From a bacterium (GTDB lineage: Bacteria > Patescibacteriota > Minisyncoccia > Phycocordibacterales > VMGT01): a stretch of DNA of 64,000 bases. Under the pieces are notes generated by a model. That model saw only the letters and a program-made list of their open reading frames with translations. It did not search any database and was not told the origin of the DNA. The position numbers and the translations under genes are program-made. Shown here piece after piece: positions 1 through 64,000 of this stretch. The stretch lies in contig JAUYPI010000003.1 in the NCBI GenBank assembly GCA_030697645.1, positions 318-64,317 on the forward strand, given 5' to 3'. Position 1 is the stretch's first letter. The number at the start of each line of letters is the position of its first letter.

Positions 1-585
1 GACTTGAAAATTCCGTATTTTACTTTTTGGGGGACTTCGCTGGATAATGTTACCAAAAGGCCGTCGTCGGAAGTTAAATTTCTGCTGAATCTTTTTGAAC
101 GGGATTTTAAAAAACTGATTAAAGATAAAAAAATTTATCAAAATGGCGTGAAGGTTAATGTTTTTGGCCGCTGGGAGAAACTATTTCCTGAAAAAACCAA
201 AAAGGCCATAAAAGAGGCAATTGAAAAAACTAAAAATCATAAAAACTGTCAACTGACTTTTTTACTGGCTTATAGCGGCGTTGACGAAATGGCAAGCGCA
301 ATCCAGAGGATTGCTAAAATAAAAAATCAAAATGCAAAAATCAAAATTGATGAGAAATTGATTAAAAACAATCTTTGGACAAAGGATTTACCGGCCGTTG
401 ATTTAATGATTCGCACCGGCGGTGAAAGGCAAGGGTGGTCGCATTTTTCCAGCGGTTTGATGATGTGGGACATGGCCGACGCGCAATTTTATTTCACCAA
501 AAATCTTTTTCCGGATTTCTCGGTGGCGGAATTTAAAAAAGTTATAGCGCAATACAGCCAAACCAAGAGGAAAATGGGAGCATAA
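1..585 (+). CDS. uppS: isoprenyl transferase / undecaprenyl-diphosphate synthase, 5'-truncated at window edge
   Basis: Frame is open from position 1. The C-terminal UPPS signatures LLAYSG, IRTGGExR and WQ..FYF are present. Very AT-rich coding. Confidence 0.7.
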   Translation, partial: DLKIPYFTFWGTSLDNVTKRPSSEVKFLLNLFERDFKKLIKDKKIYQNGVKVNVFGRWEKLFPEKTKKAIKEAIEKTKNHKNCQLTFLLAYSGVDEMASAIQRIAKIKNQNAKIKIDEKLIKNNLWTKDLPAVDLMIRTGGERQGWSHFSSGLMMWDMADAQFYFTKNLFPDFSVAEFKKVIAQYSQTKRKMGA

Positions 586-661
586 AGCAGAGAGTCAGTT
601 TGACAAACTTTCCCGATCCTCTATCATTTATTATTAGAAACCTTGAAAGGGGGTGGGGACA

Positions 662-889
662 ATGAGAAGGATTCTCATCAAGGTTTGGCAGGGGGAGTTA
701 AGTCCCAAACAAGCTCTGAAGGAGCTTGAAAAAATGGGATTTAAATTTGCTGCCGGTAAAGAAAAGAGGGGGCTGGAGGTACTTACCGCCTTAAAAAAAA
801 AGGAGGTCAATGTTAATGAAGCCGAAGAGGAGATTGCGCTTCTTGAATGTGTTGGGTGCCAGAGAGAAAAGGATCTCTGCCAAATCTAG
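662..889 (+). CDS. hypothetical small protein (75 aa)
   Basis: ATG preceded by a GAAAGGGGGTGG RBS. TTGACA-17-TATCAT promoter-like pair at ~604-632. No recognisable domain. Confidence 0.35.
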   Translation: MRRILIKVWQGELSPKQALKELEKMGFKFAAGKEKRGLEVLTALKKKEVNVNEAEEEIALLECVGCQREKDLCQI

Positions 890-963
890 AATCTCCCTCA
901 AAAAGCCCGCCGAAATCTTTTAAAAAAATAAAAGAAAGTAAGCGGGCTCACCTATTTAGGTAG

Positions 964-1037
964 GCCGCGGTAGCTTAATGGTAAAGCAGGTGCCTGAAGA
1001 GCATCTGAAGGCAGTTCGATTCTGCCCCGCGGCACCA
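964..1037 (+). tRNA. tRNA-Phe (anticodon GAA)
   Basis: Hand-folded cloverleaf: acceptor GCCGCGG/CCGCGGC, D-arm TAGC..GCTA-like, anticodon stem GGTGC/GCATC with loop CTGAAGA, T-arm GGCAG-TTCGATT-CTGCC, discriminator A and encoded CCA. Confidence 0.85.
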
Positions 1038-1179
1038 CAAACGAACTGAAAGGTTTTTTAGAAGCCCAAAGGTGGGACGCGCGAAGCGCGTCCCACTGAT
1101 TTCCCCCCATTTTTCCAAACGAATTCGGAGTCCCGCCTTCGGCGGGACGGACTGTTTTTTCGCCAAGAAGCAGGTTCGA
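1038..1179. repeat. inverted-repeat copy 1 (3' flank of tRNA-Phe). Contains two terminator-like hairpins, GGGACGCGCGAAGCGCGTCCC and GTCCCGCCTTCGGCGGGAC followed by T6.
   Basis: Reverse complement is 108/108 identical to 2758-2865 and ~75% identical over the remaining ~34 bp. Explains the duplicated peptides in minus-strand ORFs 952..1200 and 975..1166. Confidence 0.8.
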
Positions 1180-1262
1180 AATCAGAAGCAATTTTGACAT
1201 AGTATTTGCTTTGAATACAAAAAGAATTTTTGTCCTTTTTTCAAAAGTGGTATACTAACTTT

Positions 1263-1358
1263 GCGCACAATTATTATTAGTAAATCAGCAGAAATGGTTG
1301 TGCTAGAACAATTTTGATTTACGTTGAAATTGTGCGCCTAGTACAACCATTTCTGCTT
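1263..1358 (+). promoter_or_regulatory. interleaved inverted repeats immediately upstream of the recombinase start (candidate recombinase binding/crossover or regulatory site)
   Basis: GCGCACAATT (1263-1272) ... AATTGTGCGC (1331-1340). CAGAAATGGTTGTGCTAG (1290-1308) ... CTAGTACAACCATTTCTG (1341-1358). A TGGTATACT -10-like box sits at ~1247. Confidence 0.35.
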
Positions 1359-1368
1359 TTGTAAATAT

Positions 1369-3102
1369 ATGTCACAAAAATTCTTTTTGTATGCTCGCAA
1401 GAGTACCGATGTCGAGGACAAGCAAGTTTTGAGCATTGATGCGCAAATTACGGAATTGCGCGCTTTCGCCAAAAATGAAAAGTTAGAAATCGTTGAGGAG
1501 TTTGTAGAAAAGCGTACGGCGAAAATTCCAGGTCGTCCCATTTTTGGCGAAATGATGAGGCGAATAGAGAAAGGTGAAGTGTCTGGGATTATCAGTTGGC
1601 ATCCCGATCGTTTGGCGCGCAATTCTGTGGACGGCGGACAGATTGTGTACTTTCTCGACATCGGAAACCTTGCGAGCCTCAAATTCCCTAGCCATTGGTT
1701 TGAAAACACGCCACAGGGCAAATTCTCGCTGTCTATGGCATTCGTACAAAGCAAATACTATGTTGATTCTCTTTCCGAGAACACGAAGCGTGGACTTCGC
1801 CAAAAAGTGAGAATGGGGATATTCCCAAGCCAAGCGCCAGTGGGTTATCTGAACGACAGTAGAACAAAGACGATAGTGGTGGAAAAGAAAAAATCTCGTA
1901 TCGTGCGCTTGGCTTTTGAGAAATACACGAAAGGAAATATGAGACTGGAAGATGTTTCAAACTTTTTGGCGAAGAACGGAATCAGTACGCGTTCCGGAAA
2001 GAGAATCTCAAAAACTAGAGTGTCTTTCATTTTGTCCAATCCGTTCTATGTCGGACTGTTTAACTACGCAAAAGAATTGCACGAAGGAAAACACGAGCCA
2101 ATCATTTCAAAGAAACTTTTTGATGAAGCACAAGAAATTTTGAAATCTCGCGGACAACCAGAGCGTAAACCACAAAACGAACCTCAACCTTTTTGCGGAC
2201 TTATTTCTTGTGCTTCTTGTGGAATGATGATAACTGGCGAACACAAATTCAAACGGCAGAAAAATGGAAATGTCCACGAGTATATCTACTATCACTGCAC
2301 AAAAAAGCGAAAAGTTTTTAAGTGTCCCGAATCTGCCGTTAGAGAAAAAGAATTGGATCGCCAGTTATCATCCCTAATCAAAAAAGTTTCTTTGCCCAAA
2401 GACTGGGCGGAGGAATTATTGAAAATGGCGAACAATGACCACAAAAATTCCGCCCAGTCTTTGACTGCTTGTGTGAAAGAGAAAGAGGAAAAGATTTCTT
2501 CTTTGTCGAAAAGGTTAGAGCGACTTCTTTCGGGTTATCTCGACCAAGATATTGAAAAGGAAATTTATCGTGTTGAAAAAGGAAAATTGATTTTGCAAAA
2601 GAAGTCGCTCGAAGAAGAAATCACTAATCTTTCACACAAGCAGAATGATTGGCTCGAACCGTTTACCGAGTGGCTGAAAGACGCACAATCATTGGACAAA
2701 ATTGCTTCTGATGATGACCTTTTTGCGAAAAAGGTCAAAGCCAAAGAAATCTTTGGCTCGAACCTGCTTCTTGGCGAAAAAACAGTCCGTCCCGCCGAAG
2801 GCGGGACTCCGAATTCGTTTGGAAAAATGGGGGGAAATCAGTGGGACGCGCTTCGCGCGTCCCACTTTCTGGCTTCCAAAAAGCCGTTTAGTTCGTTTGT
2901 GGTGCCGGAGGTGGGACTCGAACCCACAAGCCTTTCAGCATGCGATTTTGAGTCGCACGTGTTTGCCAATTTCACCACTCCGGCGCGAGGTTTTTTGCGG
3001 GCAGATCTACCAATGCCGCCACCCCGGCGCTGTGCAATGTACGGATTAGTGGTTTCAGTATATATGCTCCGGTGTATTTTTCAAACTCTCTATTCAAAGT
3101 AA
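1369..3102 (+). CDS. large serine recombinase (resolvase catalytic domain + recombinase domain + zinc ribbon + coiled coil)
   Basis: N-terminal YARKSTD..Q catalytic-serine motif. Zinc ribbon CGLISCASCG...YYHCTKK..KC. ORF runs with no stop through the right inverted repeat and antisense across tRNA-Leu, so the last ~115 codons are probably read-through or a fusion. Confidence 0.8.
   Translation: MSQKFFLYARKSTDVEDKQVLSIDAQITELRAFAKNEKLEIVEEFVEKRTAKIPGRPIFGEMMRRIEKGEVSGIISWHPDRLARNSVDGGQIVYFLDIGNLASLKFPSHWFENTPQGKFSLSMAFVQSKYYVDSLSENTKRGLRQKVRMGIFPSQAPVGYLNDSRTKTIVVEKKKSRIVRLAFEKYTKGNMRLEDVSNFLAKNGISTRSGKRISKTRVSFILSNPFYVGLFNYAKELHEGKHEPIISKKLFDEAQEILKSRGQPERKPQNEPQPFCGLISCASCGMMITGEHKFKRQKNGNVHEYIYYHCTKKRKVFKCPESAVREKELDRQLSSLIKKVSLPKDWAEELLKMANNDHKNSAQSLTACVKEKEEKISSLSKRLERLLSGYLDQDIEKEIYRVEKGKLILQKKSLEEEITNLSHKQNDWLEPFTEWLKDAQSLDKIASDDDLFAKKVKAKEIFGSNLLLGEKTVRPAEGGTPNSFGKMGGNQWDALRASHFLASKKPFSSFVVPEVGLEPTSLSACDFESHVFANFTTPARGFLRADLPMPPPRRCAMYGLVVSVYMLRCIFQTLYSK
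2758..2899. repeat. inverted-repeat copy 2 (3' flank of tRNA-Leu), partner of 1038-1179
   Basis: Direct sequence comparison; 108-bp perfect identity. Confidence 0.8.
2900..2984 (-). tRNA. tRNA-Leu (anticodon CAA), class II with long variable arm
   Basis: Minus-strand fold: acceptor GCCGGAG/CTCCGGC, 3-bp D stem, anticodon stem TGCGA/TCGCA with loop CTCAAAA, long variable arm, T-arm GTGGG-TTCGAGT-CCCAC, CCA encoded. Confidence 0.8.
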
Positions 3103-3107
3103 AGAAG

Positions 3108-3139
3108 GCCCCCTGTCGCAGAGGTCTGCGACAGGGGGC
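3108..3139. terminator. bidirectional hairpin terminator between recombinase and convergent ALDH gene
   Basis: GCCCCCTGTCGCAGAGGTCTGCGACAGGGGGC, a perfect 13-bp stem. Confidence 0.5.
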
Positions 3140-3149
3140 GAAGCGTGGC

Positions 3150-4742
3150 TTATGTTTGGACCAAAGGTGCCGCAGTGCGAATCGGCGCTATCGTGTCGAA
3201 AATAATTTCACGATGGGCGGTCCATGTTTCTCGTATTGCCTCGGGCGTCCCAATACCGGCGGCGCATGGGCCGCACGGGCCGAACCAGTGGTTTTGTGGC
3301 GCGCCGGTGGTTTTGGCTCGTAGGCCGACGTAGGTTGTTCCATTCGTCGTGTGTCCGAGCATGGTGTTCAGAAACCCGTGCTCATTTGAAACAATCGCCG
3401 CAGCGAGGCGTGGCTTAATGTGCTCAATGATGCGGAGCAAAAGCTCGATATGCTGGTCGCCGTAGGTAGTGATGATCTGTAAGGGCCCAAACAACTCTTT
3501 GGTAACCAGATCAAAATACTTGGGCAGCTCTAAGCGGCGAAACGGGACAAAGATCGCCGTCGGTTCGAACGCGCCATACGTATTCGGTATGGTGTGGTTT
3601 TTGAGCCGTTTGCCACCCCAGAGAATGTATGTGCCGCTTAATTTGAGGATTGCGGCGATGTGCGCCTCCACGTACTCGTTTGTCACTGAGAGCAGCGGGC
3701 CATTGGTGAGGTCGGAGAGCGTCCGTGTGCTCGCACGGATTTGCAGTGCGTCATAGAGCCGGTATGCCTTCTCGTGGACAAAGAGCAACGATTGCGCAGA
3801 GCATTTTTGCCCTGCCGCCGCGTATGCATCCTGATCACACTGCCAGGCGACGTATTCGAGCATGTCATCGCTCACATCGCGTCCTATGACTTTCGGGTTG
3901 AAGCCGGAGTCCTCGAGCTTCACTCTGCCTCGAAGCTTTCGCATGAGAGCCGCGCCGACCGCGGATGAACCAGTGAACTGGCACAGAGCAATGTGTTGCT
4001 CTGCGGCGTCAATAAACGCAGCCATATGCTCGCCGCTGCAATGGATGAGATCGACGTCGTGTGCGGACAAGCCACAGGCGAGCAAAAGCCGAATGAATTG
4101 TTCCGCAACGATTGAGACCTTCAGATCCGCCTTCAGGAGCGGTCGGTTTCCAGCGAGGAGCGCTCCGACGACTTGAAGTGCGGGGATCTCGAGCGGGAAG
4201 TTAAACGGCGTGATAATGACAACCGGACCAAGCGGCCAGCGGTACCCATTACTCTCCTGCCCCGCGTGATTGCCGGGAGTGGAAAATCCTCGGCCGAAAT
4301 GAAAACGAGGATTATCGCCGGCAAAATTGTAGAGAAAGTCTCTCGTTACCTCTACTTCCCCCATGCACTGCGGGAGTGATTTTGGCATGACACGCTGTAT
4401 GAGCCGCGTGAAGAAATATGCAATGTCGGGATCGGCAAGCGCTCTCGCCGCTCTACTGCATACGAGCCCGAGCCCGCGGTAGCGTTCCACGTTGCGAAAC
4501 GGATTGTGAAGACCGTAAGACGGACAGGACCGAAGGCCTTCTATAAAACTTTCGAACTTCACCGGAGGCGTGTCGGGGATGCTGATCATGCCTGCTCCGG
4601 TGAGCGGGTCCGGCATGAGGTGCGTGAGTGAATTTTCAACGAACCAGAACTTTCCTTCTGAGAGGTTCATGGCGAATGCGGTGCACCCTGTCGCTTTGTG
4701 CCGCATCGTATCCGGATCAAGTGTTGCAAACGATAGATCCAT
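3150..4742 (-). CDS. aldehyde dehydrogenase family protein (P5C-dehydrogenase-like)
   Basis: ALDH motifs: glycine-rich FTGSSAVG and catalytic-Cys context GQKCSAQS. 530 aa. ATG start. Confidence 0.75.
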   Translation of the reverse strand: MDLSFATLDPDTMRHKATGCTAFAMNLSEGKFWFVENSLTHLMPDPLTGAGMISIPDTPPVKFESFIEGLRSCPSYGLHNPFRNVERYRGLGLVCSRAARALADPDIAYFFTRLIQRVMPKSLPQCMGEVEVTRDFLYNFAGDNPRFHFGRGFSTPGNHAGQESNGYRWPLGPVVIITPFNFPLEIPALQVVGALLAGNRPLLKADLKVSIVAEQFIRLLLACGLSAHDVDLIHCSGEHMAAFIDAAEQHIALCQFTGSSAVGAALMRKLRGRVKLEDSGFNPKVIGRDVSDDMLEYVAWQCDQDAYAAAGQKCSAQSLLFVHEKAYRLYDALQIRASTRTLSDLTNGPLLSVTNEYVEAHIAAILKLSGTYILWGGKRLKNHTIPNTYGAFEPTAIFVPFRRLELPKYFDLVTKELFGPLQIITTYGDQHIELLLRIIEHIKPRLAAAIVSNEHGFLNTMLGHTTNGTTYVGLRAKTTGAPQNHWFGPCGPCAAGIGTPEAIRETWTAHREIIFDTIAPIRTAAPLVQT

Positions 4743-4918
4743 CTTTCTTCCTCCTCATATCTTACGAATGTGCGTGTTTTGCCGAGGCCGTCGGGCGGGG
4801 CGGTGTCGCTGTAGCTATATGAGCATAAAATCCCCTTGTGCGCAATAGACTTCTTCGGAAACTCCTTACATCGTATAAACGTGGTATAATGTAGACATGC
4901 CGCAAAACGAGTCTCGAT

Positions 4919-6121
4919 GTGCGAAGTCGTTTATCAGTCATCAGTCTAGCAAAAGTTTTTTCAAAGAATAAAAATATGAACTCGAAAGGCGCAATCACTA
5001 CCGTCGTAGTTGTTGGGGTCGTGCTGCTTGTCGGAGTGGCGGGCTTCCTTGCGTTGAGAGAACGGGCGTTGTCGCCCGTGCCAGCCCCTTCACCGACTCC
5101 AATGCCTACTCCAATCCCGACACCAACCCCTGCTCCGACACCTACTCCCATACCAACCCCAAAGCCTTCCCCATTACCTAAACTGGCGGCGTTTGAAGAC
5201 CAGATCACCCTCACGGTTGGCGAGAGAGTAAAATTTAGCGATGGCTTGGTCGTGACGCTTCTCGAAATAAACGATTCGCGTTGCCCAGCACCACCAGTAG
5301 TTTGCGTATGGGAGGGCGAACTGGCGCCGGTGTTGCGCGTCACGGGCGGCACTATAGGTAAGGAGGTCAAGGAAGTCCGCCTCGGAACCGTGCGCGCAAA
5401 GAGTGTCATTGAAAACGGCTATGGATTTGTATTGGATGGTGCAACCATGACGATGGCAACGGTCGCAGTAACAAGGAAAGAAGGAGACGTATCTTTGCAA
5501 GAAGGAGAGCGGGAGGGTCCGTTTTTACTCGAAAAAATTTATCCTGACCACGTCACCGGCCTCAATTTTCTGGAGTATCCTGTAGCGACCAACGTCGGGC
5601 ACCCTCTCGCTCTGCGGGTCGGCGAGAGCGCGAGTAACGGCTGCACCGTAACGCTCACCCTCACTCGCATAGAAGGCGAGACTGCCACGTTCAGCAAGGA
5701 AACGGATTTTGACCGGCCGTGCCCGATATGCCTTGCCGGCGCTACGCTGCTTGATACGCCATCGGGATCAGTGACAGTGAAAGATGTACACGTCGGCATG
5801 CCGATATGGACGACTGATATGAATGGCCATCGCGTCCCCGGAGTCGTGATCAAGACTTCGAAAACGCCGGTGCCGCTCACACACCTGATGACCCATTTAG
5901 TTTTGAGTGACGGGCGAGAACTCTTTGTCTCCTCCGGACATCCGACTACTGACGGGCGCGTCGTCGGCGACCTCAAGGCCGGCGATGTGTATGATAGTGG
6001 CGTCGTAGCGAGCGCTGAGCTCGCTCAGTACGGCGAGAGCGCAACGTATGACATCCTCCCCTCTGGAGAAACAGGCTTCTACTGGGCGAGCGGCATTCTC
6101 CTCGATAGTACGCTGTATTAA
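4919..6121 (+). CDS. membrane-anchored secreted protein with Pro/Thr-rich linker and C-terminal Hint (bacterial intein-like) domain
   Basis: N-terminal TM helix, (PTPxP)n linker. C-terminal block begins C-LAGATLLDT (intein block A) and LTHLMTHL (TxxH block B). Alternative start ATG at 4976 (MNSKG...). Confidence 0.6.
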   Translation: MRSRLSVISLAKVFSKNKNMNSKGAITTVVVVGVVLLVGVAGFLALRERALSPVPAPSPTPMPTPIPTPTPAPTPTPIPTPKPSPLPKLAAFEDQITLTVGERVKFSDGLVVTLLEINDSRCPAPPVVCVWEGELAPVLRVTGGTIGKEVKEVRLGTVRAKSVIENGYGFVLDGATMTMATVAVTRKEGDVSLQEGEREGPFLLEKIYPDHVTGLNFLEYPVATNVGHPLALRVGESASNGCTVTLTLTRIEGETATFSKETDFDRPCPICLAGATLLDTPSGSVTVKDVHVGMPIWTTDMNGHRVPGVVIKTSKTPVPLTHLMTHLVLSDGRELFVSSGHPTTDGRVVGDLKAGDVYDSGVVASAELAQYGESATYDILPSGETGFYWASGILLDSTLY

Positions 6122-6129
6122 AGCAGGTG

Positions 6130-6400
6130 CTTCGTACTGTGAATTACGAAATTGTAAGACATTCGGGTCCCCCGTTCCAGTCTGAATTTCGAAATTCCAA
6201 AAAACCCGTCTCCAAACAAATCTCAATACTTAAAATCCAATCTCCAAACACGACGTGCGTGTTTGGAGATTTGATGCATTGGAATTTGAAATTTGGTTGG
6301 AGCTTGTTGGTTGGAGCTTGGAATTTATTTGTTTCGGATTTTGTGTATCGAATGTTTACGTCGGCAATTTCGTTATTCACAGTAGGGTAGATTAGAGCGG
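6130..6400. repeat. palindromic element, family B (CCAAA/TTTGG-type arms, core CAAACACGACGTGCGTGTTTGG) flanked by GTGAATTACGAAATTG / CAATTTCGTTATTCAC inverted repeats
   Basis: Related copies at 26130-26290, 29600-29784, 35222-35350 and 57940-58100. Confidence 0.7.
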
Positions 6401-6417
6401 AGCATGGCGGTACGTTT

Positions 6418-8376
6418 TTACACCCCGATGAGGACCGGGATGACCATGGGTCTCTTGTTCGTTTTCTGGAAGAGGAAGCGGCCGACGGCGTCGGTCACGG
6501 CGCCGCGGATGTAGTCGAAGTTGATCGGGCGCATATTCTCGGTTGCGTCCTCGATCGTCTTTTTGATGATGAGCCGCGTCTGGCCGAGGAGCTCCTGCGA
6601 CTCGCGGAGATAGACGAACCCGCGCGAGACGATGTCCGGCGACTTGCGGAGCTTGCCGGTCTTCGGGTTCACGCTCGCGATGATGACGAACATGCCTTCC
6701 TCGGCGAGCATCTGGCGGTCGCGGAGCACCACCTCCTGCGTGTCCCCGATCGAGAAGCCGTCAACGAGGATGACGCTCGAGGGCGCCTGCTCGCGACGCA
6801 CGACGATTTTCTCCCCGCGCTCGATTTCGATCACCATGCCGTTGTCGGGAATGACGACGCTCTGCGGCTTCATGCCGCGCGCCTCGGCGATCGCGGCGTG
6901 TACGCGGAGCATGTAGTGGTAGCCGTGAATCGGGATGAAGAATTTCGGATTGATGCGGTTTTGGATCCAGATCGTCTCCTCGCGATTCGCGTGCCCGCTC
7001 GCGTGGACGTCCGCGACCTGGTAGTGGATGATCGCCGCGCCCTGGCGCGAGAGGTTGTCTTTGAGCTTCTGCACCGCACGCTCATTGCCCGGGATGATCG
7101 AGGAGGAGAGGAGGATCGTGTCGCGGTTCGTAATTTTGAAGAATTTGTTCGTCTTGTTCGCCATGCGCATGAGGGCCGCGAACTCGTCCCCCTGCGCGCC
7201 AGTCGCGAGCACGACGATTCGGTCTGGCGGGAGCTGCTCCATTTCGGGAGCGCTAATCAGGGTGCCGGGGCGGGTTTTGAGGAGCCCGAGCTCTCGCACG
7301 ATCTCGACGTTCGTCTTCATGCTCCGGCCTTCGATCACGACTTTTTTATTGTAGCGCTCGCAGATTTCGACGATCTTGATGATGCGCTCAAGCTGCGAGG
7401 CGAAGGTACCGATAATGAGCCGGCTGGGAACGTTTTTGATAATCTGTTCGATATTTTTGTGGACAACCGGTTCTGGTATCGAGAAGCCCGGCCGCTCGAC
7501 GTTCGTCGAGTCGGACATGAGAAGCAGGACGTTCATATTTTTGAAGACGCTGTATTCTTTTTCTTCTTTCTCGCTCGGTACGCCATCGAGGTGGTCAAGC
7601 TTGAGGTCGCCGGTGTGGACGATCGCGCCGTAGGGCGTTTCGATGATAATGCCCATCGCGTCGGGGATCGTGTGGGTCACCGAGAAGAACCGCACCTTGA
7701 GGCCGCCCAGGGTAATGGATTCTTCCTTCTCGACAACGCGGATATCGAGCGGCGGCAGATGCGGAAATTCTTCCTGGCGCTTTTTGATCATTACGGTCGT
7801 GAGGAGTCGGGAGTAGATCGGGGGATTACCGATCTTTTCGAGAATGTAGGGGATGCCGCCGATGTGGTCGAGGTGGCCGTGGGTGACGAGGATCGCGCGG
7901 ATTTTATCTTTGCGCTCTTCAAGGTAGCTTGCATTCGGCAGGATGTAGTCAATGCCCGGCGTATCGTCGTCACGGAACTGCACGCCCGCGTCAACGACGA
8001 TGATATCGTCGCGGAATTCGATGAGCGACATGTTGCGCCCGATTTCCTCGACGCCGCCGAGGGGAATGATGCGCACGGTGTCAGGCGCCGGCGGGGGGAT
8101 TGGCATACTCCGCGAGCGCGACAAGCCGCGCCGCTCGAGGCGCTCGCCGCGCCTGTGCTCTCCGGTCTGCCGCACGAGGCGGCGCGTCTCGCGCGGTGGG
8201 CCGCCGCCTGCCGCTCGCCGCGGGGCGGGCCTTCCCCCTTCGGGACGGGGCGCGTGGCGCGGAGCGCGGTGATCGAACCGAGAGCGGCGGCGGGCCTGTC
8301 TCCCGCCGCCCGGTCCCCGTCCGCCGCTCTGCGGCGAAGAGGAGGGGCGGGAGTTGTTTGGGTGTGTTGGGTTCAT
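6418..8376 (-). CDS. rnj: ribonuclease J (metallo-beta-lactamase/beta-CASP RNase)
   Basis: HGHLDHIGG motif and beta-CASP region. Has a 90-aa Arg/Pro/Gly-rich N-terminal extension. Alternative start at 8106 (MPIPPPAPDTV...) gives a canonical 562-aa protein. A TATAAT-like box sits just upstream of 8376. Confidence 0.85.
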   Translation of the reverse strand: MNPTHPNNSRPSSSPQSGGRGPGGGRQARRRSRFDHRAPRHAPRPEGGRPAPRRAAGGGPPRETRRLVRQTGEHRRGERLERRGLSRSRSMPIPPPAPDTVRIIPLGGVEEIGRNMSLIEFRDDIIVVDAGVQFRDDDTPGIDYILPNASYLEERKDKIRAILVTHGHLDHIGGIPYILEKIGNPPIYSRLLTTVMIKKRQEEFPHLPPLDIRVVEKEESITLGGLKVRFFSVTHTIPDAMGIIIETPYGAIVHTGDLKLDHLDGVPSEKEEKEYSVFKNMNVLLLMSDSTNVERPGFSIPEPVVHKNIEQIIKNVPSRLIIGTFASQLERIIKIVEICERYNKKVVIEGRSMKTNVEIVRELGLLKTRPGTLISAPEMEQLPPDRIVVLATGAQGDEFAALMRMANKTNKFFKITNRDTILLSSSIIPGNERAVQKLKDNLSRQGAAIIHYQVADVHASGHANREETIWIQNRINPKFFIPIHGYHYMLRVHAAIAEARGMKPQSVVIPDNGMVIEIERGEKIVVRREQAPSSVILVDGFSIGDTQEVVLRDRQMLAEEGMFVIIASVNPKTGKLRKSPDIVSRGFVYLRESQELLGQTRLIIKKTIEDATENMRPINFDYIRGAVTDAVGRFLFQKTNKRPMVIPVLIGV

Positions 8377-8399
8377 AAAGGGGTCAGATTTTTGATTAT

Positions 8400-8545
8400 A
8401 GTTTTGGTTTTTATAAGCAATGACATTATAACAATTTTCAAATTTTCAATTTTCAATCAATTTTCAATTACTCAATTTTCAAACACGACGTCGCCGCAAC
8501 TCAGTCATTGAAACATTGAAAATTTATTGAAAATTGATCCTTGAA
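8400..8545. repeat. palindromic element, family A (tandem CAATTTTCAA / TTGAAAATT arms, core CAAACACGACGTCG)
   Basis: Related copies at 23135, 23958, 24737, 25638, 27735, 38376, 42747 and 51462. Confidence 0.75.
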
Positions 8546-8614
8546 AATTGAAAATTCGCATGAGTAAGAATCTCCGTTCTCTGAGACTGCTAGAGGCGGT
8601 TCGACCGAGAGCGC

Positions 8615-10411
8615 CTACTGTGCTTTGTTGAAGAACGGCCACACTTTTTCGCGTTCAACATACCAGTCTTTAACCTTGAGAAAGCGCTCGGAGGCCACTG
8701 TCATGACCCCGAGCTCGAGTCCGCCGAGCCGCTCGGGGACGACATAGATGAACTCGGGCGCATAGAGAAAAATGGCGGGCAGATCTTCTTCGACCTCGCG
8801 CTCGAGAGCGCGATAACGCTTGATCCGTTCCGTGTTCGCGGAGACCGTGCGCGCTTCCTCGAGCAGTTTGTCTGCCGTGAGGTTCGTGTACAGAGCGACA
8901 TTGAGTCCGGGGTCCGCGCGCTGCGATGAGTGCCAGAAGGGGTAGAGGTCAAGGTCGCGGCCGATGACCTCGCCGAAGAGAAGCGCGTCATACTCTCGCG
9001 GACGGATGACGTCGTGCTGGAGCGCGCTCATGTCAAAGACGGCGAGCGTGACGCTGATCCCGAGCCGCTCCCATACTTCTTTGATATAGAGTGCGGCGGC
9101 TTTGAGCTCTGCGCTGTCCGCGGTTGCGAGCGTAAAAGCAAGCGTTTTCGTTTCTTTGCCGATGCGTTTTTCGAGTGCGTTAGTTTGGGTGTTTTGTTTC
9201 CAGCCGGCGCGCTCAAGTATTTCTCGCGCCTCGGCGAGGTGCTCGTCCGGCGCTCGGCGCGCCATACGCTCACTCCGGTCCGCGCCACGCTCTCCATCAC
9301 TCGCGCTCCGGTGCGGCTCTACCTCGTCCGCAAGACTCGCGAGTAGCCCGGGCGGGATCGGACCCTCTGCCGGAGAGCCGTAGCCGCGGAGCACACGCTC
9401 GATGAGTGCCGTCTTGTCAATGGCTGCCGCAAGCGCGCGGCGTACCGCCGCCTCCGAGAACACCGGAGAGCGGTTTTGGTTGAGGAAGACGGCAAAGAGG
9501 CGCGGGAGCGTCGAGAGCTCAATGCGAACCCCTGAGGCGGCGAGCCGCTCGGCATAGAACGGCGGCACACTCGTGAGCGTGTCAACATCGCCCGCAGTGT
9601 AGGCATCGAGCAGCGCGGCTTCATTGGGGTAAAAAAGGAACTTGATAGTTTCAAGGTACGGCGTGCCGAGCGCATAGTCCTCGAAGCCCTCGAGCGTGTA
9701 GCTTTTTGGGACGCCGTTTCGATCGCGGTCAATGCGGCGCAGCCGAAACGGCCCCGCGCCGACCGGCTCGCTCATGAGGGTACTGAAGAGAAACGTGTCC
9801 GGGTCGAACTCTCTCCAGAGGCGCGCGGGGAGAATCCCAAGCGTGAGTGCTTCCGGAAACGGCGCATAGGGTTTCGCGAGCGTAAACCGAACATGTCGCT
9901 CATCGAGCGCTTCAACCTGGACACCCTCCCAACTCCCCCGCTTCGGGCTCTTCAGCCGGCTGTCTTGCGCCGCAGCGACGGTGAAGACCACATCCTCGGC
10001 GCGCACGCTCGATCCGTCGTGGAATCGGGCGTCTTCGCGGATCGTAACGGTGTAGGAGAGGTTGTCGTTTGAAATCTCATACGACTCGGCGAGCTCTGGG
10101 GCGAGCGAGCCGTCCGGAAGGGGCTTCAGCAGGCCCGCGTAGAGGAGCGCCGTGAGGTCGCGCTCCGGCTCTGAGAGCGCAAAGAGTGGATTGATGAAGC
10201 GCGGCGTGCCGATGAGGCCTTCCCGGAGCGTGCCGCCCCGAGCGGGTATCTCCTCGAGAAGTACCTCATTCAGCCGGCCGAGCGCGAGGAGCGACGTGCC
10301 GGCGAGGAGGAGCGCGAACACCCAAAAACAGACTCGCTCCAGGGGCGAGAAATTCTTGCGAAGCCGCTCGAGATAGGCAAGCGGCGCTATGGAGAAAGTG
10401 CCGGTTCGCAC
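8615..10411 (-). CDS. ABC transporter substrate-binding protein, family 5 (peptide/nickel type)
   Basis: Signal anchor plus SBP_bac_5-like architecture. GTG start. Confidence 0.7.
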   Translation of the reverse strand: MRTGTFSIAPLAYLERLRKNFSPLERVCFWVFALLLAGTSLLALGRLNEVLLEEIPARGGTLREGLIGTPRFINPLFALSEPERDLTALLYAGLLKPLPDGSLAPELAESYEISNDNLSYTVTIREDARFHDGSSVRAEDVVFTVAAAQDSRLKSPKRGSWEGVQVEALDERHVRFTLAKPYAPFPEALTLGILPARLWREFDPDTFLFSTLMSEPVGAGPFRLRRIDRDRNGVPKSYTLEGFEDYALGTPYLETIKFLFYPNEAALLDAYTAGDVDTLTSVPPFYAERLAASGVRIELSTLPRLFAVFLNQNRSPVFSEAAVRRALAAAIDKTALIERVLRGYGSPAEGPIPPGLLASLADEVEPHRSASDGERGADRSERMARRAPDEHLAEAREILERAGWKQNTQTNALEKRIGKETKTLAFTLATADSAELKAAALYIKEVWERLGISVTLAVFDMSALQHDVIRPREYDALLFGEVIGRDLDLYPFWHSSQRADPGLNVALYTNLTADKLLEEARTVSANTERIKRYRALEREVEEDLPAIFLYAPEFIYVVPERLGGLELGVMTVASERFLKVKDWYVEREKVWPFFNKAQ

Positions 10412-10431
10412 AAAGTGATAGTGTCAGGGCG

Positions 10432-10632
10432 CGGGCAACGCTCTATGGTAACCACTCGCATCTTTTATTTTTGTGCTCGTGCTTCGGTGTTTGGAAATGG
10501 TGTCGCCTCGTTTACGAAAAACACAGAACTCGGCCTCCCTTTGGTCGGCCTCAGACAGCTGTGTTTTTCTACTCGGCTCGCCATTTCCTAAACACCTCTC
10601 GCAATGCACAAAAATAAAAGGCGCGAGTGGTT
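10432..10632. repeat. ~190-bp imperfect palindrome between secG stop and the SBP gene start
   Basis: Arms TAACCACTCGC(A/G)(T/C)CTTTTATTTTTGTGC...AACACAG mirror each other across a centre at ~10535. Confidence 0.5.
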
Positions 10633-10710
10633 ACGCTCTGTGGCGTTGCCGCACCCTATTTTCCGTGCGGTTTTTTTGTCCCGCTAGACTTCTCTCAAAA
10701 AGAAGAAGTC

Positions 10711-10947
10711 TTACTGATGCAGGAATACTGCCGTGAGCGCGGAGAGAAAGAAAAACGATGCGAAGACGATGGTGAGATAGAAGAGCGTTTTTTCAGCGCC
10801 GCGGCGGGTATGAAATCCCACATCCGTGCCAGCTCCGCCGAGCACTTCAGAGAGCCCTGCGCCAGTCTGCTGAAGCAGGATCGTTGCGATGAGGAGGACG
10901 GCGACACCAATCTGGAAATACGGCAATCCGGCCGTAAGCGCAGTCAT
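10711..10947 (-). CDS. secG: preprotein translocase subunit SecG
   Basis: 78 aa. Two TM segments with the LLQQTGAGLSEVLGGAG...RRGAEKTL pattern typical of SecG. Confidence 0.7.
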   Translation of the reverse strand: MTALTAGLPYFQIGVAVLLIATILLQQTGAGLSEVLGGAGTDVGFHTRRGAEKTLFYLTIVFASFFFLSALTAVFLHQ

Positions 10948-11056
10948 GTGTTTCTATTTATACCGCAGAGCGCCGTTTGTAGCAAACATTGACTTTAATA
11001 ATTTTTGTGGCGCAGACTACACATATGCGCACCCCACTCCACGGAAATGGGCCTGA

Positions 11057-11094
11057 CCCCATTTCGCCATTCTGACCCCATTTCGCCATTTCGA
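11057..11094. repeat. tandem direct repeat 2 x 19 bp (GACCCCATTTCGCCATT(C/T)(T/C))
   Basis: Seen directly. Confidence 0.6.
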
Positions 11095-11115
11095 CTAATT
11101 TTTTATCATAGTTGG

Positions 11116-12885
11116 TTATTTTTTAATTTTTTCAAGACCTTTTTTAAGATATGCTTCCATCCTCTTAACATTTTCCTGGAGTTGCTTCAGCGCATAGGCG
11201 TCATCAGCGCTCGTCGGAGTCTCGGACGCTTTGGATAGCCGCTCGACATCGTCCATAATCAATGTGAATATTTTTGTGACCTCGGATTCGACGAGCAACA
11301 CTCGTAAAGAAATTTTCTCCTGCCGTCTTTTATAAAACCAAATTCCTCCGCCAAACCCTGCTATGAGAATAAAGAGAAGAAGCACCGCCGCGCCGCCTTT
11401 CCCGAGCTCTAAGAACCCGATCTGAATAATCGGTTTACTCTTCACTTTGATCGGCGCTGAATCCACAATCAAACTCAACGCGCCTCGCGCATCTTTGCTT
11501 TGGGCTGTTGCGGTATAGCTCCCATTTTTGAATGCTTGGTCAATAGTAAACTCCCAATTCCCTTTCTCGTCGGTGCGTGCCGTCCCCTCTGCGACGAGCG
11601 CCTCTTTTCTATACACCCGAAGAAGGACGTTAATCGCCGGCAGGGCAGTCCCTTTTACGGTCAACCCTTTTTCTTCATCGGAAAACAACTCCTTGGTAAC
11701 AAAGGTAATGGTTGGAGACGCAATAGGAATCGTTTGGAGCGTCACGCTATCCTCAATGCCATTGTCCGCCTCGTCAACCGCTCGTACACTGATGTGCCGC
11801 GTACCGGGAGTTTGTAATGGCAAGGTAAAACTGCCGTCAAATTCTGCTGCGGGGATTTTCAGTACAGCTCCATCCCCTACTCGTATCTGATATTCTTTAA
11901 GACCGGATAGGGCGTCGCTCGTTCTAAATTGAAGTGTGGGAGCCGGGTTGTCGGTTGCCTCACCTTCAACAATGGAGAGCTCAAATCCAAGCGGGGGCTC
12001 GGTATCAATGGCTAAACGGTGATGTGCTGTCGGCCCCCAGCCGACATCGTTTCGAAAACGGATATGCAGATACCACACGCCATCCGAGAGTGAAGCAAAC
12101 GTTTTATTATCAAACAGACCTTCGGATCGTTCGGGCGGGATAGAGTTTGGATATTTATTGAGCGCCGTGCTCACGCCGGAGATATCAAGCGGCACATCCC
12201 ATCGTACCGTAAACTGCGCCACCAGATTATACCAGCGGTTCTCTTCGGGGTAGAGCGGAATTTTGAGCGTGGGCTTCAGGGGCAATTTCCCCGAAGGCAC
12301 GGGTTTCCGGACAATTTGTTCGGGCTCCGGAATTTTTTGTTGCACCGCCGGAGCCTCGGGAGGCTTTCGCTCTGCCTCCGGCGTCTTCGGGGTAACCCTC
12401 TCGGGAATGACCGCAATCGCCGCATCATGCACCTTTGATAAAATATTGGTTCCACTCCCGTCTGATGCGGTAATTGCGGCATCGCTCGCTGAGAGAGTGC
12501 CGGCGCCGCTCCCTTTGGCGGTGAATATAACTCTCAAAATCTGAATGGAGCTGCCGGAAGCGCCGTACGGCGTTCCGCCAACAAATGAAATGGCCCCGTC
12601 GGTATTAGAAAAGTTTGGCTCCTCAAGCCAAAAGCTGAATATCGAACCGGTTTTATCCACAGAAACGACTTCAAGAATATCTTTCGGAAAACGAAGGACT
12701 GCTTGCGCGGCATTGAGACTCACCCCCTCGCTGTCAGTTTTAAGATCGACGGTGAGTTTTTCTCCCATGCCAACTTCGGAACTCGGCGGCGCGATAAAAA
12801 GAGTTGCCGCTTCTGCAACGAAAGCACGCGACAAGGCGCCAAGCCCCCATGCCACGAGTACAATAAGTAAAATTTTAGTTTTCAT
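11116..12885 (-). CDS. cell-surface protein: signal peptide, N-terminal cohesin-like domain, Ig-like middle, C-terminal TM anchor
   Basis: Signal peptide. LRFPKDILEVVSV...GAISFVGG resembles a cohesin beta-sandwich. C-terminal hydrophobic helix plus KRRQEK stop-transfer. Confidence 0.5.
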   Translation of the reverse strand: MKTKILLIVLVAWGLGALSRAFVAEAATLFIAPPSSEVGMGEKLTVDLKTDSEGVSLNAAQAVLRFPKDILEVVSVDKTGSIFSFWLEEPNFSNTDGAISFVGGTPYGASGSSIQILRVIFTAKGSGAGTLSASDAAITASDGSGTNILSKVHDAAIAVIPERVTPKTPEAERKPPEAPAVQQKIPEPEQIVRKPVPSGKLPLKPTLKIPLYPEENRWYNLVAQFTVRWDVPLDISGVSTALNKYPNSIPPERSEGLFDNKTFASLSDGVWYLHIRFRNDVGWGPTAHHRLAIDTEPPLGFELSIVEGEATDNPAPTLQFRTSDALSGLKEYQIRVGDGAVLKIPAAEFDGSFTLPLQTPGTRHISVRAVDEADNGIEDSVTLQTIPIASPTITFVTKELFSDEEKGLTVKGTALPAINVLLRVYRKEALVAEGTARTDEKGNWEFTIDQAFKNGSYTATAQSKDARGALSLIVDSAPIKVKSKPIIQIGFLELGKGGAAVLLLFILIAGFGGGIWFYKRRQEKISLRVLLVESEVTKIFTLIMDDVERLSKASETPTSADDAYALKQLQENVKRMEAYLKKGLEKIKK

Positions 12886-12912
12886 GTTATGACTACACGT
12901 AACTCCTCACAC

Positions 12913-13003
12913 TCGTCATTGCGAGCGGAGCGAAGCAATCCAGAGTATAAGTCTATAGTCCCCCTGGATTGCTTCGTCGCTCCGCTCCTCGCAATGACGA
13001 AAT
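12913..13003. repeat. long hairpin element (36-bp stem GTCATTGCGAGCGGAGCGAAGCAATCCAG / CTGGATTGCTTCGTCGCTCCGCTCCTCGCAATGAC)
   Basis: A second copy at 14747-14867 brackets the dockerin gene. Confidence 0.7.
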
Positions 13004-13026
13004 TTGCCAAAGTTTAGTAAATACCT

Positions 13027-14706
13027 TCATCGTTTTCGTATATTTCGAACGAAAATACTAAAATCGGAAATATCAATGGCGCCGTCTTCATTCAAATCAA
13101 TTAATCGGCGAGACCCCGCGTCTTTTGAGGCCCATCGAGACAGAAAAATACTCCAGTCCTTAATATCAACCCGACCGTCGCCGGAGAAATCCGTTTTGGG
13201 AACGGCAAGGCGCGACACGACTAAGTTTTTTGTTGGTGAAAAATCGCTTTCTTTCTCCTCTTCTTTCTCCCCCCGAGAGAGCAGTTGCTTCACCCGTACC
13301 CGATGCGAGCCAAATTCAAGCATGCTGGTCGGGGCCGCTACCGTATAGGAACCGTCGTCTGCTACTCTGACTTCTTTTTTAATTGTACCATCCATTTCAA
13401 CGACGACACTGCTTCGCGGCGACGCGAATCCGGTAATAGTTGCCTCATCCCCTCGCGTCACCACGGAACGGACGAAAGCAACGGTCGGTGGAACAACGAT
13501 GTCTTTTTCCACCAAATCGTCGGCCAGCGTATTCACATTAAAAAACTTCGTTTGCGTCGTCCGGCCTTCTTTGTCTTTAATCAGAAGGCCGAAGCTATGC
13601 TGACTTTTTAAGACTCCCACAAAACTCGTATTAAAAGAACCGTCATCGTTTGTAATTACGTCTTGACTCACGATTGTCTCGCGGTGGCTATCCTTATCAA
13701 CAACGAACACCTGTGCACCCGGGAAGGCCTTCCCGGAAAAACTTATCGTTGTAGGCGTCACTCCCCCGGATATCGGCTGAGAAGGGGGTGGCTGAATTGT
13801 TAAAGTCGGACATGCTTCATAGGCATCAAGAGTAGCAGCGTCGTTGGTAACACGAAAGCTATAGGTTCGGCCGAGTGGGACATCGTCTGCGGCTTTCAAT
13901 GACCATTCGTATTCCGTGGATTGGCCCTTGAGCATGCTCTGGGCTGACGCTGGATTTGTTGACTCAAGAATCTTTCCAGCGACAAAATTGAGGCCGCCTA
14001 CCAGCTGTTGCGTAGTCGGAGCACTATCATCAAAATTCGTAGACGCCATGAGATTAAAACTGGCGCTTGCGGGAGTAATAATTGCCCAACTGCCTGTAGT
14101 ACAATCGATTCCTTCTTTAAATTCTACACGAGGCGAGATAGTACCATCAGCGGTGCCGAGTTTGATGGCAAAACGAAGACGAAACGGCGTCCCCTGGGGT
14201 ACATTTGTAATGTTCGTATTCTGGCTTACATTTTCAGCCCCATAACCAGTGTCGGTGATTTCAGATCCGTCATCATCTCGAAACCAAAATTTCTGTTGAT
14301 TCCACGATGGTGTTCCACCACCGCCGCCACCACCACTACCTGTTGAAAAGATTGTGGTTTGTGTAGAACTCACATCGAGCCCAGTTGTTTCTGTATCGGA
14401 GAGCGAAAGTGTTACGGTTTCGGCCACGAGATCATTGATTTGTCGCGTGCCAACCCCATTCACGATATCCACCACACCTCCACCGGTTGCCGAACCGCCC
14501 GCAACAAGCGTGACGTCGCTCTGGTATCCGGTATCTACCTGATTATTCTGTTTTCGCGCTTCAACGGTGACCGTAACCGGCACGCCCGCGGTACTATCAT
14601 CGGGATTAACAATAAAAAATTTTACTGCTACGCTCGGAGGAGCGGCTACTGCCGCGACCGGTAGTAAACAGAAAAGCAACAAAAATGGTACAAAAGGCAA
14701 TCGCAT
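13027..14706 (-). CDS. secreted protein with C-terminal type I dockerin domain
   Basis: Signal peptide. C-terminal duplicated Ca-binding segments DFSGDGRVDIKDWSIF and DLNEDGAIDISDFSIF. Gly/Thr-rich linkers. Confidence 0.65.
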   Translation of the reverse strand: MRLPFVPFLLLFCLLPVAAVAAPPSVAVKFFIVNPDDSTAGVPVTVTVEARKQNNQVDTGYQSDVTLVAGGSATGGGVVDIVNGVGTRQINDLVAETVTLSLSDTETTGLDVSSTQTTIFSTGSGGGGGGGTPSWNQQKFWFRDDDGSEITDTGYGAENVSQNTNITNVPQGTPFRLRFAIKLGTADGTISPRVEFKEGIDCTTGSWAIITPASASFNLMASTNFDDSAPTTQQLVGGLNFVAGKILESTNPASAQSMLKGQSTEYEWSLKAADDVPLGRTYSFRVTNDAATLDAYEACPTLTIQPPPSQPISGGVTPTTISFSGKAFPGAQVFVVDKDSHRETIVSQDVITNDDGSFNTSFVGVLKSQHSFGLLIKDKEGRTTQTKFFNVNTLADDLVEKDIVVPPTVAFVRSVVTRGDEATITGFASPRSSVVVEMDGTIKKEVRVADDGSYTVAAPTSMLEFGSHRVRVKQLLSRGEKEEEKESDFSPTKNLVVSRLAVPKTDFSGDGRVDIKDWSIFLSRWASKDAGSRRLIDLNEDGAIDISDFSIFVRNIRKR

Positions 14707-14746
14707 AGTGGGGCTAACTTTGGATCACACGCAAAAGCACTGGTAT

Positions 14747-14867
14747 TCCGTCATTGCGAGCGGAGCGAAGCAATCCAGAATATCATCTGTGGCAAGACTT
14801 GTCTGAAGAGGTTTAATCCTGGATTGCTTCGTCACTCCGCTCCGCTGCGTTCCTCGCAAAGACGAAC
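14747..14867. repeat. long hairpin element, second copy of the GTCATTGCGAGCGGAGCGAAGCAATCCAG inverted pair
   Basis: Seen directly. Confidence 0.7.
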
Positions 14868-14902
14868 GTGAGTCAGAACCATGCTTTTGCGTATGATCCG
14901 TA

Positions 14903-15304
14903 CTAACTCTTGACCGGCGGAGTTTTTACCGCTTTTTTCCCCTCCAGATACGCTTTGGTTTTTTCAATCACCTCCTCAATCGGGTGCTGGGATTTTACAA
15001 AATAATCATCCGCGCCGAGCGCGAGCGCCCGTTTGATTTGTGTGTCATCGCCAAGATTGGAAAGCACGATAATCGGAATCAGCTTCCAGTCCGGATTTTT
15101 CTTCACTTCTTCCAACACATAAAAGCCGTCCTTTTTGGGCATCAAGAGATCGAGCAGAATGATATTCGGCTTCATCTTTTTTATATGCTCCACCGCTTCT
15201 TCTCCGTCTGCCGCCGTATCCACACTACAGCCCTCGGATTCGAGATTATCCTTCAGCGCCCGCATCAAAAACTCTTCATCTTCAACGATTAATACTTTGC
15301 TCAT
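14903..15304 (-). CDS. response regulator, receiver domain only (CheY-like)
   Basis: DD...D...T...K receiver pattern. 133 aa. Confidence 0.85.
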   Translation of the reverse strand: MSKVLIVEDEEFLMRALKDNLESEGCSVDTAADGEEAVEHIKKMKPNIILLDLLMPKKDGFYVLEEVKKNPDWKLIPIIVLSNLGDDTQIKRALALGADDYFVKSQHPIEEVIEKTKAYLEGKKAVKTPPVKS

Positions 15305-15308
15305 ACGT

Positions 15309-16850
15309 TTAGGTTGTAGATTTTAGCTTCGGAACGCGTAAATAAAATATCGACCCTTTGCCGGGCTCCGATTCAAGGAGAATTTTCGCCCCGATTTTCT
15401 CCGCGAGCATTGAGGCGACATATAGGCCCAACCCAGTGCCATCGGGCTTGAATTTTTTGGCATTGGACGCGCGGTAAAATTTTTCAAAGATGCGCCCCTG
15501 CTCGTCGTTGGGTATCCCGATGCCGCTGTCTTTCACGGAAAATACCACACTCCCTGTTTCTTCGGTGACGTCAAAAAATATATCCTGCCCCCGCTCGGAA
15601 TAATTGATTGCGTTTACGATAAACGTCTCAAGAATGGAGCGCAGCATCTCCGCGTCAGTCTCGACAACGGTCGTGGCGAGATTTTTCACGTCCGCGTGAA
15701 GCCGCACCCCTCTCTGCTCGGCGACAGGCGCCGTCGCGAGAGAAACGTCTCGAGCGAGGCGCGCAAGGGAAATCGCTTCTGTTTTCATCGCGACGTCGCC
15801 GCCCTCGATACGTAAGGCGTTCAGCATGTCAAAGACGATTTTGAGCGCGCGCTCGTTCAATTGGTAGATTTGATCAAGATATTCTTGCTGTTTTTGATTT
15901 ACAGTACCGAGTATCTTTCGATCGAGCGTTTCAACGAACCACTTGATGCCGGAGAGCGGCGTTCGCAGTTGGTGCGAGGCAAGAGCAAGAAATTCAGTTT
16001 TCATGCGATCAATTTCCTTTTCTTTGGTAATATCGCGAAATACTTCAACGGCGCCTATAATTTTTCCGTCTAAAGTGACGGGGGTGACAATACCCGACGC
16101 AGGAAACCTGGTTTTATCTTTGCGAATATAATACCAACTACTACTACTACTACTAGTAGTAGTAGTTCCCACCAATGCCTGCGTTATTGCTCTTTCTTGA
16201 GGCGGCACCAAATTCCCGGCTTCATCTTCTTGTGGCACTACTTCAACCATTCGTTTCCCCGCGATTTCCTTTTCACCCCAGCCGGTGAGCGCTTCAAAAG
16301 CTTTACTGATGAAAAGAATATTTCCTTCCTTATCGACTGCCACAAGTCCCTCGCCGATGCCTGACAAAATTGCCTCATCTTTGGCTTTGGTATTATCCAG
16401 CGCTTCTTTTTCAACTTGAAGGTCTTCGAAGACGTTTTTGGCGGCCGTCCTTGCATTTTCCAAATCCTCCTCTATCTGCTTTCGGTCAGTGATATTTTGC
16501 AACACTGCCACAAAAAATCCTTTTTGGGGACTATACGCCGAAACCAAAAACCACATCGATAACGGTTTAACGTATATTTCGAACCTCTTTGATTTTCCAG
16601 TTAAATAAAGCCGGCCGTAAATCTCAAACAATTCAGGATTAGACGCGCGAATTCCCGGAATTATCTCTGATATTTTCTTTCCTGTAACATTTTTCAATCC
16701 CGTCAGATTTTCATAATTTTTATTAACCCTTAAATGGATCCAATCTATCAGGTTTCCTTGCATATCAAAAATCATTTGGCAGTAAGCCAAACCGTCAAGC
16801 ATATTATCAAAAAGCGACTCATAAAAGACGCTGGGATCTTCGGGTTTCAT
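15309..16850 (-). CDS. PAS-domain sensor histidine kinase
   Basis: HisKA H-box (ASHQLRTPL) and HATPase G-boxes (GTGLGLYV). Lower GC. Contains the (CTA)5(GTA)4 triplet palindrome at 16136-16165. Confidence 0.85.
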   Translation of the reverse strand: MKPEDPSVFYESLFDNMLDGLAYCQMIFDMQGNLIDWIHLRVNKNYENLTGLKNVTGKKISEIIPGIRASNPELFEIYGRLYLTGKSKRFEIYVKPLSMWFLVSAYSPQKGFFVAVLQNITDRKQIEEDLENARTAAKNVFEDLQVEKEALDNTKAKDEAILSGIGEGLVAVDKEGNILFISKAFEALTGWGEKEIAGKRMVEVVPQEDEAGNLVPPQERAITQALVGTTTTSSSSSSWYYIRKDKTRFPASGIVTPVTLDGKIIGAVEVFRDITKEKEIDRMKTEFLALASHQLRTPLSGIKWFVETLDRKILGTVNQKQQEYLDQIYQLNERALKIVFDMLNALRIEGGDVAMKTEAISLARLARDVSLATAPVAEQRGVRLHADVKNLATTVVETDAEMLRSILETFIVNAINYSERGQDIFFDVTEETGSVVFSVKDSGIGIPNDEQGRIFEKFYRASNAKKFKPDGTGLGLYVASMLAEKIGAKILLESEPGKGSIFYLRVPKLKSTT

Positions 16851-16921
16851 TTTTTGTCGGCCATTTTTATGATTACCATTGTGATTTTTCCGGTTCCATT
16901 CTTGCCGTTGCCGTTTTTAAC

Positions 16922-17485
16922 TCACTGCCGCTTCAGAATTTCAATTTCTTTTTTAAGCTCCGCCATTTTCAATTCTCTACCAACCATACTTTTATTTGTC
17001 TTCTCTAATTCTTTAATTTTATCAGTAAGTTCTTCTGTTTGTTCTGCCACTTTTTTCTCCAGTTCATTTGTATAATCGTCTAATTTTATTTCAAGCTCCT
17101 TTCTGACAGTTATGTCTTCAATGGCTAATATGATCAATTGCACCGAATCTATCTGCATGGCGTTGAGCAGCATTATTTTTTGCCCGATTGTTTCAAACTC
17201 ATGCCTAACCTCATAATCTTTTACAACTTTTTTATTAGGCAAAATGTCTTCCAGCAATTTTTTCAATTTAGGAATATTCCATTGGCCATTTCCTAATCCA
17301 TAAAGAGATTTGGCCTCTGTTTGTTTTTGCGAGACCTGAAAGGTTTGGTAAAAAACTGGGTTTGCCGAAATCACCACAAGATTAGAGTCAAGAATTAAGA
17401 ATGCCTCTCTGGAAACATCTACCAGTGTTTTCATGTAATGCAAGGCAAGTTCTTTGTTGTCTAATATATTTTTATTATTTTCCAT
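16922..17485 (-). CDS. PAS domain plus coiled-coil protein (possibly the detached N-terminal part of the downstream kinase)
   Basis: PAS fold followed by a heptad-rich C-terminus. The ORF track starts at TTG 17503; ATG at 17485 is preferred. Confidence 0.55.
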   Translation of the reverse strand: MENNKNILDNKELALHYMKTLVDVSREAFLILDSNLVVISANPVFYQTFQVSQKQTEAKSLYGLGNGQWNIPKLKKLLEDILPNKKVVKDYEVRHEFETIGQKIMLLNAMQIDSVQLIILAIEDITVRKELEIKLDDYTNELEKKVAEQTEELTDKIKELEKTNKSMVGRELKMAELKKEIEILKRQ

Positions 17486-17761
17486 ATTTTTAGTTTTAAT
17501 CAAACAATTCCTCGCAGCTCTGCTGCGAGGTCGTACAGAACTCGAACGAAGTCACAGCCAGAAAAAAATTATGAGCGAAGCTCCTTTAGATACCTCGGAG
17601 CAGAGCTCCGAGGTAGTTCATTTTACTTTTTAGCTAAGTTTATTTCGACCTTTATGCCCCCGTTAGAAGTACCGGCTTTCTATTTTCCAATAGGGCGATA
17701 AAACAAAAACACGCGGCCAAAAAGCAGCATGTAAAAACTTTCCTCTAAACGGAGGATCAGA

Positions 17762-17786
17762 GAGAGAGAGAGAGAGAGAGAGACGA
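17762..17786. repeat. (GA)12 dinucleotide microsatellite
   Basis: Seen directly. Confidence 0.9.
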
Positions 17787-18045
17787 AACCCGTGCCAAAT
17801 TTTGATATCCAGTGAGCATAAGTTTATGATACCATCAACTTGAAATGTTACCCACATCATTGTGGATAAAATCTTTATTCCCCGTGTTATACGGCGGGTC
17901 AATGTAGATGACATCCATCTTGCCTTTGTGGGTATAGTTGAGCACCGAGAGGGCGTGGTAATTCAGTTATACCGTCGCAGCGTGCTGCACGGTTCGTGAT
18001 TGTTACCGTATATTTCACGAAGAAGATAAAAGAAGGTGAAATCGT

Positions 18046-18291
18046 ATGGCAAAAAAAATAAACAAAAAAGTAACGGGCATTGCTCCGATTCGGGTGTGCT
18101 ACGATTCTTTCGGGAACACGCTGAACGTATGGTTTGACGATCCGGCAAAAGAGCATATCTCTGAAGAGGTGGGAGACGAAGTGATTTTGAACAAAGATCG
18201 TCGCGGGCGGGTTATCGGTTTTGAAAAGCTTAATTTTTCTCACTTCACCGGCAGCCTCACGAAGCTCCCCATAGAATCTCGTGCGTGGTAG
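18046..18291 (+). CDS. DUF2283-family small protein
   Basis: IRVCYDSFGNTLNVWF...GRVIGFEKLNFS matches the DUF2283 pattern. Preferred over the overlapping antisense ORF 17899..18318. Confidence 0.5.
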   Translation: MAKKINKKVTGIAPIRVCYDSFGNTLNVWFDDPAKEHISEEVGDEVILNKDRRGRVIGFEKLNFSHFTGSLTKLPIESRAW

Positions 18292-18325
18292 ACGAGAGAC
18301 GACATGTCGCACCACCAAGCGTGGT

Positions 18326-18844
18326 TCACGCCGGGCGGACTTTGAGTTTTGTTTGCCGGTCTTTGTCGAGTTTGGGCAATTTTATAATGAGGAGTCCCTG
18401 GCGCGACATCGCTTCGGCCGAGTCGGGGTCCACTTCGGCGGGGAGAAGCACGGTGCGTGAGAACGTGCCCCAGTAGAGCTCGCGGTGGAGATAGTCATCC
18501 TCGGAGATCGTGCGGGCCTCGGAGCGGCTGCCGCGGATCGTGAGCATGTCGCGCGTGATGACGATATCTATCTCATCAGGCTTCACACCGGCGACCATGG
18601 TCTTCACCACGATATCGGAGGGCGTTTGGTAGACGTCAACGGCGAGCTGGCCTTCGCGCGACTCCGCAAGGAGGTCGGCCGCGTTCTCGCTGTCTGTGTC
18701 GAGCGTTGCCTTGTTTTTCCCGATTTCGTTCGCGCCAGCGAGCCCCATACGCTTCGCGAGTGGGACGGTGCGGCCCTCGTCGTCCTCGTTTATTACCTTG
18801 TGTCGTGCGCCGGTGAGGCGCTCAAGAAATGATCGTTTGGACAT
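18326..18844 (-). CDS. Hsp20/alpha-crystallin family small heat-shock protein
   Basis: Alpha-crystallin domain: DVYQTPSDIVVKT..GVKPDEIDIV...GLLIIKLPK. Confidence 0.8.
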   Translation of the reverse strand: MSKRSFLERLTGARHKVINEDDEGRTVPLAKRMGLAGANEIGKNKATLDTDSENAADLLAESREGQLAVDVYQTPSDIVVKTMVAGVKPDEIDIVITRDMLTIRGSRSEARTISEDDYLHRELYWGTFSRTVLLPAEVDPDSAEAMSRQGLLIIKLPKLDKDRQTKLKVRPA

Positions 18845-19014
18845 TTGTTTACGAGATATTAGGTTTTAGGTTATAGGCCGCTAGGTTCTACGCTCCCTTA
18901 TAGGCTCTCGTTTTATCGTCAAAACCTAACACCTATAACCTAGCATCTAGTTAATAACTGCTAACAAGGTCGGCGAACGCTTGCTGCTTACTGCATACTG
19001 CTTGTTGCACGTTT

Positions 19015-19719
19015 TCATCCTCTCCGTTTTATTTTCTCAAACAGGATGATAAGCCCAACCATACCTGCCCAGACTGACGCGAAGACGGAGAAGAGGGCGG
19101 AGCCGTTTGAGGTGATTATAAGGAGATTGAAGAGCGCATGCAAGATGACCGCGGCGAGGACCCCGACGAGAAGGTAGTGGTGTCGGACGCTCCGGTGGCG
19201 GTGGAATGAGAGCGCGAGCGCGCCGCCGATTGCTGCGGAGGAGAGCGTGTGGAGGAGGGTCGCGCCGATGAAGCGGAGGTTCCCGGTCACGAGCCCGGCG
19301 AGGAACCCATCCTCCGTGAGTGGACCGATGAGGAAGAAGGCGTTTTCAAGCGCCGCAAACCCGAGCGCGGTCGTCATAAGGTAGATCAGCGCATCTATCG
19401 GCTCATCAACGTAGCGACTCCGGAGGACGAGCACTGCCGCTAGAGCGTATTTTGCGAGTTCTTCTATGACGGCCCAAAGTATGATAGTAGTGCTCGACGC
19501 GCCGTAGATGCTCCACACCCAGCGCTCCAGGGGGATCACGAGCGGCACCGCGAGCATCCCCGCGACGAACGCGAGCGCAATCATCCCGCGCGGCTCCGGG
19601 CGCTTGCGATCTTCATGGCGCCAGAACCAAAGCCAAAAGAGGGCAGGGAGGAAACCGCCGAGGGCGGCGTACAGAATGGTTGTTAGGTGCATGTTTTTGG
19701 TACTAGGTGCAAAGTGCAC
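19015..19719 (-). CDS. PrsW-family intramembrane metalloprotease
   Basis: Motifs EELAKY, FAALENAFF and HTLSSA within a multi-TM protein. GTG start; alternative ATG at 19692. Confidence 0.65.
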   Translation of the reverse strand: MHFAPSTKNMHLTTILYAALGGFLPALFWLWFWRHEDRKRPEPRGMIALAFVAGMLAVPLVIPLERWVWSIYGASSTTIILWAVIEELAKYALAAVLVLRSRYVDEPIDALIYLMTTALGFAALENAFFLIGPLTEDGFLAGLVTGNLRFIGATLLHTLSSAAIGGALALSFHRHRSVRHHYLLVGVLAAVILHALFNLLIITSNGSALFSVFASVWAGMVGLIILFEKIKRRG

Positions 19720-19788
19720 GGTACACGGCGGGAATTACTAGTATGCATCGAGTGTTGCACCTTGCACTGGGCACCGTGCACCTGGTGT

Positions 19789-21939
19789 TTACTTCGGCCA
19801 TCGTTCTACGAGCAGCAATTTCTCCTCGCCTTCGCGCCTCGGTATGATCTGCCAAATCGCCTCGGTGAGAAAGGGCATGAATGGGTGGAGGAGGATGAGG
19901 ACTCGGCGCAGGAGGGAGTCGAGGAGTAGCGCCGCCACACGCGCATCCTTCGCGTCCTCTCCCCTCAGGCGCGGCTTCGCCTCCTCTATAATTTTATCAG
20001 CAAACGTGTGCCAGACGTAGTGGTAGAGCTTCTCCGCGGCGACGTGAAGTCGAAAGTGTTCCATGTCGTCGGTAACCTCGCGCGAGAGCTCGTCAAGCTC
20101 GCCGAGGAGTTTGTTGTCGCCCTCGTCTGTATCTTGTATTTTGTATCTTGTATTTTGTATCGTTCCTTCGGCGTTCTCAACAACAAACCGCGCGATGTTC
20201 CAGAGCTTGTTTGAGAAATGCTTGTACCCCTTTATCTTATCCTCGGCAAGCGCGAGCGAAGTGCCTGGAGTGTTACCAACAATGAGTCCCATGCGGAGCG
20301 CGTCGGTACCATATTTTTCGGTGATGGTGAGGGGATCAATGACGTTGCCTTTCGATTTGCTCATTTTTTTCCCATGCGCGTCAAGGACGAGCCCATGGAG
20401 ATAAACGGTGCGAAACGGGACCTGGCCCGTCACATAGAGCGAGAGCATGGTCATGCGCGACACCCAAAAAAAGATAATTTCTCCCGCAGTTTCAAGCACA
20501 TCGGTGGGGAAGAAGGTTTTGAAATCGCTTGAGTCCGGGTAGCCGAGCGCCGCGAACGGCCACTGGCCTGAAGAGAACCAGGTGTCGAACGTATCGGGGT
20601 CTTTTCGTACTGCTCCGCCGCAGCGTGGACACACCCCGATGTTTCCTTCGAGATCAACGAAGCCATCCTCGCAGTGCTCGCAGAGCATAGCGGGGATCGG
20701 GATGCCCCAGACGATTTGCCGTGAGATATTCCAATCAATGATGTTCTCGAGCCAGTGGAGTACTATCTTTTTATAGTAGTCGGGAATGAAGACAACTTCG
20801 CCGCTTTCGATCGCCGTTCTCGCGCGCGCGGCGAGCGGTTGCATGCGTATGAACCACTGCGGTTTTATCTGCGGCTCAATCGGCGTGTCGCATTTGTAGC
20901 AGACACGCACCGTGTGCTTATAGCTCTCGTCGACATGGTCGAGCAGCCCTTTTTGTTTTAGTTTCTCAACGATGAGCGGCCGCGCCTTTTTGATGTGCAT
21001 GCCAGCGAATTCTCCGGCGATGGGAAGCAGCTTTCCGCCCCAATCGATGACTTGCTCCTTATCGAGCCCGTGCCGCTCGGCGATCTCAAAGTCGACGGCG
21101 TCGTGCCAGGGAGTGATGGTCATGACGCCAGTGCCGAAATCTCGGTCAATAGCAGTGTCCTTGATAACAGTCGCCCTGACCGGTCCATTGATCCACTCGA
21201 GCTCCAGAGTCTCGCCATCTCGGTAATTCCGGTAGCGTTCATCATCCGGGTGCATAACCACATATTTGTCGCCGAACTTCGTTTCCGGCCGCGCGGTGCC
21301 GATCGTAAACGGCCCGTATTTGAGATAGTAAAATGCATCGGTGCGCTCTTCGTCCTTGATTTCAAGGTCGGAGAAGGACGTTTGGTGCTTCGGGCACCAG
21401 CTTACGATCCGCTTGCCGCGGTAGAGGAGCTTGTCGTCGGCGAGCCTTTTGAATGTCTGGTAGACGGTGCGCACGACATCCTCGTCCAAGGTGAATTTCT
21501 CGCGGGACCAGTCGCATGAGGCGCCGAGACGGCGTACTTGGCCGTTGATGTTCGCGCGGTTGGCTTGGGTGAACTCCATGATTTCATCATAGAGTTTCTG
21601 CGGCGGCATATCGAAGCGGGAGCGTCCTTCTTTTTCGAGTTTTTTTTCGTACACCACCTGCGTTTCAAATCCCGCGTGGTCATTGCCCGGGAGCCAGAGC
21701 GCGCGCTTGCCACGCATACGCTCGTAGCGCACGAGAATGTCCTCGATCGTCATGACGAGTGCATGGCCCGCATGGAGATTACCGTTCGCGTTCGTCGGCG
21801 GCATGATGAGCGTAAACGCCGTATCGCGCCCGCCCGGGAGTTTGTCCGGGTTAAAGAAACCGCTCTCCTCCCACCTCCGGTAGAGTGCCGCCTCCCACTC
21901 GCGGTGATCGTATGGCTTTTTAAGCCGCTCGTCTGCCAT
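19789..21939 (-). CDS. valS: valine--tRNA ligase
   Basis: HIGH (HAGH) and KMSKS class I signatures. GNDHAGFETQ is ValRS-specific. ATG at 21939 (MADERLKKPYD...); the track's TTG start at 21975 was rejected. Confidence 0.9.
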   Translation of the reverse strand: MADERLKKPYDHREWEAALYRRWEESGFFNPDKLPGGRDTAFTLIMPPTNANGNLHAGHALVMTIEDILVRYERMRGKRALWLPGNDHAGFETQVVYEKKLEKEGRSRFDMPPQKLYDEIMEFTQANRANINGQVRRLGASCDWSREKFTLDEDVVRTVYQTFKRLADDKLLYRGKRIVSWCPKHQTSFSDLEIKDEERTDAFYYLKYGPFTIGTARPETKFGDKYVVMHPDDERYRNYRDGETLELEWINGPVRATVIKDTAIDRDFGTGVMTITPWHDAVDFEIAERHGLDKEQVIDWGGKLLPIAGEFAGMHIKKARPLIVEKLKQKGLLDHVDESYKHTVRVCYKCDTPIEPQIKPQWFIRMQPLAARARTAIESGEVVFIPDYYKKIVLHWLENIIDWNISRQIVWGIPIPAMLCEHCEDGFVDLEGNIGVCPRCGGAVRKDPDTFDTWFSSGQWPFAALGYPDSSDFKTFFPTDVLETAGEIIFFWVSRMTMLSLYVTGQVPFRTVYLHGLVLDAHGKKMSKSKGNVIDPLTITEKYGTDALRMGLIVGNTPGTSLALAEDKIKGYKHFSNKLWNIARFVVENAEGTIQNTRYKIQDTDEGDNKLLGELDELSREVTDDMEHFRLHVAAEKLYHYVWHTFADKIIEEAKPRLRGEDAKDARVAALLLDSLLRRVLILLHPFMPFLTEAIWQIIPRREGEEKLLLVERWPK

Positions 21940-22329
21940 AGGCATTATCATACAAAGATCGCCCGTACGCCGCAACGGATCGGATCGGCTTTGCGTACCA
22001 TGCTCGCGCGGCGATCCTATTACACAGTACTACACGGTAATGACGCCGTGAGGGCCTTTTTGTGTTGCATTTGCAATAACACTGCGATCGCTTTGTTATT
22101 GCAAATGTACGATTACGATAAAGATTACGGTTCAACAACTGGATTGCTTCCCGCCATGCTTTGCTCTGCACTGTCTGATGTAGGGCTTCGCTCGCGGCTT
22201 CGGCCAAATCGCTCGCAATGCATTAAATGACGGGCGTGAGTGATTACCGTGTGCCGTTTGAAGTTTGACAAGACGCCTTTCTTTGCTAGGATGAATGTTG
22301 AGCTCGTCCACGGGCGGGCTTGTTTTAGT

Positions 22330-22674
22330 ATGTCACGGTCGCTGAAGAAAGGTCCCTATGTGGACGCGAAGCTCCTGAAGAAAATCTCCGGCAAGAAGCC
22401 GGAGGACTTCAAGCAGCCCGTCCGCACCTGGGCGCGCCGGAGCCAAATCAGCCCCGAGATGGTCGGGTTCACGTTTGGCGTGCATAATGGACGAGAGCAT
22501 ATACCAGTATTCGTGAGCGAGGAGATGGTGGGGCAGCGGCTCGGCGAATTTTCGTTGACGCGCAAGTTCGTGCGACACGGCGGCAAGATGCAGAAGGAGA
22601 TCGAGACCAAAAAGAAAGAAGCCGAGCTCGCCGCGGCAAAAGCGGCGAAAGAGCCGGCGGGAGTGAAGAAGTAG
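22330..22674 (+). CDS. rpsS: 30S ribosomal protein S19 (with Lys/Ala-rich C-terminal tail)
   Basis: [12 protein letters not shown]...[11 protein letters not shown]. Confidence 0.9.
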
Positions 22675-22689
22675 TGTTTATTTTAGGGA

Positions 22690-22784
22690 TTAGTAACTCG
22701 TCACTAGTAACTAGGGACTTCTTCTGTATCGGTTCTCGTCGCTCGTTTCTAGTTACCAGTTACTGATTACCAGTCCCTCGTTTT
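22690..22784. repeat. palindromic element, family D (TAGTAACTAG / CTAGTTACCAGTTAC arms)
   Basis: Related copies at 25150-25262 and 27225-27313. Arm motifs also occur at 37355-37400 and 43795-43830. Confidence 0.7.
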
Positions 22785-23108
22785 ATGAGAGCCACCCTCA
22801 AAACCTATCGTCAGTCGCCGCGTAAAGTGCGACTTGTTGCTGATACAATCCGAGGCAAGCGGGTCAGCGAGGCGCTCACCGTGCTCTCGTTTCTTGAGAA
22901 GCGCGCGGCGGCGCCGATCAGAAAATTGCTTGAGTCCGCGGTTGCGAATGCGCGGCAGAATTTCGGCGCTGATCCCGACGGGCTTGCCGTCCGCGAGATC
23001 ACCGTGAACAAGGGCGCGGTTCTCAAACGCTCGATGCCTCGCGCGCGCGGCAGGGCGACGCCGATTCGTAAGAGAACCTCGCATATAAGTATTACTTTGG
23101 GCGAATGA
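22785..23108 (+). CDS. rplV: 50S ribosomal protein L22
   Basis: Sequence similarity and operon position. Confidence 0.9.
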   Translation: MRATLKTYRQSPRKVRLVADTIRGKRVSEALTVLSFLEKRAAAPIRKLLESAVANARQNFGADPDGLAVREITVNKGAVLKRSMPRARGRATPIRKRTSHISITLGE

Positions 23109-23134
23109 TTTTTAAGTTTGCAGGGTTAGGTTAT

Positions 23135-23265
23135 AGAGTCGAATTTTCAATGTACAATTTTCAATTTTCAATCAATTTTGCAATGACTCAATTTTCAAAC
23201 ACGTCGACGTTTATCCGTCGCTCGTCGTCGAAACATTGAAAATTGATAATTGAAAATTTCAACGT
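23135..23265. repeat. palindromic element, family A
   Basis: Ends 1 bp before the rpsC ATG. Confidence 0.75.
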
Positions 23266-23928
23266 ATGTCTCACACCGTCCACCCCTACGCCCACCGCCT
23301 CGGCATCATTCGCGACTGGAAGTCGCGCTGGTGGGCGTTGGGTGAACAATACAAAACGCGTCTCCGGGGCGACGTGTTGCTTCGCGAGTATCTTGAGAAG
23401 CGCCTGCGCGGGCTCTATGTGAGTACGATTGAGATGGAGCGCGGCGCGCACATGCTCCGCATCATCGTGAAAACGACGCGCCCGGGGCTCCTCATCGGCC
23501 GCAGTGGCGAGGGCGCGACGCGCCTTCGCGGCGACATCGTGAATTTCCTCAAGAAGCGCCGCGGTCTCCTTGAGAGCGCGGGAGACATCAAACTCGACAT
23601 TGAGGAGGTGCGCTCGCCGGAGTCGAACGCGAAAATCGTCGGCTACATGGTTGTGGACGGCCTCGAGAAGCGCATGCCGTTTCGCCGTGTGCTCAAACAA
23701 ATCGTGGAGAAAGTGATGGCGAATCGGGATGTACTTGGCGTGCGCATAAAGCTCTCCGGCAGGCTCGGGGGTGCCGATATGGCACGGCAGGAGGACGTGC
23801 GTAAGGGTAGGATTCCGCTTCAGACGTTTCGCTCAGACATAGATTTCGCTCGGCTTCGAGCTACGATTCCGCAGGGCGATATCGGTGTGAAGGTGTGGAT
23901 CTATAAAGGAGAGGTGTTTCAGAAGTAA
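23266..23928 (+). CDS. rpsC: 30S ribosomal protein S3
   Basis: KH plus S3-C domains. Confidence 0.9.
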   Translation: MSHTVHPYAHRLGIIRDWKSRWWALGEQYKTRLRGDVLLREYLEKRLRGLYVSTIEMERGAHMLRIIVKTTRPGLLIGRSGEGATRLRGDIVNFLKKRRGLLESAGDIKLDIEEVRSPESNAKIVGYMVVDGLEKRMPFRRVLKQIVEKVMANRDVLGVRIKLSGRLGGADMARQEDVRKGRIPLQTFRSDIDFARLRATIPQGDIGVKVWIYKGEVFQK

Positions 23929-23957
23929 AGTAAAGGACGTGAAGATGGTGATGAAAG

Positions 23958-24096
23958 AATTTTCAATTTACAATTTTCAATTTTCAATCAATTTTGCAAT
24001 GAATCAATTTTCAAACACGACGTCGTTCGTCATTGAGTCATTGAAACATTGAAAATTTATTGAAAATTGAAAATTGGGACTTGAAAATTTTCGACT
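23958..24096. repeat. palindromic element, family A
   Basis: Abuts the rplP ATG. Confidence 0.75.
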
Positions 24097-24513
24097 ATGT
24101 TGTTTCCCAAAAAAGTAAAACATCGTAAGTGGCAGAAACACCGGCGTAATCTCTCGAAGGTTGGCGTCGCCTCGCGTGGCACGACGGTCGCATTCGGGTC
24201 GTGGGGCTTGCGCGCGACGAGTTACGGCAGGATCCGTTCGACGCAAATCGAGGCGGCGCGTCGCGTGCTCTCGCGGGGCGTTGCGAAGTCCGGCCGGGTG
24301 TGGATCCGGATATTTCCGGACCGTCCGTATACTGCGAAGCCCCCGGAAGTAGGCATGGGCAAGGGAAAGGGCGACCCGCAGGGCTTTGAAGTCGAGGTGC
24401 TGCCCGGACGGATACTCTTTGAGATAGATGGCCTTGCGCGCGAGGCGGCGCTTGATACGCTTCGTAAGGCCGCGAGCAAGATGCCAGTGAAGACACGGGC
24501 AGTGAGTGCGTAG
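24097..24513 (+). CDS. rplP: 50S ribosomal protein L16
   Basis: Sequence similarity. Confidence 0.9.
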   Translation: MLFPKKVKHRKWQKHRRNLSKVGVASRGTTVAFGSWGLRATSYGRIRSTQIEAARRVLSRGVAKSGRVWIRIFPDRPYTAKPPEVGMGKGKGDPQGFEVEVLPGRILFEIDGLAREAALDTLRKAASKMPVKTRAVSA

Positions 24514-24524
24514 TCCTTTACTTT

Positions 24525-24734
24525 ATGAAAAAAGCGACGTATAAAGATATATCCGATGTCGATCTCGCCAAGGCTCTTCGCGAGAAACGCGAGACGCTTC
24601 GCGCATTTCGTTTTGCCTCCTCGGGTGCCAAGGTGAAGAATGTGCACGAGGGACGGAATGTGAGGAGAGATGTGGCGAGGATATTGACGGAGTTGGAGCG
24701 CCGTTCCACTAGTGGGGTGCGTGGGGCAGCGTAA
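24525..24734 (+). CDS. rpmC: 50S ribosomal protein L29
   Basis: Sequence similarity and position. Confidence 0.85.
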   Translation: MKKATYKDISDVDLAKALREKRETLRAFRFASSGAKVKNVHEGRNVRRDVARILTELERRSTSGVRGAA

Positions 24735-24736
24735 TT

Positions 24737-24890
24737 TCCAATTTTCAATTTTACAATTTTCAATCAATTTTGCAATTACTCAATTTTCAAACACGACATC
24801 GTTCGTCATTGACTCATTGGAGCATTGAAAATTTATTGAAAATTGGAAATTGGAAATTGAAAATTTTTAGCGGCGATTACTTTTAGAGAT
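24737..24890. repeat. palindromic element, family A
   Basis: Lies between rpmC and rpsQ. Confidence 0.75.
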
Positions 24891-25148
24891 ATGGTAACTT
24901 CTAATATAAAGTCCCATGTTAGAGGCGGCAGGGTGCTACGCGGTACCGTTGTCTCCGACAAAATGCGCGACACCGTCGCGGTTGTGGTGACGCGCTACGT
25001 GAAGCACCCGCGCGTCGGCAAGTATGTGCGCTGTCGGAAAAAGTATCTCGCGCATGATGCAGGCAACACGCATCACACGGGAGATACTGTCACCATACGG
25101 GAGACCAGGCCCCTGTCTAAACGAAAATCTTTTATCGTTGCCCCGTAG
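24891..25148 (+). CDS. rpsQ: 30S ribosomal protein S17
   Basis: Sequence similarity. Confidence 0.9.
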   Translation: MVTSNIKSHVRGGRVLRGTVVSDKMRDTVAVVVTRYVKHPRVGKYVRCRKKYLAHDAGNTHHTGDTVTIRETRPLSKRKSFIVAP

Positions 25149-25149
25149 G

Positions 25150-25262
25150 GACTCGTAATCAGTAACTCGTAACTAGCAGCCGGCAATTTGGCGTGACTGT
25201 AACAATAGCAAGAGGCGATGTCGCCCCTAGTTACCAGTTACTAGTTACGAGTCCCCACTTAC
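25150..25262. repeat. palindromic element, family D
   Basis: Abuts the rplN ATG. Confidence 0.7.
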
Positions 25263-25634
25263 ATGATCCAGCCCCAAACCATCGTCACTATAGCGGACAA
25301 TTCCGGCGGCAAGATCGGACGCATCTTCAAGGTGCCCGGCGGATCGCGCCGCAGGTACGCGCGTCTCGGGGACGTGGTCATTCTCTCGGTGCAGGTCGCG
25401 GAGCCGCGAAAGACTGTGAAGAAGAAAGACATCTGCCACGCGGTCGTCGTGCGGCAGCGGCAGCCCTTTCGCCGGAAGGATGGTTCGTACGTGCGTTTTG
25501 ATGACAACGCCGTGGTGCTCATTGAGAAGGGCAAGCTCGAGCCGCGCGCGAATCGCATCTTCGGCCCGATGCCGCGGGAGCTTGCGGAGAGGGGATACCA
25601 GAAAATAATATCTCTTGCCCCCGAGGTGGTATAG
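25263..25634 (+). CDS. rplN: 50S ribosomal protein L14
   Basis: Sequence similarity. Confidence 0.9.
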   Translation: MIQPQTIVTIADNSGGKIGRIFKVPGGSRRRYARLGDVVILSVQVAEPRKTVKKKDICHAVVVRQRQPFRRKDGSYVRFDDNAVVLIEKGKLEPRANRIFGPMPRELAERGYQKIISLAPEVV

Positions 25635-25637
25635 TTT

Positions 25638-25791
25638 GGGAATTTTCAATTTACAATTTTCAATCAATTTTGCAATGGCTCAATTTTCAAACACGACATA
25701 GTCCGTCATTGAGTCATTGGAGCATTGAAAATTATTTGAAAATTGCAAAATTGAAAATTGAAAATTTTTAGCGGCGTGGGAACCCATCGTC
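25638..25791. repeat. palindromic element, family A
   Basis: Abuts the rplX ATG. Confidence 0.75.
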
Positions 25792-26100
25792 ATGAAACTG
25801 CATCGTGGTGACAATGTCATAATTATTTCCGGCAAAGACCGTGGTCGCACCGGCACGGTAACGCGCGCGCTTCCTGCGAGCGAGCAGGTGATTATTGACG
25901 GCCTCAATATGCGGAAGCGTCACCGCCGTCCGCGTCGCGCGAATGAGAAAGGGCAGATTGTCGATCTTGCGCACCCGATTCATATCTCGAACGTGATGCT
26001 TGTTGACCCGAAGACAGGGAAGCCTACGCGGGTGGGGTACAGGATGGAGGGAGGAAAGAAAATAAGGTTCGCCAAAAAAAGTGGAGCCGCACTCATCTGA
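25792..26100 (+). CDS. rplX: 50S ribosomal protein L24
   Basis: KOW domain. Confidence 0.9.
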   Translation: MKLHRGDNVIIISGKDRGRTGTVTRALPASEQVIIDGLNMRKRHRRPRRANEKGQIVDLAHPIHISNVMLVDPKTGKPTRVGYRMEGGKKIRFAKKSGAALI

Positions 26101-26129
26101 ATAAGCGTAAAGCGCAAAGCGAAAAGCGC

Positions 26130-26290
26130 AAAAAAAAACAGTAAAAAATTTCAAGCTCCAACCAACAAGCTCCAAACAAATTTCAAATTCCAATGCATCA
26201 AATCTCAAACACGCACGTCGTGTTTGGAAATTGGATTTTGAATATTGAGATTTGTTTGGAGACGGGTTTTTTTGGAATTTGGAAATTAGT
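26130..26290. repeat. palindromic element, family B
   Basis: Produces the spurious MHQISNTHVVFGNWIL peptide in ORF 26193..26384. Confidence 0.7.
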
Positions 26291-26296
26291 GAACGT

Positions 26297-26827
26297 ATGG
26301 TTACCGAAAAATTACAAAGCGCTTTCGGCGCTCTCAAAGACCGTTTTGGCTATACCAACATATGGCAGGCTCCTCGCCTTGTGAAGATTGTCGTCTCGGT
26401 CGGCGCGGGCCGCGTGAGCAAAGACGAGAAGCGGCTCGCGCTGATTGCAGACCGGCTCGCGAAGATCACGGGGCAGAAGGCGGCACCCCGCGCCGCAAAG
26501 AAAGCGATCGCTTCGTTCAAGTCGCGGCAGGGGGACATCGTGGGTTACCAGGTGACGCTCCGCGGTCGACGGGCGCGCGATTTCCTCACGCGGCTTATCT
26601 CGATTGCCCTGCCGCGCACGCGTGACTTCCGCGGTGTTGCGCGCAGTTCTGTTGACGAGATGGGCAACTGCACCGTCGGCATTTCGGAGCACATTATCTT
26701 CCCCGAGAGCGCGGACGAGGAGTCGCGCGACATCTTCGGCTTTGCGGCGACGATTGTTACCACAGCCCATACGCGAGACGAGGCGCTCGCTTTCCTTGAG
26801 CACCTCGGCATGCCGTTTACAAAGTGA
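26297..26827 (+). CDS. rplE: 50S ribosomal protein L5
   Basis: Starts MVTEKLQSAF. The ORF-track start at 26252 lies inside the repeat and was rejected. Confidence 0.9.
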   Translation: MVTEKLQSAFGALKDRFGYTNIWQAPRLVKIVVSVGAGRVSKDEKRLALIADRLAKITGQKAAPRAAKKAIASFKSRQGDIVGYQVTLRGRRARDFLTRLISIALPRTRDFRGVARSSVDEMGNCTVGISEHIIFPESADEESRDIFGFAATIVTTAHTRDEALAFLEHLGMPFTK

Positions 26828-27029
26828 CTCGTGTTCGACTATAGTTTTCGGAGAAGTGAATGGTTTTTTGCTTCGTTTGCAATCGATCGCGCGTCCCTGC
26901 GGTTCCGACCGTTCGGGGCGCTGTCTTTTTTTTGGCGTGACGATGCGCGTTTGACTTCAGCGCGGAGTTTCGCTACTATAAAGCCCGAGCCCACTGAGCT
27001 GCGGGCTTCTTCATTGCTTTTGGAAAGGT

Positions 27030-27215
27030 ATGGCGAAGACATCGGTCATTGCACGGGCTTTGAAGCCCCCCAAATTCCGCTCGCGGGTCGTGCGGCGGTG
27101 TTTTCGGTGTGGCAGGAAGCGCGGCTATATGAGTGACTTCGATCTCTGCCGCATCTGCTTCCGTGAGCTCGCGAATGAAGGGATGATACCGGGCATTAGA
27201 AAGTCGAGCTGGTGA
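27030..27215 (+). CDS. rpsZ: 30S ribosomal protein S14, type Z (zinc-binding)
   Basis: CxxC...CxxC, 61 aa. Confidence 0.9.
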   Translation: MAKTSVIARALKPPKFRSRVVRRCFRCGRKRGYMSDFDLCRICFRELANEGMIPGIRKSSW

Positions 27216-27224
27216 TTTTTTTAA

Positions 27225-27313
27225 CGAGGGGTTAGTAATCAGTAACTGGTAACTGGGGACGGGATGGCGTCGCGTCCTAGTGACTAGTTACCAGTGACTA
27301 GTCCCCAGTAACC
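27225..27313. repeat. palindromic element, family D
   Basis: Abuts the rpsH ATG. Confidence 0.7.
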
Positions 27314-27700
27314 ATGGATCCTATCGCCGACATGTTGATACGTTTCAAAAACGCGGGGAGCGCGCGGAAGCCCTCGGTTTTTGTGCCGTATTCAAAGATG
27401 AAGTTCTCGATCGCGACGCTCCTTGCGCGCGAGGGTTTTCTTGGCGGCGTGACGCGTCGCACGCGCCGCGGCAAAAAAATGCTCGAGTGCATGCTGCGCT
27501 CTGGGGAGGGAAACTCCGGGATCCGCGGCGTGCGACGCCTCTCGAAGCTCTCGCGGCGAGTCTACCTCGGCGCTGACGGCATTCGCCGCGTGCGGCAGGG
27601 TTTCGGGCGGCTAGTACTCTCGACCCCAAAAGGCATCATGACCGGCGAGGAAGCGCGGAAAGAGCATGTGGGAGGGGAGGCGCTGTTCACCATTTGGTAA
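27314..27700 (+). CDS. rpsH: 30S ribosomal protein S8
   Basis: Sequence similarity. Confidence 0.9.
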   Translation: MDPIADMLIRFKNAGSARKPSVFVPYSKMKFSIATLLAREGFLGGVTRRTRRGKKMLECMLRSGEGNSGIRGVRRLSKLSRRVYLGADGIRRVRQGFGRLVLSTPKGIMTGEEARKEHVGGEALFTIW

Positions 27701-27734
27701 AACATTTATGGAGTAAAGTAACCGCTTTTTTTGA

Positions 27735-27871
27735 GAAGCTAAAATTTTCAATTTTCAATGTTTCAATGACGCAATGACGAGTGGCGGACGAATGTCGACG
27801 TGTTTGAAAATTGATTCATTGCAAAATTGATTGAAAATTGGAAATTGTAAATTGAAAATTCAGACTATACT
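27735..27871. repeat. palindromic element, family A (opposite orientation)
   Basis: Ends TATACT ATG, so the rplF mRNA is possibly leaderless. Confidence 0.75.
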
Positions 27872-28408
27872 ATGTCTCGTTACGGCAAACAACCTATCAC
27901 GATTCCCGTGGGCGTTGACGTCACCCTCGGCGACGGCGGTGAAATTACTGTCGGCGGTGCGCACGGTACGCTCGCGCGTGTTTTTCGTTCGGAGATCGAG
28001 ATTCGTAAAGATGACAATGCGCTCCTTCTCGCGCCGAGAGCGAAGACCGAGCTCGCCCACGCGCTCTGGGGCACCTACGCGGCGCACCTGCGCAACATGA
28101 TCCAGGGCGTGCGCGAGCCGTTTGTGAAGAAGCTGGTGATAGAGGGCGTCGGCTTTCGGGCAGAGGCCGCAGGCGAGACGCTGACGCTCCAGCTCGGCTT
28201 TTCGCACCCGGTGAAAGTCGCGATACCGAAAGGGATTGCGGCAAAGGTGGAGAAGGGCACCATCACGATTACCGGCGCGGACAAGGAGCTCGTGGGGGAA
28301 TTTGCAGCGCGGGTCCGGGCGCTCAAGAAGCCGGAGCCGTACAAGGGCAAGGGGATTCGCTATGAGGGTGAGGTCGTGCGTAGGAAGCAGGGGAAGAAAT
28401 CGGTGTAA
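27872..28408 (+). CDS. rplF: 50S ribosomal protein L6
   Basis: Sequence similarity. Confidence 0.9.
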   Translation: MSRYGKQPITIPVGVDVTLGDGGEITVGGAHGTLARVFRSEIEIRKDDNALLLAPRAKTELAHALWGTYAAHLRNMIQGVREPFVKKLVIEGVGFRAEAAGETLTLQLGFSHPVKVAIPKGIAAKVEKGTITITGADKELVGEFAARVRALKKPEPYKGKGIRYEGEVVRRKQGKKSV

Positions 28409-28419
28409 CGGGTGTAACG

Positions 28420-28495
28420 AGAGGGTAGAGAGTGGAAAGTGGAGAGTAGATTGTAGTCTACTTTCTCCCTTCCACTTTCTACTTTCCAAAATAAA
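28420..28495. repeat. palindromic element, family F (AGTGGAAAGTGGAGAG / CTCCCTTCCACTTTCTAC arms)
   Basis: Lies between rplF and rplR. Confidence 0.6.
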
Positions 28496-28503
28496 ACAAA
28501 TAT

Positions 28504-28848
28504 ATGCGCCCAACAAAACAGACACAACGTATTCGTCGCCACAAACGCATCCGCGCGAAGGTACGCGGTACCTCCGTGCGTCCCCGTCTCGCCGTGTATA
28601 AGTCCAATCGCTATCTTCACGTGCAGCTTGTTGATGACCGTACGGCGAAAACGATCGTTGGCATCATGAGTCGCGGTATCGGCTCGGGGAGCAAGGTCGA
28701 GCGCTCCCGGGTGGCAGGTGAGCAGCTTGCAAAAGCCGCGCGCGCAAAAGGCATCGAGCGCGTGGTGTTTGACCGTGGTGGCTTTAGCTTCAGAGGGAGG
28801 ATTGCGGCATGCGCAGAAGGGGCGAGATCAGGAGGACTTGTATTTTAG
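28504..28848 (+). CDS. rplR: 50S ribosomal protein L18
   Basis: Sequence similarity. Confidence 0.9.
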   Translation: MRPTKQTQRIRRHKRIRAKVRGTSVRPRLAVYKSNRYLHVQLVDDRTAKTIVGIMSRGIGSGSKVERSRVAGEQLAKAARAKGIERVVFDRGGFSFRGRIAACAEGARSGGLVF

Positions 28849-28957
28849 CTTTTAGTTGTTAGCTTATAGCTTTTAGAAGCTTCGAACGACTACGTCGCAA
28901 CGCGCGTGTACCGCAGTATCTCTAAAAGCTAACAGCTATAAGCTAAAAGCTAGAAAT
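28843..28957. repeat. palindromic element, family C (TTTTAGCTTTTAGC / GCTAAAAGCTA arms, core CGAACGACTACGTCGCAACGCG)
   Basis: Related copies at 58443-58540. Partial at 40597-40640. Arm motifs at 43337-43370 and 44070-44100. Confidence 0.7.
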
Positions 28958-28959
28958 TT

Positions 28960-29601
28960 ATGCCAGATCAAAGACCACAAGGACAAAGAGGAGGAGCGCG
29001 CGGGGCGAGACCGCCACGCGGGCAAGGAGGCGCTCGTCCTGAGCGCGCGCGCCCTCAGCGCGGCGGGCGCGCTGGTGGCCCGCGCGGCGGCGCAGAGCGC
29101 CGCCCGCGCCGCGGCGGGCCCGAAACATCAGACCGTTCACGTCAGTACAAGCCGGAGTTCGATCAAAAGATTCTCGACATCCGCCGTGTCGCGCGCGTTG
29201 TTTCCGGTGGGCGCCGATTTTCTTTCAGCGTGACGATTGTCGTCGGGAATCGCGCCGGCTCGGTCGGCGTCGGCCTCGGCAAGGCTGGGGACACGCCGCT
29301 TGCGATCGAGAAGGCAACGCGCGATGCCCGTAGAAATCTTATCGTCATCCCGCTCACCGAGAGCAAGTCGATCCCTCACGACACCGCAGCGAAGTATGGC
29401 GCGAGCATTGTGGAGTTCACGCCCGTCCGCGGACGCGGCCTCGTCGCGGGGAGCTCGGTGAGGAGCGTGCTTGAGCTCGCGGGCATCACCGACGTGTCCG
29501 CGAAAATTCATTCACGGAGTAAAAATAAGTTGAACAATGCGCGGGCGGCGGTGAAGGCGCTTGAGCAGTTTGTGTCGCATTCGACAAAAATCAAGGCATA
29601 A
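28960..29601 (+). CDS. rpsE: 30S ribosomal protein S5 with ~60-aa Arg/Gly-rich N-terminal extension
   Basis: S5 dsRBD plus C-terminal domain. ATG lies 2 bp after the repeat element. Confidence 0.9.
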   Translation: MPDQRPQGQRGGARGARPPRGQGGARPERARPQRGGRAGGPRGGAERRPRRGGPETSDRSRQYKPEFDQKILDIRRVARVVSGGRRFSFSVTIVVGNRAGSVGVGLGKAGDTPLAIEKATRDARRNLIVIPLTESKSIPHDTAAKYGASIVEFTPVRGRGLVAGSSVRSVLELAGITDVSAKIHSRSKNKLNNARAAVKALEQFVSHSTKIKA

Positions 29602-29784
29602 AGCGAATTGGGAACCCACAAGCTCCAAACCAAATAAATTCCAAGCTCCAACCAACAAGTTCCAAACAAACTTCAAATTCCAATGCATCAAATCTCAAAC
29701 ACGCACGTCGTGTTTGGAAATTGGATTTTGAGCATTGAGATTTGTTTGGAGACGGGTTTTTTGGAAATTGGAAATTCGTATCGT
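29600..29784. repeat. palindromic element, family B
   Basis: Explains the spurious N-terminus of ORF 29683..30240. Confidence 0.7.
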
Positions 29785-30240
29785 ATGCAACTCCATCAAT
29801 TATCGCGAACACATACTCATAAACACGCACGGCGCGTCGGCCGCGGCGGCAAGCGCGGCAAGACCTCGGGACGCGGCACGAAGGGGCAGCGCTCTCGCGC
29901 CGGGCACCGGATGCGCCCCGAGCTCCGCGACATCCTGAAGAAGCTCCCGAAGCGCCGCGGCTACGGCAAGAACCGCGCGCGCGGCGTGAACTCTTCGCGC
30001 GTGCGGCCGCTCGTTCTGAATGTCTCCGCGCTCGAGCGCACGTTTGCGGGAGGCGCGCGCGTTACTCCCGCCTCGCTCATCGCGGCAGGTCTCATTTCGA
30101 AGCGCGGCGGCAAAATGCCGCTTGTGAAGATCCTCAGCGACGGCGCGCTCACCAAGGCGCTCACGGTGAGCGGCTGCAGTGTCTCCGCTTCGGCGAGGGC
30201 GAAGATTGAGGGAGCGGGAGGGGGAATAAATCAAAAGTAA
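29785..30240 (+). CDS. rplO: 50S ribosomal protein L15 (no L30 gene between rpsE and rplO)
   Basis: Starts MQLHQLSRTHTHKHARRVGRGGKRG. Confidence 0.9.
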   Translation: MQLHQLSRTHTHKHARRVGRGGKRGKTSGRGTKGQRSRAGHRMRPELRDILKKLPKRRGYGKNRARGVNSSRVRPLVLNVSALERTFAGGARVTPASLIAAGLISKRGGKMPLVKILSDGALTKALTVSGCSVSASARAKIEGAGGGINQK

Positions 30241-30260
30241 AAAATCAAAAATTAAAAATC

Positions 30261-30296
30261 ACGAACCGCGCAGCTTGCTGCGCGGTTCGTGATTGC
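30261..30296 (+). terminator. rho-independent terminator after rplO
   Basis: CACGAACCGCGCAGC-TTGC-TGCGCGGTTCGTG hairpin. Confidence 0.6.
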
Positions 30297-30491
30297 GGTC
30301 TTCTGGTGAGATACCGGGTCCCGGTCTTCACCTGATGGAATATGCAGATTTGCACGGGCAACCCCTGAAAAACCCTTGCTAATCCGCGTCTTCCGTCGAC
30401 TACCGCCACAACGATTGTCCATCCTTGTCCCTCGAGAATTTTCTAACTCGTATACGCCGAACGCGGGGAAGTTTGTCAACAGTAGGCGAGT

Positions 30492-30520
30492 TTGACAGGG
30501 GACGAAAGGGTGTATATAGT
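30492..30520 (+). promoter_or_regulatory. sigma70-like rRNA promoter TTGACA-17-TATAGT
   Basis: Consensus hexamers about 340 bp upstream of the 23S 5' end. Confidence 0.45.
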
Positions 30521-31014
30521 GATTTTACGTATGAGTAGATTGACTAAACTACACAAAAAGCGGAGGAGCTGACACTCGTCTTTGGTAGACTGTGTTCGTC
30601 CCATCCGCTCAAGGTGAGCGGTTTTTGTTTTGTCCGAACGATTGGACGATTGATTCTTTGTCAACAAAATAGGCCCCACGGCAAGAACGCATGGAGCGTT
30701 TTTAATTTCGATATTTTGAAATTTTGATATATCGAGGTGCCGGTGGCGGGCTAAAGCAAAAAGAATCAAATTAAGCAGGTAAAACCGTGCTTCGCACGGA
30801 CATTTCGAAATATCGATATATCGAAATTTCCGCGCGGAGCGCGGTAGCGGTTTTTCCGTTCCTCACAGGAATGGAAGCGCATATGGTGGATGCCTAGACT
30901 CCACATGGCGATGAAGGACGCGGCCTGGCGGCGATACGCTTCGGGGAGGTGCCTGGTAACCTTTGATCCGAAGATTTCCGAATGGGGAAACCCCTTTGCA
31001 TAAAACGCATTGAT

Positions 31015-31391
31015 CTGCCTGTATGTTTTGACTTTTGATTTTTGACAAAAAACCGACTGTCTGACACCTGACGTCAGAGCAGTCGGCCGCTTCGAACTCG
31101 CCCTCGATCCTTAACTTACATAGAGGATGAGGGAGAATGCGAGTAGTAAAAGCAATGCTGCGAGCATATACCAATATTTGTTGTTTTTATTGAGCTCGCG
31201 ATTTGCAGCCCCCAGCGCTTGCGCGGGCACTTCCTGCTCTTCCGTTCTGAGTAAGGAATGGGGATGCCTGTTATTGTGCATGGCATTGCTCCTAATCTAA
31301 GGTAAGAACTTTAAACTCACCCCGTGAGCTTACGTCACGAATATTTTATACTATAAGTATATTTTTGTCAAGAGTCAAAACATACAGGCAG
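31015..31391 (+). other. IVS-like insertion 1 in 23S (helix-9 region), AT-rich
   Basis: 18-bp terminal inverted repeats CTGCCTGTATGTTTTGAC / GTCAAAACATACAGGCAG. Shares internal TTGTCAAGAGTC with insertion 2. Carries ~57-codon ORFs on both strands; the antisense one ends in a hydrophobic helix. Confidence 0.6.
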
Positions 31392-31812
31392 AGGCATACC
31401 CAGGGAAGTGAAACATCTCAGTACCTGGAGGAAAAGAAAACAACCGTGCTTCGCACGGACATTTCGAAATATCGATATATCGAAATTTCCGCGCGGAGCG
31501 CGGCCATTCCCTTAGTAGCGGCGAGCGAAACGGGAGGAGCCTAAACCGTGCGCAGCACGGACATATCGATATTTCGAAATTTCGATATTTCCGCGCTGCG
31601 CGCGGTGTTGTACGGCAACGGCGTAGTTTAACTAGAGAAGTTACAAAGTGGTTTGTTAGCGGAATCTGCTGGAAAGCAGAGCCCCAGCGGGTAATAGCCC
31701 CGTACGCGAAAGCACGCCACCTTCTTTGCTGTTGTTCGTGAGTACCTCGGGACATGAATAGCCCGAGGGAATCTGGCAGGACTAACTGCCAAGGCTACAT
31801 ACGTGTGGAGAT

Positions 31813-31849
<37 letters not shown>

Positions 31850-32109
31850 CAGCCCGGTGAGGGCGGTGAAATAGACCTGAAACCATATGCGTACAAGGAG
31901 TCGGAGCTGCCGCACCTCATTGCATTCGGTGCGGACATTTCGATATTTCGAAATATCGATATATCGAAATGTCCACCGCGCCGAGTGTAGCGAGGTGCGG
32001 CGGTCACGGCGTGCCTATTGAAGAATGAGCCAACGAGTTGTCGTTTGTTGCCCGTCTAACCGCTTGTCGCGGGAAGGCATAGGGAAACCGAGTGTTAAAA
32101 GCGCGATCG

Positions 32110-32503
32110 CCTGCTCATATTTTTGGATTTTTATTAGTGGAAGTTAACTGAAACCGCCACGTTCATGTTAAACGTAGCGGTTTATCCCTGAGTCCAAGGA
32201 AGAGCGTCTTCCTCACCTTGTGAGGAAGAACCAGATTTTATCTGGAATGAGCTTTTGAAGGAAAGAGCCTGGAACAAGGAAATAAGCAAGTGCAATACAG
32301 ATCAAAAGCGGCCAATATATCCACCTTGGGACGAAATACCCGAGAAGATAGAAAACACCAGCAACGATACCAATAATGATATGACCTTTAAGGTTCATTT
32401 TCGTCTCCAATCTCGAATGAGGTGCCAGGGGGATGGGGGGTTCTCTATACAACAAATTAGTATAAATGTATTAATTTGTCAAGAGTCCAAAAATATGAGC
32501 AGG
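32110..32503 (+). other. IVS-like insertion 2 in 23S (helix-45 region, ~E. coli 1170), AT-rich
   Basis: Terminal inverted repeats CCTGCTCATATTTTTGGA / TCCAAAAATATGAGCAGG. Internal TTGTCAAGAGTC. Antisense ORF 32213..32455 encodes a small protein with two TM helices. Confidence 0.6.
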
Positions 32504-33784
32504 TACAGCAGCAAACGCCAGACCCGAAGCCGGGTGAGCTTGCCATGGGCAGGGTGAAGGCGATGGAAACATCGCTGGAGGCCCGAACCGGTCAGCCGTG
32601 CAAAACTGTCGGATGACCTGTGGCAAGGAGTGAAAAGCTAATCGAACTCGGTAATAGCTGGTTCTCTCCGAAATAGCTTTAGGGCTAGCGTTCTGTGTTC
32701 CTTCCGGGGGTAGAGCACTGGATGGAAAGAATAGGGAGCAATCTCGTCTTTCCAATCAAACTCCGAATACCGGAAGCACGCCGCACCTCATTGCATTCGG
32801 TGCGGACATATCGATATTTCGAAATTTCGATATGTCCGCCGCGCCGAGTGTAGCGAGGTGCGGCGGATAGCAGGGCAGTTAGACTATGGGGGCTAAGCTC
32901 CATTGGTCAAAAAGGGAAGAGCCTTTGATCTCCAGTTAAGGTCCCTAATACGGCGCTCAGTGCATCTTAAGGAAGTAGAGACCCACAGACAGTGAGGAGG
33001 TTGGCTTAGAAGCAGCCATCCTTTAAAGAAAGCGTAACAGCTCACTCATCGAGGGTTTCTGCGCCGCAGATTCACGGGGCTTAAGCGCCGAACCGAAACT
33101 GAGGATGCCGTGCGCAGCACGGACATATCGATATTTCGAAATTTCGATATTTCCGCGCTGCGCGCGGTGTGGTAGGAGAGCATCCTGCACCCGCAATGAA
33201 GCACGGGCGTGAGCTCCGTGTGGAGCGTGCAGGAGTGAGAATGTTGGCACAAGTAACCGCAATGCGGGTGAAAGCCCCGCACGCCGAAAGCCCAAGGTTT
33301 CCTTGGCGATGACAATCAGCCAAGGGTTAGTCGGGCCTTAGCCGATGGCGAAAGCCGGAGGTGATGGACACACGGTTAATATTCCGTGACCCGGATCCAT
33401 TTCGATGTGGTGACGGAGGAGATAAGCGGGGGCGCATTATTGGATTTGCGTCGCCCGTGCGAAGACGCGCCGCCTAGGTAAATCCGGACGGCACGCCGCC
33501 GCACCTCATTGCATTCGGTGCGGACATTTCGATATGTCGATATTTCGAAATGTCCGCCGCACCGAGTGTAGCGAGGTGCGGCGGTACCGTCGAGCGCGGT
33601 AGAAATTCCGGGGTTCGCCCCGGGAAATCCTCGCGAAGAGCCTTCCAAGAAAAACCACTAAGGCTAGGTGGATTCGGTCCGTACCGCAAACCGACACAGG
33701 TGGGCAGGTCGAGAAGACCAAGGCGAACGGGTGAGTGTTCCCCAAGGAACTCGGCAAAAAAGCAGCCGTAACTTCGGGATAAGG

Positions 33785-34330
33785 CTTGCCTTGTCGGGGC
33801 TGAAAGAAGGAAAATTTTGTTCTTTAAGGAGACGATCAATGGATAGCATAGGTGGGAGGCTGAATTATTGGAGCGGCGAAAAATCCAATAGAAATACCAG
33901 CCGTCAGTGGAATACCACCCTTGATCGTTTTCGTCCGGAAATTCGCTTAAAAACCGAGTTTCCGGTTGAGTTCAGTGGAGCAAATCGGGCGTTTAGTCGA
34001 GTGCTTCCATGCCGTGTAAAATAGCGCTTGTCTGATTTGCTCCGCCAGTCCAATGGAGCGGTCAGGCCGGAGAGTTCTCCTGCAATACGTGGGTGACCCA
34101 TGAGAGGTTGCTACGTTCCCTTGCAAGGTTCTGTAAAAATCTCCCGCCCTGCCGAGTGGTTGAAGTCCACGCCGCTCCAACCCGACCAATGGGGTAGATC
34201 ATGGATACTTTCTGGGATATTGGGAGTGATAACCTCCGAACCCAATTTCCGGAGTAGCAAGTATGCATGGTCTACTCCTTCAATCAATCGGGGGATGTCT
34301 CTGATATCCCCTCCTTCTTTCAGCTCCGAT
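33785..34330 (+). other. ~545-bp insertion in 23S domain IV (between CTTGTCGGGGCTGAAAGAAGG and CCTTCTTTCAGCTCC) containing a divergent copy of a domain-V segment
   Basis: GGATAGCATAGGTGGGAGGCT...GCCGTCAGTGGAATACCACCCTT duplicates the canonical block at 34990-35060. Confidence 0.45.
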
Positions 34331-34589
34331 GAGGCCGCAGCGAAAGTACCCCTGCCGACTGTTTACCAAAAACACAGCTCCCTGCGAACTCGCAAGAGAA
34401 TGTATAGGGGGTGATGCCTGACCAATGCCGGAAGGTCAAACAGTGGTGGTGACCGCATCACACGGCGTGTGATGCGGACATATCGATATTTCGAAATTTC
34501 GATATGTCCGCATCGCGCTTCGCGCGATGCGGTTGCTGGCCGCTGTAAGCCCCGGTGAATGTCGGCCATAACTATAATGGTCCTAAGGT

Positions 34590-34818
34590 CACGGCTCTCT
34601 TGATTTTTCAAGGGAGTCGTGAGGACTGGGACTATTATAGCGGTAAACAGAAAGTGCAAGCTACCTTATCGTGCGGTAACGCACGAATTAGTCCGCACCA
34701 CGACTCACATGAGAGGCCATACGTCGTGCTCCGACACCACTTTTTGGTTTCAGTCTTAGCTGAAACCAAAAAGTGGTGTCGGGTGAAGATATGGTCCTTC
34801 GCAAGAAGGAAAGCGAAG
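34590..34818 (+). other. compact ORF-less group I intron at the L1917 site
   Basis: 5' exon ends in U (CCTAAGGT). Intron ends in G. Exon ligation restores GGT|AGCGAAATTCC. P7-3' strand like GAAGATATGGTCC followed by a P9 hairpin. Confidence 0.6.
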
Positions 34819-35478
34819 AGCGAAATTCCTTGTCCTCTAATTAGGGACGCGCACGAATGGCATAACGAGTGGGGGACTGTCTCGGGGAACAGCCCGGTGA
34901 AAATACAATCCCGGTGAAGATGCCGGGTACCTGCAGCTAGACGAAAAGACCCTAGAAGCTTTACTATAACTTGATATTGGTCGTATGTTTCCACTGCGTA
35001 GCATAGGTGGGAGGCTTTGAAGCTCTGCTCTCGGGCAGCGTGGAGCCGTCAGTGAAATACCACTCTGTGGGAGTGTACGCTCTAACCTCGACGGCAAAAA
35101 CGGCGAGGGACAGTATCTGGTGGGTAGTTTTGTTGGGGCGACATCCTGAAAGTTCTGCGAAAGGAGGCCTTTCGCAGCGTCGTCCCGGATCGTCATTTAT
35201 TCCTGACGGTTCGAAGCCGTGCGTGGCACAGAATTTCCAATTTCCAATAACCAATTTCCAATAAAATGTCCAATGTTTCAATTTCCAATGTTCAAACGTT
35301 CATGTTTGAGATTTTGAATTTGAGATTTGGAATTTGTTTGGAAATTTAACACTTGGAGCTTGGAGCTTCCGCGCCGCGCGCGGCGAAGGGGATCCCGTAT
35401 GGCAACATGCGGGCAAACATCTTGCTATTTGCTGGAACAGCCGGCGTATCTGGCACTACCATGAGAGGAGGATGATAC

Positions 35479-35667
35479 ATGTATTATCTTTTACAGATCC
35501 AAACGAATGAGGAAATTATGTTCACCGAAAAAGATGATCACCGTGCGCTTCGAGAAGCGCGCAAGTATCTTTGGGAGCATGGAATAACGAAAGAGGACGG
35601 ATCAAAAGTTAAGCACGAAGTCACCGTTACCCTTTCAGGGTTACTGCGACGGATCAAAACATGGTGA
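35479..35667 (+). CDS. intron-encoded hypothetical protein (62 aa), no endonuclease motif
   Basis: Strong RBS GAGAGGAGGA 8 nt before the ATG. Low GC. Confidence 0.45.
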   Translation: MYYLLQIQTNEEIMFTEKDDHRALREARKYLWEHGITKEDGSKVKHEVTVTLSGLLRRIKTW

Positions 35668-35713
35668 AAATGTGACCAGTGCGGCCAACCAGCAGGGAAG
35701 GAGAAAATTACCA

Positions 35714-35950
35714 ATGAGTGCAGCAACACCAGTGGATGATCTTGGTGAAACAAAGACAAAGATAAATATTGTAAAGGAGTTAGACGATATTTTACACGAT
35801 TACAAGTCTGAACGCTTCAAGTTAGATACGGTGGCGTATCATGTATCAGTGCCTGCAGGAGAAACAGAGAAAGAAAGAGAACGATTAGCTAAGCAGACGC
35901 TGAAAAAATGTCTTTGGCTGGTAGTTAATTATCTCACCCTCAACGACTAA
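35714..35950 (+). CDS. intron-encoded hypothetical protein (79 aa; ORF track gives 35672)
   Basis: RBS GGGAAGGAG 9 nt before ATG 35714. Directly follows the previous ORF. No known homing-endonuclease family motif. Confidence 0.45.
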   Translation: MSAATPVDDLGETKTKINIVKELDDILHDYKSERFKLDTVAYHVSVPAGETEKERERLAKQTLKKCLWLVVNYLTLND

Positions 35951-36342
35951 ACGCAGGATTCCTTACCGACGGGCGATTTCGCTCGTCGGTAAGGAAAAGA
36001 TATAGTCTGATCTCCATGGCGACATGGAGAGGCACGCAGAAATGACGTGCCCGCGCCGTGCTTCGCACGGAAATTTAAATATTTAAACATTTAAACTTCC
36101 GCGCGGAGCGCGGCGGGCAACAACAATGCCTAAAAAGTAACGGAGGAGTCTATTAAGGTCGGCTAGGCGCGAATGGAAACCGTGCCGATAGTGTAAGGGC
36201 ACAAGCCGGCTTCACTGCGAGGCGTACATGCCAAGCAGATGCGAAAGCAGAGCCTAGTGAACCGACGGTTCGCTTTAGAAGCGGCCGAAGATTAACGGAT
36301 AAAAGCTACTCTAGGGATAACAGGCTGGTACCGCCCAAGAGT

Positions 36343-37205
36343 CAATGAGGCTCCCTCTGGCGGCAACGTCAGAGTAAACTGTGACTCAAATCGGTGAAAT
36401 CCAGCGTTCGCAATTTGCAATTTCTAATTCCCAATTTCGAATTAGTAGTTGATAATTCGTAATTGCGTCAGCTGGACAATACCGAGGGTAAGAGAACTTG
36501 AAATTTGTTATATGGAAACAAAACGCGCACAACGCGCTCGTGTGCTACCTCTCGACCAGAGGCAGCGTGAGATCGTTATCGGATCTCTCCTAGGAGACGG
36601 ACATTTGGCACGGACAACGCGAGGATATGCGTTCCGGGTCAATCACGGGATAGGACAGCGTGAGTATGTTAATTGGAAGTATCAGGAGCTCGAGTCGTTT
36701 ACGAACTCGAGGCCGAATACATGTGATCGATCGTACTATTTTCGCACCGTATCTCACCCGTACTTCGACGAGTTGCGTCGTGTGTTCTATGTTGGCAATC
36801 GAAAAATAATTCCAGAAATGCTTGAGGGCTGGTTGACGCCACTCGTGTTCGCCGTGTGGTTTATGGACGACGGCACGCGAGACGGAAAACAAGTTCGACT
36901 GAATACGCAATGCTTCAGAAGAGAAGAGCACGAACTGCTCGTGTTTCTTTTACAAGCTAAACTCGGGATAACGGCGACAATCAATCGAGATAAAGCCCAG
37001 TACCGTTTGCGCGTGTGCGAGAAAAGCATGCCGCGCTTTCGAGCACTGGTGTCCCCGTTGATTATTCCGAGCATGCGCTACAAGTTCTCCCCGTAACGAC
37101 TTCCGCATTTCACTGCGGGGACTGCGGGCTTAAAAAGCCGCAGTAAAACGTCACCGTCCCGAAAGGGACGAAGGTATAGTCTACCTCATGAGTAATCATG
37201 AAGTG
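36343..37205 (+). other. group I intron at L2449 (863 nt) encoding a LAGLIDADG endonuclease
   Basis: 5' exon ends U (CAAGAGT). Intron ends G. Ligated exons give CAAGAGT|CCATATCGCCGGCGG. GAAGGTATAGTC P7-3' at ~37172. Confidence 0.8.
36512..37096 (+). CDS. LAGLIDADG homing endonuclease (two-motif, single-chain)
   Basis: Motifs LLGDGHL and WFMDDGT. Start METKRAQRA; ORF track gives 36449. Confidence 0.85.
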   Translation: METKRAQRARVLPLDQRQREIVIGSLLGDGHLARTTRGYAFRVNHGIGQREYVNWKYQELESFTNSRPNTCDRSYYFRTVSHPYFDELRRVFYVGNRKIIPEMLEGWLTPLVFAVWFMDDGTRDGKQVRLNTQCFRREEHELLVFLLQAKLGITATINRDKAQYRLRVCEKSMPRFRALVSPLIIPSMRYKFSP

Positions 37206-37264
37206 CCATATCGCCGGCGGTGTTCGGCACCTCGATGTCGGCTCACCTCATCCCGGGGCTGGAG

Positions 37265-37550
37265 AAAACAGACCTTCTCTCCTTCGCGGAAACGCGAGGG
37301 TAATAAACGAGCTCAAAACGGTGAAGGCCTTGAGTTAAAGGTTAACGCCGTAGGAAGCCCACTAGTAATTAGTTCCTAGTAACTGGTAATTAGTGTGGCC
37401 CTCTAACGACTGAATCCCGCAAAATGCGGGATGAGATAGAACCATCGCCACGGGTTCTATAATACGGCTCGCACCTACGGTCCGTCTCAGAGGCGGACTA
37501 CGGTGAAGGCATAGTCTGATATCCGTAGTAATACGGGCAAACACAAACTG
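37265..37550 (+). other. small ORF-less group I intron near L2500 (boundaries ±5)
   Basis: Follows exon GGGGCTGGAG. Exon resumes AGGTCCCAAGGGTATAGCTG. GAAGGCATAGTCTG P7-3' plus P9 hairpin near the 3' end. Confidence 0.55.
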
Positions 37551-37606
37551 AGGTCCCAAGGGTATAGCTGTTCGCTATTTAAAGAGGTACGCGAGCTGGG
37601 TTCAGA

Positions 37607-37949
37607 CCGTCCAGGACGTGAATTATGAATGAAGAATCATGAGTCATGGATTGGACAGTCTGAACCCGCATCGAAACTTTTCGTCTATGAAAAATGAAAA
37701 AGGCCTAAACGCACTATACAGTGCGTCGGCCAAGGAACCCCACTATCGCTAAAGCTATGGTGGGCGAGACCAATCATATCACGGCGGTCGCCCGCAGTAA
37801 TGCGGGACGAAGAAGCTGACTATATCGGTGGAACCCTGTTTTACACAGGACAACACCGAGGGAAGTCCGCGTGACCCCGTAGAGACTACATGTCAGCCCT
37901 CCGATTTTATCGGAGAAAGGTATAGTCCAATGCACACAGTAATGTGTGG
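37607..37949 (+). other. small ORF-less group I intron near L2593 (boundaries ±5)
   Basis: Follows exon GCGAGCTGGGTTCAGA. Exon resumes (A)AACATGCGTGAGACAGGTTGGTC. GAAAGGTATAGTCC P7-3' near the 3' end. Confidence 0.55.
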
Positions 37950-38098
37950 AAACATGCGTGAGACAGGTTGGTCTCCTATCTGCTGCAGGCGTTGATTCTT
38001 GAGGGGAGTCGTTCCTAGTACGAGAGGACCGGAATGAACGAACCTCTGGTCTATCGGCTGTCCCGCCAGGGGCACCGCCGAGTAGCTATGTTCGGAAT

Positions 38099-38131
<33 letters not shown>

Positions 38132-38375
38132 AATCCCAAGATGAGGAATCGCGTCGCCGCATCACACGGAGTGTGATGCGGACATATCGATATTTCGATA
38201 TATCGAAATTTCCGCATCGCGCTTCGCGCGATGCGGCGGCATCGGCCCGTGGGAGATGACCACGTTGATAGGCACCAGGTGTACGCGCAGTAATGCGTTT
38301 AGCCGAGGTGTACTAATCCGCCGAAATTCCTGTGAGGAATAGAGGAACCGCGTCGTACCTCGCTCGGGCTCGGTG

Positions 38376-38530
38376 CGGAATTTCCAATTTCCAATTTTAC
38401 AATTTCCAAATAATTTCCAATGACCAAATTTCCAATTTCCAAACACGACGCCGGATGTCGCTCGTCGTTTGAAAATTGACTCATTGAAAATTTATTGAAA
38501 ATTGAAAATTGATAATTGAAAATTCCGTGT
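38376..38530. repeat. palindromic element, family A/B hybrid (CCAATTTCC arms, core CAAACACGACGCCGGATGTCGCTCGTCGTTTG) in the 23S-5S spacer
   Basis: Seen directly. Confidence 0.7.
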
Positions 38531-38599
38531 CGAGCACATGGGGGTGTTGAAAAACTTTTACCTGCTTCTTTTTGCTTATTTTTTCGCGACGTTTCGAAC

Positions 38600-38718
38600 G
38601 CCGCGTGCTGGTGATTTATCGCCGGGGCCACACCTGTTCTCATTCCGAACACAGAAGTTAAGCCCGGCTGAGGCGATGGTACTCGAAAGGGGAGAGTAGC
38701 TCGTCGCCAGCACGCGGC
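38600..38718 (+). rRNA. rrf: 5S ribosomal RNA
   Basis: Helix 1 GCCGCGTGCTGG / CCAGCACGCGGC. Loop C CCGAACACAGAAGTTAAGC. GAGAGTAG motif. Confidence 0.8.
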
Positions 38719-38986
38719 GTTTGATGTCTATCTATCTTTATGCAATACTCCAGCAAGACAGAGGTCTTGGTGGAGTATTTGCTTTAAGAATGTGTTGTAG
38801 AGCGAGGAGCGTGTATCCTTAAGGAGCGACTATGAATTGGTGGTTGTCCGGACTTTGTATGCTTTTGGTTGGTTTTCTTCTTGCGGCGATATACAGCCCG
38901 ATTTTGCCGTACGACGTGCGATACTCATTGTGGTTGTCCGTAACGGCTTTGTTCCACTGAGAACGTCGACAACAGGAGGATTTGTG

Positions 38987-40381
38987 ATGAAAATTTTGAT
39001 TGTCGGCTCTGGCGCTCGGGAGCACGCGCTTGCGGCAAAGATTGCGGAAAGTCCACTTGTGGAGACGCTCTACGCAGCACCCGGAAATGCGGGGATGGAG
39101 ATGGTGACCCTTCGATCGAGTGGTTTCTCGCTCGAGCCTGTACATATACAGGCGAGTGACATAAACGGCCTGTGTTCGTTTGCAAAGTGTGTAAGCGTTG
39201 ATCTTACGGTCGTTGGTCCAGAAATTCCTCTTGCCCTCGGCGTTGTCGATCGATTTCTCGAGTGGGGTTTGCCGATTGTCGGGCCGACGATGGCTGCAGC
39301 GAGGCTCGAGGCGTCGAAGATTTTTGCCAAGCAACTCATGTGGGGTCTCGGGATTCCGACGGCCTCGGGGGCAGTTTTCTGTGGTGATGATGTGTGTCTC
39401 GCCTCGGTCCTCGGGTATGCCGAGGAGCACTTTCGTCGCGTAAAGGGGCCGCTCGTTATCAAGCAGGATGGTCTCGCTGGCGGCAAGGGGGTGACCATCG
39501 TCCGTACGCCCGAGGAAGCGGAGGCGAGCATCCGTGCTCATCTTGAAGAGTGGCGTTTCGGTGACGGCGGCAGAGGACTTGTGCTCGAGAAGTACCTCGG
39601 AGGGGAAGAGCTCTCGTTCCATGTCGTTGCTCGCGGCGAGGAGTTTGTGGTTCTCCCCACGGCGCAGGATTATAAATTTCTCTACGCATCAGCGGAGGAC
39701 GGGGCTCTTGGCGATAACTGGATGACCGGCGGGATGGGGGCATATGCACCAGTCCGCATTACAGCGGCGCTGTATAAGAAAATCATTGATCGTATCGTGC
39801 GTCCGACACTCGCCGGCATGAGCGCGCGCCGTACGCCATTTAATGGCGTGCTCTATATAGGTCTTATGATTGTCGAGGATGAACCGTACGTCCTCGAGTT
39901 TAACGTGCGGTTCGGCGATCCTGAGGCGCAGGTGATCCTTCCGTTGATCCCGGGCGATATCGTGCCCCTGCTCCTCGCGTGCGCATCGGGAAGGAGGTTC
40001 CTCACAGGCGAGTATCGTGAACTGGCATCGTTTGTGCTCCCGGGAGGAGAATCGTCGGGATATGCGGTCTGCGTCGTTCTCACCAGTGATGGGTATGCGA
40101 AAGAAAAAAAGCACGGTCGGCACGTGATTGCAGGGCTCGATGTTGTCGCGACGCTGCCCCACACGCGCGTCTATCACGCGAGCACAGTTCGCGGGAGCGA
40201 CGGCGGGTTTCAGGCGCTCGACGGTAACCGTGTGTTAAGTGTCGTGGGAGAAGGTGATACGCACGAAGACGCATTGGAGAGAGCGTATACTGCGGTCGAA
40301 AAAATTTTTTGGCCTGGGATGTATTTCCGCAGGGACATTGGGTTCCTAAAAAAGGATAGTACATGGACAAAACAGCGCTGA
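38987..40381 (+). CDS. purD: phosphoribosylamine--glycine ligase
   Basis: MKILIVGSGAREHALA...APGNAG. AGGAGGA RBS. ORF-track start 38837 rejected. Confidence 0.9.
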   Translation: MKILIVGSGAREHALAAKIAESPLVETLYAAPGNAGMEMVTLRSSGFSLEPVHIQASDINGLCSFAKCVSVDLTVVGPEIPLALGVVDRFLEWGLPIVGPTMAAARLEASKIFAKQLMWGLGIPTASGAVFCGDDVCLASVLGYAEEHFRRVKGPLVIKQDGLAGGKGVTIVRTPEEAEASIRAHLEEWRFGDGGRGLVLEKYLGGEELSFHVVARGEEFVVLPTAQDYKFLYASAEDGALGDNWMTGGMGAYAPVRITAALYKKIIDRIVRPTLAGMSARRTPFNGVLYIGLMIVEDEPYVLEFNVRFGDPEAQVILPLIPGDIVPLLLACASGRRFLTGEYRELASFVLPGGESSGYAVCVVLTSDGYAKEKKHGRHVIAGLDVVATLPHTRVYHASTVRGSDGGFQALDGNRVLSVVGEGDTHEDALERAYTAVEKIFWPGMYFRRDIGFLKKDSTWTKQR

Positions 40382-40551
40382 AGACCCTGTTGAAGATGGC
40401 TATGCGACCCGTACTGCTGGCGTTTCTTGTTATGGTAGCGGTCACCACCGGTGCGGCATTCCTCTCTGATTTGACCGGTACTGGCGTGTGGCCAGTGTTG
40501 TTCCTTGGAGGCGTCGCTATAGTACTCCTTGTAATTCGCAGATTTGTTTAA
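40363..40551 (+). CDS. hypothetical small membrane protein (62 aa)
   Basis: Two hydrophobic helices. Overlaps the purD stop. Weak evidence. Confidence 0.3.
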   Translation: MDKTALKTLLKMAMRPVLLAFLVMVAVTTGAAFLSDLTGTGVWPVLFLGGVAIVLLVIRRFV

Positions 40552-40639
40552 CGTGATCTCTTACAGGCGCGACCCTTGGTCGCGCCTGCTTCCCTTTTTC
40601 ATCTAAAAGCTATAAGCTAAAAGCTATAAGCTCGCACCT

Positions 40640-41404
40640 ATGAGTCTCTGGTCCCTCCGCCATCAGCTCGGCTACGCTTTACTTGGAATCGGGTTCCTCG
40701 CGCTTCTTGTGGGGGTGCCGATCACGCTCACTCTGCTCGGGAGGTCCCCGACGTGCTTTGACCGCACGCGCAACCAGGGTGAGAGCGGCGTTGACTGCGG
40801 CGGGCCGTGTACGCTTCTCTGTGGCATGGAGGCTGCGGCACCGCTTGTACTTTGGGCGAGAGCAACGCGCGTGACCGAGACGGTCTACAACGCTGCCGCG
40901 CTCATTGAAAACCGCAACGCGGGCGCCGGCGCGCGCAACGTGCCGTACTCGTTTAAGCTCTACGACAGCCGCAATGTGCTCATTCTCGAGGAGCGCGGCA
41001 CGATCTCGCTTCCGCCGCAGACGCGCATCCCTATCTTTGCCGGGGGACTTGTGGTCGGCGCGCGGCCTCCGGCTCGGACATTCTTCGCATTCACTGACGA
41101 GCCGATTTGGGAGAAAATGGAGCACCGCGCAGCCGCGCTGACCGTGCAAAATGTTTCGCTGTCGCATGAAATGACAGCTCCGCGCGTCACCGCTGAGCTC
41201 GTGAATACCGGCGTTGAGACGATACGCGACATTACGGTCGTAGCCCTGCTCTATTCTCCCGAGGGGAGCATCGTCGCGACCTCTCGCACCGTGGTTGACC
41301 AGCTCGGGAAAAACCGCGTCGCGACTATCACGTTCACCTGGCCGGAGCCCCTACCTGCGCGGGTAGGGAAGGTTGATCTGTTTCCGTCCGTCCCATTGGA
41401 GTGA
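40640..41404 (+). CDS. hypothetical membrane-anchored protein
   Basis: N-terminal TM helix, Cys-rich segment. No recognised domain. Confidence 0.5.
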   Translation: MSLWSLRHQLGYALLGIGFLALLVGVPITLTLLGRSPTCFDRTRNQGESGVDCGGPCTLLCGMEAAAPLVLWARATRVTETVYNAAALIENRNAGAGARNVPYSFKLYDSRNVLILEERGTISLPPQTRIPIFAGGLVVGARPPARTFFAFTDEPIWEKMEHRAAALTVQNVSLSHEMTAPRVTAELVNTGVETIRDITVVALLYSPEGSIVATSRTVVDQLGKNRVATITFTWPEPLPARVGKVDLFPSVPLE

Positions 41405-41419
41405 GAGAAAATAAGAGAG

Positions 41420-41515
41420 AGAATAAGACAATTGACATGTAACATTTGACCATTGACCACGAACGAGAGCGCCCGTCGTCGTCAAATGTCAAAGGTCAAT
41501 TGTCAAATGTTTTTA
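41420..41515. repeat. palindromic element, family E (TTGACATGTAACATTTGACCATTGACC / GTCAAATGTCAAAGGTCAATTGTCAAATG arms, core CGAACGAGAGCGCCCGTCGTCG)
   Basis: Same architecture as families A-D. Sits upstream of the FtsW/RodA start. Confidence 0.6.
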
Positions 41516-41547
41516 CGCAATTCCATGCTTCGATATTTGGCTTTTGT

Positions 41548-42675
41548 ATGTCTTTCCATGTCCTTCGCCACATCGACTGGCTTCTCCTCGGCGCAGCGGC
41601 GCTCATTGTGTCTGTCGGCCTCGTGACCATGTACTCCTTTCGCGGGGAGAACATTTTTTTTGCGCGGCAGATTGTCTGGGGGGCAGGAGCGATTACGATG
41701 GCGTGTGCTTTAAGCTTTATCGACTTTCATTTTTTGCGAAGGCCCGGAGTGCTCGTGGGCCTTTTTGGGGCGTTTTGCGTCCTCCTTCTCTTCTTGATTT
41801 TTTTCGGTACGAGCGTGCGTGGGGTGCAGAGCTGGCTTGATCTCGGGTCATTTCGCGTACAGCCGGCGGATCCGGCGAAGCTCGTCCTCATTCTCCTCCT
41901 CGCGAAATACTTTTCGCGCCGTCACATCGAGATCGCGCACGTGCGCCATATTTTGGTCTCGGGGTTCTATGCAGGTGTGCTTTTTTTGCTTGTGCTCTTG
42001 CAGCCGGATTTCGGATCGGCGATCATCATCGCATCGCTCTGGCTTGGCATGGTCGCGATATCCGGCATCTCGAAGCGCCACCTCGCTTTGGTCCTCGCGA
42101 CTGGGCTACTTGGCGCGAGCACGTTGTGGCTCTTTGTCTTCGAAGATTACCAGCGTGCACGTCTCGTCAGCTTCCTCAATCCGATGGCCGATCTCCAAGG
42201 TGCCGGATACAACGCGTATCAGTCCGTCGTCGCGATTGGCTCCGGCGGGCTCTTTGGTAAGGGCATCGGCTTTGGGAGTCAATCGCGGCTGCGCTTTCTT
42301 CCCGAATACGAGACGGATTTCATCTTTGCAGCGTTTGCAGAGGAGTGGGGGTTTATCGGCGTCGTGATGCTCTGTGCGCTCTTCGCCATTATTATCTGGC
42401 GGCTTCTCCGGGCATCGATCCGTGGCGCGACTAATTTTGAGACGCTCTTTGCTGCTGGGCTCGCCGTGCTCATCATGAGTCACGCGACTGTCCATATCGG
42501 AATGAATCTAGGCCTCCTTCCGGTCACCGGCACGCCGCTGCCGTTTATGAGCTACGGTGGCTCGCACCTCTTTACCGAATTCATCGGCATCGGGATTTTA
42601 ATGGGCATGCGGCGCTATGGCCGCGCCACACATCGAAGCGAGCTCGCACGGGAGGAGGTGGATGTAACGCCATAG
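41548..42675 (+). CDS. SEDS-family peptidoglycan glycosyltransferase (FtsW/RodA)
   Basis: Multi-TM. Conserved PFMSYGGS and GxGxxxG regions. ATG at 41548 preferred over 41446. Confidence 0.8.
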   Translation: MSFHVLRHIDWLLLGAAALIVSVGLVTMYSFRGENIFFARQIVWGAGAITMACALSFIDFHFLRRPGVLVGLFGAFCVLLLFLIFFGTSVRGVQSWLDLGSFRVQPADPAKLVLILLLAKYFSRRHIEIAHVRHILVSGFYAGVLFLLVLLQPDFGSAIIIASLWLGMVAISGISKRHLALVLATGLLGASTLWLFVFEDYQRARLVSFLNPMADLQGAGYNAYQSVVAIGSGGLFGKGIGFGSQSRLRFLPEYETDFIFAAFAEEWGFIGVVMLCALFAIIIWRLLRASIRGATNFETLFAAGLAVLIMSHATVHIGMNLGLLPVTGTPLPFMSYGGSHLFTEFIGIGILMGMRRYGRATHRSELAREEVDVTP

Positions 42676-42746
42676 GCCGTATGAAGCGCTCAAAAATACC
42701 AGATTGAGTAGGACGTTCGCGCCTTGTTGGAAACCCCCGGATACAA

Positions 42747-42880
42747 ATTTCCAATTATCAATTTTCAATTTTCAGTCAATTTTGCAATGAATCAATTTTC
42801 AAACACGACGTCGTTCGTCATTGAGCCATTGAAACATTGAAAATTTACTGAAAATTGAAAATTGTAAATTGAAAATTATG
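42747..42880. repeat. palindromic element, family A
   Basis: Seen directly. Confidence 0.75.
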
Positions 42881-42923
42881 CGTATGATACTACCGGTGGA
42901 GTTTTGTACTCGAGTTTCGCTGC

Positions 42924-44186
42924 TCAGTTTTCATATACCGCGTAAGTCCTTGTTATCATTCGCTCGAGCGAAAACATTCGTGCGCTCTCGCGCGCGCTCG
43001 TGCCGAGTCGTGCTCTAAGCTCGATGTCGCTCGCGAGGCGCTCGATTGCCTCGGCGAGCGCGGTGCTGTCGTTGGGCGCAACGAGCAAACCGGTTTCCTC
43101 ATGTATGACGATCTCCGGTATGCCGCCGACCCGTGTTGCAATAATCGGCACGCCTGCGTGGAGCGCCTCGATGAGCACGTACGGCAGGCCTTCTTTGCGC
43201 GAGGGGAGTACAAAAAGGTCAAAGGCAGGCAGAAGCTCTGCTGCGTTTTCAATGTGTCCGGTGAGCACAACATGCTCGCCGAGGTCGCGCTCGGCGATGA
43301 GCGAGGCGAGCGAACCGCGGAGTTCACCGGAACCGATTAGAAAAGCTTTTAGCTGATAGCTTTTAGCTTTTAGGAGTGCGAGCGCCTCGATGAGCGTGTC
43401 GAGTCCTTTGTTTGGATGTAATTCCGCGATAGTTCCGATCCATAGATCAGGCACTGGCGTTTGAAATTTGACATTTGAAATTTTATTGGAAATTGGAAAT
43501 TGCTTGCCCGCCGGAGCTTCAGTGAAGGCGGGGAAATTAGAAATTGCGGCACGTGTCAGGATTTCTTTCCGTGCCTCTGTGGTAGGCATGTATTCTGTTG
43601 TTTCGATGCCGTTCCATATAGTTACCACTTTGCGCCGCAGCCCCGGCCATTTCTCGACAATCCGTCGATCGTGCTCCGAGACCGTGATCGTTTGGTGTGC
43701 GAGAAGCATCGTAAACCACGTGAATATTTTGATGAGTTGGCGTTGCCAGAACGGACGTGGCTCGAGGTGGGGAAGGCCGTGGAGAGTAACGATGATTTTG
43801 GGGACTGGTAACTGGTAACTAGTAACTAGGACGACGAATCGGTACGCGCGCGCCGCGAGCACTCCGATGCCGGCGGCTTTGGAGGAGTTGAGATGGATGA
43901 CATCGGGTTGCTCGCGGCGGTAGAGCGCAAGCAGAGCGAAGAACGCGCGAACGTCCTTCGTGATGCCGACGTCGCGCTCGAGGGCGAGAACGGGAACCAC
44001 CCGTACTCCTGCTGCTTCGAGCTTGTCTTTGAGGGCCCCGTCGCCGCCGAGAGCAACGATTGCCTCCGAGCTGTTAGCTTTTAGCTTATAGCTTTTAGCA
44101 GCGACGGCGAGATCGTAGACGTAGCGTTGCGCCCCGCCCCAGTTTGATTTCGTTATTACGTAAAGAATTTTTTGGTTATTTGACAT
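42924..44186 (-). CDS. glycosyltransferase family 4
   Basis: C-terminal EGLPYVLIEALHAGVPIIAT GT4 motif. Contains three in-frame repeat-arm motifs (see findings). Confidence 0.8.
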   Translation of the reverse strand: MSNNQKILYVITKSNWGGAQRYVYDLAVAAKSYKLKANSSEAIVALGGDGALKDKLEAAGVRVVPVLALERDVGITKDVRAFFALLALYRREQPDVIHLNSSKAAGIGVLAARAYRFVVLVTSYQLPVPKIIVTLHGLPHLEPRPFWQRQLIKIFTWFTMLLAHQTITVSEHDRRIVEKWPGLRRKVVTIWNGIETTEYMPTTEARKEILTRAAISNFPAFTEAPAGKQFPISNKISNVKFQTPVPDLWIGTIAELHPNKGLDTLIEALALLKAKSYQLKAFLIGSGELRGSLASLIAERDLGEHVVLTGHIENAAELLPAFDLFVLPSRKEGLPYVLIEALHAGVPIIATRVGGIPEIVIHEETGLLVAPNDSTALAEAIERLASDIELRARLGTSARESARMFSLERMITRTYAVYEN

Positions 44187-44294
44187 ATCAAATTTATATG
44201 CTAGGCTTTTGTTAGAGTGATGTCCCCGCTCAAATAGGTGTCATTGTTGTATTGATGACACGATAGAAACCAGAAAGAACCTTGGAGGTGTGGC

Positions 44295-44522
44295 ATGGAC
44301 CGAGTTAAACGAGAAAGCACGGCCAGTATGATTTTGAGTACAGTGGGAGACATGGTCGTATGGCTGTTGCTTGTCGCCAGTTCAGTGAGCGGCATAGTCA
44401 AGGGACCACTAGAGTATTTCCGCTATGGGCACGTTGATACCGACGTCGTGTTGATGGCCTTGCCGGTTCAGGTTTTTTGTCTCGGGTATTGTATCCTCAT
44501 GGACCTTCGCCGCCGCGGGTAA
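44295..44522 (+). CDS. hypothetical small membrane protein
   Basis: GGAGG RBS. Two TM helices. Confidence 0.4.
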   Translation: MDRVKRESTASMILSTVGDMVVWLLLVASSVSGIVKGPLEYFRYGHVDTDVVLMALPVQVFCLGYCILMDLRRRG

Positions 44523-44639
44523 AAAATCTTCCTGAGCAAGAGGACAATCGCAACCGCGGTTGTCCTCGCTCTGTTTTACAGCGTATGATATAGGAAGTTG
44601 GCAGAAAGCAGACGGCTGATAGCCGAAAGCTGCGCTAGC

Positions 44640-45989
44640 ATGACTATCCGCTCCAAAACTGAATCCCTGCTTCTCTTCATCGGCGATGTCGCGCTGTTTT
44701 TTGCTGCGCTGTGGGTGACACTCCTCGTGCGCTACGCCGCCGTACCGTCAGCGCACATCTGGACGCTCCACTTCGCACCATTCGCGCTCCTCTTTGTCGC
44801 GTGGGTCATCGTCTTCTACATTGCGGGCCTCTACGGCAAGCACACGCTTATGCTGAAGAGCAAGCTCCCGACGACGATCCTCAACGCCCAGCTCGTGAAT
44901 ATGGCCCTCGCCGTGGGCTTCTTTTATTTCATCCCGCTCTTCGTCATTACGCCGAAGGTACACCTTTTCATCTATCTCGGCATCTCATTCGTGATGATCC
45001 TCCTCTGGCGCATCTACGGCCACCGAGCGTTTGGTTTCCGCAAGCGGGAGAAGGCGATCCTCATCGGCTCCGGCGAGGAGATGCGTGAGCTCCGCGACGA
45101 GGTCAACCACAACCGTAGTTATTCGCTCTCGTTCGTTTCCTCGGTGGATCTCGACGAGATCGATGCTCTCGACTTTGAGGAGGAGATCATCCGACGGCTC
45201 TATAGCGAGGGGATCGGCGTCGTCGTTATCCACTTCCGCTCCGAGAAGGTGGAGCCGGTCCTTCCCCGTCTCTATAACTTGATTTTCTCCCACATTCGTT
45301 TCATAGACATGCACCGCGTGTACGAGGACATTTTTGACCGCGTGCCGCTCTCGCTCCTCCAGTATAGCTGGTTCCTCGAGAACATCTCCTTCGCGCCAAG
45401 CCGGCTCTACGACATCCTGAAGCGCGCGATGGACCTTACGCTCTCGGCCCTCGCGGGACTTGTGACGCTGCCGCTCTACCCACTGGTCTATTGCGCGATA
45501 AAGCTCGACGACGGCGGGCCGATTTTTGTCTTTCAGACGCGTGTGGGCCAGAATAATCATCCGGTGCGCCTCATTAAGTTTCGTACCATGAGTTTTGACG
45601 ATGGCGGGCAGTGGGGAGACGCAAACTATAATGAAGTGACTCGAGTGGGAAATTTTTTGCGCAGGACGCGTCTTGATGAGCTTCCGCAGCTCTTTAACGT
45701 GTTACGTGGCGATATTTCACTGATAGGCCCACGTCCGGAATTTCCAGAGGCGGTAAAAGAGTACGAAGCGCAGATTCCATATTACGGCGTACGCCATCTT
45801 ATAAAGCCGGGGCTTTCCGGCTGGGCACAGATACATCATCAAAAACACCCACATCACAGCGTTGACATTGTGGAGACCGAGAACAAGCTCGCCTACGACC
45901 TCTACTACATCAAAAACCGTTCATTCATGCTTGATGTGAAAATCGCGGTTAAGACACTGCGGATATTGGCGTCAAGGAGTGGGCTCTAA
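44640..45989 (+). CDS. polyprenyl glycosylphosphotransferase (bacterial sugar transferase, WbaP/ExoY family)
   Basis: C-terminal DELPQLFNVLRGDISLIGPRP motif. N-terminal TM helices. ORF track TTG 44598; ATG 44640 chosen. Confidence 0.8.
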   Translation: MTIRSKTESLLLFIGDVALFFAALWVTLLVRYAAVPSAHIWTLHFAPFALLFVAWVIVFYIAGLYGKHTLMLKSKLPTTILNAQLVNMALAVGFFYFIPLFVITPKVHLFIYLGISFVMILLWRIYGHRAFGFRKREKAILIGSGEEMRELRDEVNHNRSYSLSFVSSVDLDEIDALDFEEEIIRRLYSEGIGVVVIHFRSEKVEPVLPRLYNLIFSHIRFIDMHRVYEDIFDRVPLSLLQYSWFLENISFAPSRLYDILKRAMDLTLSALAGLVTLPLYPLVYCAIKLDDGGPIFVFQTRVGQNNHPVRLIKFRTMSFDDGGQWGDANYNEVTRVGNFLRRTRLDELPQLFNVLRGDISLIGPRPEFPEAVKEYEAQIPYYGVRHLIKPGLSGWAQIHHQKHPHHSVDIVETENKLAYDLYYIKNRSFMLDVKIAVKTLRILASRSGL

Positions 45990-46187
45990 AAAGCAGTATG
46001 CAACAAGCAGTATGCAGTAAGCACAGCGCGTCTACAGGCGATGGTTAGGCTCCTCGCCACGCATCACGAGAGGCGGGCCACCTTGTATTGGATGCGCGTT
46101 AGTGTCAAGTTGTCGCACTGTTCTCTGCATGAGACGATTATAGTGGACTAATTTAGCGGCGACACTTTTTAGCAGGAGTATACGCAT

Positions 46188-47117
46188 ATGCGCCAGTACC
46201 TTGATTTACTGCAGGATATTCTGGAGAATGGTGTGCGGAAAGATGACCGTACCGGCGTTGGCACGCAGAGCGTGTTCGGGCGGCAACTCCGTTTTAATCT
46301 CACTGACGGCTTTCCGCTCGTAACGACAAAGAAAGTGTTCGTTCGAGGCGTCATAGTGGAACTTTTGTGGTTCTTGCGTGGCGATACGAACATTCAATTT
46401 TTAATCCAGAACGGTGTCAACATCTGGAACGACTGGGCGTTTCAAAAGTACCTCGAAGCGAATGATTTGGCAAATCGCTTCGAGCGGTCATCGGAGACAT
46501 GGCGTGACGAAGTCAAGTTGTTTGCCGAGCGTATCAAGACGGACGATGAATTTGCGTGTCTCTACGGCGAGCTCGGGCCGATCTACGGTAAGCAGTGGGT
46601 ACGCTGGGAGTCTCGGGATGGGGAGGAGATCAATCAAGTTGCGCAAGCAGTTGACCTGATCAAAACCGACCCGACATCGCGACGCATCATTGTGTGTGGG
46701 TGGAACGTCGGCGAGCTCCAGGAACTCATCCGGGCGCGCCATCACGCGCCGCCGTCGTGTCATACGCTTTTTCAATTTATGGTGATCGGCGATTCGCTGT
46801 CATGCCAGCTCTATCAGCGTAGCGCGGATATGTTTCTCGGCGTGCCGTTCAATATCGCCTCGTACGCGCTGCTCACGATGATGATGGCGCACGTGACCGG
46901 ACTCAAGCCAGGTGAGTTTATCCATACGTTCGGCGACGCGCACATTTATCTTAACCACCTCGAGCAGGTGCGCGAGCAGCTCGCAAGAGAGCCGCGAGAG
47001 CTGCCGCAGATGAAACTCGCGAGCGGTGTGCGGGACATTTTTGGCTTTGTCTACGATGATTTTACGCTTGATGGCTACGATCCGTGGCCAGCGATTCGGG
47101 CGCCTATAGCAGTATAG
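46188..47117 (+). CDS. thyA: thymidylate synthase
   Basis: Conserved ThyA blocks including the catalytic Cys region. AGGAG RBS. Confidence 0.9.
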
Positions 47118-47127
47118 TGGAGGTTCT

Positions 47128-47748
47128 ATGGGGGAAGAGCAACAAAGACAGACGCTGAATATAATCGCCGCCGTGGCGCGAAACGGCGTCCTCGGCAAGC
47201 GCGGTGGGCTGCCGTGGTATCTGCCCGAGGATTTGAAGATGTTCCGCAAGCGCACGATGGGCTCGCCGGTTATTATGGGACGGCGTACGTTCGATTCGCT
47301 TATGGCGATGCGCGGCAAGCCGCTCGACGGACGCACGAACATTGTGGTGACGCGACAGCGTAAGTTCTCTGTGCCCGAAGGCGTCTTTGTCGTGCGCTCA
47401 CTTGACGAGGCGTTCAAGATTGCCGCCGAGCAGCCGAGCGTGCATGACGATGTATTCGTCGCGGGCGGTGGGGAGATCTACGCGCTCGCGCTGCCTCTCG
47501 CCGAGCGCTTCTATCTCACCGAAGTTGACGCGGATCCAGATGGCGAGGTGTATTTTCCGCTCTGGCAGCGTTTCGTGCCGCAGTGTACGCACCCGGAGTG
47601 GAAGTGCATCGCCACCGAGAAGTGGCGCCGCGATGAGGCGAGTGACACGCGTTTCCGATTTCTGACGCTGCAGCGGAAGCTTCCTGTGACCGCTTCGTTT
47701 GAACAGGCGTGTGGTCCGTGTCGGGACCACCCAGAGGAGAACAATTGA
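47128..47748 (+). CDS. folA: dihydrofolate reductase (with C-terminal extension)
   Basis: IAAVARNGVLG..LPW..PEDL..F...T.G..VIMGRRT. Confidence 0.85.
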   Translation: MGEEQQRQTLNIIAAVARNGVLGKRGGLPWYLPEDLKMFRKRTMGSPVIMGRRTFDSLMAMRGKPLDGRTNIVVTRQRKFSVPEGVFVVRSLDEAFKIAAEQPSVHDDVFVAGGGEIYALALPLAERFYLTEVDADPDGEVYFPLWQRFVPQCTHPEWKCIATEKWRRDEASDTRFRFLTLQRKLPVTASFEQACGPCRDHPEENN

Positions 47749-47759
47749 GACTTCAATGG

Positions 47760-47793
47760 CCCGAGACCAATCTCGGGCCTTCGTTTTTTTTGC
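47760..47793 (+). terminator. rho-independent terminator
   Basis: GGCCCGAGACCAATCTCGGGCC followed by T8. Confidence 0.7.
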
Positions 47794-47804
47794 GCTTGCG
47801 GATC

Positions 47805-47852
47805 GAGCGTCATAATAACAATGCGGCCGCATTGTTATTATGACGCGCTCGA
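47805..47852. repeat. perfect 48-bp palindrome centred on GCGGCCGC
   Basis: CGAGCGTCATAATAACAATGCGGCCGCATTGTTATTATGACGCGCTCG. Confidence 0.8.
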
Positions 47853-48102
47853 ATGTCGTCGAATGCAGACCGACTGTTTGGTTCGCGTAGACAATAGACA
47901 GAAAAAAACCTCCCTAAGCCAAGTGGCTGAGGGGGGTTGATGTGCGGTAGTGTTACCGCTCGGGTGTGTCGCTTTGCGACACCAAACAAACTATATAGTT
48001 TGTTTTTGAGAACAGAGTGCGGTACTGTTAAAAACACAGTACCAACTTTTTCTTTTCTGTACCTAGTGTATTTTCCACAGGTACTATTCGTCAAGCGCGA
48101 TT

Positions 48103-49266
48103 ATGGTTGACAAACAAATTAAAAAACTTGTCAAGTTAGAAGCGGCACGCCAGATAGGCGTGATTAATCTTATCGCATCAGAGAATTATATCTCAGACGG
48201 TGTTCTCACAGCGCTTGCCTCGCCCTTTATCAATAAGTATGCCGAGGGGTACCCGGGCGCGCGATATTATCAGGGTAATAGTGTGGTAGACGAGGTTGAG
48301 TGGCTCTGCATAGAGAGGGCGCTCAAACTTTATAAACTGTCGCCCCAAAAATGGCACGTCAATGTGCAGTCGCTCTCCGGTGCACCTGCAAATTTTGCAC
48401 TCTATTATGCGCTTGTGCCTCTTGGCGAGAAAATCATGGGTCTCGCGCTCGACAGCGGCGGGCATCTCTCCCACGGGCACAAAGTCTCGCTCACCGGAAA
48501 GCTTTGGAGCCAAGTGCCCTACGGCGTGAGCCGGATAGACGAGCGGCTCGACTACGATGAGATCCGCGCCATTGCGCTCCGCGAGCGGCCGAAGATGATT
48601 GTCACGGGCTACACCGCCTACTCGCGCATTATTGATTTTAAGAAATTCCGCGCCATCGCGGACGAGTGCGGCGCTCTGCTTCACGTCGACATGTCACACT
48701 TTGCCGGGCTTGTCGCCGGTGGGGTATACCCATCGCCGTTTCGCTACGCCGACACCGTGATGACGACGACGCATAAGACACTCCGCGGCCCGCGCTCGGC
48801 GATAATCTTCGTGCGCGAGGAGCATGCGAAAAAGCTCGACAAAACGATTTTTCCCGGCATGTACGGCGGCCCGCACATGAATCAAATCGCCGCGGTTGCC
48901 GTTTGCCTTTTTGAAGCCACGCAACCCAGCTTCAAGCGCTATGCTGCCCAAGTCGTCAAAAACTCCAAGGTTTTGGCGCGGAGTCTCCAGTCACTCGGTT
49001 GGCGTATCATCTCCGGCGGCACAGATACGCATCTTTTCCTCGTTGATACGTGGATGGAGGGGAAGGGCATTGGCGGCAAGGAGGCTGCGGAGAGGCTTGA
49101 GGCGGCGGAAATTATTGTTAATAAAAACGCGATTCCCTTCGACACCCGTCCGCCAACCGACCCATCCGGCATTCGCCTCGGGACCGCGGCCGAGACAACG
49201 CGTGGAAAGAAAAAGGAGGATATGATAGAAATTGCAGAGAGGATTGATAGTTGTTTGAAATCGTAG
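48103..49266 (+). CDS. glyA: serine hydroxymethyltransferase
   Basis: PLP-lysine context HKTLRGPR. 387 aa. Confidence 0.9.
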   Translation: MVDKQIKKLVKLEAARQIGVINLIASENYISDGVLTALASPFINKYAEGYPGARYYQGNSVVDEVEWLCIERALKLYKLSPQKWHVNVQSLSGAPANFALYYALVPLGEKIMGLALDSGGHLSHGHKVSLTGKLWSQVPYGVSRIDERLDYDEIRAIALRERPKMIVTGYTAYSRIIDFKKFRAIADECGALLHVDMSHFAGLVAGGVYPSPFRYADTVMTTTHKTLRGPRSAIIFVREEHAKKLDKTIFPGMYGGPHMNQIAAVAVCLFEATQPSFKRYAAQVVKNSKVLARSLQSLGWRIISGGTDTHLFLVDTWMEGKGIGGKEAAERLEAAEIIVNKNAIPFDTRPPTDPSGIRLGTAAETTRGKKKEDMIEIAERIDSCLKS

Positions 49267-49334
49267 GGCAGCATAAATAGAGTTTCTCTGCATTTTTTTG
49301 TTTGGGGGCGAACACGTCAAGAAAGGGGGATGAG

Positions 49335-49697
49335 GTGAAGCACTTCGCGTTATTCGTAATCAAACCACCGCGTAACGGGAAGGAATATGTGCGGCTTATG
49401 TATGTCGAGAAACCTTCCGAGGCTCTTCTCATTTCGGGGGAACGATTGCTCGCGTATGTTGTTATTGATAGACAATTCAGCGCGGGAGAAAAAAAGATTT
49501 TAAAAAAAGTCGTGGAAGTAGGGCAGCCCGTTTCAGACCTCCTGACACGAGTGTATCATGAGCCGCAATTCTGCGAAGTCTATGAACTGTTGTCCGAAAT
49601 TGATGCTGCCACAGCTCCGCTGGCGAAGAGAAGTGATACAAATTTCCACTTACTCCTGCAGGTGTGGGAGTTAAGCGGATACACAAGGAGCACATGA
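49335..49697 (+). CDS. hypothetical protein
   Basis: GTG start with an AAGGGGG RBS. ORF track TTG 49302. Confidence 0.35.
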   Translation: MKHFALFVIKPPRNGKEYVRLMYVEKPSEALLISGERLLAYVVIDRQFSAGEKKILKKVVEVGQPVSDLLTRVYHEPQFCEVYELLSEIDAATAPLAKRSDTNFHLLLQVWELSGYTRST

Positions 49698-49890
49698 AGA
49701 AAAGGTGCGGAATGTTTTCTGCTTTGAATACCTGAACAAATCATAGAGCCCTGCCGTTACGGCAGGGCTTTCTGCTATTCGCTATCACGGTGAGTTTTCA
49801 GCAGCGTCTTGTTTCAAGCGTCGCAACTCTCCTCAGAAACGTGGACGTTGCACTCCCCGTAGGTAAGGTCTGCGGGGAGTGTTTGGCTCG

Positions 49891-50619
49891 CTATGTATTG
49901 GCGGAGGCTGCATCTGCATGGATGCGCGGTGCGAGGAACAAGTCGCTGTATGCTCTGTCGGGTGCGACGAGTCGTCTCTTGTAATAATCTGGGCGGTGTA
50001 CCGCTCTGATACGCACGCCGTACTCGACGACGCCTCTGCCGACTGCAGTTACAAAAACAACGTCGAGCGTGCCCGTATCAGAGAGGCGATCGAGACCCAG
50101 ACGATTTTGCCCTATGGTCACGTCAATAATTCGATCGAAGTGCGTGTGGCTCATGCTCCTCCCGAAGAAGTACAGGTAGCGTACCTGCTCGACCACGCGC
50201 CACTGGCCCTCTGATTTGAAAAAGGTACACCGCTCTCGTGCGCAGTAGAGGAGGGTATAGAGTATGCGCACGGCGAAAAAGGCGGCCACGACGACGAGTA
50301 CTTTTATGCCCCCGTAAAGTAGCGGAACAGGATACAGGAACCACGGCTTTTTGATAGTGCGCGGCAGGGCAGCAAACGCTTCCCGCGTTGGGACGTCGAG
50401 CGCAGCGTACGTAGCGTTGGCATGCTGCTCGAGTAGAAGCGCGAGGCAAACGGAGACGCCGATCCAGAATAGGCATGACAGATAACGCGACAGAAAACCG
50501 CGGTTGGTACTTTTTATTGCGAGGTACACCAGCGTGTCTTCGGTATGTTCGTTCACGTCATTTCTCCCATACGATGTGTTTTGGTTCCGAACGTACTTTG
50601 TCTGATAGTATTTCAGCAC
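49891..50619 (-). CDS. hypothetical membrane protein
   Basis: Several hydrophobic helices. No domain recognised. Opposite-strand ORFs rejected. Confidence 0.35.
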   Translation of the reverse strand: MLKYYQTKYVRNQNTSYGRNDVNEHTEDTLVYLAIKSTNRGFLSRYLSCLFWIGVSVCLALLLEQHANATYAALDVPTREAFAALPRTIKKPWFLYPVPLLYGGIKVLVVVAAFFAVRILYTLLYCARERCTFFKSEGQWRVVEQVRYLYFFGRSMSHTHFDRIIDVTIGQNRLGLDRLSDTGTLDVVFVTAVGRGVVEYGVRIRAVHRPDYYKRRLVAPDRAYSDLFLAPRIHADAASANT

Positions 50620-50665
50620 GTATCAGAGAGGAAAAGCAAGCAATTTTTTGTTATAGTTTTAGCAT

Positions 50666-51460
50666 ATGCTCGTGGAGGGTAAAAAAATTGCGGACGACAT
50701 CAGGTGTGAGCTTGCGGAGCGGATTGTCGCGCTCGGGCGGCAATTGATTCTCGCGGTGATTCAGGTCGGCTCGGAGAGGGCGACTGAGAAATTTATCGAG
50801 CGCAAGAAAAAATTTGGCGAAGCCGTGGGCGTTGCGGTTGTCGTGTACCAGTTTCCGTCCGATGTGGCGGAGGATGCGCTCGCGGCTGAGGTGAGAGCGA
50901 TCGGCGAGGATCCTGCCGTCGGCGGCCTTATCGTGCAGCTGCCGCTGCCGATTGAGATCAACGGGGGCGCGGTGCTCGAGTGTATTCCGCCGGAGAAGGA
51001 CGTGGATGCACTCTCAAGCACTTCGCGCGTACTCGCGCCGGTTGCAGGCGCGGTTGCGGAAATTTTTACGCGCTACAGTATTGACCCACGCGGGAAGAAA
51101 GCAGTCGTCGTCGGAGAGGGGCGGCTCGTGGGGAAGCCGGTCGCCGATTGGCTGCGAAGAGCGGGTGCGCTCGTCGAGACGGTTTCGCTCGAGATGACGA
51201 GAGAGATGCGCTCCTCTACCCAGCGCGCAGATATTATTGTCTCTGGTGCCGGTGTGCCGCGGCTCATTACGCCGGAGTTCATCAAGGATGACGTCGTGCT
51301 CATCGACGCCGGCACTTCGGAGAGCGACGGCGTGCTTGTCGGCGACATTGATCCTGCCTGCGCGGAGAAAGCGGCGCTCTATACGAGCGTGCCGGGGGGA
51401 GTGGGGCCGGTGACGGTTGCGAAGCTGTTTGAGAACCTTGTTATATTGGCTGGAGGCTAA
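50666..51460 (+). CDS. folD: bifunctional methylenetetrahydrofolate dehydrogenase/cyclohydrolase
   Basis: LxVIQVG..ATEKFIERKKK, GGLIVQLPLP and a Rossmann GEG.LVGKP motif. Confidence 0.85.
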   Translation: MLVEGKKIADDIRCELAERIVALGRQLILAVIQVGSERATEKFIERKKKFGEAVGVAVVVYQFPSDVAEDALAAEVRAIGEDPAVGGLIVQLPLPIEINGGAVLECIPPEKDVDALSSTSRVLAPVAGAVAEIFTRYSIDPRGKKAVVVGEGRLVGKPVADWLRRAGALVETVSLEMTREMRSSTQRADIIVSGAGVPRLITPEFIKDDVVLIDAGTSESDGVLVGDIDPACAEKAALYTSVPGGVGPVTVAKLFENLVILAGG

Positions 51461-51461
51461 T

Positions 51462-51607
51462 TAATTTTCAATTTTTAATTTTTAATTTTCAATCAATTTT
51501 GCAATTTCTCAATTTTCAAACACGACGTCGTCCGTCATTGGTCATTGGACCCTCCAGCTGGCGGATTGAAAATTTATTAAAAATTGAGCATTGAAAATTG
51601 AAAATTT
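51462..51607. repeat. palindromic element, family A
   Basis: Abuts the GTG start of the PAP2 gene. Confidence 0.75.
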
Positions 51608-52255
51608 GTGAATACGGCACTTTTTTTACTTCTGCACTCATTTGCAGATCGCTCTGCGGCACTCGACGCCTTCATTGTGTTCGTGGCCGACTACCTCGCC
51701 TTTATTTTCTTTTTCGCGCTGCTCGCCTACGAGGGTTGGCAGTGGATGAAAGGGAGACGAGCACGGGCGCGAGAGTTGCTCCGTGCTATCGGCATCGCGG
51801 GCTTAGCGTGGATTATTGCCGAAGCGGTGAAATTTTTTGTCGCAAGCCCGCGGCCGTTTTTGGTGATTGAAGGCATTGCGCCGCTCATTCGGCATGGCGG
51901 CTATGACTCGTTCCCGTCAGGGCACGTTACGTTTTTTTTCGCGCTTGGTGTCGCGCTTTTTCTTTCGGCACGTCGTCCATTTTTCGGGAAAACATCGGGT
52001 GTTGAGAGGGAGCCCCGCACTCTGCAACAGAGAGCGGGGCGACGGGAAACGCCGGATGTTGAGGAGAAAAATGGACTCGTAAATCGTCTGCTCGGCACTC
52101 TTTTCATGGTCGCCGCGCTCCTCATGGGCCTTGCCCGCGTCGCGGCAGGCATCCACTGGCCGATCGATGTGCTTGGGGGAATCATCCTCGGCTGCGGTAT
52201 GGCGTTATTAGCGCAGGGCAGTGGGGACTTCAAAACAGAGCACCAGCAGACCTGA
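51608..52255 (+). CDS. PAP2-family phosphatase (undecaprenyl-diphosphatase-like)
   Basis: PAP2 motifs KFFVASPRP, PSGH and RVAAGIHWPIDV. GTG start. Confidence 0.7.
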   Translation: MNTALFLLLHSFADRSAALDAFIVFVADYLAFIFFFALLAYEGWQWMKGRRARARELLRAIGIAGLAWIIAEAVKFFVASPRPFLVIEGIAPLIRHGGYDSFPSGHVTFFFALGVALFLSARRPFFGKTSGVEREPRTLQQRAGRRETPDVEEKNGLVNRLLGTLFMVAALLMGLARVAAGIHWPIDVLGGIILGCGMALLAQGSGDFKTEHQQT

Positions 52256-52388
52256 ATCTGCTGGTGTGATTGTTAAGGCCCCGTCCATAAATAGTTTCCC
52301 TAATTCCGATTGGACAGAATATGCGCCACTTTTCTTTATAGGCGTATGGCTGTTGAGAACTGCGCCAAACCATACTATAGTTGACGTG

Positions 52389-53750
52389 ATGCACAAGCCA
52401 CGATTATGGGCTATCGTGATTCTCCTCACCGGGGTTGCGGCGGGGTATCTTATATTCGCGAGCGAGCGCGCGGGCGGGCGATTTGCCTTTAAGCTCGGGC
52501 TTGATCTTGCGGGCGGCACGCAGCTTGTCTACCGCGCTGACCTCTCGAGCCTCGAGGAGGGTGAGACGCGCGAGGCCATGCAGGCGCTGCGGGACGTCGT
52601 GGAGCGCCGCGTTAACCTTTTCGGCGTCTCGGAGCCCTTGGTCCAGCTCGAGCGATCAAGCGCCTTGGCCCTCGGGGAGCGCGAGGAGCGGCTCATTGTT
52701 GAGCTCCCGGGCGTTACCGACATTGACGAGGCGGTCGCTCTTATCGGCCAGACGCCGCTTCTCGAGTTCAAGCTCCTCTCGCGCGAAGCCTCGCCCGAGG
52801 TAGCAGGTGCCAGCGACGTCGCAGAGAACGGTTCCACCCTCCACCCTCCACCCTCCACCTTCGAGTCCACTGGCCTCACTGGCCGCTTTCTGAAGCGCGC
52901 GCAGCTTCAGTTCACCGGCGGGGGTCAGAGCGAGGCATTTGCCGAGCCGGTGGTCGCGCTTCAGTTCAACTCTGAGGGCGCGGAGCGCTTCGCCGCGATC
53001 ACGCGCGAGCACGTTGGCGAAGTGCTCGCCATTTTTCTCGACGGTAAGCCGATCACGACGCCGGTGATCCGCGACGAGATCACCAGCGGCGAGGCTATTA
53101 TTACCGGCTCATTTACACCCGAGGCCGCGCGTGAGCTCGTGCGCGATCTTAACCTCGGCGCACTGCCGGTGCCGATTGAACTCATCTCAACGCAGAACGT
53201 CGGCGCGACGCTTGGGCGCGAGGCGCTCGACGCTGGCGTCAAGGCCGGGCTCGCGGGTCTTGCCGCGGTTGCCGTTTTCCTTATATTTTGGTATCGCCTC
53301 GAGGGCGCGGTAGCATCCCTTGCGCTCGCGCTCTACGTAATCGCAATGCTCGCGCTCTTCAAGCTGGTACCCGTGACACTCACCGCGGCTGGTATCACGG
53401 GCTTCATCCTCTCGCTCGGTATGGCGGTTGATGCGAACATTCTCATCTTCGAGCGCATTAAGGATGAGCGGCTGGGCGGGGGGGCGCGTACTGATGCGAT
53501 CGCCGCGGGTTTCAAGCGCGCGTGGGATCCGATCCGCGACGCCAACCTCTCGAGCCTCATCACCGCCGCGGTGCTCTTCTGGTTCGGCACCTCCCTCGTC
53601 CAGGGCTTTGCACTCACATTCGGGATCGGCGTCGTAGTCTCGATGTTCACTGCCGTGACGATTTCCCGCACGCTCCTTGTGGCGACCGAGACGGGGCAGC
53701 ACCGTCTCGAAATCAGAAGCACGCATCATCCCGCTGGCAGACGAATTTGA
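52389..53750 (+). CDS. secD: protein translocase subunit SecD
   Basis: LGLDLAGGTQLVY and C-terminal RND-like TM block (ILSLGMAVDANILIFERIKDE). ATG 52389; track start 52221. Confidence 0.8.
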   Translation: MHKPRLWAIVILLTGVAAGYLIFASERAGGRFAFKLGLDLAGGTQLVYRADLSSLEEGETREAMQALRDVVERRVNLFGVSEPLVQLERSSALALGEREERLIVELPGVTDIDEAVALIGQTPLLEFKLLSREASPEVAGASDVAENGSTLHPPPSTFESTGLTGRFLKRAQLQFTGGGQSEAFAEPVVALQFNSEGAERFAAITREHVGEVLAIFLDGKPITTPVIRDEITSGEAIITGSFTPEAARELVRDLNLGALPVPIELISTQNVGATLGREALDAGVKAGLAGLAAVAVFLIFWYRLEGAVASLALALYVIAMLALFKLVPVTLTAAGITGFILSLGMAVDANILIFERIKDERLGGGARTDAIAAGFKRAWDPIRDANLSSLITAAVLFWFGTSLVQGFALTFGIGVVVSMFTAVTISRTLLVATETGQHRLEIRSTHHPAGRRI

Positions 53751-53752
53751 GT

Positions 53753-54703
53753 ATGAGAAAAATACTTATCACCCTCTTGTGCTTCACCTGCTTTCTTTCA
53801 TATATATTCCTGACCGCAATAGTTGTAAAAACGTTTTTTCCGGATACCCGTCTGTACAGGGCTATTCAGCACATAGAGAGGACGTGGCATGCACCGGAAG
53901 CCCCGCCTCCGATTATAAATGTCCTAGAAGGAACGATACTTCCCGGGCAGACGGTGCGCCTTGGGGAGGTGAGCATCTCACTTTCAAATAGTGCATCAGA
54001 CGGCATGGCCGGCACCACGACGCAATTTTTATGGACATTCAGAAACGAATCCACTCAAAAACCGTTTTTCCCGGATCGAGCGATGCATAATTTTCTCACA
54101 CACGTCTATGCATGGCACGAAAATTTGGCTGGAGCTGTTGTCCACGCTCATCCCGAGCAGTCGGTTGGCGCCTCGACAGAGGGGCCGATTGAGGAAACCA
54201 TTCACTTCACGCACACTGGAGCATGGACACATGTTATGCAATTTGCCTACCGAGGCACGGTATACAATCTGTATACGCCGGTCATCGTTCCCAAAGGGAG
54301 CATCGCGCAGCAATCAAGGGAGATCGAACCGCCCGATCGTGGCCGTGTGCGAGGCGAAGATTTGAATGACGTACTTCTTACAACAAGTCCTGAAACTATA
54401 AAAAAGAACGTTCCGACACTCCTCACCTTCACGTTCCCGAACATTGCTCAAGCTGATGATATACGACCGGGACTCTCTGGTAGGAATTTTATTGTGGCGC
54501 TTGCCGGCGAGAACCTTTTTTGGAATGAGCATGGCGATGGGAGCGTCGAATACGTATCGGGCCAGTCGCAATTCCATGTCGTCTCACAGGAGCCGACACG
54601 GAACGCGGCTTCATACCTAACCACGTTCCCAAGAGCCGGGAAGTGGCTAGTACGGTTTGAAGACCGAGGAGACCACGATTTTTTTGTTGCGGTGGATGAG
54701 TGA
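53753..54703 (+). CDS. hypothetical secreted/membrane-anchored protein, low GC
   Basis: ATG overlaps the secD stop (TGAGTATG). Signal anchor. Track start 53522 rejected. Confidence 0.5.
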   Translation: MRKILITLLCFTCFLSYIFLTAIVVKTFFPDTRLYRAIQHIERTWHAPEAPPPIINVLEGTILPGQTVRLGEVSISLSNSASDGMAGTTTQFLWTFRNESTQKPFFPDRAMHNFLTHVYAWHENLAGAVVHAHPEQSVGASTEGPIEETIHFTHTGAWTHVMQFAYRGTVYNLYTPVIVPKGSIAQQSREIEPPDRGRVRGEDLNDVLLTTSPETIKKNVPTLLTFTFPNIAQADDIRPGLSGRNFIVALAGENLFWNEHGDGSVEYVSGQSQFHVVSQEPTRNAASYLTTFPRAGKWLVRFEDRGDHDFFVAVDE

Positions 54704-54880
54704 AGGCAACGAAGCTTGTTGAATGTCAAACGGTCGAGCACATTTATCCACAGGCCTCTCTTGCAGAAGCAGGCTCGTATTATTTATACTAGAGAAGTGA
54801 ATAAAATTAATGGTCGATGCCACGGGCTCGGGTGCACGGGGCCCGTCTTTTAGAAGTTAGAAGTTGGAGATTGGAATTTT

Positions 54881-55345
54881 ATGATGAACATAAAGAACGG
54901 AAAAAGAGGTTTTACGCTGATCGAGCTCCTTGTCGTGATCGCGATCATCGGCATTCTCTCCGGCGTGGTTCTCGCGAGCCTACAGAGTGCTCGTGAGCGT
55001 GCGCGGAACGCTACGCGTATCAGCGACGTACGCCAGGTGGTTCTTGCACTGGAACTCTATTTTGACGCGAATTCTGGATATCCCATCGCCGCTATGGGCG
55101 ATGATGTGCCGGACATTTTAACGATGCAGGGGTACTTGTCGCAAGAACCAAAGGAACCCGTGGCCGGACGACAGGCATACAGGTATGTTGCCATTACTGG
55201 CAATGCGGGGTATTGTTTCGGTGTTGACTTAGAGGGTACGCCTTCTGTTCCGAAAAACAATGACCCTCAGTGTCTTTCAACTGGAATGGGCGTTGAACCA
55301 AATCGGATAACTATCGCTGCGATTGACTACGCCGTCAGCCCGTAA
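54881..55345 (+). CDS. type IV pilin / pseudopilin (prepilin N-methylation domain)
   Basis: KRGFTLIELLVVIAIIGIL class III signal. GGAG RBS. Confidence 0.75.
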   Translation: MMNIKNGKRGFTLIELLVVIAIIGILSGVVLASLQSARERARNATRISDVRQVVLALELYFDANSGYPIAAMGDDVPDILTMQGYLSQEPKEPVAGRQAYRYVAITGNAGYCFGVDLEGTPSVPKNNDPQCLSTGMGVEPNRITIAAIDYAVSP

Positions 55346-55437
55346 CCCCTTGGCCAGTCTGTCCATCGCGCGCGCTTCTGTCCGAGTAGCGCGCAACTCA
55401 CACACCTCCGCGCGAGCGGCGGTGTGTGTTTATATAA

Positions 55438-55611
55438 GACCTCTTGCATAACCCGCTCCTGCTGCGATTTTTGATTTTTTGCTGCGACTTCGTCAGACTT
55501 CGCAAAATGGTTCTCGCCGTACAACAAGTACGCCGTCGAACCATTTTGCTTGTCTTCCTCGTCTCGCTCAAAAATCAAAAATCTCGCCACGAAACGGGTT
55601 ATGCAAGAGGT
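55438..55611. repeat. 174-bp palindrome whose ends are GACCTCTTGCATAACCCG...GATTTTTGATT. The same 38-bp end is repeated, inverted, at 57628-57667.
   Basis: Direct comparison. Internal palindrome CGCAAAATGGTTC...GAACCATTTTGC. Confidence 0.7.
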
Positions 55612-55712
55612 CTATACTATGCGGGGGACATCGGAGTCTCGGATCTCGTAATTCACAGACCGTTTTCAATGTGATGGATTTAATTTTGCGTATTTTGTGC
55701 TATTGTACAAAT

Positions 55713-57626
55713 ATGGACACATTCGCACCGCCGCAAGGGAGAAAACAGGGCAAGCGCCCGGGTGCTGCCCCGGAGAAGCCGCAGGTCATGAACCATCTCG
55801 TGACAGCACTGCTCGTGCTCCTTGCACTGATGACGCTCTACTCGTATGTGAGAGAGCAGAGCACGCGCGCTGAGGAAGTCCCGATCTCGACGCTCGCAGA
55901 TGACGTGCGAGCAGGACGGGTCGCAGGCATCGTGGTCCACGGCGAGGATCTCACGATTAGCTATAAGGATGAGAGCACGCGCCGCGCCAAAAAAGAGCTC
56001 GGTACCGCGCTCTCGGAGACTTTTGGTAACTATGGTGTGACGACGGAGATGCTCGCGGCTGTCGAGATGCGCGTCGAGGAGCCGAGCGGGCTTTTCTTCT
56101 TGGTTTTGAATCTGCTGCCGTTCATGCTGCCGGTGTTTTTCATCGTGTTTTTCCTTTGGTTTCTCTCGCGGCAGGTGCGCGGCGCCGGCATGCAGGCGTT
56201 CTCCTTCGGGCAGTCGCGCGCGCGGCTCATTGACCCGCGCGATAAGAGCCAAAAGGCGGTGACGTTTAAGGACGTGGCTGGCGTGAAGGAAGCGAAAGAG
56301 GAACTGCAGGAAATCGTCGAGTTCTTGAAGCACCCGAAGAAGTTTCTCGACATCGGCGCGCGGATCCCGAAGGGCGTGCTCCTCATGGGCCCGGCCGGCA
56401 CGGGAAAAACGTTGCTTGCGCGCGCAGTCGCGGGTGAGGCGGGCGTGCCGTTCTTCTCGGTCTCCGGTTCAGAATTCGTCGAGCTTTTTGTCGGCGTTGG
56501 CGCAGCGCGCACGCGCGACCTCTTCCGCATGGCGAAGAAAGCGGCGCCGGCGATTATATTTATAGATGAAATTGACGCGGTCGGCCGCGTGCGAGGCGGG
56601 GGGCTTGGCGGCGGCAACGACGAGCGCGAGCAGACGCTGAATCAAATTTTGGTTGAAATGGATGGTTTTGAACCGACGGAGAAGGTGATCGTGCTCGCAG
56701 CCTCAAACATGGCAGGGGTTCTCGACCCGGCGCTTCTGCGGCCAGGCAGGTTTGATCGTAGGATTACGCTCGACATGCCGGATCGGGAGGAGCGCGAGCA
56801 GATACTCCTGATCCACGCAAACCACAAGCCCCTCGGCGAGGATGTCAATATGCGCGTCATTGCCGAGCGCACGCCTGGGCTCTCAGGCGCTGATCTTCAG
56901 AATCTTATGAATGAAGCCGCGATCCTCGCCGCGCGCGAGAATCGTAAGAAGATCACCCAATACGATATCATCCGTTCGATCGAGAAGGTGATGCTTGGCC
57001 CAGAGCGCAAGAGCCACCTGCTCTCGAGGCACGAGAAAGAGATTACTGCCTACCACGAGGCCGGGCATGCGCTTGTGGCGTCGGTTTTGCCGCAGGCGGA
57101 TCCGGTGCACAAGGTCTCGATTGTCTCCCGCGGGCATGCGGGCGGATACACGCTGAAGCTTCCGCTTGAGGAGCGACGGTTGAAGACCCGGCGCGAGTTT
57201 ACCGACGAGCTTGCCGCGATGCTCGGCGGCTACGCCGCTGAGGTGCTTCTCTTCGACGATGTTTCAACCGGGCCATCGAATGATCTTGCGGTTGCCACCG
57301 CGCTCGCGCGCGAAATGGTCGTGCGCTACGGGATGTCAGAGGTAATCGGGCCGCTTGCGCTCGAGGAGCCGCTGGGGCGGATGTCCGCCATGCGGCTCCC
57401 GGGCGAGAAAGATTATTCGGAGGAGGTGGCGGCAAAAGTGGACGCCGAGGTGAATCGCCTCATGAACGAGGCGCGCTCTCGTGCGCACGAGACGCTCGTC
57501 GCGCACCGCGCGGCACTTGAGAGCATCGCGCATCAACTCATCGAGCAAGAATCCATCGAGCGCGATGAATTCGAAAAGCTCCTCATCGTAAACGGCATCG
57601 TGCCGAAGAAGAAGAGCGGAGAGTAG
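55713..57626 (+). CDS. ftsH: ATP-dependent zinc metalloprotease FtsH
   Basis: Walker [12 protein letters not shown] region and HEAGH zinc motif. Start uncertain: 55674, 55713 or 55788. Track start 55479 lies in the repeat. Confidence 0.9.
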
Positions 57627-57627
57627 A

Positions 57628-57667
57628 CCTCTTGCATAACCCGTTTCGTGGCGAGATTTTTGATTCA
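57628..57667. repeat. inverted copy of the 38-bp GACCTCTTGCATAACCCGTTTCGTGGCGAGATTTTTGATT motif
   Basis: Reverse complement equals 55574-55611. Confidence 0.7.
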
Positions 57668-57939
57668 ATATTTCGGATTTCAAAAACGATGGGTGTGGAT
57701 AAGTCCCATTGTGCGCGTGAGGCCCCCGCATTACAATAAACTGACGCATTTTATTAGCCATTTTTTTTCTCTTCATGAGGGCATCTGACGATTTCGTGTC
57801 GCGTGAGTCGAGGGTATATCGTTTCAAAATTGGAACTGTGATCGCCTCGTCGCTCTCTGGCTTCATCGCTGGGACACTCGTCGCGAGCACAGTGTGGCTT
57901 CTCGTCATCATCGCGGGGAAGGTGTAGGAGGGAGCGCGA

Positions 57940-58100
57940 ATTATGAAATCCGCGACTCCGATGTCGCCGTGCGAAAGCTCCAAGCAAAAATCAAGCTCCA
58001 AGCAAATCTCGATACACAAATTCCAATGCGGAAACACGGACTACGACGTGTTCGTGATTTGAGATCTGAATCATTGGAATTTGTCTTGAAAATCCCCAGC
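57940..58100. repeat. palindromic element, family B-like (CAAGCTCCAAGCAAA arms, core ACACGGACTACGACGTGTTCG)
   Basis: Seen directly. Confidence 0.55.
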
Positions 58101-58157
58101 GGCTCGCGAAGCGAGCCGCTGGTTGCGTTTTTGCGCCCGCGGCGTTATTGTTGAGTC

Positions 58158-58316
58158 ATGTCCCAAGACCATCTTATCAAGATGCAGTGCAGCGCCTGCA
58201 AGCGCGTCACCTACTGGACGCGCAAGAATCGCAAGCGCGTCGAGCGTAAGATTGAGCTCAAAAAATTTTGCAACTGGTGCCGTCAGCACACTGCGCATAA
58301 GGAGGGGAAAAAATAG
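58158..58316 (+). CDS. rpmG: 50S ribosomal protein L33 (zinc-ribbon type)
   Basis: 52 aa: C..C...NY.T.KN......LELKKFC..C..HT.H.E.K. Below the ORF-track length cutoff. Confidence 0.7.
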   Translation: MSQDHLIKMQCSACKRVTYWTRKNRKRVERKIELKKFCNWCRQHTAHKEGKK

Positions 58317-58368
58317 CTGCGTCTTGCTGGCGGTGTGTGAGCCTGCAACATGCTGCCACTATCTTGCT

Positions 58369-58441
58369 GGGAGCTTAGTAAAGTGGCATAACAGGTGGCT
58401 CCAAACCACCAGTCGGGGGTTCGATTCCCTCAGCTCCCGCC
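58369..58441 (+). tRNA. tRNA-Trp (anticodon CCA)
   Basis: Acceptor GGGAGCT/AGCTCCC, anticodon stem GGTGG/CCACC with loop CTCCAAA, T-arm GGGGG-TTCGATT-CCCTC. One D-stem mismatch. The usual rpmG-tRNA-Trp linkage. Confidence 0.7.
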
Positions 58442-58442
58442 C

Positions 58443-58540
58443 CGTTTTAGCTTTTTGCTGTTAGCGTATAGCTTTTAGCATGACGGCGAGGCTTCTAAAA
58501 ACTAACAGCTATAAGCTAAAAGCTTGTATATTTTTGTTGT
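58443..58540. repeat. palindromic element, family C
   Basis: Lies between tRNA-Trp and tRNA-Thr. Confidence 0.7.
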
Positions 58541-58616
58541 GCCAACGTAGCTCAGTCGGTAGAGCAACTCCATGGTAAGGAGTAGGTCGCCGGTTCGATT
58601 CCGGCCGTTGGCTCCA
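58541..58616 (+). tRNA. tRNA-Thr (anticodon GGT)
   Basis: GCCAACG...anticodon stem ACTCC/GGAGT, loop ATGGTAA, T-arm GCCGG-TTCGATT-CCGGC, CCA. Confidence 0.85.
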
Positions 58617-58752
58617 GTGTTATAAATTCCGGTTTCCTCCCCCGCTTTTCTAGAACTAAAAATCGTGCTAGATTCGCTCAGAGAGGAGGCACTAAACCTT
58701 TGTGCTTCGTTGTTTGATAATCTGCAGCTAACAAATAAGGAGGTAGGCTGCT

Positions 58753-61700
58753 ATGATGGTACGACTCTACCGTCATGTCATCGGAGAGTGTCCCGCTTTT
58801 GAGGATTGTTTTTACATCGACTTCCTCTCGGCTCCTAATACGCAACAGACCGCGCTCATGAGATGGCTCCTCACCGAGCCACTCACCACAGTCTCCGAGG
58901 AGTCTTGCTTCGGTGATCTTGATGTCGTCGAGATCGGTCCGCGGCTCTCTGCCGAGACACCGTTCTCTTCAAACGCGGTTGCAATCTGTGTCTCAATGGG
59001 GCTTTCCGTGCGGCGAATCGAGCGGTCGGTTCGTTATTGTTACGGCGATGGCCTGGGCATATCGCGAACGCCAAATCGGGACGAGGTGCTGCAGCAACAC
59101 CTTGATCGCATGAGAGAGACGGTCTATCCGTCGACACTCACGACGTTTGACTCATGTCTCAAACCGGAGCCGGTGAGCTTCGTTCAGCTGCTTGAAGGCG
59201 AGGATGCCTTGCGAGACGCGAACAAAAAGCTCGGCCTCGGCATGGATGACTGGGATATCGTCTACTACAGAAAGCTGTTCCAGCGCCTCGGACGCAATCC
59301 GACCGACGTTGAGCTGTTCCAGATCGGCAATGCAAACTCCGAACATAGCAGGCACTGGTTCTTCCGTGGTATCCAGGCGATCGACGGCAAGGAAATGCCG
59401 GAGAGCCTCATGGATGTCGTGCGGGAGCCGTGGCAGCGCAGTGCAGGAAATAGCATCACCGCGTTCAAGGACAACGCCGGCGTGATACGGGGTGTCGAAG
59501 TTTTAGCGTTTGCTCCTACCAAACAGGGGCAACCGTCCCCGTTTGGGACCGTCGAGGTGCTCCAGCATATCACAGCGACGGCGGAGACACACAACCATCC
59601 GACGCTCATCGCGCCATTCCCTGGTGCCGAGACCGGTACCGGCGGGCGGATCCGCGACAATCGGGCGGTGGGTCGAGGCGGTCTTGTTCACGCGGGGCTT
59701 GCGGGCTACTCTGTGGGTAATCTGCATATCCCCGGATTCGAGATCCCGGGGGAGGCGGCACGCGGCGAAGACAGTCGCTCTGCGGCGACCCCGCTTGAGA
59801 TCCTCATTCGGGGTAGCGACGGCATCTCTGACTACGGTAATAAAATCGGTGAGCCACTCATCGGAGGGTTTACGCGATCGTTCGGCCAGATGTTCAATCG
59901 TGAACGTCGCGAATTCAGAAAACCGGTTCTCTACAGTGCCGGTTTCGGACGCATCAGAGATATGCACGTCGCCAAGCAGCAGCCGGAGAGGGGTATGCTT
60001 ATCGTGCGCATCGGTGGCCCAGCATACCGGATCGGTGTTGGGGGCGGCAGTGCCTCAAGCATGATCCACGGACATCAAGATGAGGAGCTCGACTTCAAGT
60101 CGGTACAGCGCGGTAATGCCGAAATGGAAAACAGGGCCAATCGGGTCATCCAAGCGTGCGCCGAAATGGGCACGGTCAATCCGATTGAGAGCATCCACGA
60201 CCAAGGAGCCGGTGGCCCCAGCAATGTCCTCACGGAGTTGATGGAACCGGCTGGCGGCACGGTCGACATCCGCAAGATCATCGTGGGCGACACAACCATG
60301 TCCGTTCTCGAGATTTGGGTTGCTGAATATCAAGAGGGGTACGGCTTACTCGTGCGACCGGAGAATATCGAGGTGTTCCAGTCGATCTGTACGCGCGAGC
60401 GCGTGAACTGCGAAGTGTTGGGCCTTATCACCGGCGACGGCACTGTTGTCGTCGAGGATTCCGCCGATGGCACGACGCCGGTTAATCTCTCCCTCAAAGA
60501 AATCCTGGGGGAGTTGCCCCGGAAGCGGTTTGAATCGAATCGCCCGCATGTGGCATTGCAGTCACTCGTGATCCCGGAAGGGCTCACGGTGGACGAAGCT
60601 CTGCGGCTGGTGTTTTTGCTTCCTCACGTCGGTTCCAAGGGCTTCTTGGTTCGGAAAGTGGATCGCTCGGTCACGGGCTTGGTGGCGAGGCAGCAGTGCT
60701 GTGGGCCGACCCAAGTGCCGGTCGCTGACGCGGCAGTTACCGCTGATGGCTATTTTGGTTTCACCGGAGCGGCATCCGCCCTCGGCGAGGCGCCGATCAA
60801 GATGCTCATTGATCCGAAGAAAGGCGCTCGCATGGCGGTCGCAGAAATGCTCACCAACCTCGCAAGTGTCCGCATCACCACACTCTCGGACGTGAAGTGC
60901 CGCGCCAACTGGATGTGGGCGGCAAAGCAACCGGGGGAAGGCGCGCTGCTCTATGAAGCCGCCGTCGCAATGCGAGACTTCATGGTTCGACTCGGTATCG
61001 CTAGCGACGGAGGCAAGGATAGTCTTTCTATGGAGACGGTAGTCGGGAAAAGTCTCGTGATTTCGCCTGGTGAGTTGGTCGTCATGGGCTACGCACCGGT
61101 ACCAGACGTGAGAAAGGTGGTCACTCCCGATTTTAAGGGAAGTGGCTGTCTTGGCTACGTCAACCTCTCTGGCTCGTACTCGCGGCTCGGTGGTTCTGCG
61201 CTCGCCGAGGTGCTCGGGCAGGTGGGAGACGAGACTCCGGACGTCGACGCATCGTATCTCGCAGCTGCTTTCGCGGCTGTGCAGGAGCTGATCGAGAAAG
61301 GTCTGATTACCGCGTACCACGATGTGAGTGACGGCGGACTCATCACTGCCGTTACGGAAATGTGCATGGCGGGCAACCGCGGCGCGCGTCTTCAGTGCAA
61401 GGAGGGCATAGATCCCCTTTCAGTGCTTTTTTGCGAAGAGGCGGGTATGCTGTTTGAGTTCGAAGCGAAGTCAGAGGGAGCAATCACGCGCGTGACGCAT
61501 ACTCATGGCGTGCATTATGATCAAATTGGGACAGTCGGTTCCAGCCCTGGAGGCAGCCTGCACATCGAGAGAGGTCGAACCACATTGCTTGATCGCAGTG
61601 TGGTGGACCTCAGAAAGTGGTGGGAAGCGACGAGCACTGCGCTCGAGAAGCTCCAGGCCAATCGAGAAACGGTAGAAGCCGAGAGCAGAAGTCATGGAGA

Positions 61701-62565
61701 GGTGAGGACTGTCGAATATCACCTCTCCTTCATACCGAAAGCCCGGAGCGTGCGCACGACGCACCGCCCAAAGGTTGCGATTTTGCGTGAGGAAGGAACC
61801 AATGGCGATCGGGAGATGGCCGCGGCCTGTTTCACCGTCGGCTTCGAGCCGTGGGACATCACGATGAGCGATCTCTTCGACGGAAGGGTAACGACGCTCG
61901 ACACTATGCGCGGCGTTATTTTCCCCGGCGGGTTTTCGTTCGCAGATGTTTTCGGAAGCGCGAAGGGCTGGGCTGGCCCAATCCGATTCAATCCAAGCGT
62001 GAGCGAAATCTTTGACCGGTTCTATGACCGGCCGGATACCTTCTCGCTCGGCGTCTGCAATGGCTGCCAGTTAATGGCGAACATTGGCTGGTTGCCATGG
62101 AAAGGCATTTCGGAGGACGCACAGCCTCGATTCGTTCACAATACATCAGGGCGTTTCGAGTCTCGGTGGGCGGCGGTGAAGGTGTTGCCGAGCCCGTCGA
62201 TTTTGATGCGTGGCATGGAAGATTCGGTGCTCGGCATTCATGTCGCACACGGCGAAGGGCGGATGTTATTTCCGGATCCGCGCATCATGGGGGAAATCCG
62301 AGAGCGGCAACTTGTCCCGCTTGTCTATGTCGATGTAGAAGGCAAAGCCACCGAAGAGTATCCATACGATCCAAACGGATCGCCCTTAGGATGGACGGCT
62401 CTCTCGTCGCCGGACGGCAGGCATCTTGCGATGATGCCGCACCCAGAGCGCAGCTTCCTAACGTGGCAATGGCCGTGGATGCCGGAGAAGTGGCGTACCA
62501 CGCTCAAGGCCTCGCCGTGGCTCGAGATGTTCCAGAACGCCTGCGACTGGTGCTCTAAGGGCTAG
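58753..62565 (+). CDS. purL: phosphoribosylformylglycinamidine synthase, large single-chain type
   Basis: 1270 aa. AIRS-like domains plus C-terminal class I glutamine amidotransferase (LGVCNGCQLM). AAGGAGG RBS. Confidence 0.9.
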   Translation: MMVRLYRHVIGECPAFEDCFYIDFLSAPNTQQTALMRWLLTEPLTTVSEESCFGDLDVVEIGPRLSAETPFSSNAVAICVSMGLSVRRIERSVRYCYGDGLGISRTPNRDEVLQQHLDRMRETVYPSTLTTFDSCLKPEPVSFVQLLEGEDALRDANKKLGLGMDDWDIVYYRKLFQRLGRNPTDVELFQIGNANSEHSRHWFFRGIQAIDGKEMPESLMDVVREPWQRSAGNSITAFKDNAGVIRGVEVLAFAPTKQGQPSPFGTVEVLQHITATAETHNHPTLIAPFPGAETGTGGRIRDNRAVGRGGLVHAGLAGYSVGNLHIPGFEIPGEAARGEDSRSAATPLEILIRGSDGISDYGNKIGEPLIGGFTRSFGQMFNRERREFRKPVLYSAGFGRIRDMHVAKQQPERGMLIVRIGGPAYRIGVGGGSASSMIHGHQDEELDFKSVQRGNAEMENRANRVIQACAEMGTVNPIESIHDQGAGGPSNVLTELMEPAGGTVDIRKIIVGDTTMSVLEIWVAEYQEGYGLLVRPENIEVFQSICTRERVNCEVLGLITGDGTVVVEDSADGTTPVNLSLKEILGELPRKRFESNRPHVALQSLVIPEGLTVDEALRLVFLLPHVGSKGFLVRKVDRSVTGLVARQQCCGPTQVPVADAAVTADGYFGFTGAASALGEAPIKMLIDPKKGARMAVAEMLTNLASVRITTLSDVKCRANWMWAAKQPGEGALLYEAAVAMRDFMVRLGIASDGGKDSLSMETVVGKSLVISPGELVVMGYAPVPDVRKVVTPDFKGSGCLGYVNLSGSYSRLGGSALAEVLGQVGDETPDVDASYLAAAFAAVQELIEKGLITAYHDVSDGGLITAVTEMCMAGNRGARLQCKEGIDPLSVLFCEEAGMLFEFEAKSEGAITRVTHTHGVHYDQIGTVGSSPGGSLHIERGRTTLLDRSVVDLRKWWEATSTALEKLQANRETVEAESRSHGEVRTVEYHLSFIPKARSVRTTHRPKVAILREEGTNGDREMAAACFTVGFEPWDITMSDLFDGRVTTLDTMRGVIFPGGFSFADVFGSAKGWAGPIRFNPSVSEIFDRFYDRPDTFSLGVCNGCQLMANIGWLPWKGISEDAQPRFVHNTSGRFESRWAAVKVLPSPSILMRGMEDSVLGIHVAHGEGRMLFPDPRIMGEIRERQLVPLVYVDVEGKATEEYPYDPNGSPLGWTALSSPDGRHLAMMPHPERSFLTWQWPWMPEKWRTTLKASPWLEMFQNACDWCSKG

Positions 62566-62589
62566 CTCTACTCGCGTGTCTATCCTTCG

Positions 62590-62621
62590 CACCCCCGGCT
62601 ACGAGTACAGTCGGGGGTGCT
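62590..62621 (+). terminator. hairpin terminator after purL
   Basis: GCACCCCCGGCTACGAGTACAGTCGGGGGTGC. Confidence 0.5.
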
Positions 62622-62745
62622 CTCTGTAATCACAGGAAGGTGGAACGCGCGTAGGGCCTTTTCATTTGACGTATTTTTGGTAGAGTAGAGTGAGTCGAAG
62701 TAGATATTGTGAAGATGCCCCAGACGCAGAGTGGTGGGCAACATT

Positions 62746-62786
62746 GCCGAAGTAACTCAGTTGGTAGAGCAATGCTTTCAATAAAC
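62746..62786 (+). pseudogene. tRNA 5' fragment (acceptor + D arm + 5' anticodon stem only)
   Basis: GCCGAAGTAACTCAGTTGGTAGAGCAATGCTTTCAATAA. The first 24 nt are near-identical to tRNA-Thr(CGT) at 63280; then it diverges into AT-rich DNA. Confidence 0.5.
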
Positions 62787-62800
62787 AACCACTTCTAATA

Positions 62801-62828
62801 TTGACACTGGTCGTAAGTCCTATATACT
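62801..62828 (+). promoter_or_regulatory. sigma70-like promoter TTGACA-16-TATACT for the HNH gene
   Basis: Consensus hexamers 7 bp upstream of ATG 62835. Confidence 0.5.
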
Positions 62829-62834
62829 GGATTT

Positions 62835-63272
62835 ATGCCAATGTCTAAAAAACATAGAACGAGTTGTCTTGACTGCGGTAAAGAAACAGCTCGTGCAGGA
62901 TATAAATACTGCAGCAATGCCTGCCAAATTGAATATCAACATAAAGCTTGTATCAAAAAATGGAAAGACGGAGAAGAGAGTGGGTTACAAGGTCTCGGTA
63001 TCGTTTCAGGGTATATTAAAAGATATTTGCGGAGAAAGTTTGGAAATAGGTGTTGCTTATGCGGATGGGCAGAGATTAATCCTAAAACCAAGCAGGTTCC
63101 CCTAGTTGCTGACCACATTGACGGTAATTGGCGTAATAATATTGAAAGTAATCTTCGCCTACTTTGCCCCAATTGTGATTCGCTGACTCCTACATATGCA
63201 GGATTAAATAGGGGGAACGGCAGGAAAGGTCGAGCACTGAGCAAAAGAGCGAAAGAAGGTCGTTGTTGTTAG
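62835..63272 (+). CDS. HNH endonuclease (free-standing, homing-endonuclease-like), AT-rich
   Basis: N-terminal CxxC...CxxC zinc knuckle. HNH core CCLCGW...ADHIDGNWRNN...LRLLCPNCD. Confidence 0.75.
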   Translation: MPMSKKHRTSCLDCGKETARAGYKYCSNACQIEYQHKACIKKWKDGEESGLQGLGIVSGYIKRYLRRKFGNRCCLCGWAEINPKTKQVPLVADHIDGNWRNNIESNLRLLCPNCDSLTPTYAGLNRGNGRKGRALSKRAKEGRCC

Positions 63273-63279
63273 CGAATAA

Positions 63280-63355
63280 GCCGGAGTAACTCAGTTGGTA
63301 GAGTAGCTGCTTCGTAAGCAGCAAGTCGGGAGTTCGAGCCTCCCCTCCGGCTCCA
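63280..63355 (+). tRNA. tRNA-Thr (anticodon CGT)
   Basis: GCCGGAG...anticodon stem GCTGC/GCAGC, loop TTCGTAA, T-arm GGGAG-TTCGAGC-CTCCC, CCA. Confidence 0.85.
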
Positions 63356-63384
63356 CAATTAGACCTGTCCGTTTTTGACCAACG

Positions 63385-63455
63385 AATCAATGGGCGGCAC
63401 GAAGTGCCGCCCATTGATTGATAACATACCCTGGGGCTCTGCCCCAGGGTACTCG
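63385..63455. terminator. two hairpins between convergent tRNA-Thr and the MFS gene
   Basis: CAATGGGCGGCACGAAGTGCCGCCCATTG and CCCTGGGGCTCTGCCCCAGGG. Confidence 0.5.
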
Positions 63456-63519
63456 ATTTGCTTCATAAATTCAAAGAACAAAGAATGTGCCGCCCCGTGG
63501 ACCCGTGGTGCGGGGCGTT

Positions 63520-64000
63520 CTACCGCGTATCCTTGAGCGAGAGGGCAAGCGGCACGCCGAGGAGCATGAGGAGGCCGAGAGCGACAAATATGAAGCGGAG
63601 GTCAAGTGCGGCGAGAAAAATCGTGGCGAATGCGGGGCCGACAAGGTAGCCGAGAGGTACCGTGCCTCGATAGAGCGAGATCAGATGCACGTCAGTCTCA
63701 TTGATATGCTTGAAGAAGTAGGACTCATTCATGATCTCAACTGCGGCAGCGCCGACGCGGGTGAGGCAGAGCAGAACGCCCCAGATCAGCACACCGCCTC
63801 CAGTGATAAACGAGAGCATCGCGGTTCCAAGCCCCATCACGCCGAACCCAACGGCAAGTATCTCTTTCTCACCAAGTAATCGGTCCGCGAGGCGGCCGAG
63901 AGGATACTGAAGCAAGATGAACGGCACGAGCATCACGGTAAAGAGAATGCCGATCGTGCTCCAGCTGAAGCCGATATATTTGTGAAGGTAGATCGGGGCG
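63520..64000 (-). CDS. MFS transporter, C-terminal part (gene continues beyond window end)
   Basis: Reading frame stays open upstream of the listed start through position 64000. Multiple TM helices. Confidence 0.6.
   Translation of the reverse strand, partial: APIYLHKYIGFSWSTIGILFTVMLVPFILLQYPLGRLADRLLGEKEILAVGFGVMGLGTAMLSFITGGGVLIWGVLLCLTRVGAAAVEIMNESYFFKHINETDVHLISLYRGTVPLGYLVGPAFATIFLAALDLRFIFVALGLLMLLGVPLALSLKDTR

Follow-up and report, generated by a model that had tools for sequence, protein, structure and literature searches.

The locus raises a simple question: why are the first 3.1 kb of the window, that is of the whole 64,000-nt stretch analysed here, so much richer in AT than the rest? 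An earlier note on this DNA offered two answers, a horizontally acquired island bounded by tRNA genes with its integrase at the edge, or a chimeric joint made during assembly. From the first answer we retain the mobile element, whose recombinase lies between tRNA genes. We give up the idea of positions 1-3100 as one integrase-edged island, since only the segment 1033-2904 is mobile and bounded by inverted repeats, and the uppS side lies outside it. The AT-rich block is two distinct things, this recombinase unit and a foreign segment of about 1 kb at 1-1032. The source contig is 73,640 bp long, and about 9.6 kb of it probably lies beyond the window, presumably to its left.

Composition of the left end

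The GC content of positions 1-3100 is 42.4%, compared with 53.7% for 3101-64000. This is the lowest value of any 3.1-kb stretch in the window (z about -3.2; window mean 53.4%, sd 3.5), with 15.1-18.2 kb nearly equal at 42.8%. The break itself is there, but its size had been overstated, as 35-40% against 60-65% GC. The step can be placed at about 2750-2900, since the GC fraction of 300-nt windows rises from 0.43 (2551-2850) to 0.52-0.55 (2701-3300). The right inverted repeat and tRNA-Leu are found at this place, so the coincidence of the break with the recombinase/tRNA junction, also claimed earlier, holds. Because copies of the unit keep about 41% GC in any host, we take the step to be the place where the unit ends on the right and tRNA-Leu and the chromosome of 54% GC begin. 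The repeat arm (2758-2899) has 54% GC. Beyond it the GC-rich backbone begins on the reverse strand (3108-4742) with a terminator hairpin (3108-3139) and an aldehyde dehydrogenase gene (3150-4742, 55.6% GC), a region which is 99.7-100% identical in two other assemblies.

To the left of the unit lie, all on the forward strand, the 3' part of uppS, the gene for undecaprenyl diphosphate synthase, truncated by the window's left edge (1-585; Pfam Prenyltransf 6.6e-43, TIGR00055), a small ORF of 78 aa (653-889) with no family match and with a promoter-like site at 600-627, and tRNA-Phe(GAA) (964-1037; ARAGORN, Rfam). These features and the recombinase had all been described as strongly AT-rich. This is true of uppS (37.3% GC) and the recombinase (41.6%), with the small ORF at 45.1%, but not of tRNA-Phe, which has 58%. 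Judged by codon and tetranucleotide usage, the segment 1-1032 with uppS, the small ORF and tRNA-Phe, which is outside the unit, is not native to the backbone. The GC3 of uppS, 0.40, falls below the 0.57-0.82 of 21 typical backbone genes, and the tetranucleotide profile of 1-963 correlates at 0.25 with the backbone and at 0.89 with a relative of 38% GC (L083); both measures bear the break out. With GC-normalised profiles the values are 0.72 for the AT-rich lineage and 0.31 for the backbone. This left kilobase looks like DNA from a Paceibacteria-type lineage of 35-38% GC. The nearest relatives of uppS are 77-78% identical and were found only in genomes of 35-38% GC. It had been suggested that equally AT-rich uppS orthologues in close relatives would argue against recent transfer. 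The argument is in fact reversed: the closest orthologues are AT-rich, but they sit in genomes which are uniformly 35-38% GC, and uppS would therefore not be native to a 54% GC backbone.

The uppS protein cluster at 90% identity contains this MAG's protein alone, and the cluster of the neighbouring aldehyde dehydrogenase contains both MAGs, this one and its sister. When the NCBI protein clusters were searched for a uppS of the sister MAG, no accession from that assembly came up, and exact-protein look-ups of full-length uppS (P0121), the recombinase ORF and the small ORF in two versions returned no record. A scan of metagenomes found the identical tRNA-Phe in five other contigs, in unrelated contexts and in four of the five without an encoded CCA. 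None of these contigs carries uppS, the small ORF or the unit, so this tRNA-Phe sequence is simply common to AT-rich and GC-rich lineages.

The recombinase unit and its family

Positions 1033-2904 are one copy of a compact mobile unit of 1.87 kb, in which a recombinase gene lies between terminal inverted repeats of 147 nt. The left repeat (1033-1179, forward strand) reads inward from the tRNA end, the right one (2758-2904, reverse strand) lies within the 3' end of the recombinase ORF, and the two are 95.2% identical (1033-1179 against 2904-2758). Both are fused to the CCA end of a tRNA gene, which is tRNA-Phe for the left repeat and tRNA-Leu(CAA) for the right one (2900-2984, reverse strand, with a promoter-like site at 3084-3057). 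The CACCA at 1033-1037 is both the 3' end of tRNA-Phe and the first bases of the left repeat, and the CACCA at the 3' end of tRNA-Leu overlaps the end of the right repeat. The tRNA remains intact, with its terminal CCA provided by the element. A repeat search of 1-5000 found a wider inverted pair of 166 nt (1014-1179 and 2758-2923) as the only long repeat; no tRNA end recurs there as a direct repeat. We saw no target-site duplication at the unit.

Each repeat contains a 25-bp palindrome, H1 (GTGGGACGCGC-GAA-GCGCGTCCCAC), at 1072-1096 and at 2841-2865; a search for it gave two matches where none was expected. Five of its eight predicted pairs covary, and Watson-Crick pairing is kept on both strands. 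This pairing, together with the near absence of G-U pairs, led us to reject a purely RNA hairpin. H1 lies in a 55-nt core (1072-1126) which is identical in both arms of the window and in a contig of the sister MAG (L001), and almost invariant in five further copies. A second hairpin followed by a T-run, H2 (1130-1160, forward strand; 2807-2789, reverse strand), faces inward in each repeat. It is terminator-like, and its position suggests that it may stop transcription from tRNA-Phe on the left and serve tRNA-Leu on the right. A small hairpin, H0, has a G-U bias in the tRNA-sense strand, unlike H1. We also considered whether the outer 34 nt of the repeat derive from the target and rejected this, as other genomes have these same outer nucleotides next to tRNA-Gly, tRNA-Leu(TAA) and tRNA-Tyr.

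The recombinase ORF (1369-3102, forward strand) encodes a large serine recombinase, as seen from the order of its domains, Resolvase (PF00239, 3.5e-20), Recombinase (PF07508, 1.7e-17) and Zn_ribbon_recom (PF13408, 3.6e-08). In the translation, FFLYARKSTDVED can be read as the putative catalytic serine motif (Y-x-R-x-S-T) and HPDRLARNS as the D-R-L-x-R motif, the presumed nucleophile being that of YARKST and the second motif DRLAR. Among 5883 homologues the best matches are 70-94% identical. The protein matches PHROG 95, "integrase", at 4e-79, and PHROG 125, "DNA invertase", covers only its catalytic part (residues 2-261). Its best relatives of solved structure are SprA and the A118 integrase (PDB E-value 2e-9). 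The scores against the NCBIfam models for CcrB (131.8, cut-off 900) and XisF (97.4, cut-off 375) and against the IS607 model NF033518 (25.2 bits, cut-off 110) all stayed below the cut-offs. IMG/VR yielded no relative, which gives a phage vector no support. The 5' spacer of the gene (1180-1368, forward strand) carries short inverted repeats, and a perfect 19-nt inverted pair (1215-1233 and 1374-1392), also present in L001, brackets the start codon. The unit itself encodes codons 1-510 (to 2898), and in most loci tblastn alignments end at codon 509-510. Since there is no stop codon within the unit, the ORF continues through antisense tRNA-Leu to 3102; in general it reads out into whatever adjoins the right repeat.

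The unit belongs to a very large family in Patescibacteria. We studied 80 loci, which involve tRNAs of at least nine amino-acid types. In about 55 of them a tRNA, of any of these types, begins exactly 2 nt past the equivalent of codon 510, and the junction is fixed at tRNA position 73/74. The GC content of the recombinase is 38-47% (mean 40.9) in flanks of 31-52% (r=0.26) and is thus independent of the host. Near-identical copies span several candidate phyla, and the 1.87-kb unit with its repeats recurs alone in about 70 other genomes. Vertical inheritance at one fixed tRNA with host-like composition was not what these 80 loci showed. Both orientations of the unit relative to its flanks occur: of about 40 protein tails that could be classified, at least 10 continue into an antisense promoter motif and not into an antisense tRNA. 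The far end of the unit usually adjoins this conserved promoter-like motif or a second, convergent tRNA. To the left of the units there is usually a variable cargo module of 1.8-3.3 kb, with metabolic genes among its contents (OMP decarboxylase, GTP cyclohydrolase II, a cytidylyltransferase and an LD-carboxypeptidase). At one locus (L031) a cargo module of 37% GC and the unit lie within a genome of 51% GC, and the host GC resumes on both sides.

Relation to known systems

Is this a familiar element in a new host? The recombinases of phages and integrative elements, such as the Listeria A118 integrase, SprA/YokA of SPbeta and those of the phiC31/Bxb1 type, have the same domain order. The relationship is distant, however, and here there is no phage and no large cargo, the ends are inverted repeats of 147 nt where those elements have short, directly ordered attL/attR sites, and the ORF has no stop codon of its own. 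In Tn4451 and Tn5397 a large serine recombinase (TnpX or TndX) is likewise the sole mobility enzyme and the element is found at many sites. Those elements are 6-20 kb long, carry cargo, have short imperfect end repeats, form a circular intermediate and use GA-centred sites, whereas the present unit has 1.87 kb, the recombinase alone, long inverted repeats and a junction fixed at tRNA position 73/74.

The Hin/Gin/Cin/Pin systems also have a recombinase gene within a segment which is bounded by inverted repeats and occurs in both orientations (here across loci), and a fixed promoter outside the unit faces it. Their enzymes are small serine recombinases of about 190 aa with a C-terminal helix-turn-helix, acting at 26-bp sites with a Fis enhancer; our protein has at least 510 aa and the domains of a large serine recombinase, and is not a small invertase. 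Insertion sequences with terminal repeats resemble the unit in having one gene, many copies and sites, and in breaking assemblies. The classical ones encode DDE transposases, and IS607, which lacks terminal repeats, uses a small serine recombinase whose helix-turn-helix is N-terminal. Genomic islands that target tRNA genes also adjoin the tRNA 3' end and leave the tRNA intact. Mostly they use tyrosine integrases and duplicate the tRNA 3' end as direct repeats, whereas the ends of our unit are inverted. The combination of a one-gene large serine recombinase, long inverted ends, a fixed tRNA 73/74 junction and a stop-less ORF looks undescribed; our literature search found no account of such an element, although such absence is no proof of novelty. 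With this unit, the recombinases of interest for genome engineering would gain a compact member specific for tRNA ends.

How the two flanks were joined

Over the inner 109 nt the two arms of the window are identical; of the 34 outer nt they differ at 7, and the outer parts of the two arms match two different variants of the unit. One Logan contig, L002, has 100% identity with the window and comes to an end within the repeat, at 2876. The contig of the sister MAG, L001, which comes from the same strain, is 99.7% identical over 7.8 kb; from 2812 leftward it departs from the window and continues as another recombinase copy, oriented the opposite way. Different copies thus adjoin tRNA-Leu in the two assemblies, which argues against a simple flip. 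If the variants are called A and B, the left arm of the window is B-like in its outer and A in its inner part, and L001 is A outside and B inside, so that the two are reciprocal hybrids crossing in the 55-nt core. The hybrid arms and the divergence of the same-strain assembly inside the repeat lead us to infer that two different copies of the unit took part in joining the flanks, probably within the invariant core containing H1. Because a crossing in 55 nt can be spanned by single reads, the hybrid arms are probably real molecules. A metagenome scan for the exact tRNA end with the outer repeat gave no match for either arm, and an empty-site search through aldehyde dehydrogenase relatives showed that L088, a relative of the backbone, has no tRNA-Leu at the corresponding place.

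Did the assembler make this join? We lean towards this answer and give it a probability of about one half. The unit would act as a repeat common to co-occurring Patescibacteria genomes and longer than short-read inserts, across which the assembler may have joined the flanks, and the uppS side would then come from another organism. The contig ends in or at the unit in 59 of the 80 MAG loci, often with a k-mer-sized overlap; L002 stops inside the repeat, and L001 continues differently there. The cluster of uppS, restricted to this MAG, points the same way, as does the divergence of the arms across the family: loci with a tRNA at one end only have arms 95-100% identical, and arm identity is lowest (81-92%) where both ends have a tRNA. 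Against a chimera, the assembler here crossed a unit where it normally refuses at a branching repeat, AT-rich DNA beside units can be genuine, as at L031, and the hybrid arms are probably real. The contig also has other AT-rich stretches deep in its GC-rich DNA (10.5-18 kb and 62.8-63.3 kb).

These stretches equally favour a real junction, which we consider quite possible, if somewhat short of even odds. The unit would sit at tRNA-Leu of a GC-rich chromosome, and the AT-rich DNA would be cargo of an island or have been brought in by recombination between unit copies, by inversion or cassette exchange at the conserved core, through the recombinase or homologous recombination. Such a composite island would extend leftward beyond the window. 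The usual cargo at the left of units, with its metabolic genes, is in keeping with this, as are the bounded AT-rich island of L031, the two orientations of the unit and the reciprocal hybrids; in many loci, moreover, the arm mismatches are clustered in blocks to one side of H1. However, the left neighbour here is a tRNA and not the promoter/IR1 motif that borders cargo elsewhere, which is absent from the window. Moreover, uppS is a single-copy housekeeping gene, whose foreign extra copy or replacement would be unusual in a streamlined genome, and the junction itself is not seen in the sister MAG.

Could the unit be a device for docking and exchange at tRNA 3' ends, its recombinase acting on the H1 core and swapping or flipping the DNA in between, with the window as a real product? 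We consider this rather unlikely. Cassettes, some with housekeeping genes (uppS for example), would then be traded between Patescibacteria lineages that differ widely in GC. A classical tRNA island spanning the whole of 1-3100, with its integrase at the edge and attL/attR as direct repeats, is very improbable: the recombinase does adjoin a tRNA and the DNA is AT-rich, but there is no flanking direct repeat, the long inverted repeat brackets the recombinase gene alone, the unit recurs without the rest elsewhere, and the two tRNA genes are different and convergent. Just as improbable is a natively heterogeneous genome in which the AT-rich uppS region belongs to the same organism, since, for all the range of per-gene GC within the window (33 to 64%), the GC3 of uppS lies outside that of the backbone genes, GC-normalised tetranucleotides favour the AT-rich lineage, L088 (aldehyde dehydrogenase 87% identical) is uniformly 52-64% GC, and the recombinase has its family's own composition in every host.

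The unit has practical consequences. Of the MAG loci with this 1.9-kb element, about three quarters have a contig end there, and an assembly that runs through it can connect DNA from different organisms. Patescibacteria MAGs in which the unit is crossed, including this 73.6-kb contig, should be checked before claims about gene content, synteny or horizontal transfer are made. Perhaps the unit also explains some gene exchange among streamlined symbionts.

The remaining AT-rich pockets which the earlier note had listed in the window are of unequal standing. The one at 53750-54700 has 50.6% GC and is not AT-rich, and that at 35160-35960 is only mildly so (44.1%). Those at 15300-17500 (42.4%, with 33% in the ORF 16922-17503) and 62790-63275 (41.4%) are indeed AT-rich.

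Composition of the left end and the unit within it

The first 3100 nucleotides of the window contain 42.4% GC, against 53.7% in the other 60.9 kb, and are its lowest-GC stretch of 3.1 kb, about 3.2 standard deviations under the mean of such stretches; the region at 15.1-18.2 kb is as low (42.8%). The contrast that the earlier note had put at 35-40% against 60-65% is thus real, but only about half that size, and not every feature it called AT-rich qualifies, since tRNA-Phe has 58% GC and 2758-2899 has 54%. Its further AT-rich pockets at 15300-17500, 35160-35960 and 62790-63275 hold, but the one at 53750-54700 (50.6% GC) does not. In 300-nt windows the GC fraction steps from 0.43 at 2551-2850 to 0.52-0.55 at 2701-3300. 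This step, at 2750-2900, is the right boundary of a mobile recombinase unit (1033-2904), and the compositional break as a whole is real and explained by the edge of this unit, with DNA from an AT-rich lineage beyond it.

The unit lies between two convergent genes detected by both ARAGORN and Rfam, tRNA-Phe(GAA) at 964-1037 on the forward strand and tRNA-Leu(CAA) at 2900-2984 on the reverse strand. They are separated by a single open reading frame (1369-3102, forward strand) which continues antisense through tRNA-Leu, and whose resolvase, recombinase and zinc-ribbon domains identify it as a large serine recombinase (LSR). A repeat search revealed a 166-nt inverted repeat (1014-1179 and 2758-2923, 92% complementary), of which 147 nt are shared with the family (1033-1179 and 2904-2758, 95%). 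Both arms start with CACCA, the final five bases of the respective tRNA, and the right arm falls within the final 140 nt of the recombinase frame. Each arm contains, in inward order, first H0, a small hairpin; next H1, a palindrome of 25 bp (GTGGGACGCGC-GAA-GCGCGTCCCAC), of which the window has two copies where none is expected; and last H2, in which a T-run follows a GC-rich hairpin. By its score H2 is an intrinsic terminator and, in its orientation, is predicted to stop transcripts arriving from the adjacent tRNA. The recombinase start codon is bracketed by a perfect 19-nt inverted repeat (1215-1233 and 1374-1392; ATACAAAAAGAATTTTTGT and ACAAAAATTCTTTTTGTAT), which may act in translation or autoregulation; with shorter spacing it is also found in a different recombinase copy on L001, a contig of a sister MAG (GCA_034376905.1).

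A family of units fused to tRNA genes

A protein search returned 5883 homologues of the recombinase; the best 120 of these are 68-94% identical to it, and the few named sources among those 120 are Patescibacteria. Scanning one genome per species gave 80 unit loci, among them one in a Nomurabacteria MAG that is 96% identical in protein to the copy of the window. In about 55 of the 80, an opposite-strand tRNA gene (Leu, Val, Arg, Gly, Met, Lys, Tyr, Glu or Thr) begins exactly 2 nt past the equivalent of codon 510, the last recombinase codon encoded by the unit. No stop codon of the reading frame lies within the unit: alignments reach codon 509-510, and the tails of the proteins are translated from antisense tRNA (..GLEP..) or other flanking sequence. 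For at least 10 of about 40 proteins that could be classified the tail reads into an antisense promoter motif, not an antisense tRNA, so the unit is found in either orientation with respect to its flanks. The inverted repeat of about 147 nt is present in nearly all loci with sufficient sequence, with one arm in the 3' end of the reading frame and the other preceding the start codon by about 190 nt, and in most loci the arms are 95-100% identical. The recombinase genes contain 38-47% GC (mean 40.9%, 47 copies) in host flanks of 31-52% (r = 0.26); that 1038-2757 is AT-rich therefore reflects the unit's own composition.

At loci with a tRNA at a single end of the unit, which we call one-sided, the left arm adjoins a conserved promoter, TTGAAA-N17-TACAAT, placed so that the predicted transcription start is the first base of the repeat. 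This promoter forms the outer end of a second pair of inverted repeats, 209-315 nt long and 98-100% identical, each arm of which finishes in such an outward-facing promoter. The second pair adjoins the recombinase unit and encloses a variable cargo module of 1.8-3.3 kb (L008 1479-3663, L031 615-3791, L062 1230-3665 and others) whose genes, both metabolic and toxin, include those for LD-carboxypeptidase, cytidylyltransferase, OMP decarboxylase, GTP cyclohydrolase II, zeta toxin, an HD protein and pilin. At L031 a module of 37% GC and a unit of 42% GC form a bounded AT-rich island, since the genome on either side has 51-52%. Neither the promoter nor the second repeat of these loci was found in the window, where the unit has a tRNA at both ends, as in L021 and L022.

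Across 42 arms, pairing in H1 is kept through double changes in five of eight predicted pairs; in our own count over 11 stem pairs there were 432 Watson-Crick cells, 4 G-U and 10 A-C. As G-U intermediates are almost absent, this is what a DNA palindrome, or a site that functions on both strands, would be expected to show. In the tRNA-sense strand of H0, G-U is favoured (24 against 4), a hint that the trailer of the tRNA, too, forms a structured RNA. In one arm of L050 the 3-nt loop of H1 is flipped (TTC for GAA) and the remainder of the arm is identical; this may be the footprint of recombination or template switching inside the palindrome. By a rough regex classification, CCA is encoded in 47 of 59 unit-fused tRNAs and in 27 of 89 other tRNAs of the same loci (L003-L082), and an identical tRNA-Phe without a unit lacks an encoded CCA in four of five other contigs. 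The terminal CCA of the unit thus directly follows tRNA position 73.

Is such an element already known? Characterised LSRs are only distant relatives, the best solved being SprA and the A118 integrase (E about 1e-9). The recombinase scores far under the cut-offs of the CcrB, XisF and IS607 models, matches the PHROG 95 'integrase', and is by its sequence a bona fide LSR; our search of IMG/VR found no phage-borne relative. In architecture the unit is a single gene with long inverted repeats at its termini, joined to tRNA at position 73/74; it lacks a stop codon of its own and has an external promoter. Islands bounded by attL and attR have direct repeats, whereas the search of 1-5000 found none of a tRNA end; the Hin and Gin invertases are of a different protein class; and IS607 does not match in architecture. 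Nor do Tn4451 and Tn5397. In the literature searched we found no description of such an element.

How the two flanks meet

The gene uppS, a small reading frame and tRNA-Phe all lie outside the unit. The GC3 of uppS is 0.40, against 0.57-0.82 in 21 typical genes of the backbone (the GC-rich DNA from about 3.1 kb onward). Tetranucleotide usage of 1-963 correlates at 0.25 with the backbone and at 0.89 with L083, a relative of 38% GC (0.31 and 0.72 after GC normalisation). Besides the source MAG's own, the nearest UppS proteins are 73-78% identical; the contigs fetched for them have uniformly 35-38.5% GC and carry uppS among other tRNAs. The backbone relative L088, whose aldehyde dehydrogenase (ALDH) is 87% identical, has 56% GC throughout. 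By gene composition, tetranucleotides and both sets of relatives, the left flank is thus foreign to the backbone.

The arms in the window are identical over their inner 109 nt (1072-1180), and 7 of the 34 outer nucleotides beside the tRNAs differ. The outer part of the right arm is of the type that accompanies the units of highest similarity, which lie at tRNA-Gly, tRNA-Leu(TAA) and tRNA-Tyr in other genomes; that of the left arm resembles a type paired elsewhere with a different inner sequence. L001 is 99.7% identical to window 10539-2697 and has tRNA-Leu and the outer repeat in common with it as far as 2812, past which it changes to the other inner type, with the beginning of another recombinase gene that is directed away from tRNA-Leu. 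The left arm and L001 are thus reciprocal hybrids, with the crossover within a 55-nt core (1072-1126 / 2811-2865) that holds H1 and is nearly invariant among the copies compared. In other loci, too, mismatches between arms are grouped in blocks to one side of it, and the arms diverge most (81-92% identical) where a tRNA lies at either end. Taken together, these features suggest that two different copies of the unit have been joined.

Was the join made in the cell or by the assembler? We slightly favour an assembly chimera, at a probability of about one half; this option of the earlier note survives in modified form. A contig end lies in or at the unit in 59 of the 80 loci, several of the overlaps have the length of a common k-mer (55, 77, 99, 119, 141), and several contigs measuring about 1.8-2.0 kb comprise the unit and nothing else. 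A Logan contig (SRR13727529), 100% identical to window 2876-6221, halts at 2876 within the repeat, which we read as an indication that this run contains multiple copies of the outer repeat. In the sister MAG the sequence continues differently, the 90% cluster of uppS contains this MAG's protein only, while that of ALDH contains both MAGs, and a housekeeping gene lies on the odd side. It is somewhat less probable, though quite conceivable, that the junction is real, as a recombination product or island. Here the assembler traversed the unit, and the hybrid arms are probably real because the 55-nt crossover is short enough for single reads to cover. Genuine AT-rich cargo can adjoin units, as at L031, and the contig has further internal AT-rich stretches. 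The island of the earlier note also survives in modified form, far smaller than supposed (1.87 kb for the unit). The source contig measures 73,640 bp, and the roughly 9.6 kb beyond the window were placed on the left by inference. Any reading other than a chimera or a real junction is improbable.

Other features of the window

A second compositionally foreign stretch lies within GC-rich DNA at 10500-18000, where the genes encode two proteins with Ig-like domains (49-51% GC) and a PAS histidine kinase (46%), and where a reading frame of 193 aa lies at 16922-17503 (33% GC, GC3 0.35); neither a recombinase nor the H1 palindrome was found near it in the window. The protein encoded at 4919-6121 (400 aa, hypothetical) has no Pfam match at 1e-3, and its C-terminal third looks Hint/intein-like by eye (CLAG...SSGHP...). 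The 23S rRNA gene (30862-38336) spans 7.5 kb and is thus interrupted by several insertions, among them a group I intron at 35306-36029; 5S rRNA follows downstream at 38607-38712. Finally, an intergenic repeat of about 150-170 nt, with copies 72-95% identical, occurs in the GC-rich part only (about 6184-6390, 10469-10613, 26143-26287, 29617-29777, 55437-55614 and 57957-58093) and also in the 56% GC relative L088. It may represent a miniature mobile element or else serve that lineage as a regulatory repeat.

Follow-up and report, generated by a model that had tools for sequence, protein, structure and literature searches.

A large serine recombinase gene between inverted arms and two tRNA genes in a Patescibacteria contig: a probable chimeric copy of a tRNA-inserting element

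Patescibacteria have tiny genomes, from which few mobile elements have been described. The window, i.e. the whole analysed stretch of 64,000 nucleotides from contig JAUYPI010000003.1, contains near its left end a large serine recombinase (LSR) gene enclosed by two inverted arms, each of which abuts the 3' end of a different tRNA gene (Table 1). The convergent arrangement of tRNA-Phe and tRNA-Leu given in a preliminary description of this DNA was recovered with both ARAGORN and Rfam. In an Rfam search of positions 1-6000 (E <= 1) only these two tRNAs were found, and the arm and the leader matched no RNA family. It had also been stated that no gene other than the recombinase lies between the arms and that the recombinase frame is free of stop codons through the right arm and across the antisense strand of tRNA-Leu; both statements hold, no other open reading frame there being credible as a gene and the recombinase frame staying open to position 3102. 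No identical protein records were found for the small open reading frame at 653-889, for the recombinase or for the 99%-identical UppS.

Table 1. Features of the recombinase locus, with positions in the window.
Feature	Position	Strand	Basis and remarks
tRNA-Phe(GAA)	964..1037	+	ARAGORN; Rfam tRNA, 68 bits; 3' end ...GGCACCA, left arm directly after
Left arm (B), 142 nt	1038..1179	+	Repeat search, alignment; same arm in about 70 related loci
Hairpin 1 of the arm (GTGGGACGCGC-GAA-GCGCGTCCCAC)	1072..1096	+	Covariation
Hairpin 2 and T-run, intrinsic-terminator-like	1130..1160	+	Faces transcription leaving tRNA-Phe
Three abutting segments complementary to the recombinase gene	1181..1233	+	Repeat search, perfect complementarity
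Extended -10-like element TGgTATACT, putative recombinase promoter	1248..1256	+	Read from sequence
Long conserved 5'-leader hairpin	1287..1357	+	Ends 12 nt before the ATG
LSR open reading frame, 577 aa as assembled	1369..3102	+	Pfam Resolvase, Recombinase, Zn_ribbon_recom
Right arm (B'), inverted copy of the left arm, 142 nt	2758..2899	-	Repeat search and alignment
Hairpin 2, mirror copy	2807-2777	-	Faces tRNA-Leu
tRNA-Leu(CAA)	2900..2984	-	ARAGORN and Rfam; ...GGCACCA end abuts the right arm
tRNA-Leu upstream region	2985..3149	-	Promoter-like site 3084-3057; aldehyde dehydrogenase gene terminator 3139-3108

The repeat search returned the arms as one inverted repeat of 166 nt (1014-1179 against 2758-2923) with 92% complementarity and a spacing of 1578 nt. 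Its extension into the tRNA genes is the ordinary similarity of T-arm and acceptor together with the common CACCA. The layout described earlier and the identity of the inner 108 nt were reproduced, 1072-1179 being the exact reverse complement of 2758-2865, while the outer 34 nt (1038-1071 in the left arm) differ at 7 positions and are thus 79% identical rather than about 75% as claimed. The terminator-like hairpins reported for both repeats are present, with a T-run, at 1130-1148 on the plus strand and 2807-2789 on the minus strand. No further copies of the arm were found in the 64-kb window, and the hairpin sequences of the arm do not occur elsewhere in it (0 matches expected from shuffles).

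The structure of the arm is conserved in relatives from other genomes. The left arm's terminal sequence, TTTTTTCGCCAAGAAGCAGGTTCGA, is invariant across the family. Hairpin 1 shows compensatory double changes in 5 of 9 pairs with none broken among 17 arm variants, and all arm variants have a GC-rich hairpin followed by a T-run in the place of hairpin 2. Just inward of the left arm, which ends at 1179, the three segments at 1181-1233 pair with different parts of the recombinase gene: 1181-1196 with 2697-2712, 1197-1213 with 1747-1763, and 1215-1233 with 1374-1392 (codons 2-8). Segments of this type are kept in other loci, where they co-vary with each element's own gene, and locus L085 retains 63 nt of an inverted gene 3' end; they look like retained remnants of an inverted gene copy. 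When the RNA 1180-1400 is folded, 1215-1233 and 1374-1392 form a 19-bp helix (z = -6.6), which on this prediction would hide the start region of the recombinase in transcripts entering from outside. The putative promoter at 1248-1256 was not called in a consensus promoter scan because it has no good -35 element; the relatives with a long leader retain an equivalent, TGnTA(T/C)A(C/A)T, at the same place. The leader hairpin has compensatory changes in 17 of 30 pairs among 8 relatives, with G-U pairs on the sense strand.

All three Pfam domains expected of an LSR were found. The catalytic resolvase domain (PF00239) lies at residues 6-150 with E = 3.5e-20, followed by the Recombinase domain (PF07508, 174-261) and the zinc ribbon (PF13408, 274-334), both above cut-off. 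The motif YARKSTDVED with the nucleophile S12 and the zinc-ribbon cysteines C276, C281, C284, C310 and C319 do not vary among 19 aligned homologues. Residues 51-427 align with residues 65-461 of SPbeta SprA, spanning the region where a coiled-coil insertion would lie, and the nearest solved structures are those of SprA and the A118 integrase. The matching phage family is PHROG 95 (integrase); a PHROG annotated as DNA invertase scores far lower and covers the first 261 residues only. The protein is below every NCBIfam cut-off (IS607 model, 25 bits against a cut-off of 110), annotated phage and plasmid integrases have less than 30% identity to it, and no relative was found among the viral contigs searched. 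The domain order is that of an LSR and not that of a small serine recombinase with a C-terminal helix-turn-helix, as in Hin and Gin; nor does the protein fit the IS607 family, since its catalytic domain starts at residue 6 and long inverted arms are present.

As to where the true C-terminus lies, a question raised earlier, the domains and the putative coiled-coil region reach about residue 463. The right arm encodes residues 464-510, and residues 511-577 are read-through of antisense tRNA-Leu and its promoter region. About 75% of the 120 closest homologues likewise run into an antisense tRNA, giving tails of the form ...G(L/F)EP.... The observations point both ways on whether the arm-encoded tail is plain non-coding read-through: its frame is open in all 52 loci compared, with variation of 0.29, 0.28 and 0.43 at the three codon positions, the third being highest, but the tail residues shift along with the hairpin variants.

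The unit of arm, leader of about 190 nt, recombinase and inverted arm was found in about 80 Patescibacteria genomes at species level and with more than 100 proteins from metagenomes (70-94% identical to the window recombinase). Homologues in this range of identity come from several candidate classes. The survey of the family comprised 80 loci from GTDB species genomes with about 0.9 Mb of flanking sequence. In these loci two inverted arms lie about 1570 nt apart, with an arm length of about 142 nt and of 154 or 166 nt in some variants. The preliminary description had held that large serine recombinases normally act without long repeats, which fails for this family, where inverted arms flank the gene. 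The GC content of the recombinase gene is 0.37-0.46 (mostly about 0.40), against 0.32-0.57 for the host flanks. Many contigs of 1.7-2.7 kb consist of the arm-recombinase-arm unit alone, and several genomes carry two copies (L032/L041, L055/L070 and L015/L047). A literature search for a description of this element gave nothing, and the family is apparently undescribed so far.

The border between arm and tRNA gene is fixed. The 52 tRNAs adjacent to an arm lie 142, 154 or 166 nt from the inner border of the arm, and they comprise tRNA-Leu with five anticodons and tRNAs for Arg, Gly, Val, Ile, Glu, Lys, Met and Phe; in L054 and L057 the target is tmRNA. The arm opens with CA directly after the ...CAC that closes the tRNA or tmRNA gene, so that the CCA end is completed, and 46 of the 52 tRNAs end in CACCA. 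These loci also contain 118 tRNAs that do not adjoin an arm; 72 of them have no encoded CCA, and many continue as ...CAC|AAA. No arms were found after tRNAs without a recombinase in the 0.9 Mb of flanks. An integrative-element end at a tRNA, with a recombinase C-terminus fused to read-through, was one of the readings offered earlier. It fits the tRNA-Leu side of the window, in view of the CACCA junctions and of the homologues that read into a tRNA.

Complete copies normally have a tRNA at one side only, the other arm being preceded by a second repeat, here called module A. Read in the direction of the gene, the order is host, A', a variable segment of 0.2-5 kb, A joined to B, leader, recombinase, B' and tRNA. 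Module A is 210-275 nt long and terminates in a promoter-like 40-mer, ...GGTACAATAGAGACAC. In L013, L014, L026, L030 and L067 the two A copies form a repeat pair of 209-275 nt with 97-100% identity that abuts B. The module continues as ...CAC|CA and B on the element side and as ...CAC|AAA or AAC on the host side, and CAC is found at both outer borders of these five loci, although the core is only 3 nt and the position of the far border depends on the model. Beyond A' lies A-rich sequence, a terminator (L026) or the start of a gene (miaA, L067), and it looks like native downstream sequence of a tRNA. The distance from GTTC to the border is 22 nt for 52 of 58 tRNA arms and 26 nt for 25 of 28 A arms. 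In GC content the variable segment resembles the host, and at times it contains genes of housekeeping type (NadD in L067, pieces of TrpRS in L030); it could be host DNA instead of cargo. No gene for a directionality factor is evident in the smallest copies, for instance L065, whose A copies are 232 nt apart. The 40-mer was also considered as a general host promoter and this was rejected, as it is found almost exclusively beside an arm or as the inverted partner of a copy so placed; upstream of tRNA genes it had two weak matches.

Both orientations of the recombinase segment appear in the assemblies of the family. In about 20% of the homologues the frame continues into A' and ends at a conserved ...LLYQVRTYFQN(K/R). 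In the sister assemblies L116 and L003 the inner 1.57 kb lie in opposite orientations against an identical host flank of 6.2 kb; these come from different samples and their distal flanks differ beyond the distal arm, so that they are not clean two-state isomers, and assembly across the 147-nt repeat could mimic the inversion. The invertible module suggested earlier has support at the level of the family (L116 and L003, and the homologues with the other junction) and is not shown for the window. L115 would fit a circle, yet it does not close. L019 has module A on both sides. In L002 and L008 there are tRNAs at both sides, as in the window, and the GC content of L002 is about 39% in either flank.

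The GC content of the window changes from 40-44% (1-3000) to 53-57% (3001 onwards), with the step located exactly at tRNA-Leu; this was absent from the preliminary description. The high-GC genome begins in the region 2985-3149. The uppS gene of the left flank has a GC3 of 0.40, compared with 0.65 ± 0.085 (minimum 0.45) for 29 other window genes, and its relatives are located in genomes of 38% GC. This GC argument concerns only 960 nt of left flank, and another low-GC island is present in the window at 16-18 kb. The right arm matches the variant of the closest relatives over its full length (2 mismatches to L115), whereas the left arm departs from the variant common to the right arm, L115 and L035 in its outermost 39 nt alone. 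Loci L085 and L086 carry tRNA-Leu and its flank at 100% identity to the window, and L085 has a different continuation; it may instead be L085 that is a mis-joined contig. A mosaic right arm, with its outer 96 nt from an L085-type element, was considered and dropped, since L115 and L035 show the whole variant to be natural and the left arm to be the odd one.

Since the left flank looks foreign in composition and the left arm deviates only in its outer portion, the two-tRNA box is probably chimeric, and the second tRNA of this contig most likely results from the assembly having joined two copies from two different genomes. The recombinase, right arm and tRNA-Leu would then represent the common integrated junction, and tRNA-Phe with its arm the junction of another copy, joined inside the common 108 nt between genomes of different GC. 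A scan of metagenomes for the 3' half of tRNA-Phe returned 22 loci, every one from an unrelated organism without the element, and hence no independent view of the tRNA-Phe junction. Empty sites were sought through relatives of UppS and the aldehyde dehydrogenase, in which the gene order differs and no tRNA is found at that place. The flanking-gene searches found no relatives sharing the tRNA context of the window.

On balance we favour a tRNA-inserting mobile element whose two-tRNA box in the window is a chimeric assembly join of two copies, and consider this probable. The box would be a copy of a Patescibacteria element in which the LSR is the one constant gene. Read from the junction sequences only, A|B would be an attP-like attachment site, which the recombinase would cross with the CAC closing tRNA genes. 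The element would hold this junction twice, in inverted orientation, integration splitting one and leaving the other intact. Use of either junction copy, or flipping between the arms, would place the recombinase segment in either orientation. An inserted arm would terminate the tRNA transcript, the outward 40-mer could drive the DNA downstream, and the leader fold would block translation of read-in transcripts. Tentatively, these elements may form a new class of small integrative elements in Patescibacteria, in which an LSR recognises the generic 3' end of tRNAs (T-arm, acceptor and CAC core, at least nine identities and tmRNA), and which combine an inverted duplicate junction and flip-flop isomers with features that spare the host, namely the restored CCA, the terminator and the outward promoter.

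The layout of the window could instead be real, if two inverted copies at tRNA-Phe and tRNA-Leu of one chromosome recombined, either by homologous recombination within the arm or gene that they share or through action of the recombinase on the intact junction and a second tRNA end, and inverted the DNA between them. Real recombinants with two tRNAs may exist, as L002 and L008 are alike and the flanks of L002 have equal GC; L019 has the reciprocal layout, several genomes carry two copies, and if an intact attachment-like junction is kept after integration, secondary events at other tRNA ends would be expected. For the window we nevertheless regard such an inversion as unlikely. Its flanks are 16 GC points apart, the GC3 of uppS falls beyond the range of the other 29 window genes, a junction made by the recombinase would bring the whole arm of one element whereas the left arm is a mosaic, and L085 shows another continuation for the identical tRNA-Leu flank.

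A further possibility is that arm, recombinase and arm alone are mobile, as an IS-like unit of about 1.9 kb with terminal inverted repeats of 142 nt, the LSR as transposase and palindromic targets of the type CAC|GTG where a tRNA end faces another tRNA end or module A; module A and the variable segment would then be separate. The many short contigs holding just this unit could be read in this way but are expected anyway, because assemblies break at repeats. The flanking CAC and GTG lengthen the inverted repeat, and all three pairings occur at the flanks, namely module A and a tRNA, two tRNAs, and two copies of A. Module A is, however, found almost only beside arm B or as an inverted partner and is therefore not independent, and tRNA ends would have to abut module A or a tRNA before each insertion. 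Serine recombinases excise between directly oriented sites and only invert between inverted ones, so that the inverted ends of such a unit would invert but not excise. We consider it rather improbable. An immobile locus, in which a duplicated tRNA terminator was homogenised by gene conversion around a resident recombinase gene between convergent tRNAs, would account for the terminator-like hairpins in both arms and for the homogenised arms within loci. Homogenisation is real in the family, arms being far more alike within an element (median identity 98%) than between elements (median 66%); the perfect 108 nt of the window cannot count as evidence for the recent gene conversion proposed earlier, owing to the atypical two-tRNA layout, the foreign left flank and the deviant outer left arm, a pattern that a join of two copies within their common sequence would produce. 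That the locus is immobile is highly improbable, as arms never follow tRNAs without a recombinase in about 0.9 Mb of related loci or occur elsewhere in the window, and the unit is found at more than nine tRNAs and tmRNA in hosts of 32-57% GC with a gene GC constant at about 40%.

The recombinase family is among the most conserved sequences common to Patescibacteria classes (70-94% identity; 40% GC in hosts of 32-57%). The element breaks assemblies, since most related contigs end at its repeats, and it can fuse contigs of different organisms, as probably happened here, which affects the quality of Patescibacteria metagenome-assembled genomes. If the proposed model is true, the element would be a source of chromosomal inversions between tRNA genes, of assembly breaks and of chimeras in Patescibacteria. 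An LSR with many tRNA targets and an inverted double site would, if true, widen the known abilities of these enzymes, and a new target logic is of practical interest because LSRs serve as tools in genome engineering.

The set of Resolvase, Recombinase and zinc-ribbon domains is shared with LSR elements and phages (phiC31, Bxb1, A118, SPbeta SprA), with SCCmec CcrAB and with those tycheposons that have an LSR, as are integration beside a host gene and, on the proposed model, a very short common core. Tycheposons of Prochlorococcus adjoin tRNA or tmRNA genes, and 27 of 937 have an LSR (doi 10.1101/2020.12.28.424599). The present family differs from these systems in its identity below 30% to annotated integrases, in the long inverted repeats around the gene, in using many tRNA identities rather than one site, in a border after the discriminator rather than within the tRNA, and in the smallest copies without an evident directionality-factor gene. 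A serine recombinase also moves the small elements Tn4451 (TnpX), Tn5397 (TndX) and those of the IS607 family; both TnpX and TndX belong to the LSRs and act through a circular intermediate. The ends of Tn4451 and Tn5397 are a GA dinucleotide without long inverted repeats, whereas tRNA 3' ends are targeted here. The IS607 model matches the catalytic domain only, and weakly; IS607-family elements are given as without terminal inverted repeats in PMC6188088.

The complementarity between the end of the element and the start of the coding region resembles the fold-back inhibition of IS10 and IS50, although the enzyme class differs and the fold-back is here drawn from folding and conservation alone. 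Transcripts that enter IS10 or IS50 from outside fold and mask the transposase start. A likeness to the yeast 2-micron plasmid (FLP/FRT), and to other replicons in which two inverted repeats divide two unique segments, is found in the presumed free form, where the inverted repeats A·B (about 350-550 nt) would part the recombinase segment from a second unique segment and give flip-flop isomers. FLP is a tyrosine recombinase that amplifies the copy number of a replicating plasmid, while the present element is found integrated, with no replication gene or circular form seen. With Hin/hix, Gin/gix and Cin/cix the family shares a serine recombinase gene within or next to a segment that inverted repeats delimit and that appears in either orientation. 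Those are small enzymes with a C-terminal helix-turn-helix, sites of 26-34 bp and an enhancer, in contrast to the LSR and 142-nt arms found here, where inversion changes no gene that is obviously expressed and affects just the C-terminal residues of the recombinase and the choice of outside promoter that reads towards it.

The box formed by two convergent tRNA genes with a large serine recombinase ORF between them (see table) contains the most prominent inverted repeat of the first 6 kb and of the entire window. In the repeat search its arms were located at 1014-1179 and 2758-2923, with a length of 166 nt and 92% complementarity. Alignment confirmed that the inner 108 nt of both arms (1072-1179 and 2758-2865) are identical, as the preliminary description had it, while the 34 nt nearest the tRNAs contain 7 mismatches. 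Judged by sequence, the extension of the repeat into the tRNAs is ordinary similarity of T-arm and acceptor together with a common CACCA. The terminator-like hairpins reported earlier are present, each arm having a GC-rich hairpin followed by a T-run, oriented against the adjoining tRNA; shuffling gave an expectation of 0 chance matches for the hairpin sequences, and no third copy of the arm was found in the 64-kb window. The reading of the ORF through the right arm and the antisense strand of tRNA-Leu was also borne out, the first stop lying beyond both.

Features located in the window, with strand and basis of identification
Feature	Position	Strand	Basis
tRNA-Phe(GAA)	964-1037	+	ARAGORN, Rfam
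Large serine recombinase ORF, 577 aa	1369-3102	+	Three Pfam domains of large serine recombinase
tRNA-Leu(CAA)	2900-2984	-	ARAGORN, Rfam
AT-rich intergenic repeats CAATTTTCAATTTTCAATCAATTTTGCAATG	8432-8556, 23142-25765, 27787-27867, 38392-38524, 42746-42877, 51463-51606		

The best 120 matches of a protein search with the recombinase are 70-94% identical, the named ones are all Patescibacteria and many lie on contigs of about 2 kb. The alignment also covers the residues that the right arm encodes, after which most homologues read ...VPxxG(L/F)EP..., the antisense of a tRNA T-arm and acceptor end. A genome scan with one genome per GTDB species gave 158 loci, of which 80 were kept, from Nomura-, Taylor-, Adler-, Yanofsky-, Moran- and Lloydbacteria, Paceibacteria and others. 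In nearly all of them one arm precedes the gene by about 190 nt and a second, inverted arm overlaps the 3' end of the gene, the two being about 1570 nt apart. No arm without a recombinase was seen in about 0.9 Mb of related-locus flanks. The distance from the tRNA 3' end to the inner arm border is exactly 142, 154 or 166 nt, and the tRNAs concerned are Leu (five anticodons), Arg, Gly, Val, Ile, Glu, Lys, Met and Phe. Two loci have the element directly after a tmRNA in place of a tRNA (L054, 1813-2193; L057, 11504-11881). Because a shared unit occurs at many tRNAs, and because the GC content of the recombinase gene is 0.37-0.46 (mostly about 0.40) against 0.32-0.57 in the host flanks, the unit is taken to be part of a horizontally moving element.

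Some loci deviate. The acceptor end of the tmRNA beside the arm appears shortened in L057, and in L060 (about 1750-1830) the tRNA-Ile by the arm lacks the 3' strand of the acceptor stem and is uncalled by ARAGORN, which could reflect an imprecise event or a decayed copy. In L116 an inverted mid-gene piece of a second recombinase (10065-10474, 85% identical) directly follows the distal arm and a conserved 40-mer; element copies can be nested or truncated. Element-bearing contigs in bins labelled Gammaproteobacteria, Planctomycetales or archaeon (L006, L009, L022, L031, L050 and L080) are probably binning errors.

Most related loci have a tRNA directly beside just one of the two arms. Ahead of the upstream arm stands the promoter-like 40-mer, TTTTGAAAATAGGTTCTAACTTGGTACAATAGAGACAC, with which a module of 210-275 nt, A, ends. 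Where contigs are long enough, A has an inverted partner, A', 1.7-5.2 kb away with 97-100% identity (232 nt in L065), and the 40-mer is nearly confined to these two places, beside the arm and in the partner module. With B and B' for the left and right arms, the parts are arranged as host / A' - segment - A·B - leader - recombinase - B' / tRNA. Between the two copies of A, the segment is variable in content and host-like in GC. In L001, from a Paceibacterota genome, there is a LOOT RNA (Rfam RF03000, 81 bits; 52-173, minus strand) some 300 nt past module A of the element.

At the borders, arm-adjoining tRNAs read ...CAC and then CA plus arm in 46 of 52 cases; the other tRNAs of the same loci have no encoded CCA in 72 of 118 and many end ...CAC/AAA. 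Module A likewise reads ...CAC then CA plus arm on the inside and ...CAC then AAA or AAC on the outside. The sequence past the outer A border is A-rich, or is a terminator (L026) or the start of a gene (miaA, L067), apparently the same kind of sequence as downstream of native tRNA genes. The composite would be bounded by CAC at both ends, lying between the tRNA end and the former downstream sequence of that tRNA. Joining it end to end would recreate the A/B junction, which is also present intact and inverted inside, and because of this A/B is proposed as an attachment site with its crossover in CAC, carried twice by the element. A GTTC is found 26 nt from the border on the A side and the T-loop GTTC 22 nt on the tRNA side. 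According to work on the A118 integrase, large serine integrases reportedly distinguish their sites by an offset of about half a turn in the phage half-sites relative to the bacterial ones; the GTTC spacing may be a lead in this direction.

The model of a doubled junction predicts two isomers, and both were found: among the closest homologues, the ORF continues into a tRNA in about 75% and into A' in about 20%, the latter stopping at a conserved ...LLYQVRTYFQN(K/R) after about 525 aa. Because the reading frame of the arm-encoded tail is open in all 52 loci compared, and shows some bias towards third-position changes, the natural stop seems to lie in A', and integration via that copy would replace the last residues. 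In two loci from sister samples, L116 and L003, a host flank of 6,249 nt is 100% identical, tRNA-Leu(TAG) and the arm beside it included. Their inner 1.57 kb is also 100% identical, in opposite orientation, and differences in this segment and its arms are confined to the outer 74 nt of the arms. Inversion of the recombinase segment is thereby supported but not proven, since the distal flanks are unlike each other.

The right half of the box, recombinase and B' facing tRNA-Leu, is the common junction type, and the right arm agrees over its full length with the variant found in the closest relatives; L115, which has a recombinase 94% identical, differs from it at 2 positions. Besides its composition (below), the left side is atypical in that a tRNA occupies the place where module A is expected and that the arm has 7 differences within its outer 39 nt. 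UppS, on this side, and the aldehyde dehydrogenase beyond tRNA-Leu are on one metagenome-assembled contig of 73,640 nt (NCBI), of which the window is a part. Another assembly, L085, shows no difference across the dehydrogenase and tRNA-Leu and for the first 96 nt of the arm, past which a different recombinase points away from the tRNA; a third contig breaks off after 25 nt of the arm. On the simplest reading, and a likely one, the assembler switched between two copies inside their common 108 nt, one beside the tRNA-Phe of a low-GC organism and the other beside the tRNA-Leu of an organism with 55% GC. A real recombinant between two element copies in one cell is rather unlikely. The same two-tRNA layout does occur in L002 and L008, with equal GC on both flanks in L002, but the flanks in the window differ (39.5% left, 55% right), and the GC3 of uppS, 0.40, is below the minimum of 0.45 among 29 other window genes (0.65 ± 0.085). 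The nearest UppS relatives are found in genomes of 38% GC.

With an assembler join, the stretch of 100% identity would simply be where the two copies overlap, and no sign of the recent or ongoing exchange proposed earlier. The interpretation offered then is partly supported: of its three readings, the tRNA-end junction fits the right side, and inversion has support at the family level. GC content, on which the preliminary description does not remark, steps from 40-44% to 53-57% exactly at tRNA-Leu (1-3000 vs 3001-64000). The contig may fuse two organisms, which matters to users of the metagenome-assembled genome.

Among 17 arm variants, hairpin 1 has compensatory double changes in 5 of 9 pairs with none broken, the small hairpin preceding it likewise co-varies, and the arm is always closed by a GC-rich hairpin with a T-run. 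The final 25 nt, TTTTTTCGCCAAGAAGCAGGTTCGA, are invariant in 7 aligned arms. Median arm identity is 98% within elements (27 loci) and 66% between them. Directly inward of the left arm lie three abutting segments with perfect complementarity to parts of the recombinase gene, and because of them the left arm looks like the remnant of an inverted copy of the gene end. In other loci such segments are kept and track the gene of the element concerned; one subfamily retains the inverted 3' end of the gene over 63 nt. Compensatory changes affect 17 of the 30 pairs in the long hairpin of the leader, whose G-U pairs are on the sense strand. In the folded read-in RNA (1180-1400) a 19-bp helix pairs 1215-1233 with codons 2-8 (z = -6.6). 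IS10 is protected by a fold-back structure against transcripts entering from outside, which this computed fold resembles. The subfamily of L042, L058 and L085 has a leader of 83-130 nt, no 5' hairpin and a MENKKFFLYA start, and its tRNA is on the upstream side in the 3 copies seen.

Other repeats and islands were observed in the window. The AT-rich intergenic family, CAATTTTCAATTTTCAATCAATTTTGCAATG...TTCAAACACGACG followed by ATTGAAAATTTATTGAAAATTG, has 7-11 copies in both orientations, confined to the high-GC part. A palindromic AT core, ATATCGATATTTCGAAATTTCGATAT, recurs about 19 times in 30705-38242 at spacings of 0.3-3.7 kb, set in GC-rich inverted flanks (CCGTGC...GCACGG, GCGGAC...GTCCGC). 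An inverted repeat of 42 nt with no mismatch (55573-55614 and 57624-57665) surrounds a 715-aa ORF (55479-57626) that resembles an AAA protease of FtsH type. Three distant intergenic regions (6184-6345 vs 26143-26289 and 29617-29777) are linked by inverted repeats of 82-84 nt with 88-94% identity. The low-GC island at 16000-18000 (39-41%), with ORFs for PAS/histidine-kinase-type proteins on the minus strand (15309-16850, 16922-17503), may be acquired DNA.

The recombinase is a large serine recombinase by Pfam domains and matches the PHROG 95 integrase family. No curated family was found for it, CcrB and XisF scoring far below cut-offs. It is less than 30% identical to annotated phage and plasmid integrases, no relatives were found in viral contigs, and the nearest solved structures are SprA and the A118 integrase (E about 1e-9 to 1e-7). 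No description of the element was found within the searchable literature covered. Invertase switches and the 2-micron plasmid are alike in layout only. In its putative working mode the element is likened to integrative elements at tRNA genes, and tycheposons, a minority of which have a large serine recombinase beside tRNAs, are a precedent (doi 10.1101/2020.12.28.424599). It differs from known elements at tRNA sites in the inverted duplicate of its own junction, in its many tRNA targets and in a border placed after the discriminator base.

Follow-up and report, generated by a model that had tools for sequence, protein, structure and literature searches.

A cohesin-dockerin gene pair in a candidate-phyla bacterium, with two copies of a dispersed palindromic repeat at its junctions

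Non-cellulosomal cohesin-dockerin pairs were reportedly surveyed by Peer et al. in 2009. The locus described here lies in a 64-kb stretch of DNA (the window) from an uncultured, candidate-phyla-type bacterium and resembles such pairs in having a single predicted cohesin and a single dockerin, carried by proteins that have no glycoside hydrolase domain. Structurally, the domain in the cohesin gene (gene A) is matched best by the A. fulgidus cohesin 2xdh, and the dockerin of the neighbouring gene (gene B) has a duplicated F-hand. It differs from these pairs in that the two genes are adjacent, mostly with overlapping stop and start codons, and stand directly downstream of a two-component system in 6 of 7 relatives, and in that gene A is predicted to be anchored through a transmembrane helix near its C terminus, followed by a cytoplasmic tail, and not through SLH domains or sortase. 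The cellulosomes of Clostridia and Ruminococcus share the cohesin fold, the calcium-repeat dockerin and the surface-anchored cohesin partner, but the present locus has one cohesin, an enzyme-free Ig-like cargo and no carbohydrate-binding module. A cellulosome, that is a multi-cohesin scaffoldin with dockerin-bearing carbohydrate-active enzymes, was rejected because the window holds one cohesin, an Ig-like cargo and one dockerin. No paper tying cohesin or dockerin to Parcubacteria was found in the literature searched.

Two hairpins at the junctions of gene B recall other known elements. REPINs are said to be mobilised by RAYT transposases (as put forward by Bertels and Rainey in 2011), and their sequences are lineage-specific and inherited with their RAYT. 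Like REPINs, the hairpins are built from two short repeats in inverted orientation that together make a long, imperfect hairpin, are intergenic and lack target-site duplication; unlike REPINs, their family is almost identical in sequence across phyla. What defines a REPIN/RAYT system is that the genome also encodes the cognate RAYT (HUH/Y1) transposase, with the repeats on either side of its gene. The 64-kb window has no RAYT-like ORF (tblastn, E > 0.29), and no gene was found recurrently linked to the repeat or enclosed between its arms at other loci.

The hairpins match the CGTC-tagged REP superfamily (Di Nocera, De Gregorio and Rocco 2013, BMC Genomics 14:522, PMC3733652) by design. In that paper each unit has a CGTC head that stays unpaired, a stem whose first bases are AT and a tail of 3 nt, CCA; the arms in the window, CGTC-ATTGC...GCAAT-CCAG, have the same head, AT stem and tail. 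Such units occur mostly as inverted pairs, which can fold together into a single large stem-loop across spacers of varying length, and they lie between ORFs that are unidirectional or convergent, near their 3' ends (PMC3733652); the hairpin family shares both the dimer form and the placement 3' of genes in unidirectional or convergent arrangement. The superfamily is reported from several phyla, mainly Alphaproteobacteria, with no dedicated transposase known, and its hosts include Bradyrhizobium, sphingomonads, Micavibrio and N. aromaticivorans (PMC3733652), of which Micavibrio, Bradyrhizobium and N. aromaticivorans also carry the hairpin family, an overlap in hosts that speaks indirectly for the assignment. 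There are differences. Stems of 8-9 bp and loops of 4-5 nt are described for the published units, whereas an arm in the window has a 5-bp ATTGC/GCAAT stem round a 12-18-nt interior and is thus not a palindrome of that kind, and the dimers in the window have facing tails, a form that PMC3733652 calls rare. The paper spans 5 phyla, candidate-phyla bacteria not among them, while the host of the window is of that type, and no sequence in its supplements matches the arms. The hairpins would be called CGTC-tagged REP-like on their design features and not on any of the four published consensus families.

The region is most probably a conserved cohesin-dockerin operon into which two copies of a dispersed palindromic repeat, independent of the operon, have been inserted.

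The cohesin-dockerin operon

Both reading frames proposed in the first-pass annotation exist and lie on the minus strand. The features of the operon are as follows.

11116..12885, minus strand: gene A, 589 aa, confirmed ORF
11329..11421, minus strand: predicted transmembrane helix of gene A, aa 489-519, then KRRQEK (Kyte-Doolittle 2.33)
11473..11673, minus strand: bacterial Ig-like domain of gene A, aa 405-471 (Big_13/Big_6)
12376..12813, minus strand: predicted cohesin domain of gene A, aa 25-170 (AF2 model and Foldseek)
13027..14706, minus strand: gene B, 559 aa, confirmed ORF
13042..13194, minus strand: putative dockerin module of gene B, aa 505-555, DFSGDGRVDIKD and DLNEDGAIDISD with a helix after each
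14903..15304, minus strand: single-domain response regulator, upstream operon member (ORF and synteny)
15309..16850, minus strand: PAS / HisKA / HATPase_c sensor kinase, first operon gene (ORF and synteny)

The product of gene A, labelled 'Ig-like domain-containing protein' by NCBI, is laid out from N to C terminus as a signal peptide, the cohesin domain, a Pro-rich linker, beta-sandwich/Ig domains, a single transmembrane helix and a cytoplasmic helical tail of ~65 aa. The signal peptide and C-terminal membrane anchor originally described are thus borne out by a predicted N-terminal signal segment and by the helix at aa 489-519.

The N-terminal domain is confidently predicted to have a cohesin fold. 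Its AF2 model (aa 25-170) has a pLDDT of 91.2, a pTM of 0.82 and 11 strands, and approximately the first 40 ranks in a Foldseek comparison with the PDB are exclusively cohesins (E down to 5e-8, TM 0.6-0.78, with 0.7-0.78 for the best of them), headed by the non-cellulosomal 2xdh. The modelled domain agrees with the cohesin fold defined as a nine-stranded flattened beta-sandwich (jelly-roll) of ~140 aa superposable on solved cohesins. Modelling and structure search therefore give a cohesin, not the missing cohesin fold that the first-pass annotation would have counted against itself. Profile searches gave weak matches to the R. flavefaciens cohesins 5aoz and 5m2o. Gene A itself has no match to Pfam Cohesin (PF00963) at E <= 1, but 15 of 46 full-length orthologues (49-71% identical) do match (best E 4.9e-8), and several orthologues carry the NCBI name 'cohesin domain-containing protein'.

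The sequence supports gene B as a secreted Ig-like chain with a duplicated Ca-binding dockerin at its end, as first proposed. A signal peptide is followed by about five Ig/FN3-like beta-sandwich domains and the C-terminal dockerin, with no catalytic domain among the predicted domains. The type I dockerin was defined as two tandem segments of ~22 residues, each a Ca loop and a helix, with the loop pattern D-x-[DNS]-x-[DN]-G-x-[IV]-[DN]-x-x-D. Gene B has two such F-hand motifs, DFSGDGRVDIKD at aa 506-517 and DLNEDGAIDISD at aa 537-548, in which the ligands D506, D510, D517, D537 and D548 are invariant among 29 orthologues. Helices predicted at 515-525, 530-534 and 546-557 are consistent with a dockerin, and dockerins in the PDB are matched at E 0.002-0.1. 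The match to Pfam Dockerin_1 (PF00404) has an E of 8e-4 and 20.0 bits, which is under the gathering cut-off of 22.9, while 26 of the 29 orthologues match at E <= 0.01 (best 1.3e-7). A scan of the 64-kb window found no dockerin motifs besides those of gene B.

The two genes are neighbours in all seven relatives examined, where gene A lies directly 3' of gene B at a spacing of -4 to +2 nt, with a 4-nt ATGA stop/start overlap in five relatives, direct abutment in one (L128) and 2 nt in another (L125). In six of the seven the response regulator lies upstream, with 3-35 nt between its end and gene B, the exception being L125, where kinase and regulator are downstream of the pair. The order sensor kinase, response regulator, gene B, gene A is that of a conserved operon in Paceibacteria/Parcubacteria. 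The most likely working of the pair is that gene A, as a type I membrane protein, holds its cohesin off the cell on Ig-like spacers and takes hold of gene B by a cohesin-dockerin contact that depends on Ca; the support for this binding is the conserved adjacency in 7/7 relatives. Capture would give a non-catalytic, non-cellulosomal surface structure of adhesin or S-layer type.

Two hairpins at the junctions of gene B

The features found at these junctions, and one possible further copy, are listed here.

12914..12999, plus strand: hairpin H1, two CGTC-headed units in inverted orientation, with pairing that reaches 12913-13000
13012..13030: decayed second copy of the start region of gene A, ATGAAggtatttACTAAAC (minus-strand reading)
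14714..14721: CTAACTTT, in direct duplication of the response-regulator stop/gene B junction, with its repeat CTAACTCTT at 14903-14911
14722-14739 / 14882-14899: outer 18-bp inverted repeat around H2
14749..14864, plus strand: hairpin H2, of the same family and orientation as H1, with a 40-nt spacer and a degraded right arm
22140..22232, minus strand: possible third copy in a decayed state, consisting of a short-arm unit that insertions interrupt and lacking the partner arm (E 0.066)

H1 is made up of the short arm CGTCATTGCGAGCGGAGCGAAGCAATCCAG, a 20-nt spacer and a long arm ending in CTCGCAATGACG. Read on the minus strand it stands 23 nt past the gene B stop and 27 nt ahead of the gene A start, and H2 stands 35 nt past the response-regulator stop and 40 nt before the gene B start. 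Both of the hairpins originally noted are present, but the stem of H1 is ~33-35 bp with two conserved bulges and not a perfect 36 bp. The description of the copies as near-identical is true of the left arms, which differ by one mismatch over 35 nt, and not of the right arm of H2, which is an imperfect copy with 2 substitutions and a 10-nt insertion. The folding energy of H1 is -59 kcal/mol for RNA (z -8.5) and -36 kcal/mol for DNA (z -11); a single arm does not fold alone (-2.7 kcal/mol with z 0.15 for one, -3.1 kcal/mol with z 0.40 for the other).

The 29-mer of the short arm occurs exactly twice in the window (0 expected from shuffles), and a covariance-model scan of the whole 64 kb found H1 and H2 as the sole strong copies, besides the one decayed arm. 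Rfam gave nothing for H1 or H2 at gathering thresholds and chance-level matches only at E <= 10 (mir-26, E 0.077). The outer 18-bp repeat, which is absent from the first-pass annotation, forms with H2 a 178-nt composite stem-loop (14722..14899, -88 kcal/mol).

The gaps at the two gene B junctions are 196 nt and 141 nt in the window. They are regarded as lineage-specific insertions because the corresponding junctions of the relatives are compact and lack the hairpin, which was sought in 7 orthologous loci and found in none. The ancestral junction sequence is still recognisable and is duplicated on both sides of each insert. At H2 the direct repeat of CTAACTTT and CTAACTCTT brackets the whole 181-nt insert. 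At H1 the true gene A start is ATGAAAACTAAA at 12871-12885 and ATGAAggtatttACTAAAC is its decayed upstream copy, from which the TGA stop codon of gene B comes. These duplications are specific to the gene B locus as against the hairpin family at large: across 212 family elements there was no target-site duplication at offsets 0-3, and flanking direct repeats were not in excess. Short-read assemblies of the same organism (two sequencing runs) break precisely within the hairpin arms.

Each copy is an inverted pair of 30-36-nt CGTC-headed units, similar to a REP dimer or a REPIN. In this lineage only, such pairs were probably inserted at both tight junctions flanking gene B. The insertions are most probably selfish or neutral and stand outside the cohesin-dockerin system. 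The transcribed intercistronic hairpins probably break the ancestral translational coupling, and they may also serve as 3'-end barriers or partial attenuators.

The hairpin family and the origin of the copies

At least 120 metagenome contigs, whose GC ranges from 41 to 72%, contain the exact 29-mer. A one-base length variant of the short arm (6N) is found at at least 120 genome loci in many phyla; it has 21 fixed bases, for which an arithmetic estimate gives ~0.3 chance matches in 596 Gb. These loci include Bradyrhizobium, Legionella, Bacteroidales, Chloroflexota and Planctomycetota, and further Melainabacteria, Microcoleus, Parcubacteria and Roizmanbacteria. Plasmid pSA1 of Novosphingobium resinovorum has the repeat in at least 40 places, with one 30-nt arm identical to that of the window. 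Family members sit just 3' of genes, and the context of 53 scorable members is convergent in 22, unidirectional in 30 and divergent in 1.

The hairpins had been noted around the dockerin gene only, and a generic, abundant hairpin had been set beforehand as the finding that would tell against the proposal. A dockerin-specific reading falls on that count, since the hairpin belongs to a repeat family abundant in many phyla and is absent from the operon of the relatives; it is refuted together with the cassette boundary, while the cohesin and dockerin assignments are supported. Both intact copies in the 64 kb nevertheless flank gene B in the same orientation, for which the random odds with 2-3 copies are roughly 5-10% (an estimate). 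Because the same gene and the same orientation are mildly unlikely by chance, a local functional or mechanistic link keeps a low probability.

It is unlikely that the hairpins are selected regulatory RNA, whether terminators, attenuators or mRNA-stability elements, that sets how much dockerin protein is made relative to its neighbours. They are intercistronic and transcribed in a unidirectional operon, they form very stable RNA hairpins, and the position of the family just 3' of genes fits such a role, as does the stabilisation of upstream mRNA known for REP-type hairpins (discussed in PMC3733652). However, seven relatives have the operon without hairpins, with genes overlapping or nearly abutting, identical sequence adjoins unrelated genes in unrelated genomes, and orientation relative to transcription is unbiased (18 vs 12). 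The proposal that the hairpins are terminators fails because neither H1 nor H2 is followed by a U-tract; a terminator scan called neither, intrinsic (Rho-independent) terminators were rejected on these grounds, and among 234 family members just 6 are followed by 10 nt that contain 6 T or more. An effect on RNA stability or attenuation is possible as a side-effect.

Less likely still is that H2, and perhaps H1, is cargo of a larger transposon-derived MITE and that the CGTC hairpin is not itself the inserter, with the outer 18-bp repeat as terminal repeat and the 8-nt junction duplication as target-site duplication. The enclosure of H2 by that repeat and the CTAACTTT/CTAACTCTT repeat around the entire insert agree with this, and outer inverted repeats of 8 nt or more enclose ~10% of family members, compared with 1.8% of controls. 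Yet the outer repeat has no other occurrence in 64 kb, H1 lacks one, and a 6-8-nt match near the ends arises by chance at an estimated few percent. A classical MITE (derived from a DDE transposase) has terminal inverted repeats and a target-site duplication of fixed length; the family shows neither target-site duplication nor excess flanking direct repeats, and this class was rejected.

That the hairpins are recombination sites bounding a mobile dockerin cassette, integron attC-like or composite, is very improbable: two like-oriented imperfect palindromes with extrahelical bases surround one gene and a short direct duplication flanks each insert, but gene B keeps its place between response regulator and cohesin gene in the seven hairpin-free relatives, which also removes the proposed cassette boundary, the duplications border each hairpin separately and not gene B, the ends are CGTC/GACG, unlike attC core sites, the window shows no integrase or transposase near the hairpins, and other loci show no recurrent gene between the arms.

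Dispersed repeats inserted into a conserved operon are thus the preferred reading, and the finding as a whole is ordinary to mildly interesting. The ~65-nt sequence is nearly invariant across candidate-phyla bacteria, Alphaproteobacteria, Bacteroidota, Chloroflexota, Cyanobacteria and others. A tentative and rather doubtful suggestion is that the hairpin has been spread or homogenised across phyla by an as yet undescribed mechanism, for which a broadly distributed trans-acting enzyme or a host replication or repair pathway could be the agent. The filled sites described here, in a minimal genome, can be compared directly with the empty sites of the relatives, and both have duplicated junctions. 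If spread across phyla is true, these two sites would be a rare readable record of how the element inserts.

The cohesin and dockerin proteins

The two genes and the two hairpins around the dockerin gene that were described in the first-pass annotation are confirmed, with both genes on the minus strand.

Genes and hairpins at the dockerin locus (window positions)
12885..11116, minus strand: gene A, ORF of 589 aa, membrane-anchored cohesin protein
14706..13027, minus strand: gene B, ORF of 559 aa, secreted multi-Ig protein with a C-terminal dockerin
12914-12999: hairpin H1, a CGTC...GACG element, in the minus-strand transcript after the stop of gene B and before the start of gene A
14749-14864: hairpin H2, in the minus-strand transcript after the stop of the response regulator and before the start of gene B

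Gene A has a signal-like segment at the N-terminus and a single transmembrane segment (aa 489-519) followed by KRRQEK and a tail of about 65 amino acids. Hundreds of full-length orthologues, 49-71% identical, are found in Parcubacteria/Paceibacterota (e.g. Azambacteria and Niyogibacteria), several of them named "cohesin domain-containing protein" in the databases. Ig-like domains (Big_13, Big_6) are all that Pfam finds in the window protein, which has no match to Cohesin at E <= 1, but 15 of 46 sampled orthologues match Cohesin (best E 4.9e-8). AlphaFold2, with the full-length orthologues included in the input, gave a confident model of aa 25-170 (pLDDT 91.2, pTM 0.82). Cohesins made up all of the approximately 40 best Foldseek matches to this model in the PDB, headed by the non-cellulosomal cohesin 2xdh from Archaeoglobus fulgidus (E 5e-8, TM 0.71/0.75), and the proposal of a cohesin fold is thus upheld.

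The duplicated Ca-binding dockerin proposed for gene B is borne out by two motifs, DFSGDGRVDIKD at aa 506-517 and DLNEDGAIDISD at aa 537-548, and by Ca-ligand positions that are invariant in the family (D506, D510, D517, D537 and D548). The window protein scores 20.0 bits against Dockerin_1, slightly below the 22.9-bit cut-off (E 8e-4), but 26 of 29 orthologues match. The family profile of gene B matches solved dockerins weakly, and the predicted model has beta-sandwich domains in a chain followed by three short helices. All matches in a fold search with the full-length model were generic multi-Ig surface proteins, none of them an enzyme, so that the search assigns no specific cargo function to gene B. 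No other ORF in the window has a dockerin motif.

Comparison with seven related contigs shows the cohesin gene as the immediate downstream neighbour of gene B in all of them. Five have an ATGA overlap of the gene B stop with the gene A start, one (L128) has the two genes abutting, and in another (L125) 2 nt separate them. A response regulator ends 3-35 nt upstream of the dockerin gene in six of the seven, and in four of these (L123, L124, L129 and L130) the regulator is itself preceded by a PAS/HisKA or HATPase_c kinase or a 3' fragment of one; in L125 the kinase and regulator are downstream of the pair. The gene order in the window is the same, with gaps of 196 nt and 141 nt. In the closest relative, L127, a 23S_rRNA_IVP / bAvd-like gene (101-463) is located directly upstream of the response regulator, where others have the sensor kinase.

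Because this adjacency is found in all seven relatives, the dockerin protein and the membrane-anchored cohesin protein form a conserved pairing. This supports the earlier idea of a scaffold and its cargo, with a non-catalytic cargo and a predicted binding. Judging from folds, motifs and conserved adjacency, the operon would produce a cohesin held in the membrane, to which a secreted multi-Ig dockerin protein would be recruited at the cell surface. In most relatives the operon stands directly behind a two-component system. The Paceibacteria/Parcubacteria locus is an added clean and conserved non-cellulosomal cohesin-dockerin module, in which binding is predicted. A literature search for cohesins or dockerins in Patescibacteria or Parcubacteria gave nothing relevant.

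Elsewhere in the window, the 23S rRNA gene (30862-38336) is 7.5 kb long compared with a model of 2,987 positions, which implies that insertions account for about 4.5 kb. Among them are a group I intron (35306-36029) and an ORF for a LAGLIDADG_2 homing endonuclease (36449-37096, E 9e-43). A 5S gene follows (38607-38712) and there is no 16S gene within the window. Such an arrangement is typical of candidate-phyla bacteria.

Hairpins at the gene junctions

Each hairpin consists of a short left arm, headed by CGTC, that pairs with a longer right arm across a spacer. H1 has a folding energy of -59 kcal/mol as RNA (z -8.5) and of -36 kcal/mol as DNA (z -11). The description of the two hairpins as near-identical holds for the left arms, which share 35 nt with one mismatch, but not for the right arm of H2, which has two substitutions and a 10-nt insertion. 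H2 is also enclosed by an outer 18-bp inverted repeat, GGATCACACGCAAAAGCA (14722-14739 / 14882-14899), and together they form a 178-nt composite stem-loop of -88 kcal/mol.

Two occurrences of the 29-mer GTCATTGCGAGCGGAGCGAAGCAATCCAG were counted in the window and none in shuffled sequences, and H1 and H2 were the only strong copies in a covariance-model scan of the entire window with filters off. The model (R1, with an automatic RNAalifold structure) served as a sensitive detector only and not as structural evidence; poor alignment of the right arms biased its structure towards pairs within an arm. A decayed short arm without partner is present at about 22140-22232 on the minus strand (E 0.066) with three insertions, CGTCATT[..]GCGAGCG[..]CGAAGC[..]GAAGCAATCCAG. 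Another match (15728-15799), weak and within the kinase gene, looks like chance.

The hairpin motif is absent from all seven orthologous loci, and the ancestral junctions remain readable in the window. Around H2 the minus strand reads ...AAGAGTTAG TAC (outer repeat - H2 - outer repeat) AAAGTTAG CCCCACT ATG, compared with GTTAA TACCACT ATG in L124, so that about 8 nt of the junction are duplicated around a 181-nt insert. This insert is bracketed by the direct duplication CTAACTTT / CTAACTCTT (14714-14721 / 14903-14911). Both sides of the H1 insert carry the beginning of gene A (ATGAA..ACTAAA; 12871-12885 / 13012-13030), where the upstream, decayed copy provides the TGA stop of gene B and the downstream copy the ATG of gene A. 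The junction is thus duplicated at both sites, whereas the repeat family overall shows no target-site duplication next to the CGTC ends and no surplus of direct repeats in the flanking 45 nt.

Two Logan contigs of 1,790 and 1,789 nt, derived from two sequencing runs of the same organism, contain only gene B, and both ends of each contig fall exactly inside the hairpin arms on either side of it. Such ends are expected of a repeat, and the hairpin repeat fragments short-read assemblies of this genome.

H1 and H2 are most likely selfish or neutral repeat insertions at the two junctions flanking gene B. Loss of translational coupling would be a likely consequence of these insertions, and the hairpins may serve as 3'-end barriers or attenuators within the operon. 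The earlier suggestion of terminators is rejected since U-tracts are absent; neither copy was called in a terminator scan, and a T-run follows only 6 of 234 family members. A cassette boundary, or attC reading, is refuted by the synteny with the seven relatives, whose loci have no hairpins.

A repeat family across phyla

A 5-nt box, CGGAG, is part of the window arm. A variant one base longer, GTCATTGCGAG-N6-CGAAGCAATC, has 21 fixed bases, for which we calculate about 0.3 chance matches in 596 Gb, and is found at at least 120 genome loci. Hosts among the matches listed include Bradyrhizobium, Sphingomonas, Methylobacterium, Legionella, Micavibrio, Bacteroidales, Chitinophaga, Chloroflexota, Dehalococcoidia, Planctomycetota, Melainabacteria, Microcoleus, Sporomusa and Deferribacter, and from the candidate phyla Parcubacteria, Roizmanbacteria and Absconditabacteria. 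The N6 variant is also carried on megaplasmids, in at least 40 places on Novosphingobium resinovorum pSA1, where one arm is identical to the window arm over 30 nt. The exact 29-mer of the window (53% GC) is present on at least 120 metagenome contigs with a GC content of 41 to 72%. The hairpins are therefore not specific to dockerin genes, and the first-pass interpretation of them, which by its own account depended on the hairpin not being generic and abundant, is largely refuted.

After a spacer that varies from 10 to 60 nt, most copies have the partner arm CTGGATTGCTTCG(TC)GCTnnGCTC(CT)CGCAATGACG. Two bulges are shared by copies from different phyla, and the sequence of about 65 nt is nearly identical even between Parcubacteria and soil Alphaproteobacteria. 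Within the arms ATTGC/GCAAT was found in 142 copies, ATCGC/GCGAT in five and mixed forms in none, a joint change that fits a short intra-arm stem or two sublineages. Among 53 family members with scorable gene context, 30 are between unidirectional, 22 between convergent and one between divergent genes, without orientation bias (18 versus 12). About 10% of the copies, compared with 1.8% of controls, are enclosed by outer inverted repeats of 8 nt or more, which makes the nesting seen in H2 a recurrent minority feature.

The N6-variant arm is also found in 19 viral contigs (IMG/VR), and two Helicobacter canis prophage records (BK070053.1 and BK070055.1) have a 29-nt match to the arm. These viral copies could be vehicles between hosts or merely host DNA included in prophage calls. 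A Microcoleus sp. MAG (L040, 1192-1362) departs from the usual inverted dimer in that the short arm alone follows itself head to tail at least five times, once every 36 nt, GTCATTGCGAGCGACAGCGAAGCAATCGCAGTTATT. In one proteobacterial MAG, MFD10064.bin.1.32 (L014, L073 and L069), the hairpin forms a perfect palindrome and lies within another repeated inverted repeat that is specific to this genome (GGCGTCAGTTTAAGGA...), an arrangement suggestive of nested repeat families.

Relation to known elements

Rfam searches with the hairpins gave no family at gathering or permissive thresholds. Full-text literature searches with the arm sequences rendered only unrelated primers, and searches for REP elements in candidate-phyla bacteria gave nothing relevant. 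No autonomous parent element was found among ten arm pairs 0.3-4 kb apart, which enclose no ORF or protein in common. A link to a RAYT is the defining feature of a REPIN. The window repeat works like a REP dimer or a REPIN, and within the window no RAYT-like ORF was found by tblastn with three RAYT N-termini from the supplement of PMC3733652.

In the "CGTC-tagged" REPs of Di Nocera et al. (2013, PMC3733652) the CGTC head is unpaired, the stem starts with AT and the tail is CCA; most of these REPs occur as inverted dimers able to form a single large stem-loop. They are located between unidirectional or convergent ORFs near 3' ends in five phyla, mainly in Alphaproteobacteria (Bradyrhizobium, sphingomonads, Micavibrio and N. 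aromaticivorans), and according to that survey no dedicated transposase is known. The window arms, CGTC-ATTGC...GCAAT-CCAG, have this design, context and host range in common with them. However, the REP units described there have stems of 8-9 bp, whereas a single window arm, with a stem of only 5 bp, does not fold by itself, and the arm sequence has no match in the survey's supplements. The window repeat is a relative of the CGTC-tagged REPs, likened to them by design features rather than placed in one of the four families. Near-identity across phyla without a known mobilising enzyme was already raised for five phyla in that survey (PMC3733652).

The protein pair and the hairpins both belong to known kinds. 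The locus extends the CGTC-type repeat family to candidate-phyla bacteria, and H1 and H2 provide two comparisons of filled and empty sites. Analyses should mask or recognise this repeat before gene-specific regulation is read into it. Paceibacteria/Parcubacteria have tiny genomes and rely on contact with other cells, and a regulated, self-assembling surface structure such as the one predicted from the cohesin and dockerin proteins is therefore a reasonable candidate for cell attachment.
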